Below are positions 1-64,000 of a stretch of DNA of 64,000 bases, in pieces. Location: IMG/VR virus record IMGVR_UViG_3300044712_002690, positions 64,001 to 128,000 of that record; one strand, written 5' to 3'. The notes beneath the pieces are model-generated. The model saw nothing but the letters and a program-made list of their open reading frames with translations, was not told the origin of the DNA and made no database searches. How positions within the stretch are numbered: the first letter of the stretch is position 1; every line of letters starts with the position of its first letter. Source of the stretch: a virus. The position numbers and the translations under genes were made by a program.

Positions 1-87
1 GTATTTGACATAGGAGAGACTTTTTTTGAATACGTTGCGGAAGCAGGTGTTGCTTGGATACAAGGTAATTCTATATCTCCACAACAA

Positions 88-339
88 ATGCAAGACGCAA
101 AAATAGTATATTATTTTCTTGATAGTGTCCGTGCTACTGATCCTACGTTTGAAGGATTTTTCATGGATAGTTTTTATGATATTTGGCCAGGTATTCTTAG
201 TGAAATGGGAACTGAAGATTTAGCTGAACTTGGAGTTAATTCAGATCCTATGGTATATTTTGATATGGGAAGTGACATTCTATTTGAAACAGAAATGGGA
301 CATTCTTTCTTAAGATTTGTATTTGGAATAATTGAATAA
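88..339 (+). CDS. Hypothetical protein
   Basis: ORF in the + strand gene run; no recognisable motif. Confidence 0.6.
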   Translation: MQDAKIVYYFLDSVRATDPTFEGFFMDSFYDIWPGILSEMGTEDLAELGVNSDPMVYFDMGSDILFETEMGHSFLRFVFGIIE

Positions 340-351
340 TAAGGAGTAGTT

Positions 352-1011
352 ATGAGAAATTTACATTTACAACAATTTTATAAAAAAATAGGTATTGACG
401 AACAATCAGCAATTATGCCTTATGATGATTCTAATGAAGTAGAAAAGCAAAAACAATTTGCTGAAAATGTAGTAACATTATTCGATAGTTTTTTAAATTC
501 TGAACAATTTAATGTTATTAAAGCAACTAAATCTCCAATGGAGATATTCGATACAGCAGCAATAATGACTCATGCTGCTATTCATGAAAAATTAGAACAG
601 CAGGGTAAAATTGATAAACATCCTGCTCTTCTTACAATATCAGAATATGCAGAGTATTTTGATAATTTAAGAAATGAAGATCCCGAACGTTTTGATATTG
701 AATTTAAAGAATTTCAAGATAATCCACCTCAAGATTATATTGAAGCTAATGAAATTTTAGTAGCAGAACAACTTGGATTAATGTTTATGGGTGACGAACC
801 CTCTAGAGAAAGAAAAATGTTTAATATGATTCAAGATATTCTTGTACAGAATAGACTACCAGCTATTCAATTAGAATTCAAAGATAATGCAAGGATACCA
901 TATAAGAGACCAAGACCAGGAATGGGAATGCCAGGAATAGGCGGACCTGGAATGCCTCAAGGATTACCTGGTGGAAGACCCGGACTACCTGGACCAAGAG
1001 GAAGAGGATAA
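352..1011 (+). CDS. Hypothetical protein with Pro/Gly-rich C-terminal tail
   Basis: AAGGAG RBS upstream; ends PRPGMGMPGIGGPGMPQGLPGGRPGLPGPRGRG. Confidence 0.75.
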   Translation: MRNLHLQQFYKKIGIDEQSAIMPYDDSNEVEKQKQFAENVVTLFDSFLNSEQFNVIKATKSPMEIFDTAAIMTHAAIHEKLEQQGKIDKHPALLTISEYAEYFDNLRNEDPERFDIEFKEFQDNPPQDYIEANEILVAEQLGLMFMGDEPSRERKMFNMIQDILVQNRLPAIQLEFKDNARIPYKRPRPGMGMPGIGGPGMPQGLPGGRPGLPGPRGRG

Positions 1012-1028
1012 CATTTAGGGTTATTGTT

Positions 1029-2579
1029 GTGAAAGAAAATTATTTTTCATTTTATGAACGTATAGCTGCTATAACTGTTTCTAAATTACATGAAATGTAT
1101 GATGAACAGTTAGGTGAACAAGTAGTTAATGATATTATCTCCTCTGATCCAACATATATTGGAGGAGATAGTATAGGTTCATATACCCCATGGATCTTTA
1201 AACAAATTACAAATAGAATTATTGATCTGGATCAATTAGTAGTTGTTACACAAGCACTTGATCTATTTAATAGGTATAAACCTAATTTAGAAGTCAGAGA
1301 TATTTATCAGTATCAGTCATTAGATGAATTATTAGGTGTGTTAGATTCTTATTTACCAAAACAAGTTCCAATGGAAAAGGGATCTGAAGAAATATTATAT
1401 GACAATGGAACTTGGCTTTTAGTAAGTCCTTTTACATTTGAATCAGAATGTAACTGGGGATCAGGTACGAAATGGTGTACTACAGACCAACATGGAAAAG
1501 AGAGTGGAAGACGAACTTTTGAAAGCATAATGCAAAAATCTTTATTATATATTATCATAAATCAACAAACTGGTGAAAAATATCAATTTGATAATCATAC
1601 CGGTCAGTTTATGAATTCTTTAGATAGAGAAAGCTATGAACAATTTATAAATAGTGATCCTCCAAAAGAATTAATTTCTTTTATTGAAAAAAATACTCCG
1701 AATGTAATACAAAAGTTTATAGAAAATCGAGAAAAAGAAGCAGAGTTTCAAAGAAATTTATCTAATTTTTTCCCTATAAAAGAACAATTAATTAATCATA
1801 TTCAAGAAACAGTTGGAACACTTGATACAAGAGTGTTACTTAAGACTATTGTTTCTAAATTTATAGAAATAGTAGGTAAACCTATACTTGATTATGAACA
1901 AATTCGTGAAATTATAAGAAGCAATGTTGAGTTATATGATCTTTCCAAGTCATACGAACTTATTTCTATAATTAATGATGATAAAGAACTATTGACTGCT
2001 ACTAGTCCTGAAGAAATAGATCTTAATTTTTATGTTCAAGGAAGAATAGATTATTTTATACGTAGACTAACTGATGATGAATTTAACTTTTATGATATTA
2101 CAAATAAAATTGTGAATCTTGCAAAAAATGAAGCAAGAAAAGAAGTAAGAAAAAAAGTAAAGAATCCTCGTCAAGCAGCTGTTACTTCATTAAGACAAAT
2201 TATAGAAAATTATCCTTCTAATAGTTTTACAGCACATGATATCATGGGTGTAATTTTACAGGATGATGAATTAAAAGAAATATTTACTACAGCGTATCAG
2301 CATGCAGATCCTGAAGTTATAAAGACGCAATGGAGTCTTTATCATTTTAATGATTTTTTAGAAAAGCTTATAAATCAAACATTATATAAAGAAGGACTTG
2401 TAACTAGAAAAACAAACCGTAACCCTACTCCTGGTGAAAATTGGTATACTAATGCAGAGGAATTAGGTTATGGTCCTAATGTGGGACATAGTAGTGTGGT
2501 TACTTATACAAAAGTTCCACAAGAGCAAAGACAAAGTAGTTATGTAGGTCTCTATAATAATAGAAACTGGTGGATGTAA
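1029..2579 (+). CDS. Large-phage hypothetical protein with a 'G.GT.WCT...KYQF' domain
   Basis: Motif WLLVSP...ECNWGSGTKWCTT...LYIIIN...KYQFD; a paralogous domain is in the next ORF. Confidence 0.7.
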   Translation: MKENYFSFYERIAAITVSKLHEMYDEQLGEQVVNDIISSDPTYIGGDSIGSYTPWIFKQITNRIIDLDQLVVVTQALDLFNRYKPNLEVRDIYQYQSLDELLGVLDSYLPKQVPMEKGSEEILYDNGTWLLVSPFTFESECNWGSGTKWCTTDQHGKESGRRTFESIMQKSLLYIIINQQTGEKYQFDNHTGQFMNSLDRESYEQFINSDPPKELISFIEKNTPNVIQKFIENREKEAEFQRNLSNFFPIKEQLINHIQETVGTLDTRVLLKTIVSKFIEIVGKPILDYEQIREIIRSNVELYDLSKSYELISIINDDKELLTATSPEEIDLNFYVQGRIDYFIRRLTDDEFNFYDITNKIVNLAKNEARKEVRKKVKNPRQAAVTSLRQIIENYPSNSFTAHDIMGVILQDDELKEIFTTAYQHADPEVIKTQWSLYHFNDFLEKLINQTLYKEGLVTRKTNRNPTPGENWYTNAEELGYGPNVGHSSVVTYTKVPQEQRQSSYVGLYNNRNWWM

Positions 2580-4636
2580 GAATGATAAAACTATCATCTA
2601 TACTTGATTATCAACAACAAGAACTTTGTCCAGAGATATGGAATGGCTTTGTATTAAAACCTGAAATAAAAGAATTCTTATGGTTTTTATTAAAGAGTTT
2701 TTATGATAGTCAAGATCTTAAAGGATATGATGAATGGATTGCCGAGGGAATTATTGCTTCTTCTCTTGCAACTTATTTTTATAATGAAAATACTGATTTT
2801 GATATCAAAGTATTTATAGATTTAGATGTTCTTATTGAATATAATCCGCATCTAACAAAATTTACTGACGATCAGATTCTTGAAATAATGAAAAAGGAAG
2901 GTAGAAAATCATACTATCTTACTCAAGTTATTCCTGGAACTAATCATCAAGTAGATTTTTACTTTTTACCCGCAAGTGATTTACAACATCTTAATATGTT
3001 GAAGTATGATTCTGTATATTTACTTTCAAAAGATGAATGGTTAAAAGAGCCACAAAAATTAGTTGAAGGATTATCTCCTGCTTATATTATGCAAGTAGCA
3101 AGAGAGAAAGCAGAACCCTATCTTAAAAAGATTTCTGAAGACATAGAACAAACTAAAGATGACTGTCTTGATTTCTTAGTGTTAAGAGATTTCTTGAAAG
3201 ACTTAGATCCTCAAGACCTAAATAGTTTAAGAGAAGAATTTGAAAGACAATTAGATATAATCGAATATGATATTGACCAACTTGTAGAAGATAAGAATGA
3301 AATGAAGGAAATCAGAAAGAGAGAATATGATAGAAAATCTCTTAAAACTGAATTAGAAAAGTTAATGGGATCACTGAATTATAGTGATGGAAATCTTATT
3401 TTTAAACTTGTGCAGAGATATGGGTATCTTAAAATACTTGTTGAAATTAAAGAGCTATATGAAGACAAAAATATAGTTTCTAGTGACGTCGAAAATATAC
3501 TTTCTCTTCTTACTGCAACAGCAGTAAACGAAGAAAACAGAAAGTATGCAGATGTAATTAGTGATATTATTAAAAAATATCAACAGTTTTTTACAGATGA
3601 ACAAATGCAATATATACTTAATGTTGTTCCAAGATCTTTTATTCCCTGGGTATTTAGAGAATTGAAAAATTACATATTAGAATTAAGAACGGATGAAACA
3701 GATGATGAACCACCTCCTTTTAACAAAGAAACTGTTCAGTATGCTTTTCAAGATAGAAATCTATTAGCAGATATAGATAATTGGGTTAAATATTTAACAT
3801 TTTTTGTTGATAATAAGCAAAAAATAAAAGAGAAGGGATTGGTTGTAAATATTAATGATTATACTCTTGATGATTTGAAATGGGTTGTGTATAATTTTGA
3901 TCCTTCTATTAAGTATACTAGTTATGTTAATCAAGAAAAACTCAATAATAGCGATGCTGATATAGTATATGATGATCAATATTGGACTATATATGCAATG
4001 TATGATGAAGAAACTGCATGTATTTTAGGTGAAGGTACAGATTTATGTACAACAAGAGGAAAGTTTCATGATTATTATACACAAAACAATCCTATTTACA
4101 TGTTATTAAATAAAACAGATAACCATAGATGGCAATTTGATAAAAAATCAATGATGTTTGTCACAGAAGATGACGAATCTGTAAACTTTAAAACTTTTTT
4201 TGATACATATAATGAACAAATATCAAATGAATTAACACAAAAATTATATGAACTGTCTGGTAAATCTATATTTATGTATGTGAATGATAAAAATAGTATA
4301 GAATATCAATTCGGTTTAGTTGGATTAGACTATAATAAATTTGTTGAGGTACAACAAACTCAGCCCAATCTTACTCCGGGAGAAGCTATTTATAAAATAG
4401 AAGACGCATACTATTCAAGTATAGAGTCTATATTAAATGTATATCATACTTATTTATCAGTTTTAGGAAAGGATTTAGCGGATTCTTATTTACTTGCTAA
4501 ACTAGAGGATTGGCATCATCAAGGTATTCACGAGTTAAAATATCAATTACATTTAATTATTTCAGGGCAAAATAATGGATTAGAAGATATAGAATATTAT
4601 CAAGAATTGCTTAATATATTACATGAGATTAGTTAA
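2570..4636 (+). CDS. Putative pol-beta-fold nucleotidyltransferase fused to a C-terminal 'GT.LCT...WQF' domain
   Basis: N-terminal ASSLATYFYNENTDFDIKVFID resembles the GS-x10-DxD NTase motif; C-terminal ACILGEGTDLCTT...RWQFD. Confidence 0.55.
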   Translation: MDVRMIKLSSILDYQQQELCPEIWNGFVLKPEIKEFLWFLLKSFYDSQDLKGYDEWIAEGIIASSLATYFYNENTDFDIKVFIDLDVLIEYNPHLTKFTDDQILEIMKKEGRKSYYLTQVIPGTNHQVDFYFLPASDLQHLNMLKYDSVYLLSKDEWLKEPQKLVEGLSPAYIMQVAREKAEPYLKKISEDIEQTKDDCLDFLVLRDFLKDLDPQDLNSLREEFERQLDIIEYDIDQLVEDKNEMKEIRKREYDRKSLKTELEKLMGSLNYSDGNLIFKLVQRYGYLKILVEIKELYEDKNIVSSDVENILSLLTATAVNEENRKYADVISDIIKKYQQFFTDEQMQYILNVVPRSFIPWVFRELKNYILELRTDETDDEPPPFNKETVQYAFQDRNLLADIDNWVKYLTFFVDNKQKIKEKGLVVNINDYTLDDLKWVVYNFDPSIKYTSYVNQEKLNNSDADIVYDDQYWTIYAMYDEETACILGEGTDLCTTRGKFHDYYTQNNPIYMLLNKTDNHRWQFDKKSMMFVTEDDESVNFKTFFDTYNEQISNELTQKLYELSGKSIFMYVNDKNSIEYQFGLVGLDYNKFVEVQQTQPNLTPGEAIYKIEDAYYSSIESILNVYHTYLSVLGKDLADSYLLAKLEDWHHQGIHELKYQLHLIISGQNNGLEDIEYYQELLNILHEIS

Positions 4637-4648
4637 ATATACACAATA

Positions 4649-5413
4649 ATGGAAAAATATTCGTATAGTAAAATTTCCTTATATTCTCAATGTCCTTATA
4701 AATATAAGAAACTTTATATAGAAAAATTGCCAAGTAAAATTGCTTGGCAAACTTGTTTAGGTATATCAACTGCTGACATTTTAGAAAAGATGTATAAAGA
4801 TGAGGAAATCCTATCTAATTATGCTTGTGGTCCAACACCTGAATTACTTATTTGCTTAATCGAACAGTATTGGATACCAAATCAGTATAAAAAACAATTT
4901 GCAGAATCAAACTTAGAAACACATAAGTTTCTTTGTTATCCAAGTAAACCAGCGGAATTACGTGAGAAAGAGAACCTTTTAAAATACCTTACTTTTTATT
5001 TTAAATATCGTAAACTTGAGAAAAAGTTTGGTGTTGAATTACCATTTGAAGTTCCTTTCGATGACTTTTTATTAACTGGTAGGATAGATTTACTGAATAA
5101 AGTAGGAAATCACTTAGATATTATAGATAATAAAGTAACAAGTAATTTTCTAAATGATACATTTGAAAGCATTCAATTAGGAATTTATTACTATGCAATT
5201 AAAAAACTATTCCCTAGATTCCAGATTGGGAAAGTAGGTTATTACTACATTAAGCAATCTAGAGAGGTTTTAATTAACAGTGATTTATTAAAAGTTGATA
5301 TTATATATAGAAAGATAAGAGATTCCGTAGAAGGAATTAGAAATAAGAAATTTAATTGTTCTCCAAATCAATATTGTAATTTTTGTGAGTTTAAAAATGA
5401 ATGTGGAGCGTAG
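4649..5413 (+). CDS. PD-(D/E)XK RecB/Cas4-like nuclease
   Basis: GRIDLL...IIDNK...QLGIYY motifs; N-terminal QCPYKY and C-terminal C-x5-CxxC-x5-C Fe-S-type ligands. Confidence 0.8.
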   Translation: MEKYSYSKISLYSQCPYKYKKLYIEKLPSKIAWQTCLGISTADILEKMYKDEEILSNYACGPTPELLICLIEQYWIPNQYKKQFAESNLETHKFLCYPSKPAELREKENLLKYLTFYFKYRKLEKKFGVELPFEVPFDDFLLTGRIDLLNKVGNHLDIIDNKVTSNFLNDTFESIQLGIYYYAIKKLFPRFQIGKVGYYYIKQSREVLINSDLLKVDIIYRKIRDSVEGIRNKKFNCSPNQYCNFCEFKNECGA

Positions 5414-5639
5414 AAAAACGAATATGGCTTTTAGTGATGATTTTAATGTGGTTATGAATTATTCTCAAAAAGAAGATAAGATATCCATTGAAAATGATAG
5501 ACCTTTAACTAAAGGAGATATTGTACTCCTTCTTAGTAACTTACTTTCATTACTTGAAACAAATGAAAGAGAATTTGCTTCTAAGATTGCTTTGGAAGCA
5601 GTAAATGTTAAAAAATCTACAGGTACTCTAAATGGATAA
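5385..5639 (+). CDS. Hypothetical protein
   Basis: Short ORF tightly packed in the operon; likely start at MAFSDD. Confidence 0.55.
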   Translation: MSLKMNVERRKTNMAFSDDFNVVMNYSQKEDKISIENDRPLTKGDIVLLLSNLLSLLETNEREFASKIALEAVNVKKSTGTLNG

Positions 5640-6609
5640 AAAGAAACAAGCTGTTGACATTATTCCTAGTGTCAATAAAGAGATGTTTAAAGATCCTTTT
5701 AAAGAGGAACCAAAAGCAATTCCATCAGAAGAAACAACATATAAAGGATTAGAAGATTTAAGACCTGATGAAATTGAAAAATTACCTCCTCAAATCCAAC
5801 CGTGGGTTGCACCTATTCCTGTTGACTACGATCCTAAAAATGATCATTCTTATAATACTTTCAAATATTTAGAATCTTTAGGATATAGAGATGCAGTTTG
5901 GACTCTAGCAGAAGCTCATAGTAAGCCTGATATTTGTGATGATTTACAAGGATTATCCTTTACAACTGACTGGTTACTTTTTACATCTCAGCATAATCCA
6001 CCCTCTCCAATTTTTAGTAGATCACATCCTGATTGCAGATGTTTTGTAACATGTACTCCTCCTAGTAGTCCTGAAGAAATACCAGACTCTGCTCCTGGTC
6101 TTCCAATGCACGGAACTCCTGAAGAATTACTTGAATACAAGAAAAGAATATTTTCAAATTTTGTTACTATTAATGTAGATTCACAAACATTTCCTCCTGA
6201 TACAACACATTATAGCGATATATTTAAAGTACAAAAAAGGTATGCTGAAGAAGAAGCAATAGAAGTAGAACCTGTAATTGTTAAAAACAAGCTTAGACTA
6301 TTACTTCCTTTTGGTTTATACAGGCCTGTTATCGAACCATATCAAGGAGTAAAGGTAAAAAGAAAAGGTGATATTTGTACTGTTTATTTTTCTTCTTTTA
6401 ATAGAGAAGTAGAAATACCAATGCAGTTTCTGGAAGTGTTAACACTACAACAAGCTTCTAATGCTTCACCAGAAGATGGAATGTTTGTTACATTAGCTAA
6501 TGGTGCATTAGGTCAAATTAGTAGGGTTATGGGTGATACAACATATTGCTATAATTCTACTTCTAATCAAGTAGAAGAAGTAACTAACTTTACTATTCTT
6601 TCTTTATAA
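5632..6609 (+). CDS. Protein with a MuF/phage head-morphogenesis-like HPxCRC motif
   Basis: ICDDLQG...HPDCRC resembles the C..LxG...HPNCRC signature. Confidence 0.5.
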   Translation: MDKKKQAVDIIPSVNKEMFKDPFKEEPKAIPSEETTYKGLEDLRPDEIEKLPPQIQPWVAPIPVDYDPKNDHSYNTFKYLESLGYRDAVWTLAEAHSKPDICDDLQGLSFTTDWLLFTSQHNPPSPIFSRSHPDCRCFVTCTPPSSPEEIPDSAPGLPMHGTPEELLEYKKRIFSNFVTINVDSQTFPPDTTHYSDIFKVQKRYAEEEAIEVEPVIVKNKLRLLLPFGLYRPVIEPYQGVKVKRKGDICTVYFSSFNREVEIPMQFLEVLTLQQASNASPEDGMFVTLANGALGQISRVMGDTTYCYNSTSNQVEEVTNFTILSL

Positions 6610-7170
6610 AAAAGACATTGTTTCAGGAGAGGAGAGCTGGTAATGCCAGGCTCCTCTTTCTTGTAGTACTTTTATCTTAGTTATATAGTCAATTTTTTCT
6701 TGAGTATTATTTGTACTTTTAAGTTTAGAAAGCAATTGACCAAGTTTCTTTCTTCTAATTAAACTACATATAGTTTGGACAAAAGTAGAATCAGGAAGAG
6801 GATCATGGATATAATATCTATTAACTTGGTAACTTCTTCTATCTTTGCTTACTAATCCATGTTGTTCAAGTTTAGCAATTCTTTGTGACTGACAATCTGT
6901 TGTAGTATTAAATACTGTAGCTAGATAATCTAATGATACTTCAATATAACCGGGCCCTTTCTTTTTAGAACTAGCTATATTTTGAAGTGTTTTTAAAGAG
7001 TAATATGTTTCTTTAGCTTCTGCAGACAATGTTTTATAACCGTACAGAAGAAAAACACTTTGATTATTCATGTCATACATTTGGAATTCGTCTAATATCT
7101 TTTGTAGACGTCTTAACGTTCCTTTTTTCTCTATTATAAAGAAAGGTGTAGATGGTTGTTTTTTTCTCAT
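6604..7170 (-). CDS. Hypothetical protein, possible winged-HTH DNA-binding protein
   Basis: Basic protein; SLDYLATVFNTTTDCQSQRIAKLEQHGLV is wHTH-like; divergent from the next operon. Confidence 0.5.
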   Translation of the reverse strand: MRKKQPSTPFFIIEKKGTLRRLQKILDEFQMYDMNNQSVFLLYGYKTLSAEAKETYYSLKTLQNIASSKKKGPGYIEVSLDYLATVFNTTTDCQSQRIAKLEQHGLVSKDRRSYQVNRYYIHDPLPDSTFVQTICSLIRRKKLGQLLSKLKSTNNTQEKIDYITKIKVLQERGAWHYQLSSPETMSFL

Positions 7171-7259
7171 ATTCGTATTGATATAAATAATTAGATTTTT
7201 TCTAGAAAGAAAATGCTACTTGATATTTTATTAAATATATCAAAAGATAGAGGTTATCT

Positions 7260-7436
7260 ATGGGTAGAAGTAAAATTTCTGATGAGAGAAAAGCTAAAAA
7301 TATAAGTATTTCACTATTCCCTAAATACCACAGAATTCTAGATGAGCTTGTAGCTGAATTTTCTTCGGATAAATCTAAAGTAATCCAGCATGCTCTTGAA
7401 GAACTTTATAAACAAAAAATTGGTGAAATAAAATAA
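7260..7436 (+). CDS. Ribbon-helix-helix (CopG-like) regulator, 58 aa, not in ORF track
   Basis: Manual translation MGRSKISDERKAKNISISLFPKYHRILDELVAEFSSDKSKVIQHALEELYKQKIGEIK; GAGG RBS; TAATG coupling to the next gene. Confidence 0.7.
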   Translation: MGRSKISDERKAKNISISLFPKYHRILDELVAEFSSDKSKVIQHALEELYKQKIGEIK

Positions 7437-7990
7437 TGGCAAGAATACCTATTACTGAACAACCAGAACCTTTTACTTCTTTTAAAGAAGAATTTAAAGA
7501 ACCCGAAGATGGAAGTTCTTATGAAGATCTTCAATCCTTTACAATTCAGTTTGATTCAAAGGATGTTAAATTAATTGATCCTCATAATCTTGAGCAACTG
7601 ATAATTGAAATGAATTCAATTCCTTCTACTCTATTTAAGTATAGAATGATTATGGATACACAAGCAAAACTTGTTCAGCAATTAGAAGATGAATATACTA
7701 AATGGTATGCCCAGAAGTGGATGGAAGTGGATAGTCAAACAGAACCTAAGCTTGATAAAGCAGGAAATGTTATTGGACAAGTAAAAATAGTAAGAACAGA
7801 GGGAGCAAAAGAGAAGGTTATTATTACAACATTTACGGATGAATATGATGAATTTCAAAGAAAGATAAGAGAAGAAAAATATCGTTTATCTCTTATCAAG
7901 TCAACTGTTTCTTCAATAGATAGTTATTCTTATAAATTACATTCTATTCTCAATTACAAGCAAATGTTAGAGGCTAAGCATATTTCTTAG
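7436..7990 (+). CDS. Helical coiled-coil protein, possibly UvsY-like recombination mediator
   Basis: Helical composition and position just before the SSB; family call is inference. Confidence 0.4.
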   Translation: MARIPITEQPEPFTSFKEEFKEPEDGSSYEDLQSFTIQFDSKDVKLIDPHNLEQLIIEMNSIPSTLFKYRMIMDTQAKLVQQLEDEYTKWYAQKWMEVDSQTEPKLDKAGNVIGQVKIVRTEGAKEKVIITTFTDEYDEFQRKIREEKYRLSLIKSTVSSIDSYSYKLHSILNYKQMLEAKHIS

Positions 7991-8064
7991 ACTCTCTCAT
8001 TATAAATTTTATGCTTACATCAGCCAGATTACATTAGGCAGAGACAAGCAAAGGAGTTACATTT

Positions 8065-9144
8065 ATGGACAAGATGTCAAGTTACGCATCTCAAATTTCT
8101 GAACCAGGGCAATCTAACAACACTAGTAATTTTGCTCAACAAGTTTCTATTAAGAAGGATGTACCTAATCCTATCCGTCTCGTTGATACTCCTGATGGAG
8201 TAACTCGATACTATGAAGCTTGGATTCTTTGTGATGATGATAAGAAACGTCCTTTTATCCTTGAAAACGAAACTGAAGGTAAAAGTATGCTTCTTCAGAT
8301 TCTTGGTGACCGCGAACATTTTTATCGCGGTGGTATTCTAGAATCCATTAAAGACCCTATTACAAATAGCAGTAAGTATTTGTGGGAAGAAAAAGATCCT
8401 GAACTTCTTCTTCGTATTGCATACAATAATGATGCATCAGGATCTGAAGGTTCTTGGAAACCGCGTGAAGGTTATGCAATGAATGCTATTCAGCGTAACC
8501 CTGACTCAGATAATACAGGCAATGTTTTCTTCTGGTGTAAAGAAAATAAACATACCAAATTGATGAAAATGGGTCCTACAGCATTTAAACGTCTCCAAGA
8601 TGTTCGTTTGAATGATGGAGAGCTTTCTGAGTATGATATCAACTATCTTAAGAAAGGTGTTGGTATTAATACACAACATAACATTCTGAAAGCAGGACAG
8701 AACATTCCTAATGTAGTTATTGGACCTCTTACAGAAGAAGAACAAGCATATGAACGTTATGATCTTGCAAAAGAAACTAAACTTCTTACTCCTGCTAATA
8801 CGCTAAGATATCTTAGAAATTCTATTGAGCGTATTGATGCAATTACAGGCAATAACTGGATTCAGAAACTTGAAGAAGCTTCTGGTGAAGCTGGTGAGCC
8901 TGCAACTCAAGCAGCACCTCAAGCAACATCTGCTCCTACTCGTGTTGCTACTAGAACTCCTGCTCCTTCTGGGTTAACTGAAGAGTGTGGACATTGCCAT
9001 AAACAGATTCCTGTAGGATCTGAAGTATGTCCAGAATGTAAGAATACTCTTCTTGAAGCTTGTGTTGCACCTAATTGTGGATTCAAGTTTAGTGTTTTTG
9101 CCGATAAGTGTCCAAGTTGCGGAATGGAGTATAAGACTTCTTAA
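8065..9144 (+). CDS. Putative ssDNA-binding protein with C-terminal double zinc ribbon
   Basis: gp32-like core in the replication block, Ala/Pro/Thr linker, four CxxC-type pairs at the C-terminus. Confidence 0.55.
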   Translation: MDKMSSYASQISEPGQSNNTSNFAQQVSIKKDVPNPIRLVDTPDGVTRYYEAWILCDDDKKRPFILENETEGKSMLLQILGDREHFYRGGILESIKDPITNSSKYLWEEKDPELLLRIAYNNDASGSEGSWKPREGYAMNAIQRNPDSDNTGNVFFWCKENKHTKLMKMGPTAFKRLQDVRLNDGELSEYDINYLKKGVGINTQHNILKAGQNIPNVVIGPLTEEEQAYERYDLAKETKLLTPANTLRYLRNSIERIDAITGNNWIQKLEEASGEAGEPATQAAPQATSAPTRVATRTPAPSGLTEECGHCHKQIPVGSEVCPECKNTLLEACVAPNCGFKFSVFADKCPSCGMEYKTS

Positions 9145-9696
9145 GTGAATTTCCTCGGTTTAGATTTAAGTTTAAATAGCTCAGGGGTCGTCGTTCTCGA
9201 CGACTCCTGTGTTATTCTCTTCAAAGAAACAATGTGTCCTCCTAATGGTTGCAAGAATGTTGAAAGACTTTTCTTTCTTACTAATCTTTTTATAGAATTT
9301 CTATCAAAGTATGATATTACTTATTGTTGTATTGAGAGCCCAGCATATGGTAGTGAAGCAGGTCATTTATTTGAATTAGGAGAATGGGCTGGTATAGTTA
9401 AATTAGAGTTATTTAAAAAGGGAATACCCTTTATGTTAGTAGCCCCAAATCAGCTTAAGAAATACGTTTCAGGTTCAGGGCAAAGTAAAAAGCAAACTAT
9501 TATTTTAGATGTATATAAGAATTTTGGAGAAGAAATAAGGCAAGATGATATTGCTGATGCTTATGTCTTAGCTAGAATTTCTAGAGATTATTTCGTCTCT
9601 TATGAAAAAGATGTAGTTATTCAATTTCAAGAATATCAAAAAGAAGTATTGAAAGCGCTAAGAAAAAAGTACGAAGAACAAACAGAGTTACTATAA
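9145..9696 (+). CDS. ruvC: RuvC-like Holliday junction resolvase
   Basis: FLGLDLSLNSSG, CIESP, LKKYVSGSG.SKK, DDIADAY motifs. Confidence 0.85.
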   Translation: MNFLGLDLSLNSSGVVVLDDSCVILFKETMCPPNGCKNVERLFFLTNLFIEFLSKYDITYCCIESPAYGSEAGHLFELGEWAGIVKLELFKKGIPFMLVAPNQLKKYVSGSGQSKKQTIILDVYKNFGEEIRQDDIADAYVLARISRDYFVSYEKDVVIQFQEYQKEVLKALRKKYEEQTELL

Positions 9697-9700
9697 GCCT

Positions 9701-12421
9701 ATGGGAAGTTATCATAATTCAATTTGTCAAAAATGTGGTTTGTGGGATGGAGTTAAGTCCCCATGTATGGAAGGCAGAGGTAATCCCTCTGCTAAATTGC
9801 TTGTTTTGGGGGAGACTGTTGGTTTCTATGAAGATCAGCAGGGTGTTCCCTTTGTAGGTGAGATTGGACAAAAGTTACAGAATTATCTCAATAAGCTAAA
9901 TGTACAACATTATATTAGTACTGCGATAAAATGTAGACCAACTAAAATTGTACAAAAGCCTAAAGGACCTGTAGCTGAAAATAGAACCCCAACTGGCAGA
10001 GAAATTCAATATTGTTCTGCTAAAACATTTGAATTGATTGATAGAATGAAACCTGAAGTAATTTTAGCTTTAGGTTCAACTCCTCTTAATCAATTACTTC
10101 AACTTGGTATTGGTATGGGTATTGCTAGAGGACGTATTTATTACCATCCTCAACTAGAATGTTATGTTGTACCAACATGGCATCCTTCCTATTTAGCTAA
10201 AACACAGGATCCAATTTATGAAAAGCAATTCTATGAAGATATCAGATTAGCAGCTAGTTTAGTAGCTGCTCCTAAAACTAGAAGAATTGCATCTCGTCCT
10301 ATATCATTATCTTCATCTTTAGATATAGAGAAATATCTAGAGAAACTTAAAACAGTTGAAGAGTTAGCATTTGACTTAGAAACAACAGGATTGAATTGTA
10401 GGACAGATAGAATCACTGACATTTCTTTTTGTCATACACATGGTCAAGGTGTTCATATTAAATGGGAAAATATTCTTCCATATTACTCTACATTAAAAGC
10501 TATATTTGAACGACCTGATCTTAAATTAATTGCGCATAATGGTAGGTTTGACTGTAAGTTTCTTAGAGCTGTAGGAATTAATCCAGCTAATTTTTATTTC
10601 GATACTATGCTTGCTTATCATACGACTACAATGACGTTTGAGGGTGAAGGCAAGACATTATATAGCCTAGAAATTATGTCTTGGTTATTAACTAAAGAAG
10701 GAAACTATAAATCTATTTTAGAGGAATTTGGTGGCATTGCTGGTCATCAAGGAAAGAAAGCTGAAGATGCTAAACCTGAAACTCCTAAAGTATCTAAAAA
10801 GATTAAACCTGTAGTTAGAATACCATTAGTATCTCCAATTGATCCTTTATTTGATTTGCCTGAAGTAGAAGATGTAAATGTTGCTGAAACATTCTTTTCT
10901 CATATTGATTCAAGCAATACAGATACAGCCCTTTTGGATAGCTTTATTCCACAGAAAAGAAGAAGGGTTCCTGTTAATGCACTCACAGGAGAAGAATTTC
11001 ATATTAATGAGGAAGAAGAGCAAACATTAAAAAAATATTCAACATTTGTTCAAGATAAATTAAAGAAAAGAATTACTGATTTAAATCTTGAACCTATTCA
11101 ATACTATGCAGCTATGGATGCTGATGTAACATTTCAGATTTATAAGCAATTAGAGAATGAAATAAACAAGCAATATAAAGAAGTATTTCACAATCTTATA
11201 ATGCCAGTTAATAAAACTCTTCTTAGACTTGAAGAAAATGGTATTTTGTTAGATGTTGAATATGTTGATAAGCTTATTGAAGAGAATACCAAGCAATCAG
11301 CTAAGATCCAGAAAAAAATGTTCGATAAGATAGGATTTGAATTTAACATAGGTTCTGGTAAAGACCTTCAGAAAGTAATTTATGAGCATTTGAAAATACC
11401 AGTAGATAAGAACTTTATGACTAAAGGTGGCAAGAGCGGTAATCAGCAACCTTCTACCGATAAGGAAGCTGTCGAACATTTTGCTAAAAAATATCCTATT
11501 CTAAATGGTATTGTAGAATATAGAAAAATAGAAAAAGAAACATCTACTTATCTTGAAGGATTTAAAAACTTTATTGATCCTGTTACAAAAAGGATTCATC
11601 CTTCGTATTTGCAGCATACTACTGCAACTGGACGGCTTAGTTCACTTCAACCGAACGCTCAGAATATTCCAAAAGATAATCGTATTAGAAATATGATTAT
11701 TCCTAGACCAGGTTGGAAGTTTGTTACAGCAGACTTATCACAAGCAGAACTTCGTATTCTTGCAATGATGTCTGGTGATAAAAAAATGCAGGAAGCATTC
11801 ATAGCAGGATACGACTTTCACACATATACTGCTTGTAACATTATGGGAATTCATGTAGAAGAGTATAGTAAAGAAGATAAAACTCATGTTAAAACCAGAG
11901 GATTAGCAAAGAATGTTAACTTTGGCGTTGTTTATCAGATAAGTGCTCAAGCTCTTTCAGCAGATTTAAATATCTCTTTACAAGAAGCACAAGCATTTAT
12001 TGATAAGTTTTATAATACTTATCCAGATGTAAAAAGGTGGATTGATAGAACGAAAGCATTTGCAGCTAGGCATGGTTATGTTGAAACTCTTTATGGTAGA
12101 CGTAGATATTTACCATTTGCAATGAGTATGAAAGAAGATATTCAAGCAAGAGCTTTACGACAAGCTGTTAATACTCCAATTCAAGGTACAGCTAGTGATT
12201 GTGCTGCATTAGGATTGGTTAGGGTTCAAAATTTTATTGACGAGAATAAGTTAAAGACACAACCTGTTATGATTATTCATGATGAGATTGTTCTTGAAAC
12301 TCCCCCTGAAGAAGTAGATTTGATGTTAGAGAAGTTACCATACTTTATGACAGTAGGATTACCTAAAATAACAATCCCTCTTGTAGCAGATGCAGAAGTA
12401 TTAGAAAGATGGAAAAAGTGA
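9701..12421 (+). CDS. polA: Family A DNA polymerase with N-terminal family-4 uracil-DNA-glycosylase-like domain
   Basis: UDG: CxxC, GE..G..ED, PFVG, KCRP, WHPSY; exonuclease DLETTG, HNGRFD, YAAMDAD; polymerase ADLSQAELR, RGLAKNVNFGVVY, IHDEIV. Confidence 0.93.
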   Translation: MGSYHNSICQKCGLWDGVKSPCMEGRGNPSAKLLVLGETVGFYEDQQGVPFVGEIGQKLQNYLNKLNVQHYISTAIKCRPTKIVQKPKGPVAENRTPTGREIQYCSAKTFELIDRMKPEVILALGSTPLNQLLQLGIGMGIARGRIYYHPQLECYVVPTWHPSYLAKTQDPIYEKQFYEDIRLAASLVAAPKTRRIASRPISLSSSLDIEKYLEKLKTVEELAFDLETTGLNCRTDRITDISFCHTHGQGVHIKWENILPYYSTLKAIFERPDLKLIAHNGRFDCKFLRAVGINPANFYFDTMLAYHTTTMTFEGEGKTLYSLEIMSWLLTKEGNYKSILEEFGGIAGHQGKKAEDAKPETPKVSKKIKPVVRIPLVSPIDPLFDLPEVEDVNVAETFFSHIDSSNTDTALLDSFIPQKRRRVPVNALTGEEFHINEEEEQTLKKYSTFVQDKLKKRITDLNLEPIQYYAAMDADVTFQIYKQLENEINKQYKEVFHNLIMPVNKTLLRLEENGILLDVEYVDKLIEENTKQSAKIQKKMFDKIGFEFNIGSGKDLQKVIYEHLKIPVDKNFMTKGGKSGNQQPSTDKEAVEHFAKKYPILNGIVEYRKIEKETSTYLEGFKNFIDPVTKRIHPSYLQHTTATGRLSSLQPNAQNIPKDNRIRNMIIPRPGWKFVTADLSQAELRILAMMSGDKKMQEAFIAGYDFHTYTACNIMGIHVEEYSKEDKTHVKTRGLAKNVNFGVVYQISAQALSADLNISLQEAQAFIDKFYNTYPDVKRWIDRTKAFAARHGYVETLYGRRRYLPFAMSMKEDIQARALRQAVNTPIQGTASDCAALGLVRVQNFIDENKLKTQPVMIIHDEIVLETPPEEVDLMLEKLPYFMTVGLPKITIPLVADAEVLERWKK

Positions 12422-12428
12422 GGTTTTA

Positions 12429-13541
12429 ATGAAAACGAAGTTAATTACAGAAAAGTTAAATACTTGCCTTTCATATATTGGAATGATTGTTAAAGGTGAT
12501 GGACTAGTTCCTATTTATAATCAAATCCAATTAGATTTTAAAGATAATATTCTTGAAATTTCAGCATATGATAATAGTTATGGTGTTCAAGTTAAATATG
12601 GTAAATGTGAGCATCCTAACGGAAGGTACTTAATTGATGGACCTTCCTTTATTCACCTACTTAAGTTTAGTTCTTCTATTGAAATAGAAGTTGATTTTCA
12701 GGAAGGTCAGTTGGTTGTAAAAGAACAAGGTAATAAATATAACTTTATCTACTTTAAGAATGAGAGAGATGTTGACCTTAGTTATATTTTTACAACATAT
12801 TCTGAATTACCTGAACCTATTGTACAAATAACGTCAAAAGAATTTTCTGAGGTTTATAAATTTCTTAGTCCTACTATTGGACAGGATGTTGCTAGACCTT
12901 TTCTTATGGGAATACAATATGATGGTAATTTTGTAGCTACTGATGGTAATAATTGTGGTGTTTATTCTTACAAACCATTACAAGAGAAAAAGATTTTTTT
13001 ACCAAAAGGTGGACTAGATTTTCTTTGCTCATTTCCTAATGAAGAACCGTTTAGTATTTATGATGTTAATAATATGATTGTGATTGTTTGGAATAATGTA
13101 GAATTTGTTATTCCACAGATAAACGGTGCTTATCCAAATTATCATGTGTTGAGCGAAAGAACAAAGAGTTATCCTTTTACAGTTAAATTAAACAAAGCTG
13201 AATTTTATAGAAGCTGTCAAAAACTTGTTCCTTTTGCAGATAAACATATGCGTAAATTTTGTTCAGCAATATTTATGACGGATGGTTCCGTTCTTATTTC
13301 TGCTGCCTCTGAGGGTACTAAAGCAGGCCAGGAAAGTGTAAAACCCTTAGAAGCTACTGTACCAGATAAAGACCTTTTAATACATCCTAGTATTAAAAAG
13401 TTAGCTGAGTTAATTGCTGCACATTCTTGTGAGAATCTTACTATTAGATTTTCTAGTAATTCAGCAGCCCCACTTGTGCTAACTGATAATAATGTTGGTT
13501 TTCATTATATGAGCGTATTCAATCTAAGTCAGGAAGGCTAA
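12429..13541 (+). CDS. dnaN: DNA polymerase sliding clamp (beta-clamp-like)
   Basis: 370 aa; RPFLMGI, VATDG, INGAYPNY motifs typical of DnaN. Confidence 0.8.
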   Translation: MKTKLITEKLNTCLSYIGMIVKGDGLVPIYNQIQLDFKDNILEISAYDNSYGVQVKYGKCEHPNGRYLIDGPSFIHLLKFSSSIEIEVDFQEGQLVVKEQGNKYNFIYFKNERDVDLSYIFTTYSELPEPIVQITSKEFSEVYKFLSPTIGQDVARPFLMGIQYDGNFVATDGNNCGVYSYKPLQEKKIFLPKGGLDFLCSFPNEEPFSIYDVNNMIVIVWNNVEFVIPQINGAYPNYHVLSERTKSYPFTVKLNKAEFYRSCQKLVPFADKHMRKFCSAIFMTDGSVLISAASEGTKAGQESVKPLEATVPDKDLLIHPSIKKLAELIAAHSCENLTIRFSSNSAAPLVLTDNNVGFHYMSVFNLSQEG

Positions 13542-13542
13542 T

Positions 13543-14007
13543 ATGAAAATTTCAAAGATATTTAAAACTGAGACAAGTCATATTGTAAGAGATGCTGTTT
13601 ATGTTAGGTGTAGAGAAACGCCGCATGGTCATTCTTACAAATGGATTGTAACTGTTGAAGGGCCCGTTCAGTCAAATGGTATGGTAATTGATTTTAAAGA
13701 ACTTAGTTTTGCAAAGGATTTTATTGATCTATTTGACCATTCAATAGTTTTTTGGTCTAAAGAAGATCCTATTATCCTTGAATTCTTTTTGAAGAATTTT
13801 AAAAGAGTTCTTGTAATGAATAAAAATACTACTGCAGAAAATATGGCAAAGTTAGTATTTAAGAGCCTATCTGATATTATAGAAGATAAGTTTCGACATG
13901 TAAAACTTGTTCAAGTTGATGTGTGGGAAACTGAAAATAGTTATGCTTCTGCTACATATTGCGATGAAGAAGATACATTTAGTTATATTCACAAAGACCA
14001 AAGTTAG
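13543..14007 (+). CDS. queD: 6-carboxytetrahydropterin synthase QueD
   Basis: C-x3-HGHSY, GMVIDF, FDHS, TTAENMA, WETENS. Confidence 0.92.
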   Translation: MKISKIFKTETSHIVRDAVYVRCRETPHGHSYKWIVTVEGPVQSNGMVIDFKELSFAKDFIDLFDHSIVFWSKEDPIILEFFLKNFKRVLVMNKNTTAENMAKLVFKSLSDIIEDKFRHVKLVQVDVWETENSYASATYCDEEDTFSYIHKDQS

Positions 14008-14016
14008 GATAATATT

Positions 14017-14466
14017 ATGACAGAAGCATTTATTTGTTGGGAAGACATTTCTACATATCTACTTAAATCTAAGTTTGATTGTTCTCCTGATGTAATAATT
14101 GGAGTACATCGAGGTGGGCTCCCTATAGGAGTAACGCTTAGTCATAGATTTGAAAAGCCTTTAGATTCTTTTCATGTATCGAGATATGACAGAAAATCAG
14201 AAATCGTTAGATGTCATTTAGATGCGAAATCTCATTATAACGAAGTTCTTTTAGTAGATGACATATCTGATAGTGGTGAGAGTTTAATTACTGCTATAAA
14301 ATATCTACATGAAAATTATTCGATAGGTACAATTAAAACATTATGTTATTGTATTAAAAAAGATACAAAATTTATTCCAGATTTTTATAATGAGACATTT
14401 GAGAGTAATATTTGGATAGTATTTCCTTGGGAAAATTATCTTAAGATAGGTGATTCTAATGAGTGA
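14017..14466 (+). CDS. Type I phosphoribosyltransferase (Gpt-like)
   Basis: GVHRGGL, PRPP-binding VLLVDDISDSGES, C-terminal WIVFPWE. Confidence 0.88.
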   Translation: MTEAFICWEDISTYLLKSKFDCSPDVIIGVHRGGLPIGVTLSHRFEKPLDSFHVSRYDRKSEIVRCHLDAKSHYNEVLLVDDISDSGESLITAIKYLHENYSIGTIKTLCYCIKKDTKFIPDFYNETFESNIWIVFPWENYLKIGDSNE

Positions 14467-15136
14467 ATATAAATTAAAAATTACTGAAATTTTTACATCA
14501 ATTCAAGGAGAAGGACCCCATATGGGTTATCCTTCCCACTTTATCCGCCTGTATGGCTGTTCTATGGGGTGTGCTTGGTGTGATACAAAGTATTCTTGGA
14601 AAGAGTACGAGGAAATGTCTTTGGAGGATCTAACTACCGTTTTAAAGCTATTAAAAGAATCTTACACTAATATTAATAATGTAGTAATAACAGGCGGAGA
14701 ACCTTTAGAGCAGAATATCCAGTCATTAGTTGAACTTTGCCATTCTTTTGATTTAGATGTAGAAGTAGAAACAAATGGTGATCTTAGTAAATCTGCTACA
14801 GAAGAATTACCTGATGTAGATATATATATTGTATCACCTAAATTTTTAAGTGATAAACATATCGAAAAATATACTCAAGAAGTAGTAGATAAGTTTCTTG
14901 AAAAGTTTGTTTGGTTTAAATTTGTTTGTGCTTCTATAGATGATGTTAATTTTGTTTCTGACTTTTGTCAAAAAAGAGATATTCCAAAAGAAAGTGTCTG
15001 GATAATGCCAAAAGGAATAACTAATGAAGAAGTGACACAATCAAGTAAAGCAATTGTCAATTCTTGTTTAAGTTGTGGTTACAAACTTTCCGCTAGAATG
15101 CATATATCAATCTGGGATGGAAAGCGCGGAGTATAA
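14450..15136 (+). CDS. queE: 7-carboxy-7-deazaguanine synthase QueE (radical SAM)
   Basis: EIFTSIQGEG, FIRLYGCSMGCAWCDTKY, TGGEPL, ETNG. Confidence 0.93.
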   Translation: MILMSEYKLKITEIFTSIQGEGPHMGYPSHFIRLYGCSMGCAWCDTKYSWKEYEEMSLEDLTTVLKLLKESYTNINNVVITGGEPLEQNIQSLVELCHSFDLDVEVETNGDLSKSATEELPDVDIYIVSPKFLSDKHIEKYTQEVVDKFLEKFVWFKFVCASIDDVNFVSDFCQKRDIPKESVWIMPKGITNEEVTQSSKAIVNSCLSCGYKLSARMHISIWDGKRGV

Positions 15137-15159
15137 TTATATTAAAGGAGGCCCATACT

Positions 15160-15825
15160 ATGGGAAGATCTGAAAATTGTGTAGTGCTACTATCTGGAGG
15201 ATTAGATTCCACAGTAATGTTGTATTGGGTTAAAGAGAGATATGATAAAGTGTATCCTCTTTATGTTAATTATGGTTCAAGTCATAGGGAAAAAGAATAT
15301 GCTGCTGCATTGAAAACATGCGAAGAATTTAATCTTACTCTTGAGACTGTAAAACTCGAAGGTAATATTCTCAGTGGTTCATCTCTTGTTGACAGTGCTG
15401 TTTCTACTCCTAGTGATTTGAAAGATACAATTAACACAGTTGTTCCATTTAGAAATATTATTATGCTTAGTCTTGCTGCTAGTTATGCTGACAAAGTAAA
15501 TGCCGGTGTTATAGCTACTTCACCAACTAAAGAGGATTTTGAAGTTTTCCGTGATTGTAGAAGAATTTTCCACGATCAATTGGAAGTTGTGCTGAGAACA
15601 GCAGCAAAATTTGATCAACCTTATCAAATTCTTACTCCCTTTATTAATAACACAAAGGATGAAGTTATTGCTATTGGAGTTGGTTTAGATGTAGATTTTT
15701 CTAAGACTTGGACATGTTATTCACCAAAGAATGACAAACCTTGTGGTGTATGCCCTTCATGTCAAGTAAGAGAAAAAGGGTTTAAACTTGCTGGCATTCC
15801 AGATCCACTTATTACGGAGAAATAA
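15160..15825 (+). CDS. queC: 7-cyano-7-deazaguanine synthase QueC
   Basis: LLSGGLDS, VPFRN, TWTCY...CGVCPSCQVR. Confidence 0.93.
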   Translation: MGRSENCVVLLSGGLDSTVMLYWVKERYDKVYPLYVNYGSSHREKEYAAALKTCEEFNLTLETVKLEGNILSGSSLVDSAVSTPSDLKDTINTVVPFRNIIMLSLAASYADKVNAGVIATSPTKEDFEVFRDCRRIFHDQLEVVLRTAAKFDQPYQILTPFINNTKDEVIAIGVGLDVDFSKTWTCYSPKNDKPCGVCPSCQVREKGFKLAGIPDPLITEK

Positions 15826-15826
15826 C

Positions 15827-16450
15827 ATGCATATTCATTTTCATGACGAACAAGAAGAAATTAGATATAATGGGGACCAACTTAAAAGTTTGTTTCCTTA
15901 TTCTATTTCAAAAGTAAAAGGTGATTGTCTTGTAGCCTTTTTTGGTCAAATGGATGTAAGAACAGATCATATGGTTGATATGGAAGATGTACTTCAATCT
16001 GACTATATTTGGTCTCCACTTGCATTTAATATGGTTGTAGAGATTTTCCATATTGGAATTGAGTCTGCAGTTCTTTATCAACGATCACTAATGCAAATAG
16101 CTACTGAAACGTTGAGAGACTTTTTGGTTTATCATAATATTGCTTCTGCTGATATTAAGCTAGAAGGCGATGACATTATGGTTAAATTTCTAGGACCTAA
16201 AGAAGATGATAAGTATGGAGTATGGAAAAAACTTTCTGTTTCAATTGCTACAGTAAGTCATATTTCAGGTCTTATCCATTCTGCTCTTAATGTTGATGTA
16301 GATGATAAAATTCCTGTTCCTGCAACTGGACTTCGTGATATTCTTATTGAAAGTAGTATAATTGTAGAATACTGCAAAGAAGTTTGCAACAGGTTTAAAG
16401 ATTTTGTTCATTCAGTTAAATTGGCTTCAGTTAAAGTAAAAGGTGTTTAA
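15827..16450 (+). CDS. DUF366 family protein (biotin/lipoate-ligase-like fold)
   Basis: YNGDQL, MVDMEDV, GDDI, KKLSVSIAT...GLIH motifs; ATG at 15827 preferred. Confidence 0.75.
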   Translation: MHIHFHDEQEEIRYNGDQLKSLFPYSISKVKGDCLVAFFGQMDVRTDHMVDMEDVLQSDYIWSPLAFNMVVEIFHIGIESAVLYQRSLMQIATETLRDFLVYHNIASADIKLEGDDIMVKFLGPKEDDKYGVWKKLSVSIATVSHISGLIHSALNVDVDDKIPVPATGLRDILIESSIIVEYCKEVCNRFKDFVHSVKLASVKVKGV

Positions 16451-17069
16451 TATGGCAGAATTAAAAGATTTACTTGACGTTCCTGCATTCAATGATAAAA
16501 TGGTTAAGGGAGCTTCTCTTTTGTTAGAAGGACTTATGGAAACCACTGGTTCTTCCATTGACATTACATCAGACGAAAATTTTAAAAAGACTCCTTATCG
16601 AATTGCAAAATCTTATCTTGAAATGTGTCAAGGTCTATCTCAGTTATCAGAAGTTAAAGATATACTAGCTACTAATTTTCCTAGTGATTATCATGGAATG
16701 ATTGTTATTGATTCAATTGATGCATTTTCGATGTGCCCGCATCATTTTTTACCAGTACAATATAAGATAGATTTTGGATATATTCCTCATAATAAGATGT
16801 TGGGTCTTTCAAAGATACCTAGATTTATTAAGTTACTTTCAAAAAGACCTGCGTTGCAAGAGGATTTGACTAAAGAAATTATTACTTACTTTGTAGATTA
16901 TGTGCAACCTGAAGGAGCAATAGTAACTCTTAGGGGTGTTCATAATTGTATGGTGTGTAGGGGAGTTGGAGCAGTTAACTCAGGTGCAATTACTAGTGAG
17001 ATTTTCGGTAGTTTTGAGAAAATTGAAACTAGATCAGAATTTTTGCAGTTGATTCAGCATAAGAGATAA
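16443..17069 (+). CDS. folE: GTP cyclohydrolase I
   Basis: TPYRIAK, SMCPHHFLP, GLSKIPR, LQEDLT, HNCMVCRG. Confidence 0.93.
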   Translation: MFNMAELKDLLDVPAFNDKMVKGASLLLEGLMETTGSSIDITSDENFKKTPYRIAKSYLEMCQGLSQLSEVKDILATNFPSDYHGMIVIDSIDAFSMCPHHFLPVQYKIDFGYIPHNKMLGLSKIPRFIKLLSKRPALQEDLTKEIITYFVDYVQPEGAIVTLRGVHNCMVCRGVGAVNSGAITSEIFGSFEKIETRSEFLQLIQHKR

Positions 17070-17071
17070 TT

Positions 17072-17302
17072 GTGTTCAAGAAAAAATCTAAGCTTAAAAA
17101 ATCCTGTGAGATTCCGGAGGGGGAATTACTGCCAATTTCCCCTCATAGAGTATTAGATATTTTTAAAGACCCAAAAATTGCAACAAGTTATGAAATTCAA
17201 GTATTATCTAAAACATATCTTGAATTGTTTTCAATGATTGTAGAAAGTATTGAAGAAGAAGTCATAGAAGCTGTAGGTTCTGGTGATATTCCTCTTCATT
17301 AA
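17072..17302 (+). CDS. Hypothetical protein inside the deazaguanine cluster
   Basis: Short ORF packed between folE and queF. Confidence 0.5.
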   Translation: MFKKKSKLKKSCEIPEGELLPISPHRVLDIFKDPKIATSYEIQVLSKTYLELFSMIVESIEEEVIEAVGSGDIPLH

Positions 17303-17314
17303 AGGAAGTATAAT

Positions 17315-18463
17315 ATGAAAATTCAATGTGATCCTATTCTTTATGGATTAGCAGTAAAGAAAATACGTAAAGCTAATCATAAATGTGAACTCACAGGAAA
17401 AGAGATTTCTTTAGAAACTTGTTATGTTAATAGTAAATATGATTCAGCTGAAATTCTTGATTACATTAAACAGGATATGGAAGCCTTTTATTGGATTTTT
17501 GATAGAATGTGGGAGGATTGGCTAGGTGTTTTTTCATTAGATACAGCACATTTATTTAAATCACATCCTCTAGATGATTATGCAAAAAAAATTATTGATA
17601 AAGTACTTGTTAATATGAAAACTCCTTTAGGAGCAAGAACAGAGTACATTAATCAATACGATCCTACATTACTTTTACCTGTTTTAAGAGAACCTACTCG
17701 TGAATCTATCGGGTATGAATTAGATCATATTCCTTTTAGAGGAATTGATGTGTGGAATGGTTATGAATTATCCTATTTAGACAAAACTGGAAAACCTGAG
17801 ACTAAAATGATCAGGTTAGCTTATGATTCTGACAGTGATTCTATCATTGAATCTAAATCTTTAAAACTATATTTTAATTCTTTTAATAATACTGTAGTGG
17901 AAGATCTCAATAGAGGATCAATTATAGATATTATAAAAGAAGATTTGACAAATACGATTAAATGCAACACAATTGCAGCAGAATTTGTTCAAAATAGTGT
18001 ATTTGCTTCTGATTCTAAATATACTTGTATAGATGATCTTACATGTGACAGTTATGGATATGAGTATAATCCTGATATTTTATCATTAAAACCCACAGAA
18101 GATAGAAAACCGATTTATATTTATTCAAATATGCTAAAATCTAATTGTAGACACAGTGGTTTGCCAGATTGGGGTACTGCTTATATTTCTTATCTACCCA
18201 CAACTGCTGTATTAGATAACAAATCACTATTACAGTATTTAATTTCATTTAGAAATCATAAAGAATTTCATGAAGAGTGCTGTGAACGCATCCTCCATGA
18301 TTTAATGTTTAAATTATCTCCAGATTGGCTTCGTGTTGAACTTCGTTATACTCGTAGGGGAGGACTTGACATCAATCCGATCCGTGTATATGATAGAGTA
18401 AATACTTATTCTTATGATTTTTATTCAGAATATTCTTCTTATAAAAGAGAAATGAGACAATAA
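17315..18463 (+). CDS. queF: preQ0 reductase QueF (bimodular type II) with N-terminal extension
   Basis: PLG...YDPTLL, WNGYELSYL...GKP, ESKSLKLYFNSFN, KSNC...PDWG, EFHEECCERI, YTRRGGLDINP. Confidence 0.92.
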   Translation: MKIQCDPILYGLAVKKIRKANHKCELTGKEISLETCYVNSKYDSAEILDYIKQDMEAFYWIFDRMWEDWLGVFSLDTAHLFKSHPLDDYAKKIIDKVLVNMKTPLGARTEYINQYDPTLLLPVLREPTRESIGYELDHIPFRGIDVWNGYELSYLDKTGKPETKMIRLAYDSDSDSIIESKSLKLYFNSFNNTVVEDLNRGSIIDIIKEDLTNTIKCNTIAAEFVQNSVFASDSKYTCIDDLTCDSYGYEYNPDILSLKPTEDRKPIYIYSNMLKSNCRHSGLPDWGTAYISYLPTTAVLDNKSLLQYLISFRNHKEFHEECCERILHDLMFKLSPDWLRVELRYTRRGGLDINPIRVYDRVNTYSYDFYSEYSSYKREMRQ

Positions 18464-18522
18464 GTAGAAAATACAGTTGTCTTGATATTTTATAGTATAA
18501 TTAATAGCCGTAGGAGTAAAAC

Positions 18523-19548
18523 TTGAGACTTGTAGCAAGCGCATTTATTCGATACTACCACATTTGTAAGTATCTAGGTGTAAAAAATCTACTTGCTTCA
18601 AAACACTATCCTGAACAAGTACAAAAAGCTATTGACTATGCTATAGGAACAGATAATATAAACCCTCTTACTAAAGGAAAAGATCAAGGTGTTGAAGATA
18701 CTACTTTAATTGTAGACTCTGGAGCATTTTCTGTTTGGAATGCTGGAGGTGAACTTCATCTTGATGATTATTTAGTATTTTTAAGAGATTTTGATAAAAA
18801 GCATCGTTCTAAGTTTAAAGAAGTATGGTATGTTAACTTAGACGTTATTCCTGGTAAGCAAGGTGAATCTCCAACACCTGATCAAATTGCAAAAGCATGC
18901 GAAGACGGTTATAAAAATTATGAAATAATGAGGAATGAATTTGACAATGTAATTCATGTTTATCACGAAGGTGATGATCCTGATTATCTTAGAAAAATGA
19001 TTAATGAAGGAGCTAAATATATTGGTATATCTCCTTCTAATGATGTTATGACTGGACCAAGACAAGTATGGCTGGATCAAGCATTCCATAAATTAAAAGA
19101 ACATCCTCATATTAGAACGCATGGTTTTGCTGTCACTTCATTTGAGCTAATGAAAACATTTGATTGGTTTAGTGTTGACTCAACAAGCTGGTTTATGATT
19201 GGAATGTACGGTAAATTATGTATTCCTCTTGATAGACAAGGTCATTTATTTTTAGGTGAAGGCGATCTCGTACATAAAAAAGAAGTTAGTATTTCTGAAA
19301 GAAAAAAGAAAAGCGCTGACGGATATCTTACTTTAAGAAATTCAACTAGACCAGGTGATAGAGCATTTATTACTGAAGTAGTAGATAAGTATATTGATCA
19401 TCTTTGTAAAATACATCCTATTACACCTGAAAAATTATTTGATGAGAGAAATGAAGCACGCGTATTAGCTAATCTTGCAATGTTTTTACAATTTGAAAAA
19501 CAAGGAAGAATAGCACCTAAACTTGAACCTTTATTTGACGATCTATAG
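18523..19548 (+). CDS. dpdA: DpdA-like (TGT-fold) 7-deazaguanine DNA transglycosylase
   Basis: IVDSGAFS, NLDVIPG, VYHEGD, HGFAVT, SVDSTSW; follows que genes; TTG start with AGGAG RBS. Confidence 0.7.
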   Translation: MRLVASAFIRYYHICKYLGVKNLLASKHYPEQVQKAIDYAIGTDNINPLTKGKDQGVEDTTLIVDSGAFSVWNAGGELHLDDYLVFLRDFDKKHRSKFKEVWYVNLDVIPGKQGESPTPDQIAKACEDGYKNYEIMRNEFDNVIHVYHEGDDPDYLRKMINEGAKYIGISPSNDVMTGPRQVWLDQAFHKLKEHPHIRTHGFAVTSFELMKTFDWFSVDSTSWFMIGMYGKLCIPLDRQGHLFLGEGDLVHKKEVSISERKKKSADGYLTLRNSTRPGDRAFITEVVDKYIDHLCKIHPITPEKLFDERNEARVLANLAMFLQFEKQGRIAPKLEPLFDDL

Positions 19549-19867
19549 GAGGGATATGGAAACGCTTGGGAAGCCTCAAATTGACCCAGAAGTCATTAAG
19601 AATCTGGTTTTTTATTTTATGTGGTCTATTCATTTGATTAGTAAAGGATGTCCAGAAAGTGTAGCAACTACTACTCTTAACAGTTATATTGATGATTTAA
19701 AAACACATGTTAGGGGTTTTACGCATCCAGAACATTTAGCAAATCATTTGCAAGAAGCATATTCTAGGATTCCATCTTCTTTCCTTGAAGCTCATGAAAT
19801 ACCTAGTCATTTAGGTGATGGAATTAGAACGATTGATGTTAATTATTCCTGGGTTAAAAAATTATAG
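19523..19867 (+). CDS. Hypothetical protein
   Basis: ORF in operon; probable start at METLGK after GGAGG. Confidence 0.55.
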   Translation: MNLYLTIYRRDMETLGKPQIDPEVIKNLVFYFMWSIHLISKGCPESVATTTLNSYIDDLKTHVRGFTHPEHLANHLQEAYSRIPSSFLEAHEIPSHLGDGIRTIDVNYSWVKKL

Positions 19868-19875
19868 GAGGCCTC

Positions 19876-21291
19876 ATGGCTGAGAAAGAAAAAGTTAGTG
19901 AAAAGGAAGAGACAAAAAGAGCTCCAATAGATAAAGAACTTCCTGCTATTGTTAATGAGATTAATAAACAGTTTAAAACTACTAAGATTACCACTCTTAG
20001 TAAAGCTAAATCTTTTGCGGTTAAAAGATATTTTAGTGGATCATTTGGTATAGATTATCTTACTGGTGGCGGCTATGCCTATAAACGGATTCTTCTACTC
20101 TATGGCCATAAAAGTAGTGGAAAGAATAGCCAACTCTATCAGATGATGGCATATAATCAAAGATTGTGCCGTAACTGTCATGGCATTCTACCTGAATATT
20201 ATGAAAGTGAATCACAAGATCGTTGGACACGAATTCTTTCACAATTTATTGGTGTTCATGAATGTGTTTGTAAGCAACCAGCAGCAAAAATCTTTTTGCT
20301 TTTAGATTATGAGAAATCTCTTGGTGTAGAAGACCCTAAACCAACTATTGTAAGGATGTTGACTGATAAAAAGACTAATGGTCCAGTAGATGAAAACATA
20401 TATAATCATCAAATAGATATTTTAGCAGATTTGAAAAGTAAAGATAAATTAACAGACCCACAAAAAGAAATTCTAGAAAAAACAGAAGCTTGGTTGAGTG
20501 GTGTAAAAGTAGAAGAGCAAGAAATTGAAAAAATTCCTGAAACAGATTACATGACTGCTTGTGGAATTAATATTGACAAACTTTTAGTAGCAGAACCAAA
20601 GTATATGGATGAGGGTATCGAGATTGTCAAGACAATTATCAAATCTCGTGAAGTTGATGGAATTATTTGGGATTCCATACAAGCAGCTATTCCTAAATAT
20701 GTTGAAGCAAGGGATGCTGACCAAGCAACCATGGGTGTTGAAGCTAAAATGACTGGCCTTCTTATGAGACAAGTTGTTTCTGCTTTTTCAGCAGATGATT
20801 TACTTGACCCAACAGAAGCCTATAAACCTACATTATTTATAACATCGCAAGTACGGAGTGATTTAGGAGTAATGTATGCTAAACCAGATTCATATAGTGG
20901 TGGAAATGCTTTAGCTCACCATATTTCGTTAGCACTTGAAGTGAAACGTGATCAATTCCTAGATCAGAATGGTAAAGAAGCACCTTGGGGAGCTATTTAC
21001 CATGGACAACGTACTAGAATTCGTGTAGAGAAAAGTAAACTTGGTTCTCCGGGTGAAATGTTCACTTACGATTACTATTTTAGAGCTTGTCCTAATTTTG
21101 CTGTAGGAAGTATCGACCATGTTGGTGAAATTGTCAATCTTGGTCTTTTAATGGGCCTTGTAAAACAAAGAGGTGCTTGGTGCGATTGTGGAGGACAGAG
21201 TTTCAATGGTAGAAATGCACTCAGAGAAGCATTAGCAATGGACCCTGCTCTTACAATGCAACTTTATTCTGATATAGCGAAGAGAATATGA
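19876..21291 (+). CDS. recA: RecA-like recombinase with two insertions
   Basis: SGSFGIDYLTGGG, Walker A GHKSSGKN, Walker B IIWDSI, SQVR, SGGNAL, KSKLGSP. Confidence 0.88.
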   Translation: MAEKEKVSEKEETKRAPIDKELPAIVNEINKQFKTTKITTLSKAKSFAVKRYFSGSFGIDYLTGGGYAYKRILLLYGHKSSGKNSQLYQMMAYNQRLCRNCHGILPEYYESESQDRWTRILSQFIGVHECVCKQPAAKIFLLLDYEKSLGVEDPKPTIVRMLTDKKTNGPVDENIYNHQIDILADLKSKDKLTDPQKEILEKTEAWLSGVKVEEQEIEKIPETDYMTACGINIDKLLVAEPKYMDEGIEIVKTIIKSREVDGIIWDSIQAAIPKYVEARDADQATMGVEAKMTGLLMRQVVSAFSADDLLDPTEAYKPTLFITSQVRSDLGVMYAKPDSYSGGNALAHHISLALEVKRDQFLDQNGKEAPWGAIYHGQRTRIRVEKSKLGSPGEMFTYDYYFRACPNFAVGSIDHVGEIVNLGLLMGLVKQRGAWCDCGGQSFNGRNALREALAMDPALTMQLYSDIAKRI

Positions 21292-21779
21292 CAAACTATA
21301 AAAAGATCTCTAAAAAAAGAGAGATCGAAATAGGCAAGCAGATAGGAGGAAGGCCGCACCCTGGTTCAGGGTGTTTTTGGCATAAAAAGGGTGATGCTAG
21401 TAATGAATACTTGTTAATTGAAGATAAATTTGTTATTTCAAATAAGTATTCCATACAGATGAGCATTATAAAAAAGTTAACTAAAGAAGCTAATCAGCAA
21501 GACAAACTTCCTATACTTAGATTTGGTTTTCATAAAGAAGGATCAAAAAAAGATTATGCTTGTGTAGAATCTTGCTACTGTAATGATATGATATCTTTTG
21601 CAGGACATGAAACCAATAAAAAAAGCTTAACACTTACTAATGAATATTTATATGAATGCTATACAACATGCGAAAATGAGATCATGTGTCTAACTGTTTC
21701 ATTCTTAATAGAAGATAGAAAATTTTATGTTTTTGAATGGAATGAATTTTTAGATAATATTGACAAAATTTTACCTTGA
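21288..21779 (+). CDS. PD-(D/E)XK Holliday-junction-resolvase-like nuclease
   Basis: REIEI...GGRPHPGSG...KGD...LLIEDK. Confidence 0.65.
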   Translation: MTNYKKISKKREIEIGKQIGGRPHPGSGCFWHKKGDASNEYLLIEDKFVISNKYSIQMSIIKKLTKEANQQDKLPILRFGFHKEGSKKDYACVESCYCNDMISFAGHETNKKSLTLTNEYLYECYTTCENEIMCLTVSFLIEDRKFYVFEWNEFLDNIDKILP

Positions 21780-21788
21780 GGATACTTC

Positions 21789-22508
21789 ATGAAGTGCCCA
21801 TATGATATTTGTAATGGTACTGGTTTTATTCCTGTTGTTTTGGATAATGGTGAAGAGGAAGTAAAACCATGTAAATGTAGACTTGAAAAATCAGGCAGAG
21901 ACTCATTAAAGAAAAAAAGGATTGATAGTCATATACCAGTAAAATACTGGGACTATACACTAGAGAATTATAAAAAAATAAGTAATCTCTTACCTTTAGA
22001 TATTCGTGAATTTAATAAAGATAAGATTGCAGTAATAGAACAATATATTACTGATCCACAACTATTTTTAGAAGGCTCTCAAGTGCTTTGGTTATGGGGC
22101 AAAGATGATAATTCTTGCCATACTACTTTAGCAATTATTCTAGCGGAAGAGTTGTTAAAGAAAGGTAAGAAAGTCCTATTTATTGAGTTTTATAAGCTTC
22201 TTGAGATGTTCACTAACTTTGATGAGAAGAATGTATTCTTTAAAGAATTAAAAGATCAACATGTTTATGTAATTGATGATGCTTTTGACACTACTAGATG
22301 TACTACTAGTGCTTATAAGCAAAATCAATTGTTTGGTTTTATTAATGATGTATTAAATGATAATAAGCATATTATTTGTACATCTAATTGTAAAGTAGGT
22401 GAAATAGATACCTCATTATTTGGACAGCTTAAAATTATATTAAGTAGGTCTGTTGAACAGTTAGAAATTAGAGGTACATTAACTAATATACTTAGACAGA
22501 TTAAATAA
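21789..22508 (+). CDS. DnaC/IstB-like helicase loader with degenerate Walker A
   Basis: N-terminal CxxxxC...CxC; LWLWGKDDNSCHTTLA; VIDDAF; adjacent to dnaB. Confidence 0.7.
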   Translation: MKCPYDICNGTGFIPVVLDNGEEEVKPCKCRLEKSGRDSLKKKRIDSHIPVKYWDYTLENYKKISNLLPLDIREFNKDKIAVIEQYITDPQLFLEGSQVLWLWGKDDNSCHTTLAIILAEELLKKGKKVLFIEFYKLLEMFTNFDEKNVFFKELKDQHVYVIDDAFDTTRCTTSAYKQNQLFGFINDVLNDNKHIICTSNCKVGEIDTSLFGQLKIILSRSVEQLEIRGTLTNILRQIK

Positions 22509-22516
22509 GGTGATTT

Positions 22517-22738
22517 ATGTCAAAGATCTGCTCATTTCGATGTTTAGATGTAGAATTTGATGTATTTGATACAGAAAGGGTACCTCTTACAAAAGGAGAT
22601 TACCCTTATTTTATTACACCCTCTAGATTTGCTAAAATAGAGATGTGGCGTCATGAGAATGGATCTGTGCAAATAAACAGTAAAGAGCAGTTAGATTTTC
22701 TTATTGAAAATGATTATATTGGGACATATAAAAAATGA
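22517..22738 (+). CDS. Hypothetical protein
   Basis: Packed ORF with ATGA overlap into dnaB. Confidence 0.55.
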   Translation: MSKICSFRCLDVEFDVFDTERVPLTKGDYPYFITPSRFAKIEMWRHENGSVQINSKEQLDFLIENDYIGTYKK

Positions 22739-24207
22739 CAGTACAAGAAAAAAAGTTAGTATTGGAAGATCTTCCTGTAGATATCGATAATGAAGCTTTG
22801 ATATTAGCTAATGCAATCAAAGATGAAAAAAATCGAGAAATACTAGTAAATAGGGTAGATTTTAATGATTTTCGTATAAAAGAAAATCAAGGTATTGCAT
22901 TTGCTATAAAACAAATACATGAAAAAAGATTGGAGATGAATCCAGATACTCTTGTACTTATGGTTAAATCATCTCCGGTTAGATACGGTATCGACTTTGA
23001 ATACGTTCAAAAAATGGAAGAGTATGATGTTGTACCTGAAGCAAACCTAGAACAACATATACAAAAATTACAACTTGATAAACTTAAAAATGATTTAGCA
23101 AAAGAGTTTTATGAATCTATTTTTGCTTCTTGTCTTAAGCCAGAATCCTCTCTTGCTGAATTACATGAGAGATTAGAAAAAGTAAACAATGTTTTAAAGA
23201 AAGGTTACTCACATAGTCAGTTACAATTTAAAACAATGGAAACCGTTATAGCTGATTATGAAAGATATAGAAAAGAGAAACGAGCTTTTTATACTACAGG
23301 ATTTAGACAACTAGATGAAAAATTAACTGAAGGTCTTAAACCTAAAGGAATTACTATTGTTGCTGGACTCCCAGGTTCTGGTAAGAGTTCGATGACACTT
23401 AGTATGATGAATAATCTTGCAAACCAAGGTATCTATACTGCTCAGTTTGCGCTTGAGATGGACAATAATGCTATTGCATCTAAATTAGCTGGTTATAGAA
23501 CAGGTATTCCTGTTAAGAAAATTGTAAAATATTTTGATACACTGGAAGCTAAAGAAAAGGAATTGCTTGAATATGAATTGCAACGTCTGGCAAGCAATAA
23601 GTATATGTTATTTAATGATACGCCATCACAAACATTAGCTACCATTAGAGAGCAAATTAAAATTCTTCAGGATAGAATGAGACAAGAGTATTTTGTTATT
23701 GTTATTGATCTTTTTGGTAAAATTCGAGAGTTTCAAGAGAGTGAAAACTTTGCTCGAGATTATGAAAAGAAACTTAATGATGTGCAGATTATGGCAAAGG
23801 AGCTTTCTGTTAATATTGTTCCTGTTGCTCAGATACATCGAGAAGTAGTAGGTCGTAAGTTTAATAGACCTAAAATGAGTGACATTAAGAATGCTGGTGC
23901 ATGGGAAGAAGTAGCTGACATTATTTTAGGTGTACATAGACCTTGGTATAATCCTGAAGTGGCTATGGCACATCAAATTGCAATGAACGAATATCAATAT
24001 AATCATGGAGAGGAACCACAAGAGGAAGAGGATAATCCTCTTGAATCTGTTGCTGAGGTTCTTATTCTAAAACAGAGGATGGGTGAAGGTAATCAGATTA
24101 TCAACTTTATGTTTGATAAACATACTACTAGATATATGCCTATTACACAAGAATATCAAGATGATATTAATATGCAGAAAGATGATTTTGATGAAGCAAT
24201 GATGTAA
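22735..24207 (+). CDS. dnaB: Replicative DNA helicase
   Basis: AGLPGSGKS, FALEM, VIDLF, AQIHR, IKNAGAWEEVADIIL, ILKQRMG. Confidence 0.92.
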   Translation: MTVQEKKLVLEDLPVDIDNEALILANAIKDEKNREILVNRVDFNDFRIKENQGIAFAIKQIHEKRLEMNPDTLVLMVKSSPVRYGIDFEYVQKMEEYDVVPEANLEQHIQKLQLDKLKNDLAKEFYESIFASCLKPESSLAELHERLEKVNNVLKKGYSHSQLQFKTMETVIADYERYRKEKRAFYTTGFRQLDEKLTEGLKPKGITIVAGLPGSGKSSMTLSMMNNLANQGIYTAQFALEMDNNAIASKLAGYRTGIPVKKIVKYFDTLEAKEKELLEYELQRLASNKYMLFNDTPSQTLATIREQIKILQDRMRQEYFVIVIDLFGKIREFQESENFARDYEKKLNDVQIMAKELSVNIVPVAQIHREVVGRKFNRPKMSDIKNAGAWEEVADIILGVHRPWYNPEVAMAHQIAMNEYQYNHGEEPQEEEDNPLESVAEVLILKQRMGEGNQIINFMFDKHTTRYMPITQEYQDDINMQKDDFDEAMM

Positions 24208-24208
24208 T

Positions 24209-25270
24209 ATGAATAAACTTGATGTTGAAAGAATACTAAAAGATTTAAATATTCCATATACAATCACTGGAAAGAATGCACGGATTAAGTGTATTAATCC
24301 AAATCACAAAGATGATACTCCTTCTATGTATGTCAGCCTTGCTGAAGGAGAAGAAGGAGTTTTTCATTGCTTTAGTTGTCATTATAAAGGTAATCTTCTT
24401 TCCTTTGTAAAAGATCAATTACAATTATCTGATGAAAATGCTCAAAAATATGTAAGTGACCAAAAGAAAGGCGGTTCAACAGAGGAAGAAAGATTTGCTT
24501 TTATTAAGCAACAAATGGGTAGAAGAAAAAAAGCAGGGTCAGTATACCAAGAAGCTTCTTTTATTCCTAAAATTAAACCTATAATTGACAATTACTATTT
24601 AACTAAACGTGGCTTTACATCAGATGAAATATCTAAGTGGGGAATATGCACTGTAAACGAGCCAGGTAAACCATATCATGGTTGGATTTATATTCCTATT
24701 TACTTTCAAGGTATGTTGAGAACATGGTTTTTACGTAGTACTACTTCAAATAGAAAATTATATGGATATCATACTGAGATAGATGAACATGGTAGGAAAA
24801 TTAATGTAGGTTATCCACGATCTGATATACTTTATGGATATGATGAATTACCTGAAGATTGTTCTGAAGTTTATTTATTCGAAGGAATATTTGATAAAAT
24901 TTGGTTTGAGAGAACCAAGAAACATAGTCTTGCTTTATTAGGCAATAGAATATCTGAAGAGCAACAAAAATATTTAAAAAGGTTTAAATCTGTATTTTTA
25001 GCACTAGATAATGATGAAGCAAGTTTCTTTATTGTAAAAGATGCTCTTAATCTTGCACCTTATATAGAAAATTTATGTATTTGGACACCCCCTCCCGGTA
25101 AAAAAGACGCAAATGAGTGCACAGAATTGGAACTTATGTCTCAGTTCTTAAAAGAACAGAGATTACAAGATTTTATAGAATCAGAGAGGTATATAAAATG
25201 GTACTTGAAAACGTCAACTCGAGCAATATTGAAGCCATCGGGTATGAACCCACGGAGCAAAAGCTACTAG
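24209..25270 (+). CDS. dnaG: DNA primase (CHC2 zinc finger + TOPRIM)
   Basis: CINPNHKDDTPS...FHCFSC; LFEGIFD; ALDNDEA; KDANE. Confidence 0.92.
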   Translation: MNKLDVERILKDLNIPYTITGKNARIKCINPNHKDDTPSMYVSLAEGEEGVFHCFSCHYKGNLLSFVKDQLQLSDENAQKYVSDQKKGGSTEEERFAFIKQQMGRRKKAGSVYQEASFIPKIKPIIDNYYLTKRGFTSDEISKWGICTVNEPGKPYHGWIYIPIYFQGMLRTWFLRSTTSNRKLYGYHTEIDEHGRKINVGYPRSDILYGYDELPEDCSEVYLFEGIFDKIWFERTKKHSLALLGNRISEEQQKYLKRFKSVFLALDNDEASFFIVKDALNLAPYIENLCIWTPPPGKKDANECTELELMSQFLKEQRLQDFIESERYIKWYLKTSTRAILKPSGMNPRSKSY

Positions 25271-25425
25271 TTAAATTTCGTAGCGGATCTTCTTATATTT
25301 ATAATGGTGTTCCATACGATGTATATAATGAATTTTTACGTTCATCATCTAAGGGGCAATTTTTTCATTCATCTATAAAAACAGGTGGTTACGCATATGA
25401 AAAAGTTGATATTGCAACAGTATAA
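25198..25425 (+). CDS. KTSC domain protein
   Basis: VNSSNIEAIGYE...LLVKFRSGSSYIYNGVP...SKGQFFHSSIK; GAGG RBS before ATG 25198. Confidence 0.88.
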   Translation: MVLENVNSSNIEAIGYEPTEQKLLVKFRSGSSYIYNGVPYDVYNEFLRSSSKGQFFHSSIKTGGYAYEKVDIATV

Positions 25426-25527
25426 AATATAAAATACAAAAAAATTTATACTTAAAAAAATTTTATTTGACGATTTTGGTGGTATTGATATTATATTATA
25501 TACTAATAGTATCAACACATAGAATAA

Positions 25528-25941
25528 ATGAAAATAACCATTAATTTAGATAAGTTAAACCCCTCTTTTAACCAATTAGTCTCACAAAAGTTAAAAGAAG
25601 CTGGATTACCTGGATGCTTTGGTTTAATGACTTTGCCTCTTATTCCCGAAACTGAAAAGTTTGAAGATTCTGACTTACTGATAACTACAAAAACAGTAGG
25701 TAGAGAACAAATTGCTACAACTGAGCTATCAAGTTTTATTGATGGTTCAGAAGCTTTACTAGAAGGTAAAGCTCTTTCTATTCCAGGATTTAAAAAGCTG
25801 ATTTCCAGAAAAGAAGCAATAGTAACTTCTTATGTGGATCAAGCTATTCTTTGTAGTAAATGTAAATTTACAGAAGTTTGTAATATGCTAACTAAGAATA
25901 CTTTAGAATCAGCAAAACTTCTTCAAATAGGAGAAAATTAA
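25528..25941 (+). CDS. Hypothetical protein with C-terminal CxxC-x5-C
   Basis: ORF abutting the tubulin-like gene. Confidence 0.6.
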   Translation: MKITINLDKLNPSFNQLVSQKLKEAGLPGCFGLMTLPLIPETEKFEDSDLLITTKTVGREQIATTELSSFIDGSEALLEGKALSIPGFKKLISRKEAIVTSYVDQAILCSKCKFTEVCNMLTKNTLESAKLLQIGEN

Positions 25942-27030
25942 ATGAATGACTTTTTTCATGTAGTGGGTCTTGGTCAATGTGGTATGCGTATTTCTTCTGA
26001 GTTTCAACGAGCTGGTTTTTATACAGCAGTAATGAACTCTGACGAAGTAGATGCTCGTGGTTATCAAATTGAAGAAGATAGGATTCTGGTTCTAAAGAAA
26101 ACAGGTACAGGTAAATCTCTTAAAATTGGAAGACAAATTGTAGAAGAGAATAGAGGAAAGTTTGAGTCTTTCCTTAGACGTCATGCTAACAAAAAAGGTT
26201 TGACACTTTTCATTGCTGGTGGTGGTGGAGGAACAGGTGGTTCTTTTGTTGCACCTGCTGCCGGTTATTTGAAAGAACAAGGATACAAAGTTGGTGTTAT
26301 TTATACCTTGCCACCAAAAATGCTCGGTATGGTTCCTGCAGAAAATGCTCTTCGTACTCTTAAAGAACTTACTAAAATTGAAATGGATTTGTTTATTTTG
26401 GTTGATAATGAAGTTCTACTTGAAGAAGTAGGCAAAGAAACAAGTTGGTGGGGAAAAATTAATCGACTCATCTTATCTACTTTCTATTCTTCCGTAGAAG
26501 TACTTAGATCTGATAAAACTGCTCAAACTGGTCTTGGTTCGATTGACCGTGGTGAGCTTATTCGTACTATTAGTTATGGTAAGGGTCTTACAGACATTCG
26601 TAGATGCTATTTGACCATGACAGACTGCGATCTTCCTGAACAAGATCTTAGTGAGCTTCTCTTTAAACCTCAACTGATAGAAGGATACGATTATAAAACT
26701 ACTCTTTGTTATCTTGTTTCTATTGATGTTCCTCAAAATGGTAACTTTACTGCAGTGTCTAAAAAGATATTCGATGTTGTTAAACGAAAAGTAGGTAATG
26801 GTATTTCTATTTTGGGGATGTTCCAAGATCCTCTTCTGAAAGATTCTGTAAAGGTTACTGTTGTTAATTCGGGGCTAAGACTTCCTAAAGTTCTTCAGTC
26901 CAGAATTAAAAATCTTAAGAGAGATGAGCAAGCATTTCTTGATAAGCAAGGCAAATCAGATGTCACAACTCAAATTTTTTCTGATCTTGATTTGGGGGTT
27001 AGTGTCACTGACGATGATTTTAGTATGTAG
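25942..27030 (+). CDS. Tubulin/FtsZ-superfamily GTPase (TubZ/PhuZ-like)
   Basis: VVGLGQCGMRI, MNSD, GTGKS, AGGGGGTGGS signature, LVDNE. Confidence 0.88.
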   Translation: MNDFFHVVGLGQCGMRISSEFQRAGFYTAVMNSDEVDARGYQIEEDRILVLKKTGTGKSLKIGRQIVEENRGKFESFLRRHANKKGLTLFIAGGGGGTGGSFVAPAAGYLKEQGYKVGVIYTLPPKMLGMVPAENALRTLKELTKIEMDLFILVDNEVLLEEVGKETSWWGKINRLILSTFYSSVEVLRSDKTAQTGLGSIDRGELIRTISYGKGLTDIRRCYLTMTDCDLPEQDLSELLFKPQLIEGYDYKTTLCYLVSIDVPQNGNFTAVSKKIFDVVKRKVGNGISILGMFQDPLLKDSVKVTVVNSGLRLPKVLQSRIKNLKRDEQAFLDKQGKSDVTTQIFSDLDLGVSVTDDDFSM

Positions 27031-27106
27031 TTAAAAGAGAGGTTCATACTCTATAGGCTATAATCTCCTTAAGATTATCAAACATAAAGAATGGGGGTTT
27101 TGGTAA

Positions 27107-27715
27107 ATGAAGAAAGAGTCTCAGGTAGAAGGGCTTTATGAGCAGTATGTTTCTGAAACCTCAACTGTGAAGAAGGAGAGGGTCTTATCAAAAATTATGA
27201 AATGCTATGAGAATTGGGGTAAGAGCTTGGCATATAATTATGCACAAGCATTTCCTTCTCATGAGCAGGACGATTGGAATCTTTTAGTACAGATAGGGAT
27301 CTGGGAAGGTGTAGAAAAAGCTACTAGTCCTGATAATGTACGGAAATCTATCTATTATAGAGTACGACATCAGATTTCTAAAGAGATTCAACTTATTACA
27401 GCTAGCAAACGTACTTATTTCCACGAAGTTCCTTATGATAATCTTAACTTTGGTGGAGAAGAGGAAAATTTTTGGGTATCTAAAATGGATATCCAAGCTG
27501 CTGTTGAGCTTTTGCCTGAAAAAACAAGGACAGTAGTTAAACTTTGGATGGATGGGCTACCTGTTCTATCCTGCGCATGGAATGAGGTTCCTGTTGAACC
27601 TTGTATTTGTAAAGAAGTAGGATTGAAGGATGCTGCAGTATACTTTAGGCTTCAAGAAGGCTTTGAACTTCTTAGAAGATCTTTAAAAGGATATGAGTCA
27701 TACGTATATGAGTAA
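27107..27715 (+). CDS. Divergent sigma-70-like factor
   Basis: Region-2-like DDWNLLVQIGIWEGVEK; region-4-like IQAAVELLPEKTRTVVKLWM. Confidence 0.6.
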   Translation: MKKESQVEGLYEQYVSETSTVKKERVLSKIMKCYENWGKSLAYNYAQAFPSHEQDDWNLLVQIGIWEGVEKATSPDNVRKSIYYRVRHQISKEIQLITASKRTYFHEVPYDNLNFGGEEENFWVSKMDIQAAVELLPEKTRTVVKLWMDGLPVLSCAWNEVPVEPCICKEVGLKDAAVYFRLQEGFELLRRSLKGYESYVYE

Positions 27716-27956
27716 AGAGCAGTCTGGAAATTCTGTTTCAATCTATATTTCTGATTTAAAATCTTATTCTGAAGTTCAAGATGAGATTAAAGAAGAATGG
27801 TTTAAACAGTATGGACGAACTCTTAGTAAAAGTGAGATTGTTATGAAATCTTTGATTTATCTACGTGATGCTCTTAAAGGAAAATCTCCTTTTGAAGAAG
27901 AATCTAAGAGAACAATAACATCCACAAGACAAAGTTTTTGTAGATTACATAAATGA
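27693..27956 (+). CDS. Small RHH-like DNA-binding protein
   Basis: SVSIYIS...RTLSKSEIVMKSL pattern. Confidence 0.45.
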   Translation: MSHTYMSKEQSGNSVSIYISDLKSYSEVQDEIKEEWFKQYGRTLSKSEIVMKSLIYLRDALKGKSPFEEESKRTITSTRQSFCRLHK

Positions 27957-29395
27957 TAATTCGTGATAAGATTTACATCCCTGTATCTAGATTAGGATCA
28001 AAAGTTAATGATCTAGCCAGGCTTTTTACTTATCAGAATCCAGAATACTTTCAAAAGTCAAGAATGGGCTTTAGTGTATCAAGATGCAGCCCATTCTTGA
28101 CTCATTACGCCTTCACTACTATAAATAATGAAAAATTTATTGTTCTTCCTAGGGGAGCCATAAAAAAGGTTATGACTTTCCTAAATAAGAATGGTATTCC
28201 CCTACGATATCTTGATGAAAGAGTAACTCACCCTGAAATTGATGTTCAATTAAAAGACACTACATTAGAAAAACAACAACTTGATATTATTGATATTTTA
28301 GAGACAAATGAAGGTGGATTAATTGAGATGGCTCCAGGCGGTGGCAAAACAATTGCTGCTCTTGGGTTTATTGCAAAGTTGAAGCAACCTACACTTATAT
28401 TAGTGCATGAACATAGACTTAGAACACAATGGGAAGGTGAAGTACAAAGAAGATTAGGTGGTACATTTACATTAGGTAGATATGATGGAGATAAAAAACA
28501 AGAAGGTGATATTGTAATAGGTATCATTAATACTGCCTATAATATGTATAAAGAAGACAGAGAATTCTTTTCTAAATTTGGTATTGTAATTATTGATGAA
28601 GTTCACCATCTTCCTGCTCATATGTTCACACTCGTAGTTAATAATATCCCTGCAAAATATCGTATTGGTTTAACTGGTACTGTTAAAAGAAAAGACGGTA
28701 AAGAAGTACTATTATTTGATATACTCGGTGAAATCCTTACATCCATTGACCCTGAACAATTACGTCATAGAATAACCAACTTTGAATTTGAAATGATAAG
28801 CACTGATGTAAATGGCCAAGTACCTACTAGACGTATGTGGGTAGATGGTATCATGACACATAAAATTGACTATGTTAAGTTATTAAGTTTTTTAGTAGGC
28901 AATAAAGAAAGGAATACACTTATACTAGAAAAAGTAGTTGAATCTTTAGAGTTAGGACACAAGCCTTTAATTCTGTCTGATAGGGTAGAGCATTGTAAAT
29001 ATTTGCATTCCTACTTGACAGATTTAGGATATAATACTATATTACTAATTGGAGCCACAAGAAAAAGCACAAATTGGGAGGACGTAAGGCAAGATGATAG
29101 TGTACAAGCTATCGTAGCACAGCGAAGTATCGCTGAAGAAGGCCTTGATTATCCTAGTTTATCTGCAATTCATTTAACCTGTCCGTCTACTAATCTACCA
29201 AAGATTAAACAAAGGATAGGAAGGATTCGCAGAGTATCTTCGGATAAGTTAACTCCTAAAGTATATGATTATGTAGATAATGCAATTTCAATGACAGACA
29301 CAAAAGGAAATACTTTTTATCCATTAAAGAGAAGTTCAAAATCTCGTGAATCTTTTTACAGAAAACTCCAGCAGGAGTATTCACAAACAAAATAG
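27953..29395 (+). CDS. SF2 DExH helicase (UvsW/XPB-like)
   Basis: MAPGGGKT, DEVHH, GLTGT, EEGLDYP, QRIGRIRR. Confidence 0.9.
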   Translation: MIIRDKIYIPVSRLGSKVNDLARLFTYQNPEYFQKSRMGFSVSRCSPFLTHYAFTTINNEKFIVLPRGAIKKVMTFLNKNGIPLRYLDERVTHPEIDVQLKDTTLEKQQLDIIDILETNEGGLIEMAPGGGKTIAALGFIAKLKQPTLILVHEHRLRTQWEGEVQRRLGGTFTLGRYDGDKKQEGDIVIGIINTAYNMYKEDREFFSKFGIVIIDEVHHLPAHMFTLVVNNIPAKYRIGLTGTVKRKDGKEVLLFDILGEILTSIDPEQLRHRITNFEFEMISTDVNGQVPTRRMWVDGIMTHKIDYVKLLSFLVGNKERNTLILEKVVESLELGHKPLILSDRVEHCKYLHSYLTDLGYNTILLIGATRKSTNWEDVRQDDSVQAIVAQRSIAEEGLDYPSLSAIHLTCPSTNLPKIKQRIGRIRRVSSDKLTPKVYDYVDNAISMTDTKGNTFYPLKRSSKSRESFYRKLQQEYSQTK

Positions 29396-29434
29396 CTTGA
29401 CTAAAGCGTACTGAGGGATACCGGTTATGATAAC

Positions 29435-30172
29435 ATGTTCCCTATTAACAATAGTTTTTTTACATCGGAGATGTTTGAAAAGGGTGTAAGGTTAAGTAAA
29501 AGTTTTAACACTAGAACCCAAGATGAAACTTATGAATTATATGATCTAATTAAGGACGCAGTATTGTGTGCACAGAATCCACAAAATATGGATTCTGATA
29601 AAGCATTACAATTTGTTGTACAAGCATTTGATCCTTTAATTAGAAAAGTTGCAAGTAGGATTTATTTACATGTAAAGGATTTTGAGGAGTTTGAAGATAC
29701 TCTTCAAGAAGCCTACGTGACCTTTATAAATCTTGTTTATGGTTATGATCCTAATATCGCTACCTTTCCTTATTATATTAGGAATATGCTACCACGACAA
29801 GTTAAAGCATGGAGTCAGAAAACCAGAAAACGTACATCTACTCCTGTGGATGTAGTTATTGTAGACAATGCTTTAGTTGACCCAGCATATGATAATAAAG
29901 ACAGCGTCTATGAAAGATATAATAGTATGATTTTCCAAAAAGAATATGAAGACTTTATCCTTGAACGAGCAGAAAAGAAAGCTAAAAGTGATACTGTAAA
30001 AGAAGTATGCTATAATTATTTCTTAGGTGCAAAAAGTTGTAGTACAATAGCTATGGATCTTGGTATCAGCTATCACGCGGTTTATGAAGTTTTGCAAAGG
30101 GTGAAAAGAGAATTACAAGATTTTATGCAAGATAGTTGTTTTGCAGACCCAGAATTTTGGAAACACATTTAA
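29435..30172 (+). CDS. Sigma-70-family RNA polymerase sigma factor
   Basis: FDPLIRKVA...EDTLQEAY...YDP...FPYYI; C-terminal HTH STIAMDLGISYHAVYEVLQRVK. Confidence 0.8.
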   Translation: MFPINNSFFTSEMFEKGVRLSKSFNTRTQDETYELYDLIKDAVLCAQNPQNMDSDKALQFVVQAFDPLIRKVASRIYLHVKDFEEFEDTLQEAYVTFINLVYGYDPNIATFPYYIRNMLPRQVKAWSQKTRKRTSTPVDVVIVDNALVDPAYDNKDSVYERYNSMIFQKEYEDFILERAEKKAKSDTVKEVCYNYFLGAKSCSTIAMDLGISYHAVYEVLQRVKRELQDFMQDSCFADPEFWKHI

Positions 30173-30916
30173 ATGATAATTTATAGAATTATAAATACTT
30201 TAAATAATAAATGTTACATAGGTAAAACTACTTATTCTTTATCTGTGCGAAAATCTAATCATATTTCTGATGCAAAAAAAGGAAGTAATCAATATATTCA
30301 TAAAGCAATTAGAAAATATGGTGAAGAACATTTTACTTTTGAAGTATTAGATGATTCTTGTGAGACAGAAACTGAATTAAATGAACATGAAATGTTTTGG
30401 ATTAAATTTTTGCATACAAAAGCACCTGATGGATATAATTTAACTGAGGGTGGCGAAGGTGCAAGAGGTTTAATTCATAGTGAAGAACGACGTCAACGAA
30501 ATCGAGAAGTTAACTTAGGAAAAGTAATGCCAGAAGAGGTTAAAGAAAAAATTCGACAAGCAAATATTGGTAGAACTTTTTCTGAGGAATGGAGAAGTAA
30601 AATAAGCGAAGCAAACAGAAGAAGGGGTTGTCTTAGTCAAGAAACAAAAGATAAAATCTCAAAATCTAAAAAAGGTAAAAAACAATCTGAAGAAGAAAAA
30701 CATATGAGATCAATTTCAAGAAAAACCTATTTAGCTTCACTTACGGAAGAAGAAAGAAAAAATTTAGGAAAATCCTTAAGGGGAAGACCCTCATGGAATA
30801 AAGGTCTTACTAAAGAAACTAGTGAGTCTGTAAAAAAGATTAGTGATAAAGCGAAAGTAAGACCTAGAAAGAAAAAGCAACAAATGTTGGTTATATCAAA
30901 TGATCAAATCTCTTAA
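30173..30916 (+). CDS. GIY-YIG homing endonuclease with NUMOD3 repeats
   Basis: IIYRIIN...CYIGKT; GYNLTEGGEG; HSEE/MPEEVKEKI/FSEEWRSKI/LSQETKDKI repeats. Confidence 0.92.
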   Translation: MIIYRIINTLNNKCYIGKTTYSLSVRKSNHISDAKKGSNQYIHKAIRKYGEEHFTFEVLDDSCETETELNEHEMFWIKFLHTKAPDGYNLTEGGEGARGLIHSEERRQRNREVNLGKVMPEEVKEKIRQANIGRTFSEEWRSKISEANRRRGCLSQETKDKISKSKKGKKQSEEEKHMRSISRKTYLASLTEEERKNLGKSLRGRPSWNKGLTKETSESVKKISDKAKVRPRKKKQQMLVISNDQIS

Positions 30917-31058
30917 CATAGCATTACCAGAAGAGTTACATTATAGAGTAAAGCAGAAATGTCAATTTTATGAATTGACTCTACAAGAGGTTGTAGCTGC
31001 TTTACTTGAAAAATTCGATGAAGGTGAGTTAGATTATATTTTTAAGATAACACCATAA
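30900..31058 (+). CDS. Ribbon-helix-helix (ParG/CopG-like) protein, 52 aa, not in ORF track
   Basis: Manual translation MIKSLNIALPEELHYRVKQKCQFYELTLQEVVAALLEKFDEGELDYIFKITP. Confidence 0.65.
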   Translation: MIKSLNIALPEELHYRVKQKCQFYELTLQEVVAALLEKFDEGELDYIFKITP

Positions 31059-31154
31059 CTAAACGAATTACTAAATTTTTTTATTTTTTGGAGAGTAAGA
31101 CCTAAACTGATCTTACTCTTTTTATTTTTATAAATAAATAGGAAGAAACAAACA

Positions 31155-33131
31155 ATGACAGATTCTTTAAGTGATAGACTTAGGGATCATAATTATGTTC
31201 CCTCACAAATACCAACCTCCCTTACTAAATCCACTACTCAGAAAAAGATTTGTCCTGTTAGATTTACAGAAGATGTTATTGAATATTGCCAAGGTGAAGA
31301 ATTTTTACAAGCAACTCTTCGTAAATTACAAAAAGACTTTTTACTTGATTTGTATGAGTTAGATGAAAAAGGATATCCAAAATATGATACAGGTGTTTTT
31401 ATAGCAGGTATGCGCGGCGGTAAGTCTATGCTTGCTGCTATTATAGCATCTTTTCAATTACATAAACTCTTAGCAATGCAAGATCCTGCTGCTCAATTAC
31501 ATCAGTTTAAAGGACAGCGACTAACTCTTCAATTTATAGCTTCTTCTGAAGCGCAAGCACAAGAAACAGCTTATGCTTCTTTTGAAGCTATTATAAATAA
31601 TGCGCCTTGGTGGGTGAAGTATATTGAATGGTTAAAAGAAAGAGAAGAAACAGAAGGCCTTGGTAAAGGATCTTTGTTTGAAATGCTTTCTAATAGAATA
31701 GAGTTCAAAGAAAAGAATATTGCTGCTTTATCTCTTCACTCTAACTCTGCTGCACTTGTAGGTAAAACATCAGCTTGTTGTATCTTTGATGAGTTATCTC
31801 GATTTGACGTAGCTGAGGGAGCTATACAGACAAAGACACAGAAACGATCTGCTCAAGCTGTTTATGATGGTGTTGCTAAAGCAGCTACATCGTTAATGCC
31901 TTTTTCAAAAGTAGTTACAATTACATCTCCTATGTACGAAGATGACTATGGTATGAGACTCCTTTATATGTCAGGTACATTTAGAGGGGGAAGTCAAAGC
32001 GGTATTATTCATACATTAAGAAAACAATATCCTATGAAGGTTGAAAGACAAGTAGGATATCATGCAACTACTTTTGAATTAAATCCAAAGGTAGATGAAA
32101 ATGGTAATGATATTCCTGGTGGTTTTTCTGAAGAAGATGCATTTTTCAAAGGAAAGAAAATTGAGAGCCCTGAAGGTTTTAGACGAGATTATTTAGCTAT
32201 ACCGCCTTCTGCTGTTAGTCCATTCTTTGAATATCCAGAACGTATAGATGCTTGTATTGTTAAAAATAGAAGCATTGTAGATTTCCATGATAGAGAATTT
32301 GATGAGTCTGTTCAAACAGTTGACGGGGATACTATTGTTAGAAAATATATTGGGAAATCTATTATTGTTAATAAGCCTAATATGCTTATGGATTATTTTA
32401 TTTCCTGCGACCAGGGTGAAAAGAAAGACGCGTTTGTTGTTGCTATGGGTCATGGAGATGAAGTATCCTATGATTCAGTTGATGGAGAAGGTAAACCAAT
32501 TACATTTACAAGATACAAAGTTATTATAGACTTTATAGAAGGATGGATTCCTGATAAAGAAAAACGTATAACAGTATCTTTCCCAAATGTAGAAGATATT
32601 ATTGTTAGACTAAGTGAAAACTTTAATATCAGAAAGGTAGTATTTGACCAGTGGAATAGCACAGAATCTTTACAAAGATTATTTAGTAAAGGTATTGTTG
32701 CTGAAAAAACAAAGCAACAAGAAAATCTTAAAAAGTATGAGATACTAAAAACACTAGTGTACAGTAATTTAATTGAATTACCCGAATCAGATATTTTAGT
32801 CAAAGAGTTAAGACAATTAAATCTTATCCGAGGTGTTAAAGTTGATCACCCCGGAGCAGGAAGTTCTGACCATTCTGATGCTATTGCACGTGTAGTTTGG
32901 GAGGTTTATACTAATGTAATTGAGAAAGCAATTCAAGGTGAAATACCTGGACCCCGTAGACATCAAATGCCTACCATTAGATCCGTTGCAAGCATGTATG
33001 AACACATGTCAGGACCAATGATATCGCCTATCTGCGACTTTGCTACCACATCTCCTGCAACTAAAAGCAGTATTTTTGGTAGAGGATTTATGGTTGAAGG
33101 TAATATCAAGCCTAACTTCCTTACTAAATGA
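31155..33131 (+). CDS. terL: Terminase large subunit
   Basis: AGMRGGKS Walker A, IFDELSRF Walker B, ITSP, nuclease SCDQG...D, VVFDQWNS, VDHP...SDHSDA. Confidence 0.88.
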   Translation: MTDSLSDRLRDHNYVPSQIPTSLTKSTTQKKICPVRFTEDVIEYCQGEEFLQATLRKLQKDFLLDLYELDEKGYPKYDTGVFIAGMRGGKSMLAAIIASFQLHKLLAMQDPAAQLHQFKGQRLTLQFIASSEAQAQETAYASFEAIINNAPWWVKYIEWLKEREETEGLGKGSLFEMLSNRIEFKEKNIAALSLHSNSAALVGKTSACCIFDELSRFDVAEGAIQTKTQKRSAQAVYDGVAKAATSLMPFSKVVTITSPMYEDDYGMRLLYMSGTFRGGSQSGIIHTLRKQYPMKVERQVGYHATTFELNPKVDENGNDIPGGFSEEDAFFKGKKIESPEGFRRDYLAIPPSAVSPFFEYPERIDACIVKNRSIVDFHDREFDESVQTVDGDTIVRKYIGKSIIVNKPNMLMDYFISCDQGEKKDAFVVAMGHGDEVSYDSVDGEGKPITFTRYKVIIDFIEGWIPDKEKRITVSFPNVEDIIVRLSENFNIRKVVFDQWNSTESLQRLFSKGIVAEKTKQQENLKKYEILKTLVYSNLIELPESDILVKELRQLNLIRGVKVDHPGAGSSDHSDAIARVVWEVYTNVIEKAIQGEIPGPRRHQMPTIRSVASMYEHMSGPMISPICDFATTSPATKSSIFGRGFMVEGNIKPNFLTK

Positions 33132-33160
33132 TACAAATGACATATTTTCTATTATAGGAG

Positions 33161-34417
33161 ATGAGTATGTCCAAAAAAATGTTAAAAGACTTACAGGATG
33201 TAGCTGAAAAATTTAGAAAAGACTTCCCAGGAGCAACGGCTTATGTAACACAAGCATACTTTGAAAAGCATGGTAATACTCCACGTAATCAATTCCTAGC
33301 TGAATTTGGTTCTTTTTCAAATTTTAAAGAAGAGGCAATGAAAGATGCAGGTGTAGAAACAGAGGCATTTGCATATGAAAAAAAGATATTAGGATTGCAA
33401 GAAGAAATTAAACATTTAAAAAAAGAAAAAATAGAATATATGAAAAGATCCTCAGAGTATGAGGAATTAATTGATTTATATACTTCTAATCTATCAAATC
33501 AACACATGTTTCCAATTTCAGAAGCAAAAATTAAGATAGAATCACTAACAGATAAAAAAGCAATTCTTCATTTAAGTGATCTACATTTAGGAGAAGTAGT
33601 AAAATTAGAACATGTAAATGGGGTTAATGCTTTCAATAAAGATATAGCCATTCAACGTATGGATGCAATATTAAGAAAATTTGAAAATTATTGTACAAAG
33701 AGTAAAATTGATGAATGTTTTATTTTATTGAATGGGGACCTTGTTGATGGTGGTTTAAGATTAGAGAGTATGAGGAATAGCGATTTAAATGAGTTAGAGT
33801 CTATCTTTTTTCTTCATGACTATTTAATTCAAAGACTGTGCCAATTATCTAAATCTTTTAAAAAGATTAATGTTGTTGTAATTGTAGGGAATCATTCAAG
33901 GATACTCCCTGGAAAACCTTACTATAAAGAAAAAGTTGTTATGTCATATGAATACTTGTTAGGAAGAATGCTAAAATCTTATTTTGATCATAGAAAAGAA
34001 TTAGAAACTAATAAAGTTATTGATATTATAGTTCCTGAATCTGCTTTTACAATTTTAAATGTAAATGGTAGTAAATTTTTGGTAACACATGGAGATATTT
34101 TAAGTGGTGGTGGAAGCGGAGGTTTTGCAGGTATTCCTTTTTATGCAATTGCAATGAGTTCTGCAAAACTTTATGGAATTTTACACCAAATTGGAGTTCA
34201 AGAAAACCTTCAGTTTGATAATCTTTTATTTGGACATTTGCACGTCCCTTGTAGAATACCACTTTTTAATGGTAATTTTGCATATGGAAATGGATGTATA
34301 TGTGGAGCTAATGAATATAGTATTTTTAAAATGAAAAGTGTAGCAATAAAACAACAAACACTTGTTGTTGTGTTTGGAGATGGACAAGTATCTACAAGTG
34401 ACATTTATTTTGATTAA
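33161..34417 (+). CDS. Calcineurin-like metallophosphoesterase with N-terminal helical/coiled-coil region
   Basis: SDLHLGE, NGDLVDG, GNHSR, THGD, FGHLH. Confidence 0.85.
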   Translation: MSMSKKMLKDLQDVAEKFRKDFPGATAYVTQAYFEKHGNTPRNQFLAEFGSFSNFKEEAMKDAGVETEAFAYEKKILGLQEEIKHLKKEKIEYMKRSSEYEELIDLYTSNLSNQHMFPISEAKIKIESLTDKKAILHLSDLHLGEVVKLEHVNGVNAFNKDIAIQRMDAILRKFENYCTKSKIDECFILLNGDLVDGGLRLESMRNSDLNELESIFFLHDYLIQRLCQLSKSFKKINVVVIVGNHSRILPGKPYYKEKVVMSYEYLLGRMLKSYFDHRKELETNKVIDIIVPESAFTILNVNGSKFLVTHGDILSGGGSGGFAGIPFYAIAMSSAKLYGILHQIGVQENLQFDNLLFGHLHVPCRIPLFNGNFAYGNGCICGANEYSIFKMKSVAIKQQTLVVVFGDGQVSTSDIYFD

Positions 34418-34422
34418 TTCCT

Positions 34423-34636
34423 ATGAAAGAGTACTTTGGTTTAATCTATAAAGCTACTAATATACAAACAAAAAAGATGTATATTGGAAAAACTATAGAT
34501 AGTTTTGAAAATAGGAAAACTACGAACTTTTTATGAAGTATGGCTTGAAAAGTATAGAAAAGAAGAAGCAGACATAAGATTTGAAAAATGGAAAAATAAT
34601 ATAAGAAATAGAAAGAATTCTTCTAATCAAATATAA
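34423..34636 (+). pseudogene. Frameshifted GIY-YIG endonuclease remnant
   Basis: MKEYFGLIYKATNIQTKKMYIGKTIDSF then TGA at 34534 after a T5 run; basic C-terminal remnant continues in another frame. Confidence 0.65.
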
Positions 34637-34670
34637 TTGAAGCTAATTTAACAACATCAATATCTTTTTC

Positions 34671-34733
34671 AAAGGAAAGTCCTCGCTCACGGATAACAAA
34701 TTCCACAGCGAGGATTTTTCCTTTTTTATTTTT
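34671..34733 (+). terminator. Long hairpin followed by a U-tract at the convergence of + and - gene blocks
   Basis: AAAGGAAAGTCCTCGCT pairs with AGCGAGGATTTTTCCTTT; overlaps a doubtful 63-aa - strand ORF. Confidence 0.4.
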
Positions 34734-34797
34734 AGTATAATATGAATTATACCTGTCTCTTATTTCATATTGAAAATATGAGAGTAGATATTGTTCA

Positions 34798-34956
34798 TTA
34801 TCCGACAAAAGCATCTTTTTCTTCTAGATTTAAGAGTAATTGTTCTTCAATATGAATATCTTCTGTATTTTCACACTTGTTACAATGGTTTCTTCTTTTA
34901 TCATCCAACCACATTGATCCACATTTGGGACATGAGCAAAAATACTGTGATTTCAT
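34798..34956 (-). CDS. Small zinc-ribbon protein, 52 aa, not in ORF track
   Basis: MKSQYFCSCPKCGSMW...HCNKCEN. Confidence 0.55.
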   Translation of the reverse strand: MKSQYFCSCPKCGSMWLDDKRRNHCNKCENTEDIHIEEQLLLNLEEKDAFVG

Positions 34957-34988
34957 AATTGTTACTCCTATTTTTAATTATAAAGATA

Positions 34989-35297
34989 TCATTTTTCAGA
35001 CTTTTTCTGTTCTAAAACAGCTTTAATAAATTCTTCTATTGTTTCCTCACTACTCCAGCAACAGTATTCATTTACACACCATTCTTCCCCATTTTTTATA
35101 CTTTTTACTTTCTCTGCTCCACATTGCGGGCAATAATCTTGTATCTTTTCTCCTTGTAGTTTTACCATAAGAAATTCTTTGACAGGCATACCACTTAAAG
35201 AAAATGTCATAGCTAACTCCTTAGTGTCTAAGTAAATTGATAATATTGTTTGTTCTTCTTTCGATTCTTTCTTTTTCTTCATTCTGTAGATCCTCAT
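34989..35297 (-). CDS. Hypothetical zinc-finger protein
   Basis: CPQCG...WCVNEYC. Confidence 0.55.
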   Translation of the reverse strand: MRIYRMKKKKESKEEQTILSIYLDTKELAMTFSLSGMPVKEFLMVKLQGEKIQDYCPQCGAEKVKSIKNGEEWCVNEYCCWSSEETIEEFIKAVLEQKKSEK

Positions 35298-35604
35298 ATG
35301 AAGTTAAAGGTATATTTTCTAATTCATCTACATCTTCTTTACGAATAACTATAGCACCATTATTACCTTTTTGATATTTAGTAAGGAATGCTATGATCCA
35401 TTCTTTATATTGTAGTTCTAATTGAATTTTAATTTCAGATTCTTTTTCTGATGTAAGAGAAACAATAGAGGCAGGAGGAAGTGAGGAAATTCCGACTAGC
35501 TCAATATATTGAGAGCTGTATTTATCTTTTTTGAGAGCGTTGTTCATTTCATCGTCTACGCATGATAAAAGTAAGAGAATAAGTAAGATAGATAATCTAT
35601 ACAT
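35221..35604 (-). CDS. Putative lipoprotein
   Basis: Signal peptide MYRLSILLILLLLS followed by Cys; GGAGG RBS. Confidence 0.6.
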   Translation of the reverse strand: MYRLSILLILLLLSCVDDEMNNALKKDKYSSQYIELVGISSLPPASIVSLTSEKESEIKIQLELQYKEWIIAFLTKYQKGNNGAIVIRKEDVDELENIPLTSYEDLQNEEKERIERRTNNIINLLRH

Positions 35605-35656
35605 GATTTCTACCTCCTATAAATAATTCCTCCTTTCATATTGATGTAATTACAAA

Positions 35657-35688
35657 ATAAAAAAGCCCTAAGAAATCTTAGGGCTTTA
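35657..35688 (-). terminator. Intrinsic terminator after the RNase H-like gene
   Basis: AAAGCCCTAAG-AAAT-CTTAGGGCTTT hairpin with a U-tract on the - strand. Confidence 0.75.
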
Positions 35689-35690
35689 TC

Positions 35691-36122
35691 TTAATGTAAT
35701 AAATGATCAGCGCAGTAACTAGCTGCAAATGCACCAGGTTTTATCTTGTAATCAAATCCCATAGCAGACACATATCCACTAGCAGCAGCTACATAAGAAT
35801 GTGATTTGTATTTACTGTCTGGGTTAAAGTCTAAGTGAACTTCAAATTTTCTATTTCCAACATATGGATGTATCTCCATAGCACATTTAACAGCCATATC
35901 TACTTCTTTCATTAGTCTTTCTGAGATAGCCATGTATTTAGGATCTTTGCTTTTTTCAGCAAAAACCATACTACCTTTAGATGAAGCTATATGGATAACT
36001 ACAACTAAAGCAAAGTGGGTGTGCCCATCGATAACTTGTGAATCTACACCTACATAAACAGAGCTTGATTCTGGGCTCTCCTCAATGTGTTTTTTAACCT
36101 CTTCATACACTAGCTTTCTCAT
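35691..36122 (-). CDS. RNase H-like protein (YkuK/DUF458 family)
   Basis: VYVGVDSQ, ERLMKEV, EVHLDFN, GAFAASYCADH; start at MRKLV because the upstream in-frame part lies in tRNA-His. Confidence 0.8.
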   Translation of the reverse strand: MRKLVYEEVKKHIEESPESSSVYVGVDSQVIDGHTHFALVVVIHIASSKGSMVFAEKSKDPKYMAISERLMKEVDMAVKCAMEIHPYVGNRKFEVHLDFNPDSKYKSHSYVAAASGYVSAMGFDYKIKPGAFAASYCADHLLH

Positions 36123-36135
36123 AACAAATAACCTC

Positions 36136-36210
36136 TGGGAGAAGTACGAGAATCGAACTCGTATCTTTGGAACCACAATCCAAGGTAATAGCCGTTATAC
36201 GAACTTCTCC
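36136..36210 (-). tRNA. trnH: tRNA-His(GUG) with encoded G-1
   Basis: Cloverleaf; loop UUGUGGU; G-1:C73. Confidence 0.9.
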
Positions 36211-36221
36211 ATAAAAATAAA

Positions 36222-36287
36222 TTTGAGATTGAGAGACTCGAACTCTCGGAAAAGGGTTATGAGCCCTAATCCCCACCTGGATCTCAA
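36222..36287 (-). ncRNA. D-arm-deficient tRNA-like element with CAU anticodon
   Basis: Acceptor UUGAGAU/AUCUCAA, AGGG-CUCAUAA-CCCU, T arm GAGAG-UUCGAGU-CUCUC, only about 12 nt in the D region. Confidence 0.65.
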
Positions 36288-36351
36288 CAGGATACTAGCT
36301 ATCACTAGTAACCTTTTTTGTTCATCGACCGGAGAGAATATGATGTTTATG

Positions 36352-36423
36352 TCGGGGTGGTCGGGATCGAACCGACGACTTTCTGCTCCCAAAGCAGACA
36401 CGCTACCGCTGCGCCACACCCCG
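36352..36423 (-). tRNA. trnP: tRNA-Pro(UGG)
   Basis: UCUGC-UUUGGGA-GCAGA; C1:G72; A73. Confidence 0.93.
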
Positions 36424-36427
36424 TATT

Positions 36428-36676
36428 TTACTTTAAACAATTCTTGCAGGAGTAAGTACCCTTAGCAACCCATTTCAAGTCTTTAAAAAAGACATTAGCA
36501 CCACATCTATAACAAATTCCTTTTCCTTCTTCAATTAAAACTCGTATTGAATCCCCTTGTTTCCAGAATTTACAATTTTGTATTGCTTCTTCAGTCATTG
36601 GGATCGGTTTTGCATAATTTTGTGGATGACCACAAACAAACATTGCATGAAACCAACAATTATTACAATTATCCAC
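36428..36676 (-). CDS. Cys-rich hypothetical protein
   Basis: Several CxxC motifs. Confidence 0.55.
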   Translation of the reverse strand: MDNCNNCWFHAMFVCGHPQNYAKPIPMTEEAIQNCKFWKQGDSIRVLIEEGKGICYRCGANVFFKDLKWVAKGTYSCKNCLK

Positions 36677-36957
36677 TAGCTTGCTCTTTTAACTCTATAT
36701 TGAATAGCGTCAGAAATATCTCTTAGTTTAGCTGGTTTAGAAACCTTACAATCATCATACTCGCAATTGAAACAATCATCCTCACATACACCTAAATGTA
36801 TTCTAATACAACTATTACACACAGTAAAACTATATTTATTCTCTTGTGTGATAGGAGTGTTACAATATTTACACACATTCCTTTTATTTTTAATTTTATG
36901 AATAGAATTATACTTCCTTTGATATTCTCTTTTTTGCTCAATATCCTTAAAGGGCAT
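36676..36957 (-). CDS. Cys-rich hypothetical protein
   Basis: AAGGA RBS; CxxC motifs. Confidence 0.6.
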   Translation of the reverse strand: MPFKDIEQKREYQRKYNSIHKIKNKRNVCKYCNTPITQENKYSFTVCNSCIRIHLGVCEDDCFNCEYDDCKVSKPAKLRDISDAIQYRVKRAS

Positions 36958-36990
36958 ATTTTATATCCTTATTGATATTAAAATAAAATG

Positions 36991-37063
36991 AGCTCCCGAG
37001 AGGAATTGAACCCCCAACCTACTGATTACAAATCAGTTGCTCTACCGATTGAGCTACAGGAGC
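36991..37063 (-). tRNA. trnT: tRNA-Thr(UGU)
   Basis: ACUGA-UUUGUAA-UCAGU; full cloverleaf. Confidence 0.93.
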
Positions 37064-37231
37064 AAGTAAGTTATGTAGTTGGTTTAAGAGCCAACTTCAT
37101 TTCTTTCATTTTCTTAGTCTTTTCTTTCCAGCTTAGTGATTTCCAAATCTTTTTAAAAATCCTGTAGTTAATATCTTGTGAGGAAGATATTTTCCTACTA
37201 TACTTCTTAAGTACTTTAGCTGTTTTAGTAT

Positions 37232-37432
37232 TCATTTCATCTCCTTTTTCTTAATGTCTTTATATAAATATCTTTTTTTCATTAAACTTTTTATAATTTT
37301 GTCTGTTTCTTCTATTGTTAAATTAGCTAGTTTAGCAATATTATCGATATAACAAGGTTCACTGTTTTTCCATTTATTTACAATGTTATAAACATCTTGT
37401 TCTATTTTAGAAGAGAACTTTTTATAGCTCAC
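37232..37432 (-). CDS. Small winged-HTH-like protein
   Basis: IDNIAKLANLTIEETDKIIKSLMKKRYL. Confidence 0.5.
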   Translation of the reverse strand: MSYKKFSSKIEQDVYNIVNKWKNSEPCYIDNIAKLANLTIEETDKIIKSLMKKRYLYKDIKKKEMK

Positions 37433-37450
37433 AGCATTCCTTTTATAAGA

Positions 37451-37526
37451 TAGTATACAGGCGGCTTATATTTACAACCTTTGCTCTTACCTTCCGGAAC
37501 GGTTACGCGGACGGCCTGTATACTAA
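37451..37526 (-). ncRNA. Unidentified structured RNA closed by a 12-bp stem
   Basis: UAGUAUACAGGC/GCCUGUAUACUA enclosing a GC-rich interior with small hairpins. Confidence 0.5.
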
Positions 37527-37527
37527 T

Positions 37528-37615
37528 TGGCGGAGGCCGGATTCGAACCGGCGTTACAAGTCTTTCGACGCCGAGGGTTATGAGCCCTCCGAGAAGCCAA
37601 CTCCTCTACTCCGCT
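37528..37615 (-). tRNA. trnfM: Initiator-type tRNA-Met(CAU) with 20-nt variable arm
   Basis: A1xC72 mismatch, A11:U24, GAGGG-CUCAUAA-CCCUC (three G:C pairs), variable GGCGUCGAAAGACUUGUAAC. Confidence 0.85.
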
Positions 37616-37653
37616 CTATATTATAAAATATACCAATTGGTTATATTTTTCTT

Positions 37654-37839
37654 CTAAAACTTTTTAATAATAGCAATAGTACTATCTGAAATCTCTTTCT
37701 TATCTAAATCAATTGAAAGATTAGCTTCAATTGAAATATCATTACTTATATTTACCAATCCATCTTTAGGCTGATTACTTTGCAGAGATGGATCCTTTCT
37801 TAGATTTTTACCGTTTACTGTTTTAAGCCACTCGAACAT
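37654..37839 (-). CDS. Hypothetical protein
   Basis: AAGG RBS; ORF between tRNAs. Confidence 0.5.
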   Translation of the reverse strand: MFEWLKTVNGKNLRKDPSLQSNQPKDGLVNISNDISIEANLSIDLDKKEISDSTIAIIKKF

Positions 37840-37853
37840 ATACCTTACCTATG

Positions 37854-37932
37854 CAGGGGTGACACGAGTCGAACGTGCATTGCCGAAGCACGGTTTTGGA
37901 GACCGCTGGGTTAGCCATTACCCTACACCCCT
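37854..37932 (-). tRNA. trnW: tRNA-Trp(CCA) with 11-nt variable arm
   Basis: GCGGU-CUCCAAA-ACCGU; G73; variable GCUUCGGCAAU. Confidence 0.9.
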
Positions 37933-37942
37933 AAATATTCTG

Positions 37943-38021
37943 AGCAAGTGATGGGACTCGAACCCACAATGCTTTCGCATCAGTTTGGAAGACTGACAGC
38001 TTACCTTTAGCTTACACTTGC
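37943..38021 (-). tRNA. trnG: tRNA-Gly(UCC) with 12-nt variable arm
   Basis: UCAGU-CUUCCAA-ACUGA; U73; variable UGCGAAAGCAUU. Confidence 0.9.
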
Positions 38022-38546
38022 TTATTGAATCATTCTTACTTGAGTATAGTCACTAAGTAAGAATCTTCTCTGCTTATTTACTTCTTGAATTGCCTCACAA
38101 ATATTATCATACGATTCAGTTACTAACGTATTAAATTCTTCTTCATTAAATTCTACAATAGTGCGATCTCTTTCAAGACACTCGTATAAGTCTTCTACAT
38201 TTTTATAAAATTTTCTATAAAGAAGAGTATATACTTTTTTTATATCCTTAACATAAAATCTAATAAATGAATCTTGTGTAATGAATCCAATATAAACAGA
38301 GTTATTATCTATTCTTTCCCAAGTACGAAATTTTGTTTGATCTGACCTAACACTAAGTTCTTCAATAAGATCATCTATATTAGCTTTTATATAGCCAGTA
38401 CCATAATGAAAGTTATTTAAATCATATGTACTAGCAGTATCATTACCAATAATAGGATTGTAACCTTCAGGTGCATTTAACCAAATACCATCATGAAGAA
38501 ATAAGTGAAATGAACGTAACATCCATTTGTATAATTCTTCTTTCAT
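38022..38546 (-). CDS. Hypothetical protein
   Basis: AAGGAG RBS; 174 aa. Confidence 0.7.
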   Translation of the reverse strand: MKEELYKWMLRSFHLFLHDGIWLNAPEGYNPIIGNDTASTYDLNNFHYGTGYIKANIDDLIEELSVRSDQTKFRTWERIDNNSVYIGFITQDSFIRFYVKDIKKVYTLLYRKFYKNVEDLYECLERDRTIVEFNEEEFNTLVTESYDNICEAIQEVNKQRRFLLSDYTQVRMIQ

Positions 38547-38604
38547 ATAATTTCTCCTTTCTAATTTATACTTGTAATATATAAAGAAAAGAGAATAAAA
38601 CTAA

Positions 38605-39120
38605 CTAAAGCATTGCTCCAACTTGTGGACTTGTTGTTACTCCTTGTTGTAAGAACGTTGCTGATGCCTGTTGTACAGCTTGTAACCAAGCTTCTTTAGT
38701 AATTAATGAACGAAGTATAGGAACTATATTCACTAAATTTGGATCTTGACTTCCTTGATTATATATTTCAATTCCTATCCAATCCATTGCTGGAATCGAA
38801 TCTGTTTGTGTTTTAGCTTCCTGAGGAACCATACCTTTTTGAGATATAAAATCGTCAATAGTTAATTTTGCTATATTAAGAAGCGTAGAATTAACTAATG
38901 TATTAAGATCTTGCTCAGGATTCTGTTGTATAGATGCAATTAACTTACTAATTTCACTATCAAGAATCTCTTGAGTTAAATCAGCATATTTAACTACTAT
39001 ATGAGCAAAAACAGTTTTATAAAATCTTTCAAGACAATCAGCTCTTCTTGTATCCATATATACTTCTCCTAGATAGATAATATATAAAGATAACATGAAG
39101 AGTGATTTTTTAAGTTTCAC
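38605..39120 (-). CDS. Hypothetical protein (likely start MDTRR at 39057)
   Basis: AGGAG RBS before the internal ATG. Confidence 0.65.
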   Translation of the reverse strand: MKLKKSLFMLSLYIIYLGEVYMDTRRADCLERFYKTVFAHIVVKYADLTQEILDSEISKLIASIQQNPEQDLNTLVNSTLLNIAKLTIDDFISQKGMVPQEAKTQTDSIPAMDWIGIEIYNQGSQDPNLVNIVPILRSLITKEAWLQAVQQASATFLQQGVTTSPQVGAML

Positions 39121-39133
39121 TGCTTCAAATAAA

Positions 39134-39361
39134 TTAAGCAGCTACTACTACATCTTTCTCCATACGATTAACACCAATAACTTCAAACTTCTCATCTTCA
39201 TTCCACTTAGCTTTAACAGCAGAAGCAGCAGCACCTACATCAGTAGCAACAGCTAGTTCACAGCGGTTGATAACTTTTCCTGTAGTGCGCGAGGTACGTT
39301 TAATGTCTACATGGTACAGGTTCATTATAAAGCTCCTTTCATTTAATTTATTTTGATACAT
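39134..39361 (-). CDS. Hypothetical protein
   Basis: AAGGAG RBS before MNLYHV. Confidence 0.6.
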   Translation of the reverse strand: MYQNKLNERSFIMNLYHVDIKRTSRTTGKVINRCELAVATDVGAAASAVKAKWNEDEKFEVIGVNRMEKDVVVAA

Positions 39362-39400
39362 TTAATATAAGAAACCTTTACTAATAAAGTAACTAGTATG

Positions 39401-39480
39401 TACCACGAGAGGGACTCGAACCCTCACCAATTAAGACTAGTTCCTAAGACTAGCGCGTCTACCAGTTCCGCCATCGTGGC
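39401..39480 (-). tRNA. trnL: tRNA-Leu(UAG)
   Basis: CUAGU-CUUAGGA-ACUAG; class II; A73. Confidence 0.92.
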
Positions 39481-39483
39481 ATG

Positions 39484-39556
39484 TGCTCAAGGTCGGGATC
39501 GAACCGACTACACACGGATTTTCAGTCCGTTGCTCTACCTTCTGAGCTACCTGAGC
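39484..39556 (-). tRNA. trnF: tRNA-Phe(GAA)
   Basis: ACGGA-CUGAAAA-UCCGU. Confidence 0.94.
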
Positions 39557-39561
39557 TCATG

Positions 39562-39635
39562 TGGATCGTCCCTGACTCGAACAGGGGGCCTAATGATTAT
39601 GAGTCATTTGCTCTAACCAACTGAGCTAACGATCC
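39562..39635 (-). tRNA. tRNA with CAU anticodon (elongator Met or Ile2)
   Basis: AAUGA-CUCAUAA-UCAUU; paired G1:C72; Met versus lysidine-Ile cannot be resolved by eye. Confidence 0.88.
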
Positions 39636-39641
39636 AAGAAT

Positions 39642-39716
39642 TGGGACTTCTCCGACTTGAACGGAGGACCTATTGCCTATCAAGCAATTGCTCTAACCAA
39701 ACTGAGCTAAAGTCCC
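39642..39716 (-). tRNA. trnI: tRNA-Ile(GAU)
   Basis: AUUGC-UUGAUAG-GCAAU. Confidence 0.92.
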
Positions 39717-39734
39717 TGTTTTGAAAGAAAAATA

Positions 39735-39908
39735 AACTAAAGGTGTGTTGCTACACCAAAGGAGACACATTGTTTATCCTAGCCAACACTTCCTGCGGGT
39801 CTCACAGGTCTTAGTTTTTACACTTGGTCAGTTTCGGAATGATCTCCACTCATTAAAGTATACAGTTTCCCAAGCTGCTGGCTACCTCTAAGCCCACTGC
39901 CTTTAGTT
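39735..39908 (-). ncRNA. Unidentified ~175-nt multi-stem RNA with two potential pseudoknots
   Basis: Closing stem AACUAAAGG/CCUUUAGUU and four internal stems whose G:U pairs favour the - strand. Confidence 0.6.
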
Positions 39909-39914
39909 ATTCTG

Positions 39915-39987
39915 TGGACCTGATCGGTTACGATCCGACTACCTCCTGCTTGCAGGGCAGGCGCTCTCCCAATTGAGCTACAGGCCC
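39915..39987 (-). tRNA. trnA: tRNA-Ala(UGC), atypical C33 and T loop
   Basis: G3:U70; CCUGC-CCUGCAA-GCAGG; T loop AUCGUAA. Confidence 0.88.
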
Positions 39988-39994
39988 TAATTAG

Positions 39995-40231
39995 TTAATG
40001 TTTTAGCTTTTCACCTTCTTTAATCATTTCTTCTATAACATTGTCAATTAAAGTAAAAAGTTCGTCACTATTTCTATCTAGTAAAGCAGCTACACCACTA
40101 ATTATTTTTATTTGAGTACTTATTTCTTCATCTTCGTCTTCACTTACAGGAAGATACATTGAAATTGTATTATCAGTACGAAGAACAAGTGCTGCATCAC
40201 CATCTTTTAATGTAATTTTTGTTTTACCCAT
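39995..40231 (-). CDS. Hypothetical protein
   Basis: AAGGAAG RBS; ORF between tRNAs. Confidence 0.6.
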   Translation of the reverse strand: MGKTKITLKDGDAALVLRTDNTISMYLPVSEDEDEEISTQIKIISGVAALLDRNSDELFTLIDNVIEEMIKEGEKLKH

Positions 40232-40256
40232 AAATGTCTTCCTTATGTTTGGTATT

Positions 40257-40330
40257 TGGATCGGGTGAGGGTCGAACTCACGACTCCTGCATTAAAAGTG
40301 CAGTGCTACTACCAACTGAGCTACCGATCC
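40257..40330 (-). tRNA. trnK: tRNA-Lys(UUU)
   Basis: CUGCA-CUUUUAA-UGCAG. Confidence 0.93.
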
Positions 40331-40391
40331 TTTCGTTTATTACTTTCCTTATCACTTTCCTTCATAAGGAAACCTCCTTTAAATTAAAATG

Positions 40392-40467
40392 TGTTCCTGA
40401 AGGGACTCGAACCCCTAACCTTCTGATCCGTAATCAGAAACTCTAAATCCAATTGAGCTACAGGAAC
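40392..40467 (-). tRNA. trnR: tRNA-Arg(ACG)
   Basis: UCUGA-UUACGGA-UCAGA. Confidence 0.92.
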
Positions 40468-40475
40468 TTAAAATG

Positions 40476-40548
40476 CGTCCCAGGAGAGGATCGAACTCCC
40501 GACAAACGGATTAGAAATCCGTTGCTCTTCCACCTGAGCTACTGGGAC
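40476..40548 (-). tRNA. trnR: tRNA-Arg(UCU)
   Basis: ACGGA-UUUCUAA-UCCGU. Confidence 0.93.
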
Positions 40549-40605
40549 AAAAAGCGTGTTGATATACTCAACACTAAAACCAACGATTTCCATCCAAATC
40601 GCTTG

Positions 40606-40677
40606 CTCTGGAGGCAAGGATCGAACTTGCGACCAATCGGTTAACAGCCGATGGCTCTACCGCTGAGCTACTCCAGA
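40606..40677 (-). tRNA. trnN: tRNA-Asn(GUU)
   Basis: AUCGG-CUGUUAA-CCGAU; G73. Confidence 0.94.
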
Positions 40678-40682
40678 ATATA

Positions 40683-41177
40683 TTAGATAAAAGGAGTTAA
40701 ATGCAATAACCTTTTAATTTTCCATTTGATATTTTTTATTAAGTAAATACTATATCTTACTATTCTTTTAACAGTCCATTTGTTTTTTATTTCAATTTCA
40801 TATTGACCATATTTAGTTTTAGATACTATTTGAAATGCATTGAAAAATTGATCGTTTGATCCCCATGGTACACCACAGTCATATTCTGTTCCATCTTTAT
40901 ATTCAATTGAAATACCTGTTATGTCTGAATGGTTAGTAACTCTTTTATATAAAGATACATATTCATCATTCCAATTTTTATATTGTAATGGTTTAAGGTC
41001 TTTAAATATGACATAAATCCACTCTGCACCATCACGTTCATCACCTTGTGTTACATTACAACACGAATAGTGTTTGTGAACTTTTCCAATATACCAATTT
41101 GAAATATGTTTAATATCTATTTTAGCAGTATCACAATTTTCAAAGATTAATACTACATTTTTCACTTCTTTAAACAT
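40683..41177 (-). CDS. Conserved phage hypothetical protein
   Basis: 164 aa ORF with AAGGA RBS. Confidence 0.7.
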   Translation of the reverse strand: MFKEVKNVVLIFENCDTAKIDIKHISNWYIGKVHKHYSCCNVTQGDERDGAEWIYVIFKDLKPLQYKNWNDEYVSLYKRVTNHSDITGISIEYKDGTEYDCGVPWGSNDQFFNAFQIVSKTKYGQYEIEIKNKWTVKRIVRYSIYLIKNIKWKIKRLLHLTPFI

Positions 41178-41198
41178 GTTCTATTATATCCTTGTATG

Positions 41199-41273
41199 CG
41201 AGGCTGAAGGGACTCGAACCCTCGACCTTCTGCGTGACAGGCAGACGCTCTAACCAAACTGAGCTACAACCCC
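41199..41273 (-). tRNA. trnD: tRNA-Asp(GUC)
   Basis: UCUGC-CUGUCAC-GCAGA; G73. Confidence 0.94.
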
Positions 41274-41279
41274 GTTTAT

Positions 41280-41552
41280 TTAAGAATCAGCAATCTCACT
41301 AGTAAAATAACGATTTTGTGAAACTGTAAGTGCTGTACAAAGACTACATTGCCAACATTTATGTTCCACCATCCATTTAGCATACTCTTTTAATTCTACA
41401 CCTTCAATTACTATCGAAACAAGAAGTTCTCCATTATCTTTTATTTCAATAGTAGGAAAATCTTCTTTCAAGTCAGCTAATACTTTAGCTTTAAGAGCAG
41501 TAGCACTATCCTTATCAGCACAAACTTTATCAAAAGCAAGAAGATCTTTCAT
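41280..41552 (-). CDS. Hypothetical protein
   Basis: AAGGAG RBS. Confidence 0.65.
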   Translation of the reverse strand: MKDLLAFDKVCADKDSATALKAKVLADLKEDFPTIEIKDNGELLVSIVIEGVELKEYAKWMVEHKCWQCSLCTALTVSQNRYFTSEIADS

Positions 41553-41573
41553 ACATTACTCCTTTAAAAATTG

Positions 41574-42058
41574 TGCCCAAGGCCGGAGTCGAACCGGCAC
41601 GGAGAAATCTCCATGGGATTTTACTTACCACTATAGCTTTCGCTACCAGTATTGCGCGTCTATTAAACTTTTTACTACTTATTTATTTAATGTGGTTCGT
41701 AGCCCCCACTCTTAATAGAATACTGTTTGTAGTCTGGACTTTGTCTTCACCATATTAAAGTACCACGACTGCCATATCACTGACCTCTATGTAGGCCACA
41801 GTCCTTATGACTTTAATTTAGGTGGTGCCCGTCAAGTCTCTACACGTTCCAAGCAGGTGAGGTATCAGATTATTTCTAATCTTCTCATTCTCCTTTTGCT
41901 TTCCTTACTTGGTTTCGCTCGGCGTTGGGTCATATAGATTCTAATTAAGATCTCTCCATATAGGCCGTTCACCGAATTTGAGCACTTACTACTAAAAAGT
42001 TTCCTTTTTAGCGACCCTTTAATGAGTCCCAGGTGTCTACCAATTCCACCACTTGGGC
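41574..42058 (-). tRNA. trnL: tRNA-Leu(UAA), split by a group I intron (exons 42025-42058 and 41574-41623)
   Basis: Joined exons give UGGGA-CU^UAAAA-UCCCA, class II variable arm, A73. Confidence 0.9.
41624..42024 (-). mobile_element. ORF-less group I intron, 401 nt
   Basis: P1 GACU/GGUC with U:G splice site; P2 CUAAAAAG-GAAA-CUUUUUAG; CUCAAAUUCGGUGAA, GUAGAGACUUGACGGG and AAGACAAAGUCC core motifs; terminal G. Confidence 0.9.
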
Positions 42059-42060
42059 AA

Positions 42061-42141
42061 AATAAAGTAAGGTCTAGCAAGTAGAAGTAGGGAGGTAACA
42101 TTTCAAGCGTTAACCTACTCCTATCCGTACCTTACTTTATT
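42061..42141 (-). ncRNA. Y-RNA-like element Y1 (downstream of Ro60)
   Basis: 13-bp terminal stem AAUAAAGUAAGGU/ACCUUACUUUAUU, GGUACGGA motif, 10-bp stem UAGGAGUAGG/CCUACUUCUA. Confidence 0.75.
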
Positions 42142-42153
42142 AGAATTCAGAAA

Positions 42154-43767
42154 TTAAATGCCCCCTTTAGCAAATTCAGAAATGATTGATGGTGCCGCTG
42201 AATCGAAGCCGCAAACATCAAGCATTCCAGGGTCTTTAGGATCTGCAATTGTAAATTGAGTTCCTACCATACCTACAACAGCTAATTTAGCATCTTTCAC
42301 ATGAGCGTTTCTATACTTTTTGAGTGCTTGGCTTGGTGCAATTCTTCCGGCCCAAGTCTCATTATCAGTATAGATTGTAAAAATATCAAAGTCTAATTTT
42401 TCTCTAAGAGCCCATTCCATCGGCAATGCACAATCTGTTCCTTCGAATGGAAGACCTGAAATTTTTCTAATAGTTTCATTCAATGACATTCTAGGAGTAA
42501 TGTCAAGGTGCATGAATCTACTAGAGAATCCCATAATCTCATAGTTCTTTTCTGTACGAGCAGTTACCATTGCCATACAAGCAGATGCTTCACGGCAAGT
42601 AACAATACCATACGCTCCAGAAATATAAGCTCCTCCCATTGAACCAGATACGTCAAGTGCAAGTAAGAATCTTTTATCTGTTGGTTCAATATTCTTGAAA
42701 CTAAGATAAAAAGCTTCTTCAAGTGCATCACGTACTTTACCAACAGGCTTCCAAGTAAGACTACCTTTGATTCCATGACCCATTGAATATGTTTTTAATG
42801 CAATGAGAATATTCAATGGATGCAGTCTACTTTTAGAAATATAATCCTGATTAGTTAATTTTCCAACCACACGTTCAATTTCATTAAACTTACCAGGACC
42901 AATTACTCCGATTGCAGTAAGTCTGTTAAGACTTCTCATTAATGCTGTAAGTGGAATATCATCAAGAGCTTCTGTCCAAATACTAACATTATTCTTCAGT
43001 TCAGTAGGCCAAGCATCTTGAGGAATTTTGTATTCCTTAATAAGCTTTTTAGCTTTTGCTACATCAGCTGTTTTAAGTTCATCGAAAGCATTAATAAGTT
43101 TCAATGCTTCTGATTTTTCTCCTTTAACAGCATACTTAAAAAGCTCATTATGAGCATCGGACACTGGTTTTACGTGTGCAGAACGAAGAACATCTCGATG
43201 TGTCCACTGATTTCCTGTTCCTTCAACAGTACGTCCTTGATATTTAACTAGTTGATATTCAAGTTTAGAAGGTTCCATTGCATACCAATTAGAAATAGCT
43301 TTACGTACTGACCTTCCCCAACTTCTCATTGTATCTACATAGTGAGTAAACATGAAAAGATGAGTACCTGTACGACAAATCTTAGGCATAGCCTTTGAGA
43401 TTTCAGTTTTGAAAGAACTATCTTTACAATTAGTAATAAGAGCTGCTAAAAGGAAAATAGCTTGATCATTTTTAGCTGCTCTACCTGAATCAGAAATTTC
43501 TACAATAGTTTCAAGTACACGTTTAGGGTCTTCATCTATACAAGCTAAGCAATTTGAGATGTTTAGCTTAGTAAGATCATTTTGAGTGACATAGTATGTT
43601 CCGCCTTCAGACCCAAGCACAAGGAAGCGTTGGAGCATCTTCCACTTATCTAGTACGAATGTGTACCCACCTGCATTATTCTTTGCCATTTCCTTTTCAC
43701 GACCAGGAATAGGCTGAGATTGAGGTGTTTGTTTAGAATCTTGAAAAGAACTGTAATTGACAGCCAT
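42154..43767 (-). CDS. rsr: Ro60 / TROVE-domain RNA-binding protein (Rsr-like)
   Basis: NNAGGY...LQRFLVLGSEGGTYY, YQGR...WTHRDVLR, HPL..L.AL..Y..G, vWA MIDAS LALDVSGSM, GTDC, YTDNETW; start MAVNYS after GAAGGAGG. Confidence 0.95.
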   Translation of the reverse strand: MAVNYSSFQDSKQTPQSQPIPGREKEMAKNNAGGYTFVLDKWKMLQRFLVLGSEGGTYYVTQNDLTKLNISNCLACIDEDPKRVLETIVEISDSGRAAKNDQAIFLLAALITNCKDSSFKTEISKAMPKICRTGTHLFMFTHYVDTMRSWGRSVRKAISNWYAMEPSKLEYQLVKYQGRTVEGTGNQWTHRDVLRSAHVKPVSDAHNELFKYAVKGEKSEALKLINAFDELKTADVAKAKKLIKEYKIPQDAWPTELKNNVSIWTEALDDIPLTALMRSLNRLTAIGVIGPGKFNEIERVVGKLTNQDYISKSRLHPLNILIALKTYSMGHGIKGSLTWKPVGKVRDALEEAFYLSFKNIEPTDKRFLLALDVSGSMGGAYISGAYGIVTCREASACMAMVTARTEKNYEIMGFSSRFMHLDITPRMSLNETIRKISGLPFEGTDCALPMEWALREKLDFDIFTIYTDNETWAGRIAPSQALKKYRNAHVKDAKLAVVGMVGTQFTIADPKDPGMLDVCGFDSAAPSIISEFAKGGI

Positions 43768-43785
43768 TTTGCTGCCTCCTTCATA

Positions 43786-43858
43786 TAAGATTAGGTCAAG
43801 TAGTTGGAATAGGGGAAACATTCTGAAGTTAACCTACCCCATCCGTACCTAAAACCTT
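43786..43858 (-). ncRNA. Y-RNA-like element Y2 (upstream of the Ro60 RBS)
   Basis: UUAGGUACGG...UUGACCUAA terminal helix with bulged A; UGGGGUAGG/CCUAUUCCA stem. Confidence 0.8.
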
Positions 43859-43860
43859 TA

Positions 43861-43985
43861 GGAACAAGGCAGGATTTGAACCTGCGACCAGCCCATTATA
43901 AGTGGTAACCTTTTCTCTTCCGTACCTTTCAGTCAATAGTTTGAAAAAAGGGTTTTAGCTGCTCTACCGCTGAGCTACTTGTTCC
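43861..43985 (-). ncRNA. tRNA-Y chimera Y3: tRNA-Ile(UAU)-like body with a 52-nt Y module inserted at 28/29
   Basis: Acceptor, D and T arms intact; insert 43906-43957 holds UUGACU-GAAA-GGUACGG; removing it gives GCCCA-CUUAUAA-UGGGC. Confidence 0.8.
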
Positions 43986-43988
43986 TTG

Positions 43989-44114
43989 TCCTAAGGGGAG
44001 GACTTGAACCTCCGACCCGTAGTGTGACCTGTTAACCTTAACCTGCCGTACCTTTCGGTCAAATAATCGGAAAAGGTATTTTAACTACTGCTCTACCAAC
44101 TGAGCTACCTTAGG
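43989..44114 (-). ncRNA. tRNA-Y chimera Y4: tRNA scaffold with a 60-nt Y-containing insert in place of the anticodon loop
   Basis: CCUAAGG/CCUUAGG acceptor, canonical D and T arms, GUAGU/ACUAC stem enclosing UUGACC-GAAA-GGUACGG. Confidence 0.8.
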
Positions 44115-44123
44115 ATATAAATA

Positions 44124-44191
44124 TAATTGGTCAAATGAGTTGCGATAGGATGCTAACACCATAAGTTAACCTATCACATCCGTACCAATTA
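44124..44191 (-). ncRNA. Y-RNA-like element Y5
   Basis: UAAUUGGUACGG...UUGACCAAUUA; UGUGAUAGG/CCUAUCGCA stem; UUAAC/GUUAG apical helix. Confidence 0.8.
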
Positions 44192-44194
44192 ATT

Positions 44195-44266
44195 CTGCGG
44201 GACTAGGACTCGAACCTAGACAACAGATTCCAAGGACCTGTGTCCTACCAATTAGACCATCCCGCA
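44195..44266 (-). tRNA. trnQ: tRNA-Gln(UUG), atypical C33
   Basis: U1:A72, G73; CAGGU-CCUUGGA-AUCUG. Confidence 0.88.
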
Positions 44267-44345
44267 ATAAGAAATACAATTATATCAGGTACTTTTTGAC
44301 TTCTACTTATAATATAAGATAAGTAAAAGAAGAAAGTAACTAATG

Positions 44346-44432
44346 CGGGCAGAGTAGGATTTGAACCCACGGAACCTTTAGATCCTCTAGTTTTCAAGAC
44401 TAGCGCCATAAACCAGACTCGGCCATCTGCCC
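44346..44432 (-). tRNA. trnS: tRNA-Ser(UGA)
   Basis: CUAGU-CUUGAAA-ACUAG; long variable arm; G73. Confidence 0.93.
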
Positions 44433-44436
44433 GATG

Positions 44437-44523
44437 CGGAGAGGAAGAGATTTGAACTCTTATCGGCCTGCCGGCCTACGCAGGTTTAGCAAACCTGTCA
44501 CTTACCAGTTAGTGTACCTCTCC
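44437..44523 (-). tRNA. trnS: tRNA-Ser(GCU)
   Basis: CAGGU-UUGCUAA-ACCUG; long variable arm; G73. Confidence 0.92.
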
Positions 44524-44528
44524 TAATG

Positions 44529-44602
44529 CATCGGGGACGGGACTTGAACCCGCAAATACCAACGTGAAAGGCTGGTGACTTTACCAATTTGTCTACCCCG
44601 AC
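44529..44602 (-). tRNA. trnE: tRNA-Glu(UUC)
   Basis: CCAGC-CUUUCAC-GUUGG. Confidence 0.92.
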
Positions 44603-44604
44603 AT

Positions 44605-44679
44605 TGGACCGTCAAGGAATTGAACCTTGCTGAAAAACTATCCTGTAAAAATAGCGCCTACCCAGCCGGCCCACGGTCC
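44605..44679 (-). tRNA. trnV: tRNA-Val(UAC), 8-nt variable region
   Basis: CUAUU-UUUACAG-GAUAG; GGACCGU/ACGGUCC. Confidence 0.82.
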
Positions 44680-44757
44680 ATAAAGCCTACTCTTTGTTTA
44701 TAGTGGCTGTTGGCAGCGTAATTCCACTACACGATTTAAAGCTAGTGCGTACTCATT

Positions 44758-44843
44758 TGGATGGGGAGGGATTCGAACCCCCAACGCTCAATCGAGTCCA
44801 GATTTACAGTCTGGTAGTGTCCACCAGTCTCACAAGCCCATCC
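44758..44843 (-). tRNA. trnY: tRNA-Tyr(GUA)
   Basis: CCAGA-CUGUAAA-UCUGG; class II; A73. Confidence 0.93.
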
Positions 44844-44852
44844 ATTTTCGTT

Positions 44853-44883
44853 AGGTTAATATATAAATTTTATATATTAACCT
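44853..44883. repeat. 31-bp palindrome (15-bp perfect arms, 1-nt spacer)
   Basis: AGGTTAATATATAAA-T-TTTATATATTAACCT. Confidence 0.85.
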
Positions 44884-44941
44884 GTTTTCAAATATCGTAA
44901 TATCAATATATAAACAAGTAAAGAAAAAACTAACTAGCAAT

Positions 44942-44975
44942 AAAAAAGCATGAGATTTGTTTCTCATGCTTTTTC
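44942..44975. terminator. Bidirectional intrinsic terminator
   Basis: AAAAAAGCATGAGA-loop-TCTCATGCTTTTT. Confidence 0.75.
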
Positions 44976-45114
44976 TTCCCATATACTTTGAATGAAGAAA
45001 TCACATGAGATAGACTCCGCGTTCCTTGGCTTGATATAAAGAACTAGGATCTATTGCTACTGTGAGCGATAGTGAATTAAACATATGATTTCTGGTCCTT
45101 TGCGTCATGTTTAT

Positions 45115-45143
45115 AACTTATATATCATATGGGATTTTGTCAA
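45115..45143 (-). promoter_or_regulatory. Possible sigma70-type promoter
   Basis: TTGACA-N17-TAAGTT on the - strand in an intergenic AT-rich region. Confidence 0.4.
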
Positions 45144-45491
45144 GACTTTTTTCTTTTAAATAAAGAAATATTAAAATTTTTTTTCATAATCCACAATATC
45201 TTCCATTGTTCCTAACACTTTGTTTATAACTGGATAAAATATAATATCATCAATTGTTTTAAGAAGGATGAGCAATTCACTTTTTTCATTGCATAGCTTT
45301 GTAAGTCCAGTTTCTGGACTGTGAGCTACGTACATTATTGGTTATCTTTTCCACAATCAATTTTTTCATTTGTAACCGGAACCATAATTGTGAATTGCTT
45401 TGTTCTGCCACACTGTACAAAAGGACCTTCTGTTCCTTTATGGACTGGACATTCCTTACAACTTCGTAAATCAATTTCCATTTTTACACCT

Positions 45492-45863
45492 TTATTTTAG
45501 TAATTCAATAAAATCATTTGAGTTAAAATATTTTTGTAGGGCTACTAATTCTTCCTTTAGAAAAATAAGAGAACACGTTGTATCTCCTGATACTGAGATA
45601 AGTGTTACTTGATATTTAAAATCAGGAAGTTTTTCAACCATTAATCTTTCTGTTTTAACTTCTTGTCTGTGTTCTAATAGTTTATCATATGTAGTTTTGG
45701 TTAATTGCATATAGAAAATAAAAAACAAACTAATTGCGAAAATAATGATAGAAGTAAGGTGAAATTCAAGTCTATTTCCACCTTTTTTTTGTTTTTTTAC
45801 ATAAATAATAGAAAGTACAATAATGCTTACAGTTACGGTACAATACAAAGAAATTAACAGCAT
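45492..45863 (-). CDS. Hypothetical membrane protein
   Basis: Hydrophobic N-terminal segments. Confidence 0.5.
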   Translation of the reverse strand: MLLISLYCTVTVSIIVLSIIYVKKQKKGGNRLEFHLTSIIIFAISLFFIFYMQLTKTTYDKLLEHRQEVKTERLMVEKLPDFKYQVTLISVSGDTTCSLIFLKEELVALQKYFNSNDFIELLK

Positions 45864-45873
45864 GACAATCTCC

Positions 45874-46065
45874 TTAGCAAAAAGCGTAAATGAAGGATTT
45901 TACTGACGTATCTTTAGTCATAGCAGCATTAGAGAAAACAATAATGGGCTCCTTACGGTAGAAGCCCAAAGTAAAATCTGTTTTATGTGTGTAACCTAAA
46001 TCTTCTAGCAAATATTTTAATGAATAAAGCTCTTTAGTAGTAGCTTTTAATTTCAGATATTTCAT
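45874..46065 (-). CDS. Hypothetical protein
   Basis: Small packed ORF. Confidence 0.5.
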   Translation of the reverse strand: MKYLKLKATTKELYSLKYLLEDLGYTHKTDFTLGFYRKEPIIVFSNAAMTKDTSVKSFIYAFC

Positions 46066-46237
46066 TTTTTATTTCTGACTTAATAAATTTTAAACATTCA
46101 TGTCTACTATTATTATATTCTGGATGAATATAGTCAATTCCATAATGTAAATCTTTAATTATATATCTTACACAGTAATCTCTAAATGGACATCTTTTTT
46201 TCGTTAGTTCACCTGAACAAAGATGTGGGCTAGACAT
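46034..46237 (-). CDS. Small Cys-containing hypothetical protein
   Basis: LCSG...CPFRDYCVRY; packed ORF. Confidence 0.55.
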   Translation of the reverse strand: MSSPHLCSGELTKKRCPFRDYCVRYIIKDLHYGIDYIHPEYNNSRHECLKFIKSEIKNEISEIKSYY

Positions 46238-46422
46238 TAAGGTTTCCTTTTTATTCCATATTCACAAAGTACAACAACTAGAGCTAATACACCAAGTGAT
46301 GACCATATACTAATAAATAAAATTTTATTAGGGAAGCTAAGATACTCTAAACTTCCCTTATACCAAAGTATAGCACCTGATACAGCACCGCAAATAAACC
46401 AAAGAGTCCATTCTACAATCAT
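46237..46422 (-). CDS. Small two-TM membrane protein
   Basis: Two hydrophobic segments. Confidence 0.55.
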   Translation of the reverse strand: MIVEWTLWFICGAVSGAILWYKGSLEYLSFPNKILFISIWSSLGVLALVVVLCEYGIKRKP

Positions 46423-46424
46423 TT

Positions 46425-47072
46425 CTACTCTGTCTCCTGTATTGTTGCTTTTCCATTTTTAATTTCAATGGTTCTATATTTCTTTTTTACTACAGTGACA
46501 CCTATGGGAATCTTATTTTCTTCTATAACTGATATTCTATCATTTACTTCTTGTAGCTTTGCTTTCCAAGGTGTTAATTGCATATCAATGTCTTTTTGAT
46601 AATTTTGATTAACTACTGAAGCTCTCCAATCTGCATCTGTCCAATATACCATTCTAAAATAACCAACCATTAATGTAATTGCAATTAAAGGTAAAATTAC
46701 TATAACTGTAATTAAAGCTACCTTTTTAAGGAAAAGTACATCAAGTGTTAATTTAACATTCTTTCTTTTTTTCTTTGCAATAGTTAATTTAGGTATAGTC
46801 CAATTAAGTCCTATCTCTTTTCTTTTAATATTAGGTTTTAATACTGGTATTCTAATATCTAGATCAATAGTATTAAAATAATCTTCAATTTGACCAGCAG
46901 TAGTATAATTATTTGATACAGGTATCTGTTTCTGTTTAGGTGCATTTTTTAAAATTTCTCTAGTCTTAGCTCTACCTAATCTTTGATATTTAGTATCATC
47001 AAATGCTTCTTTAATTCTAGTAAAGAAAGTCCTTTTTCTACCACTAGTTTTCCATGTAGTAGGTTTATCCAT
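46425..47072 (-). CDS. Hypothetical membrane-anchored protein
   Basis: Basic N-terminus, single TM VALITVIVILPLIAITLMVGYF. Confidence 0.6.
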   Translation of the reverse strand: MDKPTTWKTSGRKRTFFTRIKEAFDDTKYQRLGRAKTREILKNAPKQKQIPVSNNYTTAGQIEDYFNTIDLDIRIPVLKPNIKRKEIGLNWTIPKLTIAKKKRKNVKLTLDVLFLKKVALITVIVILPLIAITLMVGYFRMVYWTDADWRASVVNQNYQKDIDMQLTPWKAKLQEVNDRISVIEENKIPIGVTVVKKKYRTIEIKNGKATIQETE

Positions 47073-47541
47073 CTATTTTCCCTCGACTATACTTATCTTT
47101 AATACGAACGATATCATTTTCATCATTTTCACCAAAAGCTATGTCGAGAATTTTACCGTATGGTGCATCACCAATATATTTAACTCGATGTACAACAAAT
47201 CTATGGAATCCAAAAATGTCTCCCTCTAACGCAATTTGTGAAATCATATTTTCACTGAGGAATTTTTCAAGCTCTTTAGTTCTAAAATCATCATCATCAG
47301 ACATAGCAATTTCTTTAGGAATAGGTATTTTGCTGTATTCTACAACAAATGAGTTATCAAGAATTAAATACTCTTGATCCCGTCTAAAATGATATTGTAG
47401 TGAAAGACATTCACCTGGTTTAACATACAAAATCTTAGTCGTAGACTTTACATTATCAGCATACAATCCATAATACCCCCAAGGTCTTTTTACCTCAGAT
47501 GTATTAAATGGTTCTATCATTTCATTTCTATTTAATTTCAT
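47065..47541 (-). CDS. Cupin (mannose-6-phosphate isomerase type II C-terminal-like)
   Basis: KRPWGYY...KILYVKPGECLSLQYH..R; start at MKLNR. Confidence 0.8.
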   Translation of the reverse strand: MKLNRNEMIEPFNTSEVKRPWGYYGLYADNVKSTTKILYVKPGECLSLQYHFRRDQEYLILDNSFVVEYSKIPIPKEIAMSDDDDFRTKELEKFLSENMISQIALEGDIFGFHRFVVHRVKYIGDAPYGKILDIAFGENDENDIVRIKDKYSRGKIDG

Positions 47542-47903
47542 TATTTTCTCCCATTTACAAGATTCCAGATATGTACTGCTTCTTCTTTTGATGCTTTGAA
47601 ACCGCTGTGTGCTCCGCATGATTGACAGGATACTCCCCAACGTTTGCCTTCCCAAATATTCTCTATAACACTACAATCAGTAGAGTCACAAGAGTAACAG
47701 GGTTTTATTTCAGAGTCTGTTTCAATGTGTTTATCATCATAAGGAATAAAACAAGAAGTAGGTCCTTGAGGAGATTCATATACATGAATCCATCCTCCAA
47801 TTGTTCTAATAAATAGTGAGAAGTATTCTCCATCTTTATTGAATTGAAGAAGTTCTCCAATTTCCATGTTAAGCATTGCTTTTGTTAATTCAGTCTGTTT
47901 CAT
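47541..47903 (-). CDS. Protein with C-terminal Lar (restriction alleviation)-like zinc finger
   Basis: KPCYSCDS...VSCQSCGA...EEAVHIWN. Confidence 0.65.
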   Translation of the reverse strand: MKQTELTKAMLNMEIGELLQFNKDGEYFSLFIRTIGGWIHVYESPQGPTSCFIPYDDKHIETDSEIKPCYSCDSTDCSVIENIWEGKRWGVSCQSCGAHSGFKASKEEAVHIWNLVNGRK

Positions 47904-48144
47904 TTAATTCCTCTTTAAGTGCATTTACTCTTTTATATTCTTGATCACCGAGACCCATAGACATATCTTTAATAGCTCTGATATATCCTTCACGGTAGCT
48001 TTCTATTTTAGACTTTTTACAAAAGTCTTTATGTTTATCAGAGAAACTAGTAAAGATAAGTATTATTACTATACAAATAAGTAATATAACAGAAAGAGGA
48101 GAAAGCCATTCAATTAATTTAACGGTTTTGTTTTCTAGCTTCAT
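47890..48144 (-). CDS. Small membrane protein
   Basis: TM segment, then ESYREGYIRA. Confidence 0.55.
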   Translation of the reverse strand: MKLENKTVKLIEWLSPLSVILLICIVIILIFTSFSDKHKDFCKKSKIESYREGYIRAIKDMSMGLGDQEYKRVNALKEELNETD

Positions 48145-48155
48145 ATAAATTAAAG

Positions 48156-48252
48156 TGGGGAGCCTTTTACTAAGAATTACCTATAGCCCAGATAGAGGTA
48201 AAAGGCTCCCCATAGATTTATCTATCCGATTAAGGATACTTATCTAGGGCTA
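48156..48252 (-). promoter_or_regulatory. Intergenic structured element with overlapping stems (possible RNA switch or pseudoknot)
   Basis: 15-bp stem UGGGGAGCCUUUUAC/GUAAAAGGCUCCCCA; its loop (UAUCUGGGCUA) pairs with upstream UAGCCCUAGAUA. Confidence 0.55.
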
Positions 48253-48314
48253 CATCAAATAAAAATAAGTTCTTTTATCATTTTTTTACTAGGAAAATTT
48301 TGAAAATATGAAAT

Positions 48315-49085
48315 TTAATCAACTATTCTTGCCATCATTCCTGATTTAGCTCTAATAAGAAGTTGATCAAATTCATAAACTCCGTTTTCAGAAAAATGTA
48401 CTCCATCAGCAGTCATATTAAATTTAGGGAACATTCCCAAGAAACCTGCAAATTTCTTTTGTAAAGGCAGAAATACAGCATTCATGTCTGATAATACCCA
48501 TTGATATAGTGCTGCTTCAAATGCCATGGCATTTTTATTCACATAGATATCAACTGTAGGTGGAATACCATAAACAATAATTCTAACTTTTGGATTAGGT
48601 ATCATAGCCCTAAGATCTTTTAGAACCTCAACTGATTTTTGAATAGTAATATCAATAGGTTGCATTGCAAGTAAGGGATTACCACCAAGGCAACCAATAA
48701 TGATATTATTTACATAGATTTTATTTTCCATCATAAAAGGAATAATTTCTTTATACATATCCCTCATATGGTTTGCCCAAGAACCAGCAATATTAAAGTT
48801 TCTATCTTTCTTAACAGCTGTATAAGTGTCTTTCGTCCAACCATCCATCAAAGAATCTCCAAAGCTAACTGTATCTCTAGCAGCAGCTTTAGTTGCTAAC
48901 AATTCTTTTTTGTATTGTGCAAGTCTTTCATCATGCAGAATATGTTTAATATTCCAAGCTGATGGATCTTTAGGAAAAGAATTAGGATCCATAGAATTCA
49001 AAACAACAAAAGTTTTCTTTGTTTGATCTTCATACTTTTTCTGTGACAGTGACGTTTTAATTGCTGCCCATAATTTTGATAACAT
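48315..49085 (-). CDS. SGNH/GDSL-family hydrolase
   Basis: FGDSL, IAGS, GCLGGN, DGVH. Confidence 0.8.
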   Translation of the reverse strand: MLSKLWAAIKTSLSQKKYEDQTKKTFVVLNSMDPNSFPKDPSAWNIKHILHDERLAQYKKELLATKAAARDTVSFGDSLMDGWTKDTYTAVKKDRNFNIAGSWANHMRDMYKEIIPFMMENKIYVNNIIIGCLGGNPLLAMQPIDITIQKSVEVLKDLRAMIPNPKVRIIVYGIPPTVDIYVNKNAMAFEAALYQWVLSDMNAVFLPLQKKFAGFLGMFPKFNMTADGVHFSENGVYEFDQLLIRAKSGMMARIVD

Positions 49086-49094
49086 ATTACTCTC

Positions 49095-49364
49095 CTAATT
49101 TTTTGGTGTAAAAACTTGTTCAAAGGAATATTTAATATAATATTCAATTCTTGTGTGATTACATTTAGGGCAATTTGCTGTTGGTTTTTCTACTTGAAAC
49201 ATTTTCTTGCATTTTAGACAAATACAAGAAACTGTTTCAGATTGATTAGTACCAGCATACTTAAAAACTCGATCTTCAATAGTTATATCTTTAGGATTAT
49301 CGTCCGGAAGATGTTTGGCCTTTAACTTTTGGAGCAGTTGTTTTAGCATTTGCTTCACCTTCAT
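49095..49364 (-). CDS. Small zinc-ribbon protein
   Basis: CLKC...CPKC. Confidence 0.55.
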   Translation of the reverse strand: MKVKQMLKQLLQKLKAKHLPDDNPKDITIEDRVFKYAGTNQSETVSCICLKCKKMFQVEKPTANCPKCNHTRIEYYIKYSFEQVFTPKN

Positions 49365-49704
49365 TTTGTTTAATTTGACTAAAATCTACATATCTAACAA
49401 TAAAATCTCTATCATTGATTTTTGCAAAAGAAAAATCAGAAATATTCATTCCTTTTATAAACTCATCCATTTCTTTAATAGAGTTAAACTGTTTCTTTTT
49501 TATTTCGTACGTACCAAATTGTCCTATCTGTTGTCCAAGTAAATTTAAAACGAAACTTCCAGAAGTAGAATAACTACTTGAAGAAGACATAGATGTAGTT
49601 ACATTTGTTATTTTAATTCCACCACTAATTAAAAGATAAACATTACCGCCAATAGAGAGAATAAGAAAAATAAGAACTATTTTATCCTTTATCCAGTCAA
49701 TCAT
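49297..49704 (-). CDS. Hypothetical membrane-anchored protein
   Basis: N-terminal TM, Ser-rich linker. Confidence 0.6.
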   Translation of the reverse strand: MIDWIKDKIVLIFLILSIGGNVYLLISGGIKITNVTTSMSSSSSYSTSGSFVLNLLGQQIGQFGTYEIKKKQFNSIKEMDEFIKGMNISDFSFAKINDRDFIVRYVDFSQIKQNEGEANAKTTAPKVKGQTSSGR

Positions 49705-50146
49705 TCTTTACCTCCTTATGTACATAAATAGTTTGATTTAATTTAATTCCAAAATGATTTGCTTGTTCGTGCGTCATTAGTAAAATATCAATTTTTTTAC
49801 CTTTAATCAAATATCCAACATCTACACAAAGATATTTTACTCCATCATATTCAATAATAGAGTCTAAAGGAATAATAGTAGGATCAACAGCACAAATATT
49901 AAATCCTTTAGTTATGTAATATTCCATTGAGGGCCCTTTTGCTGTTAAACCAGCCCATTGTTCATTACAACAAGCAGAAGGGCAATATGCAGTTACAGTA
50001 ACACCTGTAATTTTTTGGCTACTAGTATAAGAAGCTGAAGCAGAAGCTTCCTTTTTTCTATCAAGTAATGTAAAGAGAATAATTAATGCAACTAGTGTAT
50101 AGAAAATAACTAAAAAAATGAGTTCCTTCTTTTTAATATAGTTCAT
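49697..50146 (-). CDS. 3D-domain (MltA-like) cell-wall enzyme with N-terminal anchor
   Basis: VTVTAYC, AVDPTIIPL, CVDVG..IKGKKIDI. Confidence 0.85.
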   Translation of the reverse strand: MNYIKKKELIFLVIFYTLVALIILFTLLDRKKEASASASYTSSQKITGVTVTAYCPSACCNEQWAGLTAKGPSMEYYITKGFNICAVDPTIIPLDSIIEYDGVKYLCVDVGYLIKGKKIDILLMTHEQANHFGIKLNQTIYVHKEVKND

Positions 50147-50658
50147 TAGTATATTTTATAATACCTCTCTTTATTTTTTTGTGCAGCATCACTATGATAA
50201 GTGATAGCATTAACATAACCCCAGTTTCTATAATTACTTTTTTTAGATGCAGGACCAGCATTATAAAATCGTAGGGCTTCTTTTTTGTCTCCTTTAGCTA
50301 AACGGAGGCAATAAGCGTAATAAGGAACACCAACTCTAAAATTTACATCTGCAAAACGTAAATCTTCTTTAGGGCCAGGATAATTAAAAGGCATAATTTG
50401 ACCGAGACCTAAAGCACCAGAAACAGAAACTTGAAGAGGTACTTCTATCCATCTGGATTCTGCTTTTACAAGTGCAGCATAGTCATCTAGAGAAACATTA
50501 CTAATTTTACATTGGTATTGTAGGCAAGCATAAGCATGAAAACTCATATTTGGATAATGAGATTTCAATCGTAAATAATCAATCCATCCATCATCTGTTA
50601 TGGGTGGTTGTAGAAGCAATAAATTGAAAATTATTATAGTTAGGATAGTAATTTTCAT
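50146..50658 (-). CDS. SLT lytic transglycosylase (endolysin candidate)
   Basis: ALVKAES, GALGLGQIMP, ALRFYNAG; hydrophobic N-terminus. Confidence 0.88.
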   Translation of the reverse strand: MKITILTIIIFNLLLLQPPITDDGWIDYLRLKSHYPNMSFHAYACLQYQCKISNVSLDDYAALVKAESRWIEVPLQVSVSGALGLGQIMPFNYPGPKEDLRFADVNFRVGVPYYAYCLRLAKGDKKEALRFYNAGPASKKSNYRNWGYVNAITYHSDAAQKNKERYYKIY

Positions 50659-51269
50659 ATATTAAAGAACCTTCTCCTTTCAAGAATCCATAAACAGCGT
50701 TGTGTATCTAAATCATAAAGATGATTTTCAATCTTTATGTATTGTTTTGAAAATTCTAATTGATTATTTGTAATAGTATTATCTACAAAAGGAAGTATTG
50801 TTAGAATACCACCATCACTTAGCTTGAATTTAAGTTTATTGTAAAAGCTACCCCAATATACAAAATGGTCTTTTTTAGGATCAAATTCCAAACTATTTAA
50901 TTCAATAAAATTATCAACTCTGTGTTTTTTAATCCATTTATACATATTAACTACATCTGTTTTTCCTTTTGGGAAAAAAGATTCTGGCCATTCAATGTCT
51001 TCTATAGCATCATAATGTTTTTCATAGAATTTAATGAAAACTTTAAATACTACTTCTGTTAATCTAGAATTATAGTTAGATAAGATATAGTAGAATAAAA
51101 ATATACTGAGAGATACAGAATTACAGAAATGTCTTAATCCCTTCTTTACTTTTCCAATTTGTTGTCTAACAAAAGATTTACTTTCTGTATAAAAAACTAT
51201 TCCTAATGCAAATAAACCGAAACAAATAATAAGTAATACTATAACACGAGCAATGTTAGTACTTTCCAT
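50655..51269 (-). CDS. Hypothetical membrane protein
   Basis: Two N-terminal hydrophobic segments. Confidence 0.6.
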   Translation of the reverse strand: MESTNIARVIVLLIICFGLFALGIVFYTESKSFVRQQIGKVKKGLRHFCNSVSLSIFLFYYILSNYNSRLTEVVFKVFIKFYEKHYDAIEDIEWPESFFPKGKTDVVNMYKWIKKHRVDNFIELNSLEFDPKKDHFVYWGSFYNKLKFKLSDGGILTILPFVDNTITNNQLEFSKQYIKIENHLYDLDTQRCLWILERRRFFNI

Positions 51270-51325
51270 GTTGTTCTCTCTATATTAATTTAATATTAAT
51301 ATATCAAGAACAATTTCTTTTCTAA

Positions 51326-51823
51326 TTACCAATTAATACTATTTACTTCCGCTTCTGTTGTAGCAGCATCAATTTGAGCTTCAAGTGTCCATCTTTTTTG
51401 ATAAAGAAGAACACCATGTACTTGCATTTCGGTAATTAATTGTCTTAGCTCAGGTATAGTAACACCTGGTTTAGTTTCTGTATATCCTTTGTAGTCAGTA
51501 GATGTTAAACCTTGTAATTCCATGACAGCAATAAGACTATCAACATTCTGTAAGTCGTTTTTAATATCTGATCTTCTAAAATCTACTTCTATTCCTAAAG
51601 ATGTAGACATAAAATGACCAGCTCTAAATTCATTTTCAAATGAAACTAAGATTTCTTTTTTCTTATTTTCTTTGAAAGGGTTTAAATTAAGTACCCAATC
51701 AGTATAATCTTCATTAGGTATATGAAATTGTGACGGTCTTTGCTTTTTCATTTCTATATCAAGGTAATAACGTAGATCACCTTCATAATATTCGCCATCT
51801 TGTCTACTTATATAGAATCCCAT
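51326..51823 (-). CDS. DUF4376-like tail-fibre-associated protein
   Basis: C-terminal LEAQIDAATTEAEVNSINW; follows a tail-fibre gene. Confidence 0.7.
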   Translation of the reverse strand: MGFYISRQDGEYYEGDLRYYLDIEMKKQRPSQFHIPNEDYTDWVLNLNPFKENKKKEILVSFENEFRAGHFMSTSLGIEVDFRRSDIKNDLQNVDSLIAVMELQGLTSTDYKGYTETKPGVTIPELRQLITEMQVHGVLLYQKRWTLEAQIDAATTEAEVNSINW

Positions 51824-54043
51824 TTAGAAACCTCTTTTTGCTATCATGAATATTTTCCATTTAGATGCTGTAGCGGCAGCAGCGTTTCCAGTAGGGTCAA
51901 GAATATATGGAGTATTTGCTGCTGACCTATATTGAGCTGTTATTTTAGTTATTTTTACTGGACCTGTTGCAAATACACCTGCTGCACCAACAACTATAAA
52001 TTTAGCTATATCACCAGGTACATGTCCTAATTCTGCTGAAATATTCCTGCCATATACTTCTACGTCAGTTATTAAAGAAGTACCCATGTTATGGCTAAAA
52101 GATTGGGTTACGTTTGCCGCTGGCATAATTACATCTGCTGATTTATAAGTTCCATTATAAGCATAAGTTCTTACATCTGAAACTGCTGCTGCTAAGTTTG
52201 TAGAATTATAGTAATTTACAGTTGTATTTGCTGCATTAAGTGCTGTCGTTGCTCCTACAAAGTTTCCATCAGATTTCATAACAGTAATATAACCTAACAG
52301 GATATGTGAAGCTGTGGGGGCTGGCTTAGCATTTATAGCGTCAGTTTCAGTTGTATATCCAGCAGCATTTCCTGCAGCATCCTTACTATGTATAGTTCCA
52401 TCAACGCCTATTTCCCAACCGAATAATCCCCATTTATTTTGAGGTACAGTAGTCGCTGTTAAAGCTTGCCCTGTTACAGCAGCCTTATAATATCCTAAAG
52501 AAGCTATCTGATAATAGAAAGCATCTGTCTGAACCTGTGTAGTAGTTCCACTTATTCTTAGATTAGGGCTGGAAATATTTCCATCACTTGTGCTTCTTCC
52601 ACTTTCACACTGACCAATATAAACTGTTTGATCTTCAGACCACGAAGCAGGATTTCCATAATACATTTTATAATCATTTGTATTAAGCCAATGCACCGAG
52701 GGTGTAGTTAATGTAGTAGGAGCAACAAAATCAGCTGTCCACAATGCATATGGTAGAAATTCATAGTTATCAATATACCCTGTCATTGGATAACCAAAAT
52801 CGGCATAATAACCAAGCTGGATATATTGTGTCATATACAATGTTGCACTACTACTAATAACTGCATCAATAGTACCATCAACAAATACTCTATAACAAGT
52901 ACCATCAAACACTAAAGCTAAGTGATACCATTGATTTTGAGTCCAAGAAGTTTTAGTTCCAGTTACTCCGTTAGCAATAGTCCAACTACCAGTTGCACTT
53001 GTTAAATGAATAATTAATCTAGTTCCATTGTGATAAATAAGTGTACCAAATTGAAGATCATTTGATAGAATTGTTTGATTACCACTAATAGCATCTAGTC
53101 TAAACCAGCAATGTTGTGTCCATTTCGTTGATGGGATAGGTTGATTAAATCTCACATATCCATTAGTTCCTTTCAATCTAAGCGATGACGATCCTGATTT
53201 ATATTGAGTAGTAGATATTTCAGCGTTAGCTGCTGAAAAAGTAGCTACATTATTCATTAAATCAGTATATGAAGTTGCTGTATTTAATCCTTCAAAAGTA
53301 GCACAAATAGAACCAATCTGTGAACCTATGAAAGTAGTATCTGCATGATATGGGTAACTAGAGCGACCGGCTGAAAAATTTCCTGCTGATACTCTCTGAA
53401 AAAATAAGTAGTGTGTTGTGAAAGAAGAATATAAATTAATAGTTTGGTCCGTTGAAACTGATTCAATATAATCAACAGCACCTCCATTATTATAACCACC
53501 AGCAAAACCAATAACTGCAGCGGTCGGGGTGTTATCCATATCAACAGCAAGACCACTACCAGCAGCAAGGGCTGAAGGTAATCCAGAAGTATCAACTTTT
53601 CCAATAAAAACAGTATTTCTTACAGTTGTATTAATTGGTTTTATTGTAGAGTACAATACTTTCTTTTTAGAATAGGTGTCTGCACTATCTTCAATAACAA
53701 ATACATCTGCATCAACTAAAGAAGTTTTTTCTGTTAATGTAGAAATTTCTCCAGAAGACGTTAAATGTATAGCATTTAGGTCTGATGCTGAAACAACAGC
53801 CCACGTTCCATCACCTCTTAAATACATTGATGTGTCATTAGGAGCTTTAGGTGTATAACCATGTTTAGTTATTGAAACATCGTTAGTTGTGTTATTTGTA
53901 AAAGAAATTTCTGTTTCAGCAATACTATTTCCACCACTTAATACACCACTTCCATTATTTTTAACAATACCAGTAGAAGTAAATGTAGTAATGATTAATC
54001 CAGTAGCTGTAGCATTACCTATTGATGGGTTATCAATAATCAT
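51824..54043 (-). CDS. Tail fibre / receptor-binding protein with LamG (ConA-like) domain
   Basis: WTQHCWFR...WYHLALVFDG..YRVFVDG...GYIDNY. Confidence 0.75.
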   Translation of the reverse strand: MIIDNPSIGNATATGLIITTFTSTGIVKNNGSGVLSGGNSIAETEISFTNNTTNDVSITKHGYTPKAPNDTSMYLRGDGTWAVVSASDLNAIHLTSSGEISTLTEKTSLVDADVFVIEDSADTYSKKKVLYSTIKPINTTVRNTVFIGKVDTSGLPSALAAGSGLAVDMDNTPTAAVIGFAGGYNNGGAVDYIESVSTDQTINLYSSFTTHYLFFQRVSAGNFSAGRSSYPYHADTTFIGSQIGSICATFEGLNTATSYTDLMNNVATFSAANAEISTTQYKSGSSSLRLKGTNGYVRFNQPIPSTKWTQHCWFRLDAISGNQTILSNDLQFGTLIYHNGTRLIIHLTSATGSWTIANGVTGTKTSWTQNQWYHLALVFDGTCYRVFVDGTIDAVISSSATLYMTQYIQLGYYADFGYPMTGYIDNYEFLPYALWTADFVAPTTLTTPSVHWLNTNDYKMYYGNPASWSEDQTVYIGQCESGRSTSDGNISSPNLRISGTTTQVQTDAFYYQIASLGYYKAAVTGQALTATTVPQNKWGLFGWEIGVDGTIHSKDAAGNAAGYTTETDAINAKPAPTASHILLGYITVMKSDGNFVGATTALNAANTTVNYYNSTNLAAAVSDVRTYAYNGTYKSADVIMPAANVTQSFSHNMGTSLITDVEVYGRNISAELGHVPGDIAKFIVVGAAGVFATGPVKITKITAQYRSAANTPYILDPTGNAAAATASKWKIFMIAKRGF

Positions 54044-54048
54044 ATTTA

Positions 54049-55437
54049 TTACTCATATATCAATGTAACATTTATATTATTAGAACAAGTATAACATAAA
54101 CCTGTATAGAACGGTAAATCTTGAAAATCAATACTAGCTACACCTGCTCCTGTTGCAATACCTAAAGATTGGTAAAGGATAGTCCCACCTGTTGTAGTAC
54201 CATCGTATATAGTTAATACAGCAGAATTGTTTCCTGAATGCACAACAGCACCATGTAAATTCCCAGCACCATATTTGCAAATTACAGCTGCAGTTTGAGT
54301 ACCAGAAGTAAATTTAGATGTAGGTTGTGAAATAAGCGGACCTAATCTCCTAATTGAAGCAACACGACAAGTTAAAGTATTGTTACTTGTAATACCACCT
54401 GAGTTAACATTATCCATATAAACATAATGACTCATAGTAGCAGACCATGTAGCAGATGAGGCGCTAACTGTATGTAAAATTTGGTCACTTACTATAAACC
54501 AAACTTTTGAATTAGTCCAATAAATTTCATATGTATGAACTGTTATACCAGGGTCATATGTTAAACCTAACTTTCCATTAAATGATCCTGAACTAATTCT
54601 TGCTTCTGAAGTTCCCTTATTTGTTACAATACTAAAAGTTGATCCATCTAATTCAAAATATGCTCCATCAGTAATAGCAGGCATTGTAGCTCCCCACGCT
54701 ATCCCCCACCTTCTTTTGTTATTTGTAACTCCTGTTGATAATTGAACTACTACTCTAAAAACCATACCAGAAGCAGAAACATATCTTCCTCTTCTTATCG
54801 ATGTTAATACTGTAGCACCATTTGGAGAAGTAGTATTAGTAGCTAAAACAACTTGAGCATTAGCTTGTGTTGTTGTGCCACCAGCAGTATTTGTTACAGC
54901 CCAAAAGTTAGGGTCTACTGTAGTACCGTCAAATGAGGCTCCTACTAATCTAACGGGTTCAACTACTCTCATCTCCCCTATAGGAGTATTTTCAACTCCA
55001 AATCCATATAAATCTTGTATGCTTTTTATACCAACTTTGAAATTACTTTGTGCATCTAGTGTTCTAGGTACAGCTTCAACAATAGGGCATAAAATTGATG
55101 TTATTCTAAAAACTGTTGTAGCTGCAGAAGCATTATTATTTACAACTCGAACTCTAAAATAAGAATTAGTCGCTTGAACTGTAATTCCAAAAGAAGAACT
55201 AGCATAATAAGTATATGAATCCGATATATCCCAATGAGGCCCAGTTGGTGTTGTGTCAGGTGATTGATCTACATATACAGTACAGTTTTGATCAGCATAT
55301 AAGTTTACTTGTATTCCAGCTATTCCCAATGTACTATCTACAGTACCTGTATATGTACCACCAGCAGCCAAAATACCTGTTGAGGTATTAAGTGTCGAAA
55401 CAACTATATTTTGTTGGAATTTACTAAAGTAACTCAT
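54049..55437 (-). CDS. Beta-rich virion structural protein
   Basis: Thr/Gly/Val-rich, lectin-like HTYEIYWT segment, within the tail region. Confidence 0.55.
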   Translation of the reverse strand: MSYFSKFQQNIVVSTLNTSTGILAAGGTYTGTVDSTLGIAGIQVNLYADQNCTVYVDQSPDTTPTGPHWDISDSYTYYASSSFGITVQATNSYFRVRVVNNNASAATTVFRITSILCPIVEAVPRTLDAQSNFKVGIKSIQDLYGFGVENTPIGEMRVVEPVRLVGASFDGTTVDPNFWAVTNTAGGTTTQANAQVVLATNTTSPNGATVLTSIRRGRYVSASGMVFRVVVQLSTGVTNNKRRWGIAWGATMPAITDGAYFELDGSTFSIVTNKGTSEARISSGSFNGKLGLTYDPGITVHTYEIYWTNSKVWFIVSDQILHTVSASSATWSATMSHYVYMDNVNSGGITSNNTLTCRVASIRRLGPLISQPTSKFTSGTQTAAVICKYGAGNLHGAVVHSGNNSAVLTIYDGTTTGGTILYQSLGIATGAGVASIDFQDLPFYTGLCYTCSNNINVTLIYE

Positions 55438-55449
55438 TTAATTTAATCC

Positions 55450-58400
55450 TTAATATATTCTATATTTAGATCCAGTTGAATATATATTCATTGCACTATT
55501 AGAAGGAATTGTTTGTGAAGTTTCGTCTTCAATTGTTTCAGCACCAGTGCAAATAACATATATATCTCCAGGTGAATTATTGTCAATTATAAATTCTCTT
55601 CCTGTGTTTCCAATAGCTGTAGGAAGTGTTAGAGTTTTTCCTGCAGCTGTAACTAATAAAATCCTATCAGTTATATTAATATTATAATCTGTAGATATAG
55701 TTTTAAGTGCTTGAGGTTGTGGGGAACCTAATGATGCTATAATAGATCCAGATTGAGAAGCACTAAATGTTACTGTAAAAGCATTAACTGTACTATGCGT
55801 TATGGTATATGGAATAAATACTACACCAGTAGAAGTAATAACTTGTACTATTGGATATGATCCAAAATTATGAGTTACTGTTACAGATGTTTGAGTTGTA
55901 AATGTAGTTAATGAATAATCATTTTCGGATGCCCCAGTTGGAGTAGCCCAGTTTCCTGTTCCATCTAAAAATTGACTTGAATTAGCTGACAATCTGGGTA
56001 AAAACCCATGACCTGTACTTGTAGCATTCCATGTTGTAACATCATTTAAAAATAAATGAGTTTCTTGAATAGGAATAATATCACTATAATGATACCCATC
56101 CCAATAATCAGCATTTAATAAAGTAACTACAGTGTTTGATGCTACAGTAAAAGGAGAAGTTCCAGGAGATACGTCACTTCTAAATGTTTCAGCTCTTATT
56201 TGGAAGGAGCCTGCGTCCCAATTAGCTGATAAAGGTCTTGTTCCATTAGCTAATAAATATTGTGTATGATCATCACTAGTTAATCCAGTTAATAAACTAT
56301 GATTAGTTACTATTGCGGTATCTCTTGGGTGCACATGATCAGCTCTAGCAATTGTATCTAATGAACCTGTGCTAGATACACCGTTCATTTTTATATTACC
56401 AGAAGATGTTTCAAAATTTTGATTAAATGCAGTATTTTGAGATATACCCGTTATTGTAGTTGTTCCAGTAAATTGTGCAAATTGTCCAGTTGATCCAGTA
56501 CCTGTAATAGGATTTGTTAAAGCTTCTTGTTTATTATTAAATGTTATATAACCAGCAGAAGTTAAATAACCGGCTTGTGTTGTAGAAGCAGGTTGAGTAG
56601 CTATTGTATATCCGGCTGATGTTAAATGATAATATTCATCAGTAGTTCCACCTTGTAGACCAGATAAACCATTGTGTATATAAGTAGAAGATAAAGATAT
56701 TGACTCTGTTATACTATCAATTTGTGTAGCTGTAGAATCACCTTTTTTAACTATAATTCTTCCAATTAAAATACCAAAGGATGCAGTTAATGAAGGGAGT
56801 TGTGCTGGTGGTTTGCTATTAATAGCTTCAGCTAATACATAGTTTCCTTGTCCTAATACAATAACAGGTCTGTTATTTTGTTGTGATACACCTCTATAAA
56901 CCCAGTTAACTGCATATCTATTTGGATTAAGAGCGACTCTATTTAATCCATTATCATAGTAAGTATTATCATACTGAGTAGTAGTTGTTCTTGTCCATAC
57001 TCCTCCAACATGATACCAAAGAGCAATCTCTTGTCCAGGTGTAGAAGAATTTATAGGAACTAATGATGTGTAGCAAGCTCCGTACCAAACATTACCACTT
57101 GTAATAGTAACATATCTTGTTGCAGCTTCGCCTAATTTTAAACCACCTTGTTCTGGACTAAATCTTTCTGTTTTAACTAAACGATGACAAAGTTTATTTG
57201 CTAAACCATTTGCCATTTCATCCCAATCAAGATATAAAATAACTCCTGAAAGATTATAAACAGTAGCAATAGGAATAATATCACTTTGGTTAATCGGGGC
57301 TACTGTATCAATCAATTCAATAATTGGATTTCCACTATTGTAATTAGCTACAACATAATGGGATATTCCATCATCTGGAACTATAAAAGTATTTCCAGAA
57401 ATAGTATATCTATTTAATGTTGCAGTTAAATAGTCACTAGTAGAATATATTAAATAGTCACCTTGACTAACAATGATAATACCAGTGCTAGTAGATATTG
57501 TTGGTTTAATTAAACCACCCGCATTATCGTAATAAATTGATTCAGGTAACTCATCTATATGGTCAAATTCAGGATGTACTACACCGCTACTGGATAATTT
57601 TTCAACACAAACTCTACCAATGTATACACAATGATCTCTAAGAAGAATCGGTGTTGTAGGGGGTAATTCATTAAAAGACTCATCTTCATTGTAAAACTGT
57701 GTTCTGCCAAGAGTATAAAAAACTTGTTTAACATCTCCTATACTTCTATAAAAAAATCTATTTGCATATCTATGTTCAGTTAATTCAATAGTACCAGTAG
57801 ATCCTTGATAATTTGTATTACCATAAACAAGTCTATCTTCATAAACCCAACCAGTACTAGTATAAGTAACTCGAGTTAGTTGATCAGTGCTAGAATTAAA
57901 ATCTTGAACAACAATTGATGTAGCTCCTACATATACAAGACCACCAGAAACAAGAACAGTTCTTGGTGAAGGAGTCGATGTTACAGATAAAATTAATCCA
58001 CCATCAATAGATCTTCTGTAGGGTTCTGTATTATATAAAGATCTATTTGTTTTTGAAACAAGACCTAATCCAAATTCTCCTTGATCAACAGAATGTATAG
58101 TATTACCTTGTCTCCAACAGACAAATATTGTAAAAATATTACTGCCATTAATTAGGGTCTTATCATTTTCTAATCTTATGATAGGAATACCTGAGTTATA
58201 ATCAACGACTATATACTGCTCTATTCCATCAGTAAGAGTGAATGTACCACTTGCAATTGTATATTTGTGCAGTAATCCTGAAAAATCTGTAGTTGAATAT
58301 ACATAAGCATCGAATGAATTTACTGTAGCAGTCCCATCTCCATTATCTGTTAATATAGTCGAAGTAACTGGTCCCGCATTTCTATGAGAATAAGCTACTA

Positions 58401-59073
58401 AATTTTCTAATGTTATTTTTTTCTTAGAAAAAGAATCAATTGAATCTTCTAAAAGGACAATGTCTTCTTCATTTATATTTAATTTTTCTGTAAATGAATT
58501 AAAATCTCCTGAAGAAGTATTTAAAAAATAGGATTCATGGTGTCCATCAAGTGTATCAGCATTTCCGCTGGAAGTAGAATATCCAGAAGTTGTTGAATAC
58601 CCTGATGAGGTTGAATAATTTGAAGTATTAGAGTTATTAGAATACCCAGAAGAAGTTGCAAAATCTGCAGTGGCCGAAGTTATTGAACTTAAAGCAAATC
58701 CAGAAGAAACTGCATATCCAGAAGAGGTAGAATAATCTGATGCATTTACAATACCATCATCATTGGTATCATAAACTAATTTGGTCATATCACCAGAACC
58801 TGCTCCTAATGAAGCATAAAGATGTTTACCTGTTGAAGTATTCCAAATTAAAATTCTTCCATTTGCTTTTGCAGAAGAATCAACATCAGAGAGATCAGAT
58901 AAATTATGATTATGTCCAGTTGAACTAAAAAATGTAGAATCATATCCATCTAACTTATCAGAATTACCACTAGTCATCGAATATCCGCTACTTGTAACAA
59001 AACCACTACTAGTAGTAACAGAGGAACCTCTTTGTAAAAAAAGTCTCTGTGTTGTATTATAAATAGATTTCAT
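55450..59073 (-). CDS. Long tail-fibre-like protein
   Basis: ADxLDG and RADHVHP tail-fibre motifs; STSSGY repeats. Confidence 0.7.
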   Translation of the reverse strand: MKSIYNTTQRLFLQRGSSVTTSSGFVTSSGYSMTSGNSDKLDGYDSTFFSSTGHNHNLSDLSDVDSSAKANGRILIWNTSTGKHLYASLGAGSGDMTKLVYDTNDDGIVNASDYSTSSGYAVSSGFALSSITSATADFATSSGYSNNSNTSNYSTSSGYSTTSGYSTSSGNADTLDGHHESYFLNTSSGDFNSFTEKLNINEEDIVLLEDSIDSFSKKKITLENLVAYSHRNAGPVTSTILTDNGDGTATVNSFDAYVYSTTDFSGLLHKYTIASGTFTLTDGIEQYIVVDYNSGIPIIRLENDKTLINGSNIFTIFVCWRQGNTIHSVDQGEFGLGLVSKTNRSLYNTEPYRRSIDGGLILSVTSTPSPRTVLVSGGLVYVGATSIVVQDFNSSTDQLTRVTYTSTGWVYEDRLVYGNTNYQGSTGTIELTEHRYANRFFYRSIGDVKQVFYTLGRTQFYNEDESFNELPPTTPILLRDHCVYIGRVCVEKLSSSGVVHPEFDHIDELPESIYYDNAGGLIKPTISTSTGIIIVSQGDYLIYSTSDYLTATLNRYTISGNTFIVPDDGISHYVVANYNSGNPIIELIDTVAPINQSDIIPIATVYNLSGVILYLDWDEMANGLANKLCHRLVKTERFSPEQGGLKLGEAATRYVTITSGNVWYGACYTSLVPINSSTPGQEIALWYHVGGVWTRTTTTQYDNTYYDNGLNRVALNPNRYAVNWVYRGVSQQNNRPVIVLGQGNYVLAEAINSKPPAQLPSLTASFGILIGRIIVKKGDSTATQIDSITESISLSSTYIHNGLSGLQGGTTDEYYHLTSAGYTIATQPASTTQAGYLTSAGYITFNNKQEALTNPITGTGSTGQFAQFTGTTTITGISQNTAFNQNFETSSGNIKMNGVSSTGSLDTIARADHVHPRDTAIVTNHSLLTGLTSDDHTQYLLANGTRPLSANWDAGSFQIRAETFRSDVSPGTSPFTVASNTVVTLLNADYWDGYHYSDIIPIQETHLFLNDVTTWNATSTGHGFLPRLSANSSQFLDGTGNWATPTGASENDYSLTTFTTQTSVTVTHNFGSYPIVQVITSTGVVFIPYTITHSTVNAFTVTFSASQSGSIIASLGSPQPQALKTISTDYNINITDRILLVTAAGKTLTLPTAIGNTGREFIIDNNSPGDIYVICTGAETIEDETSQTIPSNSAMNIYSTGSKYRIY

Positions 59074-59103
59074 TCAACTTAATCCTTACCAGGAACCTAT
59101 ATA

Positions 59104-62100
59104 TTAAAATGCCCTTTCAGCTGTAAATTGTACATTCCATTTAGATGCTGTAACATTACCATAACTGTTGGCATCTAGTCTTTGTATACTGAACGAAGTA
59201 TTTACACCACCTTTGAATAAAAAAGTATTTCGTCTTAATTGTGTAGGAACAGGAACATTGACTGCTGATGTGCCGTCTGTCATTGTTAGTGGAGATTTAT
59301 CACCGGGGAAATATCCATATTCACTACTAACATTAATTATGTAACCAGTAGGAAAATATTTTCTAGTTCCAAGATTATGAGAAAATGATACAGTAGTATT
59401 TGCTGCTGGACAAGCTGTTTCTGCTGATTCATATCTTCCATTATAAGCATATGTTGTTACGGAATTAACAGTAGTCGCTAATATTGTAGCAGTTGTTATA
59501 TGGCATGTAACATTCGCTGCATTTAAAGCAGTTGTATTTCCTACAAAGTTTCCATCGCTCTTCATTACAGTTAGATAAGTAAATAAAATATGCGATGCTG
59601 TAGGAGCAGGAACAGCAGCTAAAGCTAGTGCTTCGCTAGCGTAACCAGCAGCATTACCAGCAGCATCTTTTGAATGTACTGTACCATCAACTCCTATTTC
59701 CCAACCAAATAATCCCCACTTACCACTTGGAACTGTTGTTGCTGTTAAGGTAGCAACTGCTGCTGCTTTATAATATCCAACTGAAGCAATTTGAAAGTAA
59801 AAGTTATTATGAACTACTCTTGCTGGTGTTATAACATCAATGATTGTTCCTGTACTAGTTATAACTCCATCTGTTGATACTCTTCCTGTTTGACATTCAC
59901 CCATAAAAGTACGATATTTTTGTGTCCAACCAGCAGTAGGATTTCCTTCGTACATTTTATACTTAATTGTATCAAACCAATGTACTGTTGGGGCAGTTAA
60001 ATCAGTAGGAGGAGTAAATGTAGTAGTCCATCTTGCATAAGGTTCGAATTGGAAATTGTCTATATATCCTGTCGCAGGAACAGAACCAGCCCCAGAATAC
60101 CCAAGTCTGAAATATTGATGTGTAAATATTTGTAATGCAGAAGAAGCTATTTGATCTAAAACACCGTCAATGAAGAATCTATAACAAGTTCCATCAAACA
60201 CTATGGCGCTATGGTACCAAGTTGCATTACTGTAAGTTGTATCATAACCAGCAAGAGCATTAGCAATATTCCAAGTTGATGCGTCACTGGATAGATAATA
60301 AGTCAATCTATTGGTTGCAAAAGTAATACCTAAACTCACATCTGCACTGGCATTGATAAGAGATTGTGTTCCTGAAGCGGAATCTAGTCTCCACCAAAAA
60401 TGAATTGTCCATTTTGAGGGTAAATTATATGGTACAGGTAACTGTACATATCCATTAGTTCCAGCCACTCTAATTGATGAAGAGCCAGATTTAAACTGAG
60501 CAGTTGAAATTGTACAGTTTGCCGCTGAAAATACAGCAGTATTACCCATTAAATCAGTGTAAGAGGTTGCTCCATTCGTACCTTCAAATGTAGCACAAAT
60601 AGACTGACCTTTATATCCTATATAAGATTGATCATATACGGGAGGATATAAATTAAAATTAAATGTACCGTCTCCATAATCTGGACGCAATTCATCAGTA
60701 GTATCGCAATAAATAAAAGGAGTAGCATATTCAGTTAGAGATCCTACACCATAATAATTAGGGAAATATCTAACAAAATCTACAGGACCGTTATAACTAT
60801 TACCTCCAGCAAAAGTAATACCAAACGGTGTTGAACCACCAAGTCCCTCTACAAAATCATTATCTAATGTAATAGTTAGACCACTTCCATATGTATACGC
60901 TGCTGTAGATAAAATACTTGGTACATTACTAGTATTTTTTCCATATATGACTGTTTGTCTTTTTATAGGAGCACAGGGAATAGCAATAGGTGACCAATAT
61001 GTAGGTAAATCTATTTCAAAGTCAGAGCCCGATGTATGAGTAGAATACGCAATATATAATTGTTCTCCATACCTAACAAGAGAATATGCAACATATTCTG
61101 TACTTGCTGCCCATTGTGGGAAACGAACACCTTGAGAAGTAATACCTAAAGTAAATCCATATATAAGTTTTTTACTATAAGAATCTTCAGAATCCTCTAT
61201 TAATAAAACATCAGTTTCTACTAATTTATTTTTATTTGTTAAATTTACAATTTCACTACTTACAGATTTATGAAAAGCATCAGCATCACCTGTGCTACTA
61301 AAGAAATTACTTACAAGTATTTTCTTTTTGTTATATGAATCATTACTATCCTCTATTAAAAGAATGTCGTTGTTTTCTGGAGTAACTTTTAAAGTTAAAG
61401 CATTAAGCTCGCTAGATATAGCTTTATGAAATACAGCTGTATCTGTTGCTTTAGTTGTGTCAGATGGGTGTCGGTGATCACCTCTAGTTACTGTATTTAA
61501 AGACCCTGCCCAACCTGCACCATCCATTTGCAGATTGCCATCTGTAATTTCAATCTGCAAATAATCATCTACTCTATCTAATGCACTTTGTACAGTAGTT
61601 TGTGATGTTGTAAAAAATCCATTAAAGTTAGTAGTGTCAGTATTAACCATAGAAGCGGAAATAGTAGTAGTTGGTGAACCTAATACTGAACCTGATACTG
61701 TAGCTACACGAACATTTAAGAAAGTAGCATCTACTAATCTCATTCTATTTTGATTAAACCCAGCAGTAGTGTTATAATGAAAGGTAAGCCTATAGAATGG
61801 TACAACTTCTTGGATACTAAGTCCAGCTAATCCTACTAAATTTGCAAATTGAAATGCTGCTTCTCCGAGTGTAGTTGTTAATGTCGCACTAGTGGATTGA
61901 CCTTGTCCTAATATAGCTATTACAGGTTCGCTAGTTGTATTAGTAGCACATAGATATATAGGAAAATATCTATTTGCTGTCATGGCAGAAAATCCGCCAG
62001 CAATAGCATTGTTAAATTGATAAGTTGCTGTAGCTATTGTTGCTGCAGTAATAGCAGCACCACCAGAAACACCAACAAAGTCAGTAGTAGTTAATTTTCT

Positions 62101-63618
62101 CCATGTATAATTTGAACCACTAACATTTGAAATGTAGTAAACAGGTATTCTGGCACCTACTACAATAGCATCACCAGAAGCTAATCCTGTAACAGTAGAA
62201 ACAGTAAATGAAGTTCCAGTTCCTCCTGCACTAATTGTAGTTGTACCTCTAACAGTAGTTGTATTACCTTGCATTACTGTTATAGCTTGGCCTGTAACTA
62301 ACGTTCTACTTGTTGTAAATACTATAGTAGTTGTGTTTGTTCCAGTTGTAGCTAATGCAGTAAAGCCCAAAAATTGATTTACAGTTAGATTCCAATCTGT
62401 TGATGGTGTTGTTACTGTAGAAGATATTGATGCATCTGTATGTGCAATATTATTTAATATATCTTCGTCATAAAAAGCGCCACCAGAAATTTGAACTTGT
62501 GCTCTTCCAAAATTATTATCTGTGTTAGTTGAAAAAGCAGTTAATCCATTGTATTGACTAAAGAGTAAACCTGACTTATAGACAGCTCCTTGAGCATGAT
62601 TACGAGCATGGTTAAAAATATCTCTACCAGCTGTATGCCTTTCTTCTCCTACCCAGGTAAAAGTAAGTGCATTTGCATTAAAATATGCGTCCCATAGCAA
62701 CACATCAGGATCATAAATATTCCAAGCTTGTTGTGAAAGTGCTAAAACAGGAGAATCTGCATTTGTAGTTGATTGTGAAATATAAAAGAACCAAGTACCT
62801 TCCGCAGATGTTTCTGTCTTTGTGTATGCAGCTATATTTCCTGAAGTAACAGTAAACTTTTTACCATTGATGTAATAACTAAATGAAGTGTTTGCACCTA
62901 CAAATGAAATAGTAGCAGTAACATATCCAATAAGTGCTGGTTGTGAATAAGTAAATGCAACTTTAAATTTGCCTCTTTCGCTCCAGGGAATACCTGTAGC
63001 AAGTTTTGTATCTGAACCATATGTAACAAAATTTCTATTTAGATTTCCTATAGTAACATCAGCAAATGTAAGTTCTCCAGTACTAGTAAGATCCTGAGGT
63101 AAACTTACAGTCACATTGCTTCCGACTAAAACACCTGTACCACCAGAAACAATTAATCCTGTTGAACCAAGTAGATTTCCTTTAGAAAAACTAGGTTCAC
63201 GTGAAGTATCAGTAGGATGTATATGATCTGATCTAGGAACATTACTTGAGGCCCCAATAGAAGCGGAGCCATTCATTTTTATATTAGATACAGATGTTTC
63301 AAAGTTTTGATTAAATGCAGTACTTTTTGCACCACCAGTTATTGTATGTGTACCATTAAACTCTGCATACTGTCCAGATGTTCCTGAACCTGTAATTTGA
63401 TTAACTACAGCACCTGTTATCTCACTCCATTGTGTATTACCAGTTCCGATTTTTTGATATAAAGTAGGATTACCAATTCCAGGCACATAAATAAGTAATG
63501 ATCCTACAGGTGCTATAAAACCAGATCCAGAAGTTGGGTCTGTGTCTGTATAAAGTATTCCAACAGTTTCGTTGATACTAAATCCGTGTTTACTATCAAA
63601 TGCATTTGAATAGGACAT
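59104..63618 (-). CDS. Long tail fibre / adhesin-like protein with carbohydrate-binding and LamG modules
   Basis: RSDHIHP, RGDHRHP, WAASTEYVAYSLVRY (CBM-like), LamG WYHSAIVFDG. Confidence 0.75.
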   Translation of the reverse strand: MSYSNAFDSKHGFSINETVGILYTDTDPTSGSGFIAPVGSLLIYVPGIGNPTLYQKIGTGNTQWSEITGAVVNQITGSGTSGQYAEFNGTHTITGGAKSTAFNQNFETSVSNIKMNGSASIGASSNVPRSDHIHPTDTSREPSFSKGNLLGSTGLIVSGGTGVLVGSNVTVSLPQDLTSTGELTFADVTIGNLNRNFVTYGSDTKLATGIPWSERGKFKVAFTYSQPALIGYVTATISFVGANTSFSYYINGKKFTVTSGNIAAYTKTETSAEGTWFFYISQSTTNADSPVLALSQQAWNIYDPDVLLWDAYFNANALTFTWVGEERHTAGRDIFNHARNHAQGAVYKSGLLFSQYNGLTAFSTNTDNNFGRAQVQISGGAFYDEDILNNIAHTDASISSTVTTPSTDWNLTVNQFLGFTALATTGTNTTTIVFTTSRTLVTGQAITVMQGNTTTVRGTTTISAGGTGTSFTVSTVTGLASGDAIVVGARIPVYYISNVSGSNYTWRKLTTTDFVGVSGGAAITAATIATATYQFNNAIAGGFSAMTANRYFPIYLCATNTTSEPVIAILGQGQSTSATLTTTLGEAAFQFANLVGLAGLSIQEVVPFYRLTFHYNTTAGFNQNRMRLVDATFLNVRVATVSGSVLGSPTTTISASMVNTDTTNFNGFFTTSQTTVQSALDRVDDYLQIEITDGNLQMDGAGWAGSLNTVTRGDHRHPSDTTKATDTAVFHKAISSELNALTLKVTPENNDILLIEDSNDSYNKKKILVSNFFSSTGDADAFHKSVSSEIVNLTNKNKLVETDVLLIEDSEDSYSKKLIYGFTLGITSQGVRFPQWAASTEYVAYSLVRYGEQLYIAYSTHTSGSDFEIDLPTYWSPIAIPCAPIKRQTVIYGKNTSNVPSILSTAAYTYGSGLTITLDNDFVEGLGGSTPFGITFAGGNSYNGPVDFVRYFPNYYGVGSLTEYATPFIYCDTTDELRPDYGDGTFNFNLYPPVYDQSYIGYKGQSICATFEGTNGATSYTDLMGNTAVFSAANCTISTAQFKSGSSSIRVAGTNGYVQLPVPYNLPSKWTIHFWWRLDSASGTQSLINASADVSLGITFATNRLTYYLSSDASTWNIANALAGYDTTYSNATWYHSAIVFDGTCYRFFIDGVLDQIASSALQIFTHQYFRLGYSGAGSVPATGYIDNFQFEPYARWTTTFTPPTDLTAPTVHWFDTIKYKMYEGNPTAGWTQKYRTFMGECQTGRVSTDGVITSTGTIIDVITPARVVHNNFYFQIASVGYYKAAAVATLTATTVPSGKWGLFGWEIGVDGTVHSKDAAGNAAGYASEALALAAVPAPTASHILFTYLTVMKSDGNFVGNTTALNAANVTCHITTATILATTVNSVTTYAYNGRYESAETACPAANTTVSFSHNLGTRKYFPTGYIINVSSEYGYFPGDKSPLTMTDGTSAVNVPVPTQLRRNTFLFKGGVNTSFSIQRLDANSYGNVTASKWNVQFTAERAF

Positions 63619-63627
63619 ATAAATACC

Positions 63628-64000
63628 TTAAAATGCTGTTGTCAATCTTGTTAATGAGTAGTCAATAATAGCAGAGCCTGTTAGTCTTAATCTAATTGTT
63701 CCACCGCTTATATCTACTGTAATATTTAAAGAAGAGATAGCTGTACCTAATGTATTTGCAGCAAATACTGTATAATCTAATAATGAACCATCTGTAACTG
63801 CTATTACTTTTCTAGTAGAAATATTTGTAGGCGTGCTTGTTTGTCTGATTGTAACCATCCATTCAACACTATTAAGATCAGTAACTGCAATAGTATCTGC
63901 TGTATATCCTGAACTTATATTTTTATTAGTTTCTTTCTTTTTATAAATTGCTACAGCATCTAATTTACCAATTGCAGCCCTTAAATCATCACCATCACTA
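63628..64000 (-). CDS. Virion structural protein, 5'-truncated by the window edge
   Basis: Frame stays open from the window end (SDGDDLRAAIGKLD...) to the stop at 63628. Confidence 0.6.
   Translation of the reverse strand, partial: SDGDDLRAAIGKLDAVAIYKKKETNKNISSGYTADTIAVTDLNSVEWMVTIRQTSTPTNISTRKVIAVTDGSLLDYTVFAANTLGTAISSLNITVDISGGTIRLRLTGSAIIDYSLTRLTTAF

Follow-up and report, generated by a model that had tools for sequence, protein, structure and literature searches.

An initiator-type tRNA gene with a hairpin in its variable region in a jumbo-type phage

Introduction

Textbooks divide transfer RNAs into class I, with a short variable loop, and class II, which in bacteria comprises the tRNAs for Leu, Ser, Tyr and Sec. 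Of the known class I tRNAs, the initiator is the most highly conserved. Several described groups of tRNA combine a long variable arm with an unusual setting. The allo-tRNAs and (8/4) tRNA-Ser/His of bacteria and phages have a long arm and an anticodon other than those for Leu, Ser or Tyr, and some of them are phage-encoded (PMC5389517). They are built on 8/4 or 9/3 geometry or on Ser- or Leu-type bodies, and are thought to be charged, or mischarged, by class II synthetases (PMC5389517). V-arm tRNAs of nematodes and other eukaryotes are also on record (Hamashima et al., 2016, as cited in PMC5389517). Engineered aptamer-tagged tRNAs have hairpins grafted onto the variable arm of suppressor tRNAs that use an allo-tRNA chassis (PMC7590224); unlike the tRNA reported here, they are artificial and non-initiator. 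A phage tRNA-Tyr is apparently overexpressed from a strong promoter to overcome the retron-Eco7 defence (PMC11555353). That case shares the frame that we propose below, phage tRNA copies set against tRNA-directed immunity, and no added arm is described for it. Neither an initiator that has a variable arm nor a class I phage tRNA that bears one came up in our full-text literature search.

The gene described here lies in a window of 64,000 nucleotides (the whole stretch of DNA that was analysed), which corresponds to bases 64001–128000 of a 178,984-base IMG/VR virus record (IMGVR_UViG_3300044712_002690); the record is 76% complete. The 88-nt tRNA resembles bacterial tRNA-fMet (E. coli metZWV/metY) in its CAU anticodon, the stem-loop core GGGCUCAUAACCC, the three G:C pairs, A11:U24 and the 7/5 geometry, as well as in the unpaired 1×72 position, G2:C71, C3:G70, G4:C69 and A73. 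It differs from bacterial tRNA-fMet in being phage-encoded and in having a 20-nt variable region with a hairpin where the bacterial tRNA has a 5-nt loop, and from the E. coli molecule in its A1×C72 mismatch (C1×A72 in E. coli) and in the lack of an encoded CCA. With the class II tRNAs of bacteria (Leu, Ser, Tyr and Sec) it shares a base-paired arm between the anticodon and T arms and a variable region of more than 10 nt, whereas its Met anticodon, initiator body, A73, shorter stem (of 3 bp or, if bulged, perhaps 5) and long 3' tail set it apart, as does the absence of G73 (Ser) and of G34 and U35 (Tyr). Unlike the allo-tRNAs and (8/4) tRNAs, it keeps the 7/5 geometry together with a full initiator body, and initiators are not mentioned in PMC5389517. 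Unlike the intron-bearing archaeal initiators, it shows no bulge-helix-bulge motif by inspection and comes from a phage that looks bacterial.

Structure of the tRNA gene

ARAGORN and Rfam both place the gene at 37528–37615 of the window, so that the coordinates given in the initial annotation, which was made from the letters alone, are correct. The full Rfam model RF00005 (positions 1–71), whose gathering score is 29, is matched with a score of 46.8 bits; over the whole window the E value is 7.7e-7. The gene and its elements are as follows.

37528–37615, minus strand: initiator-type tRNA(CAU) gene, 88 nt, no encoded CCA (ARAGORN, Rfam RF00005, ARAGORN cloverleaf)
37609–37615, minus strand: 5' strand of the acceptor stem, AGCGGAG; A1 (37615) lies opposite C72 (37529), a mismatch (sequence)
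37591–37606, minus strand: D arm, GAGG-AGUUGGCU-UCUC; A11 (37605) is paired with U24 (37592), and G18 and G19 are present
37573–37589, minus strand: anticodon arm, GAGGG-CUCAUAA-CCCUC; anticodon CAU at 37580–37582
37553–37572, minus strand: variable region, 20 nt, GGCGUCGAAAGACUUGUAAC, made up of a 5-nt loop GG/AAC and a 15-nt insertion
37560–37569, minus strand: variable-arm hairpin GUC-GAAA-GAC, 3 bp with a GNRA tetraloop (ViennaRNA minimum-free-energy fold, ARAGORN)
37536–37552, minus strand: T arm, GCCGG-UUCGAAU-CCGGC, intact (sequence, ViennaRNA, cmscan, ARAGORN)
37528–37535, minus strand: 3' strand of the acceptor stem, CUCCGCC (37529–37535), with discriminator A73 at 37528 (sequence, ARAGORN)

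The A1×C72 opposition is flagged as non-standard by cmscan and is left unpaired in both the ViennaRNA and the ARAGORN folds; below it are six Watson–Crick pairs, among them G2:C71, C3:G70 and G4:C69. The three G:C pairs beside the anticodon loop are formed by G29–31 (37585–37587) with C39–41 (37575–37577). All three of the initiator hallmarks that had been read from the sequence (A1×C72, A11:U24 and G29–31:C39–41) are borne out by cmscan, ViennaRNA and ARAGORN, and the 20-nt variable region with its GUC-GAAA-GAC hairpin, also noted at the outset, is found by ViennaRNA and ARAGORN. G15 and the final C of the variable region are able to make the usual 15:48 pair, and the acceptor stem of seven positions with a T stem of 5 bp gives the 7/5 geometry. 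The gene is very probably a real initiator-type tRNA gene.

The determinants of formylation are reportedly (Lee 1991, Guillon 1992) G2:C71, C3:G70, (G4:C69) and A73. Those determinants are all present in the 88-nt tRNA (AGCGGAG ... CUCCGCC-A, with A11:U24). Since class II tRNAs traverse all of the ribosomal sites, the P site is compatible with an arm placed here. The CAU anticodon suffices for recognition by MetRS, and the formylase requires the 1-72 mismatch and R11:Y24 (PMC9976931).

An alternative arm of 5 bp, which has an additional G·U and C-G pair beneath a UU bulge, lies only 1.1 kcal/mol above the 3-bp hairpin. This bulged arm would leave a 1-nt 5' spacer and an AAC tail, as in many of the other arm-bearing initiators described below. 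Without the 15 nt, the gene is a canonical 73-nt class I initiator with the variable loop GGAAC. The arm is probably kept in the mature tRNA, to judge from the sequence of the gene. Both the hairpin and the entire variable region occur once in the 179-kb record, and an origin of the hairpin from a mobile repeat was rejected on this ground.

The phage and its tRNA island

The window has a G+C content of 32.7%. Genes of the record include those for a family-A-type DNA polymerase, a UvsX-like recombinase, DnaB, DnaG, a tubulin homologue, a sigma-70-like protein and a large terminase. Because a 239-kb contig bears an identical terminase and related phages span 217–253 kb, we regard the source as a jumbo-type phage of ∼240 kb. 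According to ARAGORN, positions 36137–44844 hold a tRNA island of 22 tRNA genes, all on the minus strand and together covering 19 amino acids; the 88-nt tRNA(CAU) gene is the fourth of the 22. A second CAU tRNA lies in the same window.

39561–39635, minus strand: second CAU tRNA, 75 nt, elongator-like, with G1:C72, an AU-rich anticodon stem and a 5-nt variable loop

As this other CAU tRNA is elongator-like, the 88-nt gene is the only initiator-type tRNA of the record. The tRNA-Tyr of the phage is called by ARAGORN as class II, of the 88-nt type, and this tRNA, the sigma-70-like protein, DnaB and DnaG make the host look bacterial. The phage also has several RNA-related genes, namely those for an RtcB ligase, for Ro60, which is encoded within the island, and for two tRNA-like Y RNAs. 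The 179-kb record (76% complete) was searched for a deformylase, a formyltransferase and a CCA-adding enzyme, with negative results. The ORFs adjoining the tRNA belong to no Pfam family, and a neighbouring ORF of 174 aa has no homologue among 5.8 billion proteins.

Related phages in IMG/VR were located by alignment of terminase homologues. A fragment with 46% terminase identity (G004) has the same local order, Pro-Thr-Met-Trp-Gly-Leu, and its Met gene is an initiator-like tRNA of 74 nt with U1:A72, G2-C3-G4, A11:U24, A73 and the 5-nt loop AGGUC. On this comparison the arm of the 88-nt gene is an insertion in this phage lineage, because its syntenic counterpart has 74 nt and a 5-nt loop; the presence of a syntenic ortholog with no arm likewise suggests an independent gain. 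Two further relatives (G002 and G003) have initiator-like tRNAs of normal length. The closest phage by terminase (G001; 67% identity, a complete genome of 236 kb) has four tRNAs only, none of the initiator type. Among cultured phages (50,697 records), megablast with the 9-kb island and blastn with the tRNA gave only short matches to unrelated tRNAs. A search for relatives through Ro60 in IMG/VR found none, and a lineage-specific pattern had 0 matches in JGI metagenomes.

Arm-bearing initiators in phages and in cells

Other arm-bearing CAU tRNAs do exist. A search pattern consisting of the initiator anticodon arm, 18–40 free bases and a T loop identified 58 IMG/VR contigs with initiator-type tRNAs that have long variable regions, and initiator-type tRNAs with a normal loop were counted at more than 114 IMG/VR loci. 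The 88-nt gene fits the pattern of this class in having an initiator anticodon arm, a variable region of at least 11 nt and a canonical T arm, and in being phage-encoded. The variable regions of the 48 unique genes of the class are 11–22 nt long and very heterogeneous in both sequence and length. Position 1:72 is mostly a mismatch (U·U, C·A or C·U) or a weak U:A or A:U pair; A73 is present in 36/46 and G2-C3-G4 in 35/48. Variable-region hairpins of −2 kcal/mol or lower are predicted for 62.5% of the class genes, compared with 14.5% of shuffled sequences, and GNRA loops cap 20 of 38 class hairpins. The hairpin is frequently followed by a tail of 3–4 nt, for example AAC, and a mini-module GC-GNRA-GC plus three bases is also found on initiators of other phages. 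Some phages (L037 and L059) have two arm-bearing initiators. The nearest class member to the 88-nt gene has 77% identity, mainly in universally conserved positions; with no class member closer than this, the 88-nt gene is apparently a separate lineage or an independent gain relative to the others.

In one subfamily of five sequences the arm helix is paired throughout (100%) and three of its five pairs have changed on both sides, a pattern of compensatory change that resembles that of the acceptor, anticodon and T helices. Position 1:72 is never paired in this subfamily (four sequences; there is a gap in the fifth), and G2:C71, C3:G70, A11:U24 and the three G:C pairs are invariant. The alignment indicates that selection is acting on the pairing of the arm within this subfamily of five. 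The compensatory changes mean that the arm must fold once it is present; it does not follow that it has a positive function.

Cellular genomes were scanned with the same pattern, at one genome per species (185,579 species), giving 112 matches of which 80 were listed. Among these 80 of the 112 matches, only L082 and L117 are plausible cellular cases; they lie on short MAG contigs (8.3 and 4.3 kb), the former within a phage-like tRNA array. Nearly all of the listed matches are either archaeal initiators whose insertions of 20–40 nt we read as introns, or artefacts in bacteria, namely N masks, internal duplications and chance T-loop-like words that follow a normal gene. Among the 80 of 112 cellular matches listed, the arm-bearing initiator design thus appears to be essentially confined to phages. 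The initial annotation had taken long arms in bacteria to be normally limited to Leu, Ser, Tyr and Sec. This holds for the cellular initiators scanned, but it often fails in phages, where the initiators of 58 IMG/VR contigs and many elongator isotypes carry long variable regions.

Variable-region arms on other phage tRNAs

Two genes near the 88-nt gene have extended variable regions as well.

37853–37932, minus strand: tRNA-Trp(CCA), 80 nt, with an 11-nt variable region GC-UUCG-GC-AAU
37942–38021, minus strand: tRNA-Gly(UCC), 80 nt, with an 11-nt variable region GC-GAAA-GC-AUU

By the ARAGORN calls, 3/18 class-I-isotype tRNAs of this phage have a long variable region, and these three carry variable-region hairpins. 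The Trp module reads GC-UUUU-GC-AUU in the syntenic fragment, with the GC/GC clamp retained. The Gly variable region is identical there in 11/11 positions, while elsewhere in the gene the alignment differs in 19 of its 80 columns, through 18 substitutions and a single end gap. In unrelated GC-rich phages the GCGAAAGC module is also found in tRNA-Gly(UCC), on four other IMG/VR contigs that have clearly different sequences and all encode CCA (two of the four share one sequence).

In the sampled phage loci, arm-bearing elongators include Thr, Asn, Ile, Lys, Cys, Pro, Glu, Val, His, Trp and Gly isotypes. A variable region of at least 11 nt is present in 31/362 class I elongators beside arm-bearing initiators and in 13/268 beside normal initiators. 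The co-occurrence of arm-bearing initiators and elongators is a weak trend (8.6% versus 4.9% of tRNAs; 19/42 versus 7/32 loci), to which we attach no weight. Variable-region arms are, on these gene calls, not specific to initiators; a role tied to IF2 or to the formylase is therefore unlikely, and a property that would serve tRNAs of any kind is the likelier alternative. The early suggestion that the arm alters recognition by a synthetase or by IF2 becomes less likely for the same reason. In the 88-nt tRNA both the CAU anticodon and the determinants of formylation are intact, and the Ser and Tyr identity elements are absent.

Proposed function of the arm

The explanation that we prefer overall, and put forward only tentatively, is that the gene encodes a working phage initiator tRNA which retains its arm and is thereby less open to attack by tRNA-disabling enzymes of the host. 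Going by the identity rules, the host CCA-adding enzyme would complete the 3' end, the host MetRS would charge the tRNA through its CAU anticodon and A73, and the host formyltransferase would accept it through the 1×72 mismatch, G2:C71, C3:G70, G4:C69 and A11:U24; its placement in the P site of the 30S subunit would be due to the three G:C pairs. In the mature tRNA the inserted 15 nt would most likely persist as a small arm capped by a GNRA loop, projecting from the outer side of the L-shaped molecule, where class II arms sit, and the surfaces for MetRS, formylase, IF2 and the ribosome would be left undisturbed. The 88-nt tRNA may in this way be one case of a phage-wide habit of placing compact hairpins in class I variable regions. 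Our best guess is that VapC-type nucleases and AtaT-type acetyltransferases, which act on tRNA-fMet, could attack the phage copy less readily because of its arm. Arms on the Trp and Gly tRNAs might similarly hinder toxins aimed at those tRNAs, and phage initiation could continue while the host initiator is under attack.

Evasion of tRNA-directed host toxins by the arm is plausible, and so is the other early suggestion, that the arm shields the tRNA from tRNA-targeting defence. Among such toxins VapC is a nuclease that cuts tRNA-fMet, AtaT is an acetyltransferase acting on Met-tRNA-fMet and TacT is directed at Gly-tRNA-Gly; the cut of VapC-type toxins falls within the anticodon stem-loop (PMC7180214). 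The stem-loop core GGGCUCAUAACCC of the 88-nt tRNA is the same as that of the cellular initiators in our scan, which counts against protection from VapC. We know of no toxin or defence system that is blocked by a variable arm. The RtcB ligase, Ro60 and Y-like RNAs of the phage do point to pressure on phage RNAs, and an anti-toxin or defence role for the arm is possible, if on balance doubtful. A more general reading is that variable-region hairpins are a phage-specific armour or identity tag for tRNAs, by which all of the translation contacts would be kept while host toxins and nucleases are evaded or the phage's own tRNAs are marked as self; in this generality we consider it rather unlikely. 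If it were true, it would add a new structural layer to the conflict between phages and hosts over tRNAs.

The recurrence of arm-bearing initiators in phages suggests that the initiation machinery tolerates the arm and that phages gain something from it. Were the arm to protect against toxins directed at the initiator (VapC and AtaT) or against other tRNA-targeting immunity, this would be a new principle of counter-defence. The design, if it works as proposed, would also be a natural precedent for orthogonal, arm-tagged initiator tRNAs in synthetic biology.

Alternative explanations

The arm may have no function at all and may be an expansion tolerated under relaxed constraint, the phage tRNAs being auxiliary copies in which small insertions keep arising and only those that fold compactly survive. 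Within a tRNA, the variable loop is the one site that takes insertions. Long variable regions on many isotypes (31/362 and 13/268 class I elongators in the two sets of loci) fit such an account, as do the syntenic ortholog that has no arm, the absence of conserved relatives of the 88-nt gene and the heterogeneity of arm sequences and lengths (11 to 22 nt); the preference for GNRA loops and GC clamps is what selection for harmless compact folding would be expected to give. However, the Gly module is identical despite diverged stems and recurs in unrelated GC-rich phages, the arm helix undergoes compensatory change like a functional helix, and some phages (L037 and L059) have two arm-bearing initiators. 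Under mere tolerance, cellular initiators present in multiple copies should show insertions too, and practically none do among the 80 of 112 matches listed. Tolerated expansion is a serious possibility, though we consider it less likely than not. Three observations modestly favour a positive function of the arm: the Gly module is identical in phages that have diverged, the arm helix undergoes compensatory change, and arms are nearly absent from cellular initiators among the matches listed.

The arm could instead be a handle or self-mark that is read by a phage or host protein, so that phage tRNAs are spared when the phage turns on host tRNAs, or are channelled to phage translation. A short module, GC-GNRA-GC with a 3-nt tail, is indeed found on different isotypes in unrelated phages, and the phage has three adjacent tRNAs with variable-region hairpins as well as the RNA-binding Ro60 in its island. 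The neighbouring ORFs, however, offer no candidate partner (they are without a Pfam family, and one is without homologues), the arm sequences of the class are too diverse for a single sequence-specific reader, and only 3/18 class-I-isotype tRNAs of this phage would carry the mark. We regard this explanation as improbable.

It is very improbable that the extra segment is an intervening sequence which is removed to leave an ordinary 73-nt initiator plus CCA. Excision of the 15 nt would restore a perfect class I initiator, and archaeal initiators carry insertions of 20–40 nt at about this place, which we read as introns. The segment, on the other hand, is far below the size of a self-splicing group I intron and is not flanked by a bulge-helix-bulge motif (by inspection), and the phage looks bacterial from its class II tRNA-Tyr, sigma-70-like protein, DnaB and DnaG; bacteria, to our knowledge, have no splicing endonuclease. 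Moreover, the insertion is exactly at the site of the class II arm, and its helix is conserved within the class.

A switch of identity, with the arm recruiting SerRS, LeuRS or TyrRS and phage proteins starting with a residue other than Met, deserves hardly any weight. A long arm is a main determinant for SerRS and A73 is common to tRNA-Leu, and the 88-nt tRNA has both. SerRS uses the long arm together with G73 or U73 (PMC5389517). Against such a switch, CAU alone gives full recognition by MetRS (PMC9976931), and neither G73 (Ser) nor the GUA anticodon (Tyr) is present; the arm, at 3–5 bp, is shorter than the 4–5 bp arms of the phage's own Ser and Tyr tRNAs and has different spacers, and the same arms are found on Gly, Trp, Thr, Asn and other tRNAs that have no identity logic in common.

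A decaying or non-functional gene with a random insertion in its variable loop is scarcely credible: the gene is a singleton for which no close relatives were found and has the lowest Rfam score of the island tRNAs listed, but all of its stems are paired, the conserved tertiary positions and initiator determinants are intact, it is the sole initiator-type tRNA in an otherwise complete set (22 tRNAs for 19 amino acids), and the lower score is due to the insertion and the 1×72 mismatch, both of which are features of the class. In phage annotation, arm-bearing tRNA genes are readily mis-scored or masked by spurious ORFs.

Ro60 and its candidate RNA partners

Among the 22 tRNA genes of the phage's tRNA island lies a gene for a Ro60/Rsr homologue, and immediately upstream of it are two tRNA-like RNAs in tandem. 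An RtcB ligase is encoded beyond the window, elsewhere in the phage's own record (G000).

Window 42154-43821, minus strand: Ro60/Rsr homologue (TROVE and vWA domains, E = 1e-65)
Window 43861-43984, minus strand: tRNA-like RNA 1 (~125 nt)
Window 43989-44114, minus strand: tRNA-like RNA 2 (~125 nt)
G000:C1:173356-174375, minus strand: RtcB ligase

Both RNAs match the tRNA model, at 46-52 bits each, with 59-65 nt in place of the anticodon loop; YrlA gave a weak match of 23 bits, which is below the gathering score. The two probably serve Ro60 as Y-RNA-like partners, and together with Ro60 and RtcB they resemble the bacterial rsr-yrlA-rtcB RNA repair set.

Unusual variable regions in other phage tRNAs

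Two further tRNAs in the island have variable regions of 11 nt that form a mini-hairpin of two pairs capped by a tetraloop, and counterparts with the mini-hairpin occur at locus L322.

Window 37853-37932: tRNA-Trp
Window 37942-38021: tRNA-Gly
L322:3992-4072 and 4169-4247: tRNA-Trp/tRNA-Gly counterparts

The Gly module, GCGAAAGCAU, was found again in the tRNA-Gly(UCC) of otherwise unrelated, CCA-encoding phages (L329, L331, L332 and L333); this looks like a phage tRNA-Gly family with a constant variable-region module.

The tRNA arrays at L329 and L331 also hold a 92-nt tRNA with a long variable arm, an encoded CCA and the anticodon UUA, which would decode the UAA stop codon; this could be a class II-shaped suppressor tRNA. 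The tRNA-Tyr(GUA) of the related phage G004 is only 75 nt long, a class-I size like that of archaeal and eukaryotic tRNA-Tyr, whereas its counterpart in the window has 88 nt and a long arm.

L329:5664-5755, minus strand: tRNA(UUA)
L331:2746-2837, minus strand: tRNA(UUA)
L323:6650-6724, minus strand: tRNA-Tyr(GUA) of G004

Other initiator-type tRNAs

At three phage loci the initiator-type tRNA, besides having a long variable region, appears to contain a second hairpin insert (GGC-GUAA-GCC or similar) in the D loop. Two adjacent, differing arm-bearing initiator-type tRNA genes were seen in one phage (L037), and likewise at L059.

L019:~5700-5800: initiator-type tRNA with apparent D-loop hairpin
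L032:~11120-11220: the same
L050:~3430-3540 on the reverse complement (minus strand): the same
L037:2403-2597, minus strand: adjacent gene pair
L059:1994-2237, minus strand: adjacent gene pair

Archaeal initiator tRNA genes carry insertions of 20-40 nt between the anticodon arm and the T loop (L064, L066, L067, L073 and many more Nitrososphaeraceae and Thermoproteota loci among the matches listed, where they are very frequent in Nitrososphaeraceae MAGs); these are presumably non-canonical introns. Short tandem duplications inside the gene, involving the anticodon-stem/variable-loop segment, were seen in bacterial initiator tRNAs (L125:3061-3447 in Pseudomonas brassicacearum; L065, L085, L091 and L093); assembly errors or damage to the gene copy could account for them.

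Other protein genes of the window

The PF04308 protein gene, adjoining tRNA-His, and the phosphoesterase gene, adjoining that of the terminase, border the tRNA island. In other phages, this terminase has many homologues with Pfam intein, Hint and LAGLIDADG domains.

Window 17315-18463, plus strand: QueF-like nitrile reductase (7-deazaguanine pathway)
Window 25942-27030, plus strand: tubulin/FtsZ-family protein, PhuZ/TubZ-like
Window 31155-33131, plus strand: terminase (Pfam family PF27249)
Window 33161-34417, plus strand: calcineurin-like phosphoesterase
Window 35691-36176, minus strand: RNaseH-like PF04308 protein

What the first reader, a model, noticed from the sequence alone, without database searches (positions are those of the whole stretch)
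42061..44191. Phage Ro60 flanked by an array of five Y-RNA-like modules
Seen: five copies share GGU-A-CGG paired with UUG-AC(C/U) (UAG-ACC in Y1), then a 8-10-bp stem whose sequence differs in every copy while pairing is kept (for example UAGGAGUAGG/CCUACUUCUA, UGGGGUAGG/CCUAUUCCA, UGUGAUAGG/CCUAUCGCA). One copy lies 12 nt after the Ro60 stop and four lie upstream. Established: vertebrate Y RNAs bind Ro60 through GGU-C(bulge)-CGA/UUG-ACU, and bacterial rsr genes neighbour Y RNAs. Inference: a phage Ro60 RNP system with an expanded, diversified Y-RNA repertoire using a bulged A.
Basis: partly seen in the sequence, partly recalled or inferred. Interest (0 to 1): 0.9.

Follow-up and report, generated by a model that had tools for sequence, protein, structure and literature searches.

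The report
Phage Ro60 with tRNA-grafted Y RNAs
A large uncultured phage encodes the RNA-binding ring protein Ro60 with five partner "Y RNA" genes, two of which are whole tRNA shapes carrying the Ro60 docking helix on the anticodon arm, a design that recurs beside Ro60 in many phages and bacteria and that I could not find described.

Summary
A 538-aa Ro60 (TROVE + vWA; E about 1e-108 to solved Ro60s) lies on the minus strand. It sits inside the tRNA array of a 32% GC large phage. Five RNAs flank it. Each carries GGU-A-CGG paired with UUG-ACY, a copy-specific 8-10 bp stem, and AGGUUAMC.

Three of them (A, B, E) are stand-alone stem-bulge hairpins. Two (C, D) are complete tRNA cloverleaves with the same module, closed by a GAAA tetraloop, grafted into the anticodon arm. 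C also keeps an intact CU-UAU-AA loop.

A covariance model built from two sequences finds the hairpin type 54 times in 41 of 80 other viral Ro60 loci, always on Ro60's strand. In that alignment 92.5% of cells pair and 16 of 19 pairs covary. Relatives read GGGCCGAAG...GGGUUAUC, like metazoan Y RNAs and nematode sbRNAs, and some pass Rfam's sbRNA threshold.

The tRNA-grafted type recurs in about 20 viral loci and in many MAG loci. It is the unpermuted counterpart of YrlA.

Ro60 binding, RNA processing and function are all inferred. No RNA data exist for this stretch. This scan has noted related Ro60 and tRNA-mimic arrays on other DNA before.

The parts
42154..43770 (-). Ro60 gene (538 aa; TROVE ring plus vWA/MIDAS domain); RBS GGAGG 8 nt before the ATG at 43770
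   Evidence: Pfam PF05731 and PF25045. PDB 9nen, 2nvo and 1yvp at E about 1e-108. The N-terminus MAxNYS is shared by 35 relatives.
42061..42141 (-). Y module A: stand-alone stem-bulge hairpin. It has a 13-bp basal stem, then GGU-A-CGG, the 10-bp stem UAGGAGUAGG/CCUACUUCUA, and AGGUUAAC. It is followed by a U-run and then, after 5 nt, by tRNA-Leu.
   Evidence: Fold -27.3 kcal/mol, z -4.4. R1 hit at 35.3 bits, E 2e-6.
43791..43852 (-). Y module B: stand-alone stem-bulge hairpin. It ends 17 nt before the Ro60 RBS.
   Evidence: Seed of model R1. Fold. The orthologous copy is L090:3412-3480.
43861..43984 (-). Chimera C: a full tRNA cloverleaf (7-bp acceptor stem, D arm, T arm). A 52-nt Y arm (43906-43957, capped helix UUGACU-GAAA-GGUACGG at 43920-43936) is inserted in the 5' strand of the anticodon stem between nt 28 and 29. 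An intact GCCCA / CU-UAU-AA / UGGGC anticodon arm remains.
   Evidence: R2 hit at 79.4 bits. Hidden anticodon arm found at null p 0.047. My own indexing. ARAGORN does not call it.
43989..44114 (-). Chimera D: a full tRNA cloverleaf whose 7-nt anticodon loop is replaced by 60 nt (44024-44083). The replacement holds UUGACC-GAAA-GGUACGG (44046-44062), a 9-position stem and AGGUUAAC. No anticodon loop is left.
   Evidence: Rfam tRNA at 52.4 bits with a 59-nt insert. Seed of R2. No hidden arm found.
44124..44191 (-). Y module E: stand-alone stem-bulge hairpin. It begins 2 nt after tRNA-Gln and ends 9 nt before chimera D.
   Evidence: Fold -21.9 kcal/mol, z -3.25, 0 of 200 shuffles as good. R1 hit at 48.9 bits, E 3e-10.
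44194..44267 (-). tRNA-Gln(UUG), the upstream neighbour. Processing of its 3' end would set the 5' end of module E.
   Evidence: ARAGORN and Rfam. The processing role is inferred.
41573..42058 (-). tRNA-Leu(UAA) with a 401-nt intron, the downstream neighbour. RNase P cleavage at its 5' end would set the 3' limit of module A.
   Evidence: ARAGORN -i. The processing role is inferred.

Best explanation
This is a phage Ro60 ribonucleoprotein locus with five Y-RNA genes of two architectures.

Shown from sequence and comparison:
- All five RNAs carry the family's Ro60-docking helix: a 5' strand GGU-A-CGG-A (a variant of GGGCCGAAG and of vertebrate GGUCCGA), a 3' strand UUG-ACY, one bulged base, a 5-6 nt loop on the opposite strand, a variable upper stem, and UUAUC/UUAAC.
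- A, B and E are about 60-80-nt stem-bulge hairpins of the metazoan Y RNA / sbRNA type.
- C and D are tRNA cloverleaves with the same helix, capped by a GNRA loop, as an extension or branch of the anticodon arm. This is the circular permutation of YrlA, with true tRNA ends.

Inferred:
- The genes are transcribed with the tRNA array and cut out by RNase P and 3' tRNA processing.
- Ro60 binds each helix on its outer surface.
- As in Deinococcus and Salmonella, the RNA tethers or gates Ro60. The tRNA body or anticodon-like loop would recruit a tRNA-handling partner such as PNPase, the phage's own RtcB ligase, or a host nuclease.
- The RNP would then serve surveillance or repair of tRNA and other RNA during infection.
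- Module B, just before the Ro60 RBS, may also let Ro60 regulate its own mRNA.
For: - Ro60 identity.
- Five modules far above chance.
- Hairpin model R1 gives 57 hits in 42 sources. All 54 outside the window are on Ro60's strand, and 50 of them lie upstream within about 1 kb.
- Covariation in that alignment: 92.5% paired against 62.9% in shuffles, 16 of 19 pairs with changes on both sides, and no more than 50% paired in the slid controls.
- UUAxC follows the upper stem in 47 of 47 distinct sequences. The bulge is A in 13, C in 21 and U in 11.
- Relatives exceed Rfam's gathering score for nematode sbRNA RF01656.
- The syntenic array in L090 (Ro60 68% identical) has covarying caps: ACA-GUAA-UGU and GCA-GAAA-UGC.
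- Chimera model R2 finds long tRNA-like hits with capped motifs in about 20 viral loci and many MAG loci. In that alignment the Y-arm helices are 86-93% paired and 13 of 14 pairs covary.
- Within-unit acceptor stems are 7 of 7 paired in 24 of 24 units. The window's cross-unit pairing is 2 of 7.
- The phage encodes RtcB.
- Literature: the GGUCCGA and GNCGAA motifs and the tether model (PMC4201824); the bulged helix and UUAUC motif of Y RNAs and sbRNAs (PMC4726728); a phage Ro60 that binds phage Yrl RNAs and host PNPase (PMC12135203).
Against: - There is no transcript, processing or binding datum.
- The window's own copies match no Rfam Y RNA family at E <= 10.
- The window motif departs from the bacterial GNCGAA at two positions.
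- The alignments used for pair counts were fitted to the models.
- RtcB lies about 65 kb away, so linkage is weak.
- No promoter or terminator signal above chance was found within the stretch.
- Why a canonical anticodon loop is kept in C and in about a third of the chimeras is not explained by a pure tether role.
Confidence: 0.75

Rival explanations
1. The Y arm in chimera C, and in other chimeras that keep an anticodon loop, is a new kind of tRNA intron. It would be cut out and the halves joined by RtcB. This would release a working tRNA (here tRNA-Ile(UAU) for the abundant AUA codon) and a small capped Y hairpin.
For: - Removing 43906-43957 restores a canonical 72-nt cloverleaf with a CU-UAU-AA loop.
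- 13 of 37 long hits hide a canonical arm, against 1.35 expected.
- The phage's 23-tRNA set has no other UAU anticodon, while AUA makes up 30% of Ile codons.
- RtcB is encoded in the genome.
Against: - There is no bulge-helix-bulge motif and no group I core; the insert is only 52 nt.
- No splicing endonuclease was found in the genome.
- D and many relatives have no anticodon loop at all.
- In the L090 phage, normal tRNA-Thr(UGU) and tRNA-Pro(UGG) exist beside chimeras showing those triplets.
- Chimera bodies resemble each other more than they resemble cognate tRNAs.
- One conserved scaffold carries UAU, GUU, UUU or UGA, and the UGA cases lack the long variable arm of tRNA-Ser.
Confidence: 0.1
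2. The modules are mainly cis-acting elements of the operon: Ro60 autoregulatory operators, RNA-processing signals or terminators. They would not be stable trans-acting Y RNAs.
For: - B ends 17 nt before the Ro60 RBS, and a hairpin sits just upstream of Ro60 in most relatives.
- A has a long stem followed by a U-run directly after the stop codon.
Against: - Five copies per locus is more than cis regulation needs.
- Some copies sit between tRNA genes, far from the mRNA.
- Two copies are built into complete tRNA folds with conserved elbow nucleotides.
- The same architecture defines stable Y RNAs in animals and bacteria (PMC4726728, PMC4201824).
- The terminator scan does not call A.
Confidence: 0.07
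3. The C-D region encodes one ordinary permuted YrlA (43926-44045). It would run from D's GGUACGG through D's T arm and C's D arm to C's UUGACU.
For: Rfam YrlA matches exactly this span at 23.2 bits, E 0.084.
Against: - The score is far below the gathering score of 69.
- Chen et al. describe this as the tandem-tRNA artefact.
- D's 3' acceptor strand pairs only 2 of 7 with C's 5' strand, while each unit's own acceptor stem is 7 of 7.
- GAAA caps close each helix locally.
- The outer halves of D and C would be left as orphans.
Confidence: 0.03

Closest known systems
YrlA (Rfam RF02553; Chen et al. 2014, PMC4201824; Wang et al. 2018, 10.1101/312249)
   Same: It is encoded next to Ro60, including in 22 phages. 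It combines a Ro60-binding helix with the GNCGAA-type 5' strand and a tRNA-like domain with D arm, T arm, acceptor stem and elbow nucleotides. The order of elements around the circle is identical to that in chimeras C and D.
   Different: YrlA is circularly permuted. Its T arm comes before its D arm, its acceptor stem is closed by a loop, and its RNA ends lie in the Ro60 helix. Here the D arm comes before the T arm, the 7-bp acceptor stem is open, and the Ro60 helix is closed by a GNRA loop. C also keeps an anticodon loop, which YrlA lacks. The Rfam model scores 23 bits against a threshold of 69, and only across the D/C junction. Actinophage loci (Catera, Sixama) have YrlA-type matches and no R1 hits.
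Metazoan Y RNAs and nematode stem-bulge RNAs (Rfam RF00019, RF01656; Kowalski and Krude 2015, PMC4726728)
   Same: Modules A, B and E and their relatives share this plan: 5' and 3' ends paired, a lower stem with one bulged base on the 5' strand and a bulge on the other strand, a conserved upper stem, and UUAUC at the start of the loop. Relatives read GGGCCGAAG...GGGUUAUC against vertebrate GGUCCGA...GUUAUC (the human sequences are from my memory). Some pass the sbRNA gathering score.
   Different: These RNAs are bacterial or phage-encoded and sit in a tRNA operon, so they are not pol III genes. They have no 3' oligo-U/La site. The window copies have a bulged A, CGG instead of CGA, and UUAAC, and they do not reach any Rfam score. 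The loops are short.
Thermus phage phiLo Ro60 with Yrl1 and Yrl2 (PMC12135203)
   Same: A phage Ro60 with several Y-like RNAs encoded just upstream. Binding to Ro60 and to host PNPase was shown in vitro.
   Different: The phiLo RNAs were picked by a CGAA motif in a large internal bulge, and no tRNA body is reported. The phiLo Ro60 is too distant to appear among PDB matches to this protein at E <= 1e-5.
Deinococcus radiodurans Yrn1
   Same: Both strands of the Ro60 helix are retained, as in metazoa. It has tRNA-like features, with the D-like arm before the T arm (PMC4201824).
   Different: In Yrn1 the Ro60 helix takes the place of the acceptor stem and carries the RNA ends. Here it sits on the anticodon arm and is capped.
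b7a-tRNA (Burroughs and Aravind 2016, known to me only through 10.1101/312249)
   Same: [quoted passage not shown]
   Different: The paper is not held in the library. I cannot tell whether it carries a Ro60 helix on the anticodon arm, so overlap with the chimeras is possible.

Membership tests
Y RNA (Ro60-bound ncRNA, broad sense) | Encoded beside a Ro60 orthologue, on its strand (the bacterial and phage rule) | tested here: met
   All five modules lie within 1.7 kb of Ro60 on its strand. All 54 family members in other loci are on Ro60's strand.
Y RNA (Ro60-bound ncRNA, broad sense) | Conserved 5' strand motif: GGUCCGA (vertebrate) or GNCGAAN0-1G (bacterial) | tested here: inconclusive
   The window has GGUACGGA, which matches 5 of 7 positions of the vertebrate motif. 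The changes keep pairing (U-A in place of G-C; G-U in place of A-U). Members of the same model family read GGGCCGAAG, an exact match to the bacterial motif.
Y RNA (Ro60-bound ncRNA, broad sense) | Helix with a single bulged base on the 5' strand and a bulge or loop on the opposite strand | tested here: met
   A bulged A plus a 5-6-nt 3' loop in all five copies. This is conserved with covariation.
Y RNA (Ro60-bound ncRNA, broad sense) | Physical binding to Ro60 and Ro60-dependent stability | not testable with these tools
   No RNA run holds the stretch. No RNA-protein modelling tool is available.
Rfam Y_RNA RF00019 / sbRNA RF01656 | Score at or above the gathering threshold | tested here: not met
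   The window copies get no hit at E <= 10. Relatives score 38-45 bits against the RF01656 gathering score of 38 in 6 loci. No RF00019 hit was seen anywhere.
YrlA (RF02553) | Permuted order: T arm 5' of the D arm, closed acceptor-like hairpin, RNA ends in the Ro60 helix | tested here: not met
   The order is acceptor 5' strand, D arm, capped Y helix, T arm, acceptor 3' strand. Acceptor stems are 7 of 7 paired within each unit. The YrlA model scores 23 bits against 69.
Canonical decoding tRNA | Cloverleaf with a continuous 5-bp anticodon stem and a 7-nt loop | tested here: not met
   In D the loop is replaced by 60 nt. In C the stem is interrupted by 52 nt. ARAGORN calls neither. Acceptor, D and T arms, U8, A14, G18G19 and UUCAA are all present.
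Known tRNA introns (group I; bulge-helix-bulge) | A group I core, or a BHB motif together with a splicing endonuclease | tested here: not met
   The insert is 52-60 nt and forms a three-way or two-way junction without BHB. PF01974 is absent from the genome record.

The most novel reading that the evidence does not exclude
The tRNA-Y chimeras are the unpermuted, tRNA-ended form of YrlA and close to the ancestral Y RNA. They would be matured like tRNAs. They would hold Ro60 a few helical turns from a genuine anticodon loop whose triplet varies freely on a conserved scaffold (UAU, GUU, UUU, UGA). In that position they would work as Ro60-tethered baits or sensors for anticodon-targeting nucleases or for repair by RtcB. 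Permuted YrlA, and the hairpin Y RNAs with UUAUC (including the metazoan ones), would derive from them.
Probability: 0.2. Interest if true: 0.9.

Novelty: new variant of a known kind. Interest (0 to 1): 0.72.

Why it matters
Y RNAs are proposed to descend from tRNAs, but until now only circularly permuted (YrlA) or loosely tRNA-like (Yrn1) forms were described.

- A widespread class with true tRNA order and ends, a capped Ro60 helix on the anticodon arm, and often an intact anticodon loop gives the tRNA-origin and dimeric-tRNA models concrete intermediates to test.
- It also predicts that RNase P, CCA addition, and perhaps synthetases or anticodon nucleases act on Ro60-bound RNAs.
- The hairpin class shows that the metazoan layout, including the UUAUC motif so far tied to DNA replication in animals, is conserved beside bacterial and phage Ro60. 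This argues that UUAUC is an ancient part of the Ro60 RNP.
- Published YrlA lists may include tandem chimeras read in the wrong phase.

Tried and rejected
Relatives were fetched with the search for related loci on an alignment instead.
- A single-protein scan of viral contigs found nothing.
- A DNA search of GenBank phages found nothing.
- An exact 17-mer scan for the capped helix gave 5 hits, all in GC-rich coding sequence with no tRNA or Ro60 nearby, so these are chance matches.
- The looser 15-base pattern gave 82 hits. Only one lay beside a distant Ro60 relative (L055), so it was not used.
- MAFFT alignments of many copies mis-register the 3' strands. I therefore built both models from two consistent sequences each.
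- Brute-force deletion followed by ARAGORN was far too permissive. I replaced it with a strict anticodon-arm test with shuffles.
- No RNA holder is listed for the stretch; only two rhizosphere DNA runs hold it.
- The promoter and terminator scan was at chance level.
- Rnl2-type ligase, CCA-adding enzyme and tRNA splicing endonuclease were not found in the 76%-complete record.
- Three papers are not held: Sim et al. 2020, Sim and Wolin 2018, and Burroughs and Aravind 2016. Prior description there cannot be excluded.
- An inner 4-bp hairpin on the UAxC of the loop motif is only weakly supported: 15 of 47 against 5.6 expected.
Full report
**Setting.** The window is bases 64001-128000 of a 178,984-base IMG/VR virus record. 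The record is 32.3% GC, estimated 76% complete, and labelled provirus. It encodes a phage replication module: DNA polymerase, clamp, UvsX-like recombinase and DnaB-like helicase. It also has a sigma factor and a GIY-YIG homing endonuclease. All 22 tRNA genes that ARAGORN finds lie on the minus strand between 36 and 45 kb of the window. The only public runs that hold the stretch are two rhizosphere DNA metagenomes.

**The protein.** The minus-strand ORF 42154-43770 (538 aa) has a TROVE domain (E 9e-36) and the Ro60 vWA domain (E 1e-65). It matches the solved Ro60 chains 9nen, 2nvo (D. radiodurans Rsr) and 1yvp (Xenopus Ro) at E about 1e-108 over its full length. The start at 43770 follows a GGAGG site and gives the N-terminus MAxNYS shared by 35 relatives. 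The longer ORF from 43821 would run through module B. The closest relatives are metagenomic, at most 68% identical. Actinophage Ro-like proteins are about 42-44% identical.

**The observation.** GGTACGG occurs six times in the window against 0.63 expected, and five of these lie on the minus strand between 42125 and 44186. All five AGGTTAMC sites of the window lie 14-15 nt downstream of those five copies. Read on the minus strand, each copy has this layout:
- GGU, a bulged A, CGG, one or two unpaired bases, and the 5' strand of an 8-10 bp stem that ends in AGG, followed by UUAAC or UUACC.
- On the other side, the complementary stem strand, a 5-6 nt loop (ACUAC-like), then UUG and ACY.

The stems differ between copies but are self-complementary. 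Cognate strand pairs fold at -11.9 kcal/mol on average against -6.3 for non-cognate pairs, and the cognate assignment is the single best of 120.

**Two architectures.**
- A (42061-42141), B (43791-43852) and E (44124-44191) are hairpins whose two ends form the GGU/ACC end of the helix. That helix is extended by 3-10 further copy-specific pairs.
- C (43861-43984) and D (43989-44114) have the reverse topology. UUGACY and GGUACGG are joined by a GAAA tetraloop, and the variable stem opens into a complete tRNA body.
- That body has a 7-bp acceptor stem, U8, a GCUC/GAGC D stem with A14 and G18G19, a 5-nt variable loop, and a T arm with UUCAA.
- Rfam's tRNA model scores D at 52.4 bits with a 59-nt insert in place of the anticodon loop. 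ARAGORN calls neither C nor D.
- In D the 60 nt between the anticodon stem strands GUAGU and ACUAC contain no anticodon loop.
- In C, removing 43906-43957 leaves a canonical 72-nt cloverleaf with stem GCCCA/UGGGC and loop CU-UAU-AA. The 52-nt Y arm is therefore a branch on the 5' strand of the anticodon stem between nt 28 and 29.

**The YrlA match is an artefact.** Rfam's YrlA model matches 43926-44045 at 23.2 bits (threshold 69). It uses D's T arm and C's D arm. Chen et al. warn about exactly this tandem-tRNA artefact. D's 3' acceptor strand pairs only 2 of 7 with C's 5' strand, while both units pair 7 of 7 internally.

**Relatives of the hairpin type.**
- An alignment of 36 Ro60 proteins retrieved 80 viral loci.
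- The closest, L090 (68% identical Ro60), has the same layout: hairpin, chimera, hairpin, chimera, hairpin, Ro60, hairpin. Its stem sequences differ, and its caps read ACA-GUAA-UGU and GCA-GAAA-UGC in place of ACC-GAAA-GGU.
- Covariance model R1, built from only B and its L090 orthologue, found 57 matches in 42 sources.
- All 54 matches outside the window are on Ro60's strand. Fifty lie upstream of it, mostly within 1 kb.
- On the resulting alignment 92.5% of cells pair, against 62.9% in shuffles and at most 50% in slid controls. Sixteen of 19 pairs change on both sides, in 270 cells. The alignment is fitted to the model, which favours pairing. The slid controls and the strand bias do not depend on that.
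- The family consensus is: a variable basal stem; GG(G/U); a bulged C, A or U; CG(G/A)A; a variable stem ending in GGG; then UUAUC (30), UUACC (12), UUAAC (4) or UUAUU (1) in all 47 distinct sequences.

**Likeness to animal Y RNAs.** This is the layout described for vertebrate Y RNAs and nematode sbRNAs: a lower stem with one bulged cytidine and a bulge on the other strand, an upper stem, and a UUAUC motif at the start of the loop (PMC4726728). The vertebrate 5' motif is GGUCCGA and the bacterial one is GNCGAAN0-1G (PMC4201824). Several relatives exceed Rfam's gathering score for the nematode sbRNA family RF01656 (38-45 bits). The window's own copies reach no Rfam family at E <= 10.

**Relatives of the chimera type.**
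- Model R2, built from D and one L090 chimera, finds normal tRNAs. It also finds many hits of 98-180 nt next to Ro60 in about 20 of the 80 viral loci.
- Inspection shows the capped helix and UUAUC in most of the top hits (for example CUUGCCC-loop-GGGCCGA). The caps vary, from triloops and GNRA tetraloops to longer hairpins.
- In the R2 alignment the Y-arm helices are 86% and 93% paired, and 13 of 14 pairs change on both sides.
- Both RNA types also occur beside Ro60 in 80 loci from GTDB genomes (MAGs of Verrucomicrobiota, Chloroflexota, Armatimonadota and Myxococcota, some with dense tRNA arrays that suggest prophage or phage contigs). All are on Ro60's strand.
- No YrlA match reaches the gathering score in 38 such viral and MAG loci.
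- Two actinophage loci (Catera, Sixama) show YrlA-type matches and no R1 hit.
- The element order in Rfam's YrlA consensus is the same as in the chimeras, read from the cap round to the acceptor. The chimeras are therefore the unpermuted counterpart of YrlA, which the literature describes as a circularly permuted tRNA mimic with a closed acceptor stem and no anticodon loop (10.1101/312249).

**Anticodon display.**
- A strict test required a 5-bp stem, possibly split by the insert, a 7-nt loop, U33 and R37. It finds a hidden anticodon arm in 13 of 37 distinct long hits against 1.35 expected. Most are split after nt 27-29 and have CU-NNN-AA loops.
- These do not look like working tRNAs in disguise.
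  - The L090 phage has normal tRNA-Thr(UGU) and tRNA-Pro(UGG) besides chimeras showing those triplets.
  - Chimera bodies resemble one another (0.68-0.71 identity) more than they resemble cognate tRNAs.
  - One scaffold (GC | UAAAAC...GGUUA | CCA, loop, UGGGC) carries UAU in the window and GUU, UUU or UGA in Chloroflexia loci. The UGA cases lack the long arm of tRNA-Ser.
- The window phage has no other UAU anticodon, although AUA makes up 30% of its Ile codons. I therefore keep the intron reading as a minor rival.
- No BHB motif, group I core or splicing endonuclease supports that reading.

**Mechanism.** The following is shown: gene identity, RNA architecture, conservation, covariation and synteny. 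The rest is inferred.
- The RNAs are made with the tRNA array. E starts 2 nt after tRNA-Gln and ends 9 nt before D. D and C are 4 nt apart. A is followed after 5 nt by tRNA-Leu. tRNA end-processing would therefore release all of them.
- Ro60 docks on the bulged helix, as shown for Xenopus, Deinococcus, Salmonella and phage phiLo RNAs (PMC4201824, PMC12135203).
- The tRNA body or loop would engage a tRNA-handling partner.
- The phage encodes RtcB at bases 173356-174375 of the record. This is the ligase that accompanies rsr and Y RNAs in bacterial RNA-repair operons. It points to surveillance or repair of tRNA and other RNA during infection.
- B's position before the RBS suggests possible autoregulation.

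**Novelty.** Phage Ro60 with Y RNAs is known (22 phages in PMC4201824; phiLo). In the papers I could search and read, I found no description of tRNA-ordered chimeras with a capped Ro60 helix on the anticodon arm. I also found no description of UUAUC-bearing, sbRNA-like Y RNAs beside bacterial or phage Ro60. Three relevant papers are not held, and b7a-tRNA may overlap with the chimeras.

This scan has reported related arrays of tRNA-mimic RNAs beside Ro60-like genes on other DNA. I did not test those notes.

In tandem chimeras of other loci the acceptor strands of neighbouring units are often mutually complementary (mean 5.4 of 7). This is the kind of dimeric precursor that the Sim and Wolin model invokes for the origin of YrlA.

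Noticed in passing
window 41573-42058 (-): tRNA-Leu(UAA) is interrupted by a 401-nt intron after U33. ARAGORN -i restores an 85-nt tRNA. Rfam's group I intron model gave no hit at E <= 10 on this stretch, so the intron class is unverified.
   Followed up: partly
G000:C1:173356-174375 (-), outside the window: The phage encodes an RtcB RNA ligase (216 bits), about 65 kb from Ro60. No Rnl2-type ligase, CCA-adding enzyme or tRNA splicing endonuclease was found in the held 76% of the genome.
   Followed up: partly
window 36137-44844 (-): The tRNA set is close to a minimal complete decoding set, with one U34 tRNA per four-codon box. It lacks only Cys and a standard AUA reader. AUA is 22 per 1000 codons. 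The second tRNA(CAU) at 39561-39635 might be an Ile2 tRNA.
   Followed up: partly
L091:6273-6621 and L171:4483-4904: tmRNA genes lie a few hundred bases to about 1 kb downstream of Ro60 in a 59%-identical viral relative and in Gordonia phage Sixama. Ro60, tRNA arrays and tmRNA tend to cluster in phages.
   Followed up: no
L092:1828-1943: A wcaG RNA motif (Rfam RF01761, 56 bits, above its gathering score) lies upstream of the Ro60 gene of a 296-kb viral contig.
   Followed up: no
L203, L187, L110, L107, L108, L210, L204, L175 (tandem chimeras): Neighbouring chimera units have near-identical acceptor stems. [quoted passage not shown]
   Followed up: partly
L091:3291-3399: This is a capped Y module (UUUGACCU, a 9-nt loop, GGUACGG, then UUAUC) whose flanks are not a recognisable tRNA. 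It ends in a strong terminator hairpin just before Ro60, and may be a third architecture.
   Followed up: no
window 30173-30916 (+) and 29435-30172 (+): A GIY-YIG homing endonuclease gene sits directly after a sigma-factor-like gene.
   Followed up: no

What the first reader, a model, noticed from the sequence alone, without database searches (positions are those of the whole stretch)
43861..43985. tRNA-Ile(UAU) body with a Ro60-binding module spliced into its anticodon stem
Seen: deleting 43906-43957 (52 nt) yields a canonical 73-nt cloverleaf with stem GCCCA/UGGGC, loop CU-UAU-AA, variable UGGUC and T arm GCAGG-UUCAAAU-CCUGC. The insert folds as UUGACU-GAAA-GGUACGG plus a 9-bp stem, i.e. a Y module with its ends joined by a tetraloop. 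Established: YrlA mimics tRNA in a permuted order with a closed acceptor stem; this element has the opposite permutation, keeping free tRNA ends and an anticodon hairpin. UAU-anticodon tRNAs are rare in bacteria. G-1:C73 is not Ile-like. Inference: a Ro60-tethered tRNA or decoy, or a Ro60-dependent removable intron gating an AUA decoder; possibly a tRNA-to-Y-RNA evolutionary intermediate.
Basis: partly seen in the sequence, partly recalled or inferred. Interest (0 to 1): 0.93.

Follow-up and report, generated by a model that had tools for sequence, protein, structure and literature searches.

The report
tRNA-shaped Y RNAs beside phage Ro60
Two back-to-back tRNA-shaped RNA genes in a large phage each carry, inside the anticodon arm, the docking helix that Y RNAs use to bind the ring protein Ro60; the Ro60 gene follows directly, and the same uncatalogued RNA design sits beside Ro60 genes in many other phages and bacteria.

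Summary
On the minus strand, 43861-43985 is a tRNA-shaped RNA; deleting 43906-43957 leaves a 73-nt cloverleaf. The insert is a Y-RNA module: a bulged helix UUGACU/GGUACGG closed by GAAA, a 9-bp stem, then GGUUAC.

- A second such gene abuts it (43989-44115).
- Two ordinary mini-Y hairpins flank the pair.
- A genuine Ro60 gene (TROVE + vWA) starts about 25 nt downstream of the last hairpin.
- The phage also encodes RtcB.

A covariance model built here finds 93 members beside Ro60 genes in phages, Myxococcota, Gemmatimonadota and others. Of their base-pair cells, 95% are paired, against 71% in shuffles, with compensatory changes in every helix. In three 13-16-Mb genomes every long hit lies next to a TROVE gene.

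Best reading: a Y RNA in native tRNA order, a circular permutation of YrlA.

The "AUA decoder / removable intron" idea is not supported:
- The anticodon-like loop keeps its shape (U33, A37, A38) but its triplet is essentially random across members.
- The neighbouring unit has no such loop.
- Positions -1 and 73 pair.
- No splicing endonuclease gene was found in the phage.

I found no description in Rfam or in the papers held here. This scan has noted the same layout before on another phage (e1-1940638).

The parts
44124..44191 (-). Mini-Y RNA 'Y1': GGUACGG (44180-44186) ... GGUUAAC ... UUGACC (44129-44134), in ordinary Y-RNA order with the helix formed by the two ends
   Evidence: Sequence. 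It folds as one hairpin, z = -3.5. It is an independent module in the fold of the whole cluster.
43989..44115 (-). tRNA-shaped Y RNA 'A'. Parts: U(-1):A73, acceptor CCUAAGG/CCUUAGG, D arm, 5-bp stem GUAGU/ACUAC enclosing only the Y module (UUGACC 44057-44062, cap GAAA 44053-44056, GGUACGG 44046-44052, GGUUAAC), then the T arm. It has no anticodon-like hairpin.
   Evidence: Rfam tRNA 52.4 bits with a 59-nt insertion. R1 87.3 bits. Found by my own scanner.
43861..43985 (-). tRNA-shaped Y RNA 'B', the element of the finding: G(-1):C73, 7-bp acceptor, D arm, 2 outer anticodon-stem pairs, Y module, anticodon-like hairpin, T arm
   Evidence: R1 99.6 bits. Fold. Removing the insert gives a 73-nt cloverleaf.
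43906..43957 (-). The 52-nt Y module inside B. Parts: A-rich linker UAAAA, upper stem 43943-43951 with 43909-43917, internal loop AAACUA / AA, Ro helix UUGACU (43931-43936) with GGUACGG (43920-43926), cap GAAA (43927-43930), and UUA of GGUUAC.
   Evidence: Family covariation in both helices.
43893..43905 (-). Anticodon-like hairpin of B: CCA-CUUAUAA-UGG, a 3-bp stem with a 7-nt loop (U33, 'UAU', A37, A38)
   Evidence: The same 3-bp/7-nt hairpin is in 41 of 93 members, with a conserved loop frame and a variable triplet.
43792..43851 (-). Mini-Y RNA 'Y4': GGUACGG (43843-43849) ... GGUUAAC ... UUGACC (43794-43799)
42154..43767 (-). Ro60 orthologue, 537 aa, preceded by the ribosome-binding site AAGGAGG
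   Evidence: Pfam vWA_Ro60 221 bits and TROVE 124 bits. 365-369 bits to the PDB chains named RO60, X. laevis Ro and D. radiodurans Rsr..

Best explanation
Elements A and B are Y RNAs, the non-coding partners of the phage's own Ro60 protein, built in native tRNA order.

How each is built:
- Each has a tRNA body: an acceptor stem with free ends, extended to 8 bp by a -1:73 pair, plus a D arm, a variable loop and a T arm.
- The anticodon arm is interrupted after its second base pair by a Y module.
- The Y module is an 8-9-bp 'upper' stem, an asymmetric internal loop, and the bulged Ro60-binding helix (here GGU-A-CGG / UUGACY; family consensus GGG-N-[C]-GA / UUGCCC).
- In ordinary Y RNAs this helix is formed by the two RNA ends. 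Here it is closed by a short, freely variable cap.
- Topologically this is a circular permutation of YrlA.

What is shown: the architecture, its covariation, and its tight linkage to Ro60 genes.

What is inferred:
(1) Ro60 docks on the capped bulged helix.
(2) The cluster is transcribed with the surrounding tRNA array, and host RNase P and 3'-end enzymes cut out the tRNA-shaped units. This would also release the two mini-Y RNAs and the Ro60 mRNA.
(3) The tRNA body stabilises the RNA and is the effector module, presenting a complete tRNA look-alike to a tRNA-binding enzyme tethered to Ro60. In B that look-alike includes an anticodon-loop mimic whose triplet is not read as a codon partner.
For: Ro60 gene:
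- A Ro60 gene lies directly downstream on the same strand.

The window's modules:
- The window holds four modules with the same GGUACGG/UUGACY helix.
- The unconstrained fold of the 404-nt cluster gives four independent modules.
- For the dimer, local capped helices give -71.9 kcal/mol against -55.0 for cross-unit pairing.

The family:
- My scanner and model R1 find 93 members of 109-170 nt, all on the Ro60 strand, in 70 of the sources searched, counting the window.
- On a structure-blind MAFFT alignment, 92% of cells are paired, against 71% in shuffles and 36-51% when partners are slid.
- On the 93-member alignment, 95.2% are paired against 71.2%.
- All 8 upper-stem pairs and 4 of 6 Ro-helix pairs show changes on both sides.
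- The pair next to the invariant C is G:C in 80 members and A:U in 8. This places the bulged C as in metazoan Y RNAs.
- Caps are 3-53 nt long and of many sequences (GAAA, UUUU, UAAA, GCAA and others).

Linkage to Ro60:
- The signature GNCGR...RRUUAHC occurs 438 times on the Ro60 strand and 21 times on the other strand in 215 loci.
- In three 13-16-Mb genomes, all six long R1 hits lie beside a TROVE gene.
- The cassette mini-Y / A-type / B-type / mini-Y / Ro60 is repeated in a phage contig whose Ro60 is only 45% identical (L061).

Literature:
- The D- and T-arm consensus equals that of YrlA.
- M. smegmatis YrlA is cut by RNase P and receives CCA (PMC4201824).
Against: - Binding to Ro60 is not shown, and neither transcription nor the RNA ends are shown.
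- The window's motif departs from the published GNCGAAN0-1G. It reads UACGGA, which gives either an A bulge or a G-A mismatch beside the bulged C.
- Acceptor, D and T pairing were partly selected for by my scanner, and alignment A3 is fitted to the model.
- No promoter or terminator stands out above background.
- The effector of the tRNA-like part is unknown, as it is for YrlA.
- Two key reviews (Sim & Wolin 2018; Sim et al. 2020) are not held here, so prior description cannot be excluded.
Confidence: 0.8

Rival explanations
1. Scaffold only. The tRNA body is just a chassis that lets host tRNA enzymes excise and stabilise the Ro60-binding module, like the engineered 'tRNA scaffold' used to express RNAs in bacteria (from my own knowledge). 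On this view it recruits no effector.
For: - The units sit inside a tRNA array with no promoter or terminator signal of their own.
- In bacteria too, the Ro60 loci lie within large tRNA arrays.
- Chen et al. raised protection by the stable tRNA fold as one possibility.
- 41 of 93 members have no hairpin at the anticodon position.
Against: - D- and T-stem sequences, not only the pairing, are conserved as in YrlA. The YrlA structure paper reads that as a protein-contact surface.
- The anticodon-loop frame is kept in 41 members: U33 in 38 of 41 and A38 in 33 of 41.
- The mini-Y RNAs in the same cassette do without a tRNA body.
Confidence: 0.25
2. Cross-unit fold. The functional RNA is a classical YrlA running from GGUACGG of unit A to UUGACU of unit B (T arm of A, spacer, D arm of B). 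The outer halves are by-products.
For: - Rfam YrlA gives a full-length hit at 43926-44045(-), 23 bits, E = 0.023.
- Similar hits occur across other tandem junctions.
- This matches the dimeric-tRNA origin model for YrlA.
Against: - The score is far below the gathering score of 69. Ordinary tRNA dimers score the same, an artefact that Chen et al. warned about.
- Each unit has its own perfect 7-8-bp acceptor stem and its own complementary upper stem.
- The cross-unit fold is 17 kcal/mol worse.
- Many loci have a single unit, where only the capped helix can form.
Confidence: 0.06
3. Gated tRNA. B is a pre-tRNA-Ile(UAU), and the Y module is an intron removed (with RtcB ligation) to release an AUA decoder, perhaps under Ro60 control.
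For: - Removing 43906-43957 gives a canonical 73-nt cloverleaf.
- Outer 2 bp plus inner 3 bp make a 5-bp anticodon stem in 41 members.
- The phage encodes RtcB.
Against: - There are 30 different triplets in 41 loops. Nine have A34, and only one of those is ACG.
- Unit A and 41 of 93 members would be left without an anticodon loop.
- Positions -1 and 73 pair, and C73 is common.
- The module is under purifying and compensatory selection, as expected of a mature RNA part.
- No splicing endonuclease gene is in the phage, and the Rfam scan of this stretch lists no intron or ribozyme family.
- The insert lies in the stem's 5' strand at a three-way junction, not in a bulge-helix-bulge.
Confidence: 0.04
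4. Decoy or bait. The tRNA look-alikes, with their varied anticodon-like loops, soak up or capture tRNA-targeting enzymes such as host anticodon nucleases. Ro60, possibly with RtcB or exonucleases, acts on what is caught.
For: - The loop frame is conserved while the triplet is hypervariable, also between units of one tandem array.
- The phage carries 22 tRNAs and RtcB, a typical tRNA-damage context.
- Ro60, Y RNAs and RtcB share an operon regulated by damaged tRNAs in Salmonella (PMC7790460, abstract).
Against: - There is no direct evidence.
- Many members lack the loop.
- The class is also common in free-living bacteria with no obvious conflict context.
- RtcB lies 66 kb away from the cluster.
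Confidence: 0.1

Closest known systems
YrlA (Rfam RF02553; Salmonella Typhimurium, Mycobacterium smegmatis, mycobacteriophages; Chen et al. 2014, PMC4201824; structure preprint 10.1101/312249)
   Same: - It is a Ro60-linked non-coding RNA encoded beside the Ro60 gene on the same strand.
- It has a tRNA-like domain with the same conserved D arm (GUAGCUCA..GGUAGAGC) and T arm (GGUUCGAnUCC).
- The Ro-binding helix joins the tRNA-like part at the anticodon-stem position.
- M. smegmatis YrlA is even opened by RNase P and receives CCA.
   Different: - The order is D arm then T arm, with free acceptor ends. YrlA has T before D and a closed acceptor-like hairpin.
- The Ro helix is internal and capped, not formed by the RNA termini.
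- Both strands of the Ro helix and a GGUUAYC element are conserved, as in metazoan Y RNAs.
- Many members keep an anticodon-like hairpin.
- The Rfam model scores only 23 bits against a gathering score of 69.
Metazoan Y RNAs and Deinococcus radiodurans Yrn1
   Same: - The module is the same: GGU/GGG-N-[C]-GA paired with UUGNCC and a one-base bulge.
- There is a short 5'-side and a longer 3'-side internal loop.
- An 8-9-bp upper stem ends in GG(G)UUAUC.
- The comparison with the human sequences is from my memory. The motif GGUCCGA is given in PMC4201824.
   Different: In those RNAs the helix is made by the 5' and 3' ends. In Yrn1 it occupies the acceptor-stem position of a partial tRNA mimic. 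Here the ends belong to a full tRNA acceptor stem.
Phage Ro60 systems (mycobacteriophages, Thermus phage phiLo Yrl1/Yrl2; PMC12135203)
   Same: A phage-encoded Ro60 with Y-like RNAs immediately upstream. phiLo Ro60 binds them and forms a complex with host PNPase.
   Different: The phiLo RNAs are ordinary stem-bulge-stem Y RNAs, like Y1 and Y4 here. No tRNA-embedded form is described there.
Permuted and intron-containing tRNA genes of algae and archaea (cited in 10.1101/312249)
   Same: A tRNA body is combined with an extra helix at the anticodon stem, and removal of the extra part restores a cloverleaf.
   Different: Those are processed at bulge-helix-bulge motifs by a splicing endonuclease to give decoding tRNAs. 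Here there is no such motif or enzyme, and the triplets are not anticodon-like as a set.

Membership tests
Y RNA (Ro60-partner RNA, broad sense) | Encoded close to the Ro60 gene, on the same strand | tested here: met
   B ends 94 nt upstream of the Ro60 start codon. 93 of 93 family members lie on the Ro60 strand. All long hits in three whole genomes lie beside TROVE genes.
Y RNA (Ro60-partner RNA, broad sense) | Bulged helix carrying the conserved 5'-strand motif (GGUCCGA in animals; GNCGAAN0-1G in bacteria) | tested here: inconclusive
   The family consensus GGGCCGAAGG / CUUGCCC fits, with covariation. The window's four copies read GGUACGG(A/C)(U/A)G. The CG and a one-base bulge are kept, but two motif positions differ.
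Y RNA (Ro60-partner RNA, broad sense) | Bound by Ro60 | not testable with these tools
   Needs pull-down or gel-shift experiments.
YrlA (RF02553) | Reaches the Rfam gathering score (69 bits) | tested here: not met
   23.2 bits, and only across the A/B junction. 24-29 bits at other tandem junctions and at plain tRNA dimers.
YrlA (RF02553) | T arm 5' of D arm, closed acceptor-like stem-loop, Ro strands at the RNA ends | tested here: not met
   D arm precedes T arm, the acceptor stem is open, and the Ro helix is internal and capped.
YrlA (RF02553) | Conserved D- and T-stem sequences of the tRNA-like domain | tested here: met
   D stem GCUC/GAGC is kept in 81-93 of 93 members. The T-stem pairs next to the loop are G:C in 91-93 of 93. 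The consensus is the same as in the Rfam YrlA alignment line.
tRNA (RF00005 / functional tRNA) | Called by tRNA detectors | tested here: inconclusive
   ARAGORN calls neither element. Rfam's tRNA model calls A (52 bits, insertion in the anticodon loop) but not B. Many family members pass at 40-54 bits.
tRNA (RF00005 / functional tRNA) | Continuous 5-bp anticodon stem with a 7-nt loop bearing a usable anticodon | tested here: not met
   A has no such loop. In B the stem is split 2+3 by a 52-nt branch. Triplets across the family are unconstrained, with A34 in 9 of 41.
tRNA (RF00005 / functional tRNA) | Aminoacylation and CCA end | not testable with these tools
   CCA is encoded in only 7 of 93 members, and no CCA-adding enzyme gene is in the phage. 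The host enzymes are unknown.
tRNA intron (group I, or archaeal/eukaryal bulge-helix-bulge type) | Self-splicing core, or bulge-helix-bulge motif with a splicing endonuclease | tested here: not met
   The Rfam scan of this stretch (E up to 10) lists no intron or ribozyme family. PF01974 is absent from the phage record. The junction is a three-way junction. The host genome is not available.
Ro60 / Rsr protein | TROVE (HEAT-repeat ring) plus Ro60-type vWA domain | tested here: met
   PF25045 221 bits and PF05731 124 bits. 365-369 bits over the full length to the PDB chains named RO60, X. laevis Ro and D. radiodurans Rsr.

The most novel reading that the evidence does not exclude
The tRNA-shaped Y RNAs are matured like tRNAs, by RNase P leaving an 8-bp acceptor stem and then CCA addition. 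They act as Ro60-tethered baits. The hypervariable triplets in their conserved anticodon-loop frame would form a repertoire of tRNA look-alikes that capture or divert tRNA-targeting enzymes such as anticodon nucleases, modification enzymes or repair enzymes. Ro60 would thus be linked to tRNA damage and repair, together with the phage's RtcB. Tandem pairs of these RNAs would also be the living precursors from which classical YrlA arose.
Probability: 0.12. Interest if true: 0.9.

Novelty: new variant of a known kind. Interest (0 to 1): 0.68.

Why it matters
Ro60 and its Y RNAs are conserved from bacteria to humans, where Ro60 is a major autoantigen. What the tRNA-like part of bacterial Y RNAs does, and where Y RNAs came from, are both open questions.

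- **Abundance.** This family was found in 41 of 80 Ro60 loci sampled from cellular genomes and in several phages.
- **Missed by design.** It was probably overlooked because the 2014 survey discarded every candidate overlapping tandem tRNA genes, and that survey found few Y RNAs in delta-proteobacteria. Many of the members found here come from Myxococcota.
- **Origin.** It shows a Y RNA that is still a whole tRNA with free ends. This makes the proposed tRNA origin of Y RNAs concrete.
- **Testable predictions.** It predicts RNase P cutting, CCA addition, a possible charging test, and Ro60 binding to a capped helix.
- **Experimental access.** It offers tractable systems: Gordonia phage Cashline, Sorangium and Minicystis.
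- **Annotation.** Rfam's tRNA model scores many members above its threshold, so they may be mislabelled as tRNAs.

Tried and rejected
- **Exact-motif scan.** Searching viral contigs for TTGACYGAAAGGTACGG gave five loci, all chance matches inside GC-rich coding sequence with no tRNA nearby. Rejected.
- **blastn against phages.** The 411-nt cluster against 50,697 phage records gave no match.
- **Rfam at permissive threshold.** Only the weak YrlA hit and a tRNA-Sec hit (22.5 bits, caused by the 8-bp acceptor stem) appeared; the rest is noise.
- **YrlA hits at tandem junctions.** I considered these as evidence that the dimer is a YrlA. Rejected, because ordinary tRNA dimers score the same.
- **Recent duplication.** I tested whether B is a recent copy of one of the phage's own tRNAs. 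Best identity is 64% (Phe), and tRNA-Ile(GAU) is not among the top eight. Rejected.
- **Closest Ro60 relatives.** L146-L148 (58% identity) have no R1 hit at E up to 0.01, so no close orthologue of A or B was available for fine comparison.
- **Promoter and terminator scan.** Counts equal background.
- **Papers.** The October 2026 preprint on three families of tRNA mimics concerns unrelated RNAs. PMC10870794 and PMC6047535 could not be read.

Full report
**1. What is there**

The window is bases 64001-128000 of a 178,984-bp IMG/VR virus record. Its GC content is about 33%. It encodes its own DNA polymerase, DnaB-type helicase, UvsX-like recombinase and large terminase.

A minus-strand tRNA array runs from 44844 to 36137, with 22 tRNAs called by ARAGORN. 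Between tRNA-Gln (44194-44267) and a 537-aa ORF lie 404 nt without any called gene.

Read on the minus strand, this stretch holds four modules:
- **Y1** (44124-44191) is a hairpin: GGUACGG...GGUUAAC...UUGACC.
- **A** (43989-44115) is tRNA-shaped.
- **B** (43861-43985) is tRNA-shaped and is the element of the finding.
- **Y4** (43792-43851) is a second hairpin of the Y1 kind.

An AAGGAGG ribosome-binding site follows, then the ORF 43767-42154. The ORF is a genuine Ro60:
- Pfam gives vWA_Ro60 at 221 bits and TROVE at 124 bits.
- It scores 365-369 bits over its full length to the PDB chains named RO60, X. laevis Ro and D. radiodurans Rsr.

**2.

B reads as follows: G(-1), acceptor GAACAAG, UA, D arm GCUC-AGCGGUA-GAGC, A, GC, a 52-nt insert (43957-43906), CCA-CUUAUAA-UGG, GC, UGGUC, T arm GCAGG-UUCAAAU-CCUGC, acceptor CUUGUUC, C73.

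With the insert removed it is a 73-nt cloverleaf.

The insert consists of:
- the linker UAAAA
- the stem CCUUUUUUC / GAGAAAAGG
- the internal loop AAACUA / AA
- the helix UUGACU / GGUACGG with one extra base on the 3' side
- the cap GAAA
- UUA

This is not chance:
- GGTACGG occurs 6 times in the window against 0.63 expected. Four of the six are in these 404 nt.
- The 17-nt hairpin core occurs twice against 0.02 expected.

**3. It is a family, and the structure covaries**

Using Ro60 as bait, I fetched 55 viral, 80 genomic and 80 metagenomic loci.

A simple scanner looked for a T arm, a 7/7 complementary acceptor 95-200 nt upstream, and a D arm. It found the same design next to Ro60 in many of these loci.

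- **Structure-blind alignment.** A MAFFT alignment of 36 members (A2) gives 92% paired cells for the proposed structure. Shuffles give 71%, and sliding the partners gives 36-51%.
- **Covariance model.** Model R1 was built on A2. It scores B at 99.6 bits and A at 87.3 bits. Ordinary tRNAs mostly stay below about 56 bits, and a few reach 62-66.
- **Members.** R1 finds 93 members at E up to 1e-14. All are on the Ro60 strand, they measure 109-170 nt, and a locus can hold up to four in tandem.
- **Pair counts on all 93.** 95.2% of cells are paired against 71.2% in shuffles.

Several helices were never selected for by the scanner, and they behave the same way:
- The Ro helix is 94% paired, and 4 of 6 pairs change on both sides.
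- The upper stem is 89% paired, and 8 of 8 pairs change on both sides.
- The two outer anticodon-stem pairs are 93% paired.
- The -1:73 pair forms in 75 of 93 members.

The pair beside the invariant C is G:C in 80 members and A:U in 8. That C is therefore the bulge, as in animal Y RNAs.

The cap that closes the helix is 3-53 nt long and has many sequences. This is what is expected if only closure matters.

Caveats: acceptor, D and T pairing were partly imposed by the scanner, and alignment A3 is fitted to the model.

**4. Link to Ro60**

- The one-strand signature GNCGR-N6-13-RRUUAHC occurs 438 times on the Ro60 strand and 21 times on the other strand in 215 loci.
- Whole-genome searches covered two Sorangium genomes and Minicystis rosea (13-16 Mb each). 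They give six long hits, and all six lie beside a TROVE gene.
- Two of those six lie beside a second, divergent TROVE paralogue.
- In the window's own genome, only A and B match.
- A phage contig whose Ro60 is only 45% identical (L061) has the same cassette: mini-Y, a unit without an anticodon hairpin, a unit with one, mini-Y, ribosome-binding site, Ro60.

**5. Which fold?**

Rfam's YrlA model gives a weak full-length hit (23 bits; gathering score 69). It runs from the GGUACGG of A, through the T arm of A and the D arm of B, to the UUGACU of B. This is the rival 'cross-unit' fold.

I reject it for these reasons:
- Each unit has its own perfect acceptor stem and its own complementary upper stem.
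- The unconstrained fold of the whole cluster gives four separate modules.
- Enforcing local Ro helices gives -71.9 kcal/mol, against -55.0 for the cross helix.
- Single units are common in other loci.
- The YrlA model scores 24-29 bits at other tandem junctions, but it scores the same at plain tRNA dimers. Chen et al. described this artefact.

**6. Not a decoding tRNA with an intron**

In 41 of 93 members, the two outer pairs plus a 3-bp stem and a 7-nt loop restore a 5-bp anticodon arm. The loop frame is conserved: U33 in 38 of 41, a purine at 37 in 34 of 41, and A38 in 33 of 41.

The evidence against decoding:
- The triplet is unconstrained, with 30 different triplets in 41 loops. Nine have A34, and only one of those is ACG.
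- The other 52 members either lack a hairpin there, as unit A does, or have a loop of another size.
- Position 73 pairs with -1 and is most often C. This is unlike tRNAs of mixed identity.
- The phage record has no splicing endonuclease gene and no CCA-adding enzyme gene.
- The Rfam scan of this stretch lists no intron or ribozyme family.

The phage does encode RtcB, 66 kb away. RtcB travels with Ro60 systems in general, as in the Salmonella rsr-yrlBA-rtcBA operon (PMC7790460; PMC4201824). It does not point to splicing in particular.

B's tRNA body is not a recent copy of any of the phage's tRNAs; identity is at most 64%.

**7. How it most likely works**

Shown: the architecture, the covariation, and the linkage to Ro60.

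Inferred:
- Ro60 binds the capped bulged helix.
- The cluster is transcribed with the tRNA array; the promoter and terminator scan gives only background counts.
- The cluster is cut up by host tRNA-end enzymes. M. smegmatis YrlA is likewise cut by RNase P and given CCA.
- The tRNA-shaped part both stabilises the RNA and presents a full tRNA look-alike to an unknown tRNA-binding effector. This extends the tether model proposed for YrlA.

**8. Comparison with what is known**

Three layouts appear in the papers I could read:
- **Animal Y RNAs and the mini-Y type:** the Ro helix is formed by the RNA ends.
- **Yrn1:** the Ro helix sits at the acceptor-stem position.
- **YrlA:** the Ro helix sits at the anticodon-stem position, the T arm precedes the D arm, and the acceptor is closed.

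The present RNAs are the circular permutation of YrlA. They have open tRNA ends and a capped Ro helix, and their Ro module resembles the animal one in keeping both strands and GGUUAYC.

On prior description:
- Chen et al. discarded all candidates overlapping tandem tRNA genes. They found few YrlA RNAs in delta-proteobacteria, and many members found here come from Myxococcota.
- I found no description in Rfam 15 or in the papers held here.
- Two reviews could not be read.
I treated it as a lead only.

A tandem pair such as A+B contains, in its middle, exactly the arrangement of YrlA. It therefore fits the dimeric-tRNA origin model cited in the YrlA structure preprint. That remains an inference.

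**9. Verdict**

- The Ro60-module and permutation reading is supported and extended to a large family.
- The AUA-decoder / intron reading is not supported.
- This is a new variant of a known kind.

Noticed in passing
window 37528-37615 (-): ARAGORN's 'tRNA-Met' (anticodon CAU) is 88 nt long with a long extra arm, like a class II tRNA. That is unusual for a CAU tRNA and scores only 46.8 bits with Rfam's tRNA model.
   Followed up: no
window 37853-37932 and 37942-38021 (-): tRNA-Trp and tRNA-Gly are each 80 nt, longer than usual for these types.
   Followed up: no
G000:C1:173356-174375 (-), outside the window (locus L226): The phage encodes an RtcB RNA ligase (216 bits), 66 kb from the Ro60 cluster. 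No Rnl2-type ligase, CCA-adding enzyme or splicing endonuclease gene was found in the record.
   Followed up: partly
L061:2557-3000: A phage contig whose Ro60 is 45% identical has the same four-RNA cassette in the same order. Its last mini-Y carries an internal T-arm-like hairpin (GUGGGUUCGUACCCAC).
   Followed up: partly
L064:2630-2904 (Mycobacterium phage Catera): Upstream of the Ro gene, the segment CUGCCUCC can pair either with an upstream GGCAGGCCGA (YrlA-like long-range helix) or with a downstream GGAGGCCGAAGG (capped local helix). Two mutually exclusive Y-type folds therefore share one strand.
   Followed up: no
L065:2742-2886 (Gordonia phage Cashline, MW534378): A cultured phage has a 63-bit R1 hit with a long cap, in the unannotated gap just upstream of its 'Ro-like RNA binding protein' gene. 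Its acceptor stem pairs only partly. It is a possible experimental system.
   Followed up: partly
G001:C1:3547793-3549049 and G003:C1:4250798-4251998 (Sorangium): A second, divergent TROVE-domain ORF (568-580 aa; only 25-27 bits to Pfam TROVE) has its own 135-nt tRNA-shaped Y RNA (about 70 bits) roughly 900 nt upstream.
   Followed up: partly
L131 (Minicystis rosea), L071, L088, L091, L113, L169, L181: In these bacteria the Ro60 gene and its tRNA-shaped Y RNAs lie inside very dense tRNA gene arrays, with more than 30 Rfam tRNA hits within 7.6 kb in L131.
   Followed up: no
window 40392-40549 (-): R1 gives a 158-nt, 50-bit hit that simply spans two adjacent tRNA-Arg genes. This is an artefact of the model's long optional insert and should be remembered when R1 is used.
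   Followed up: yes
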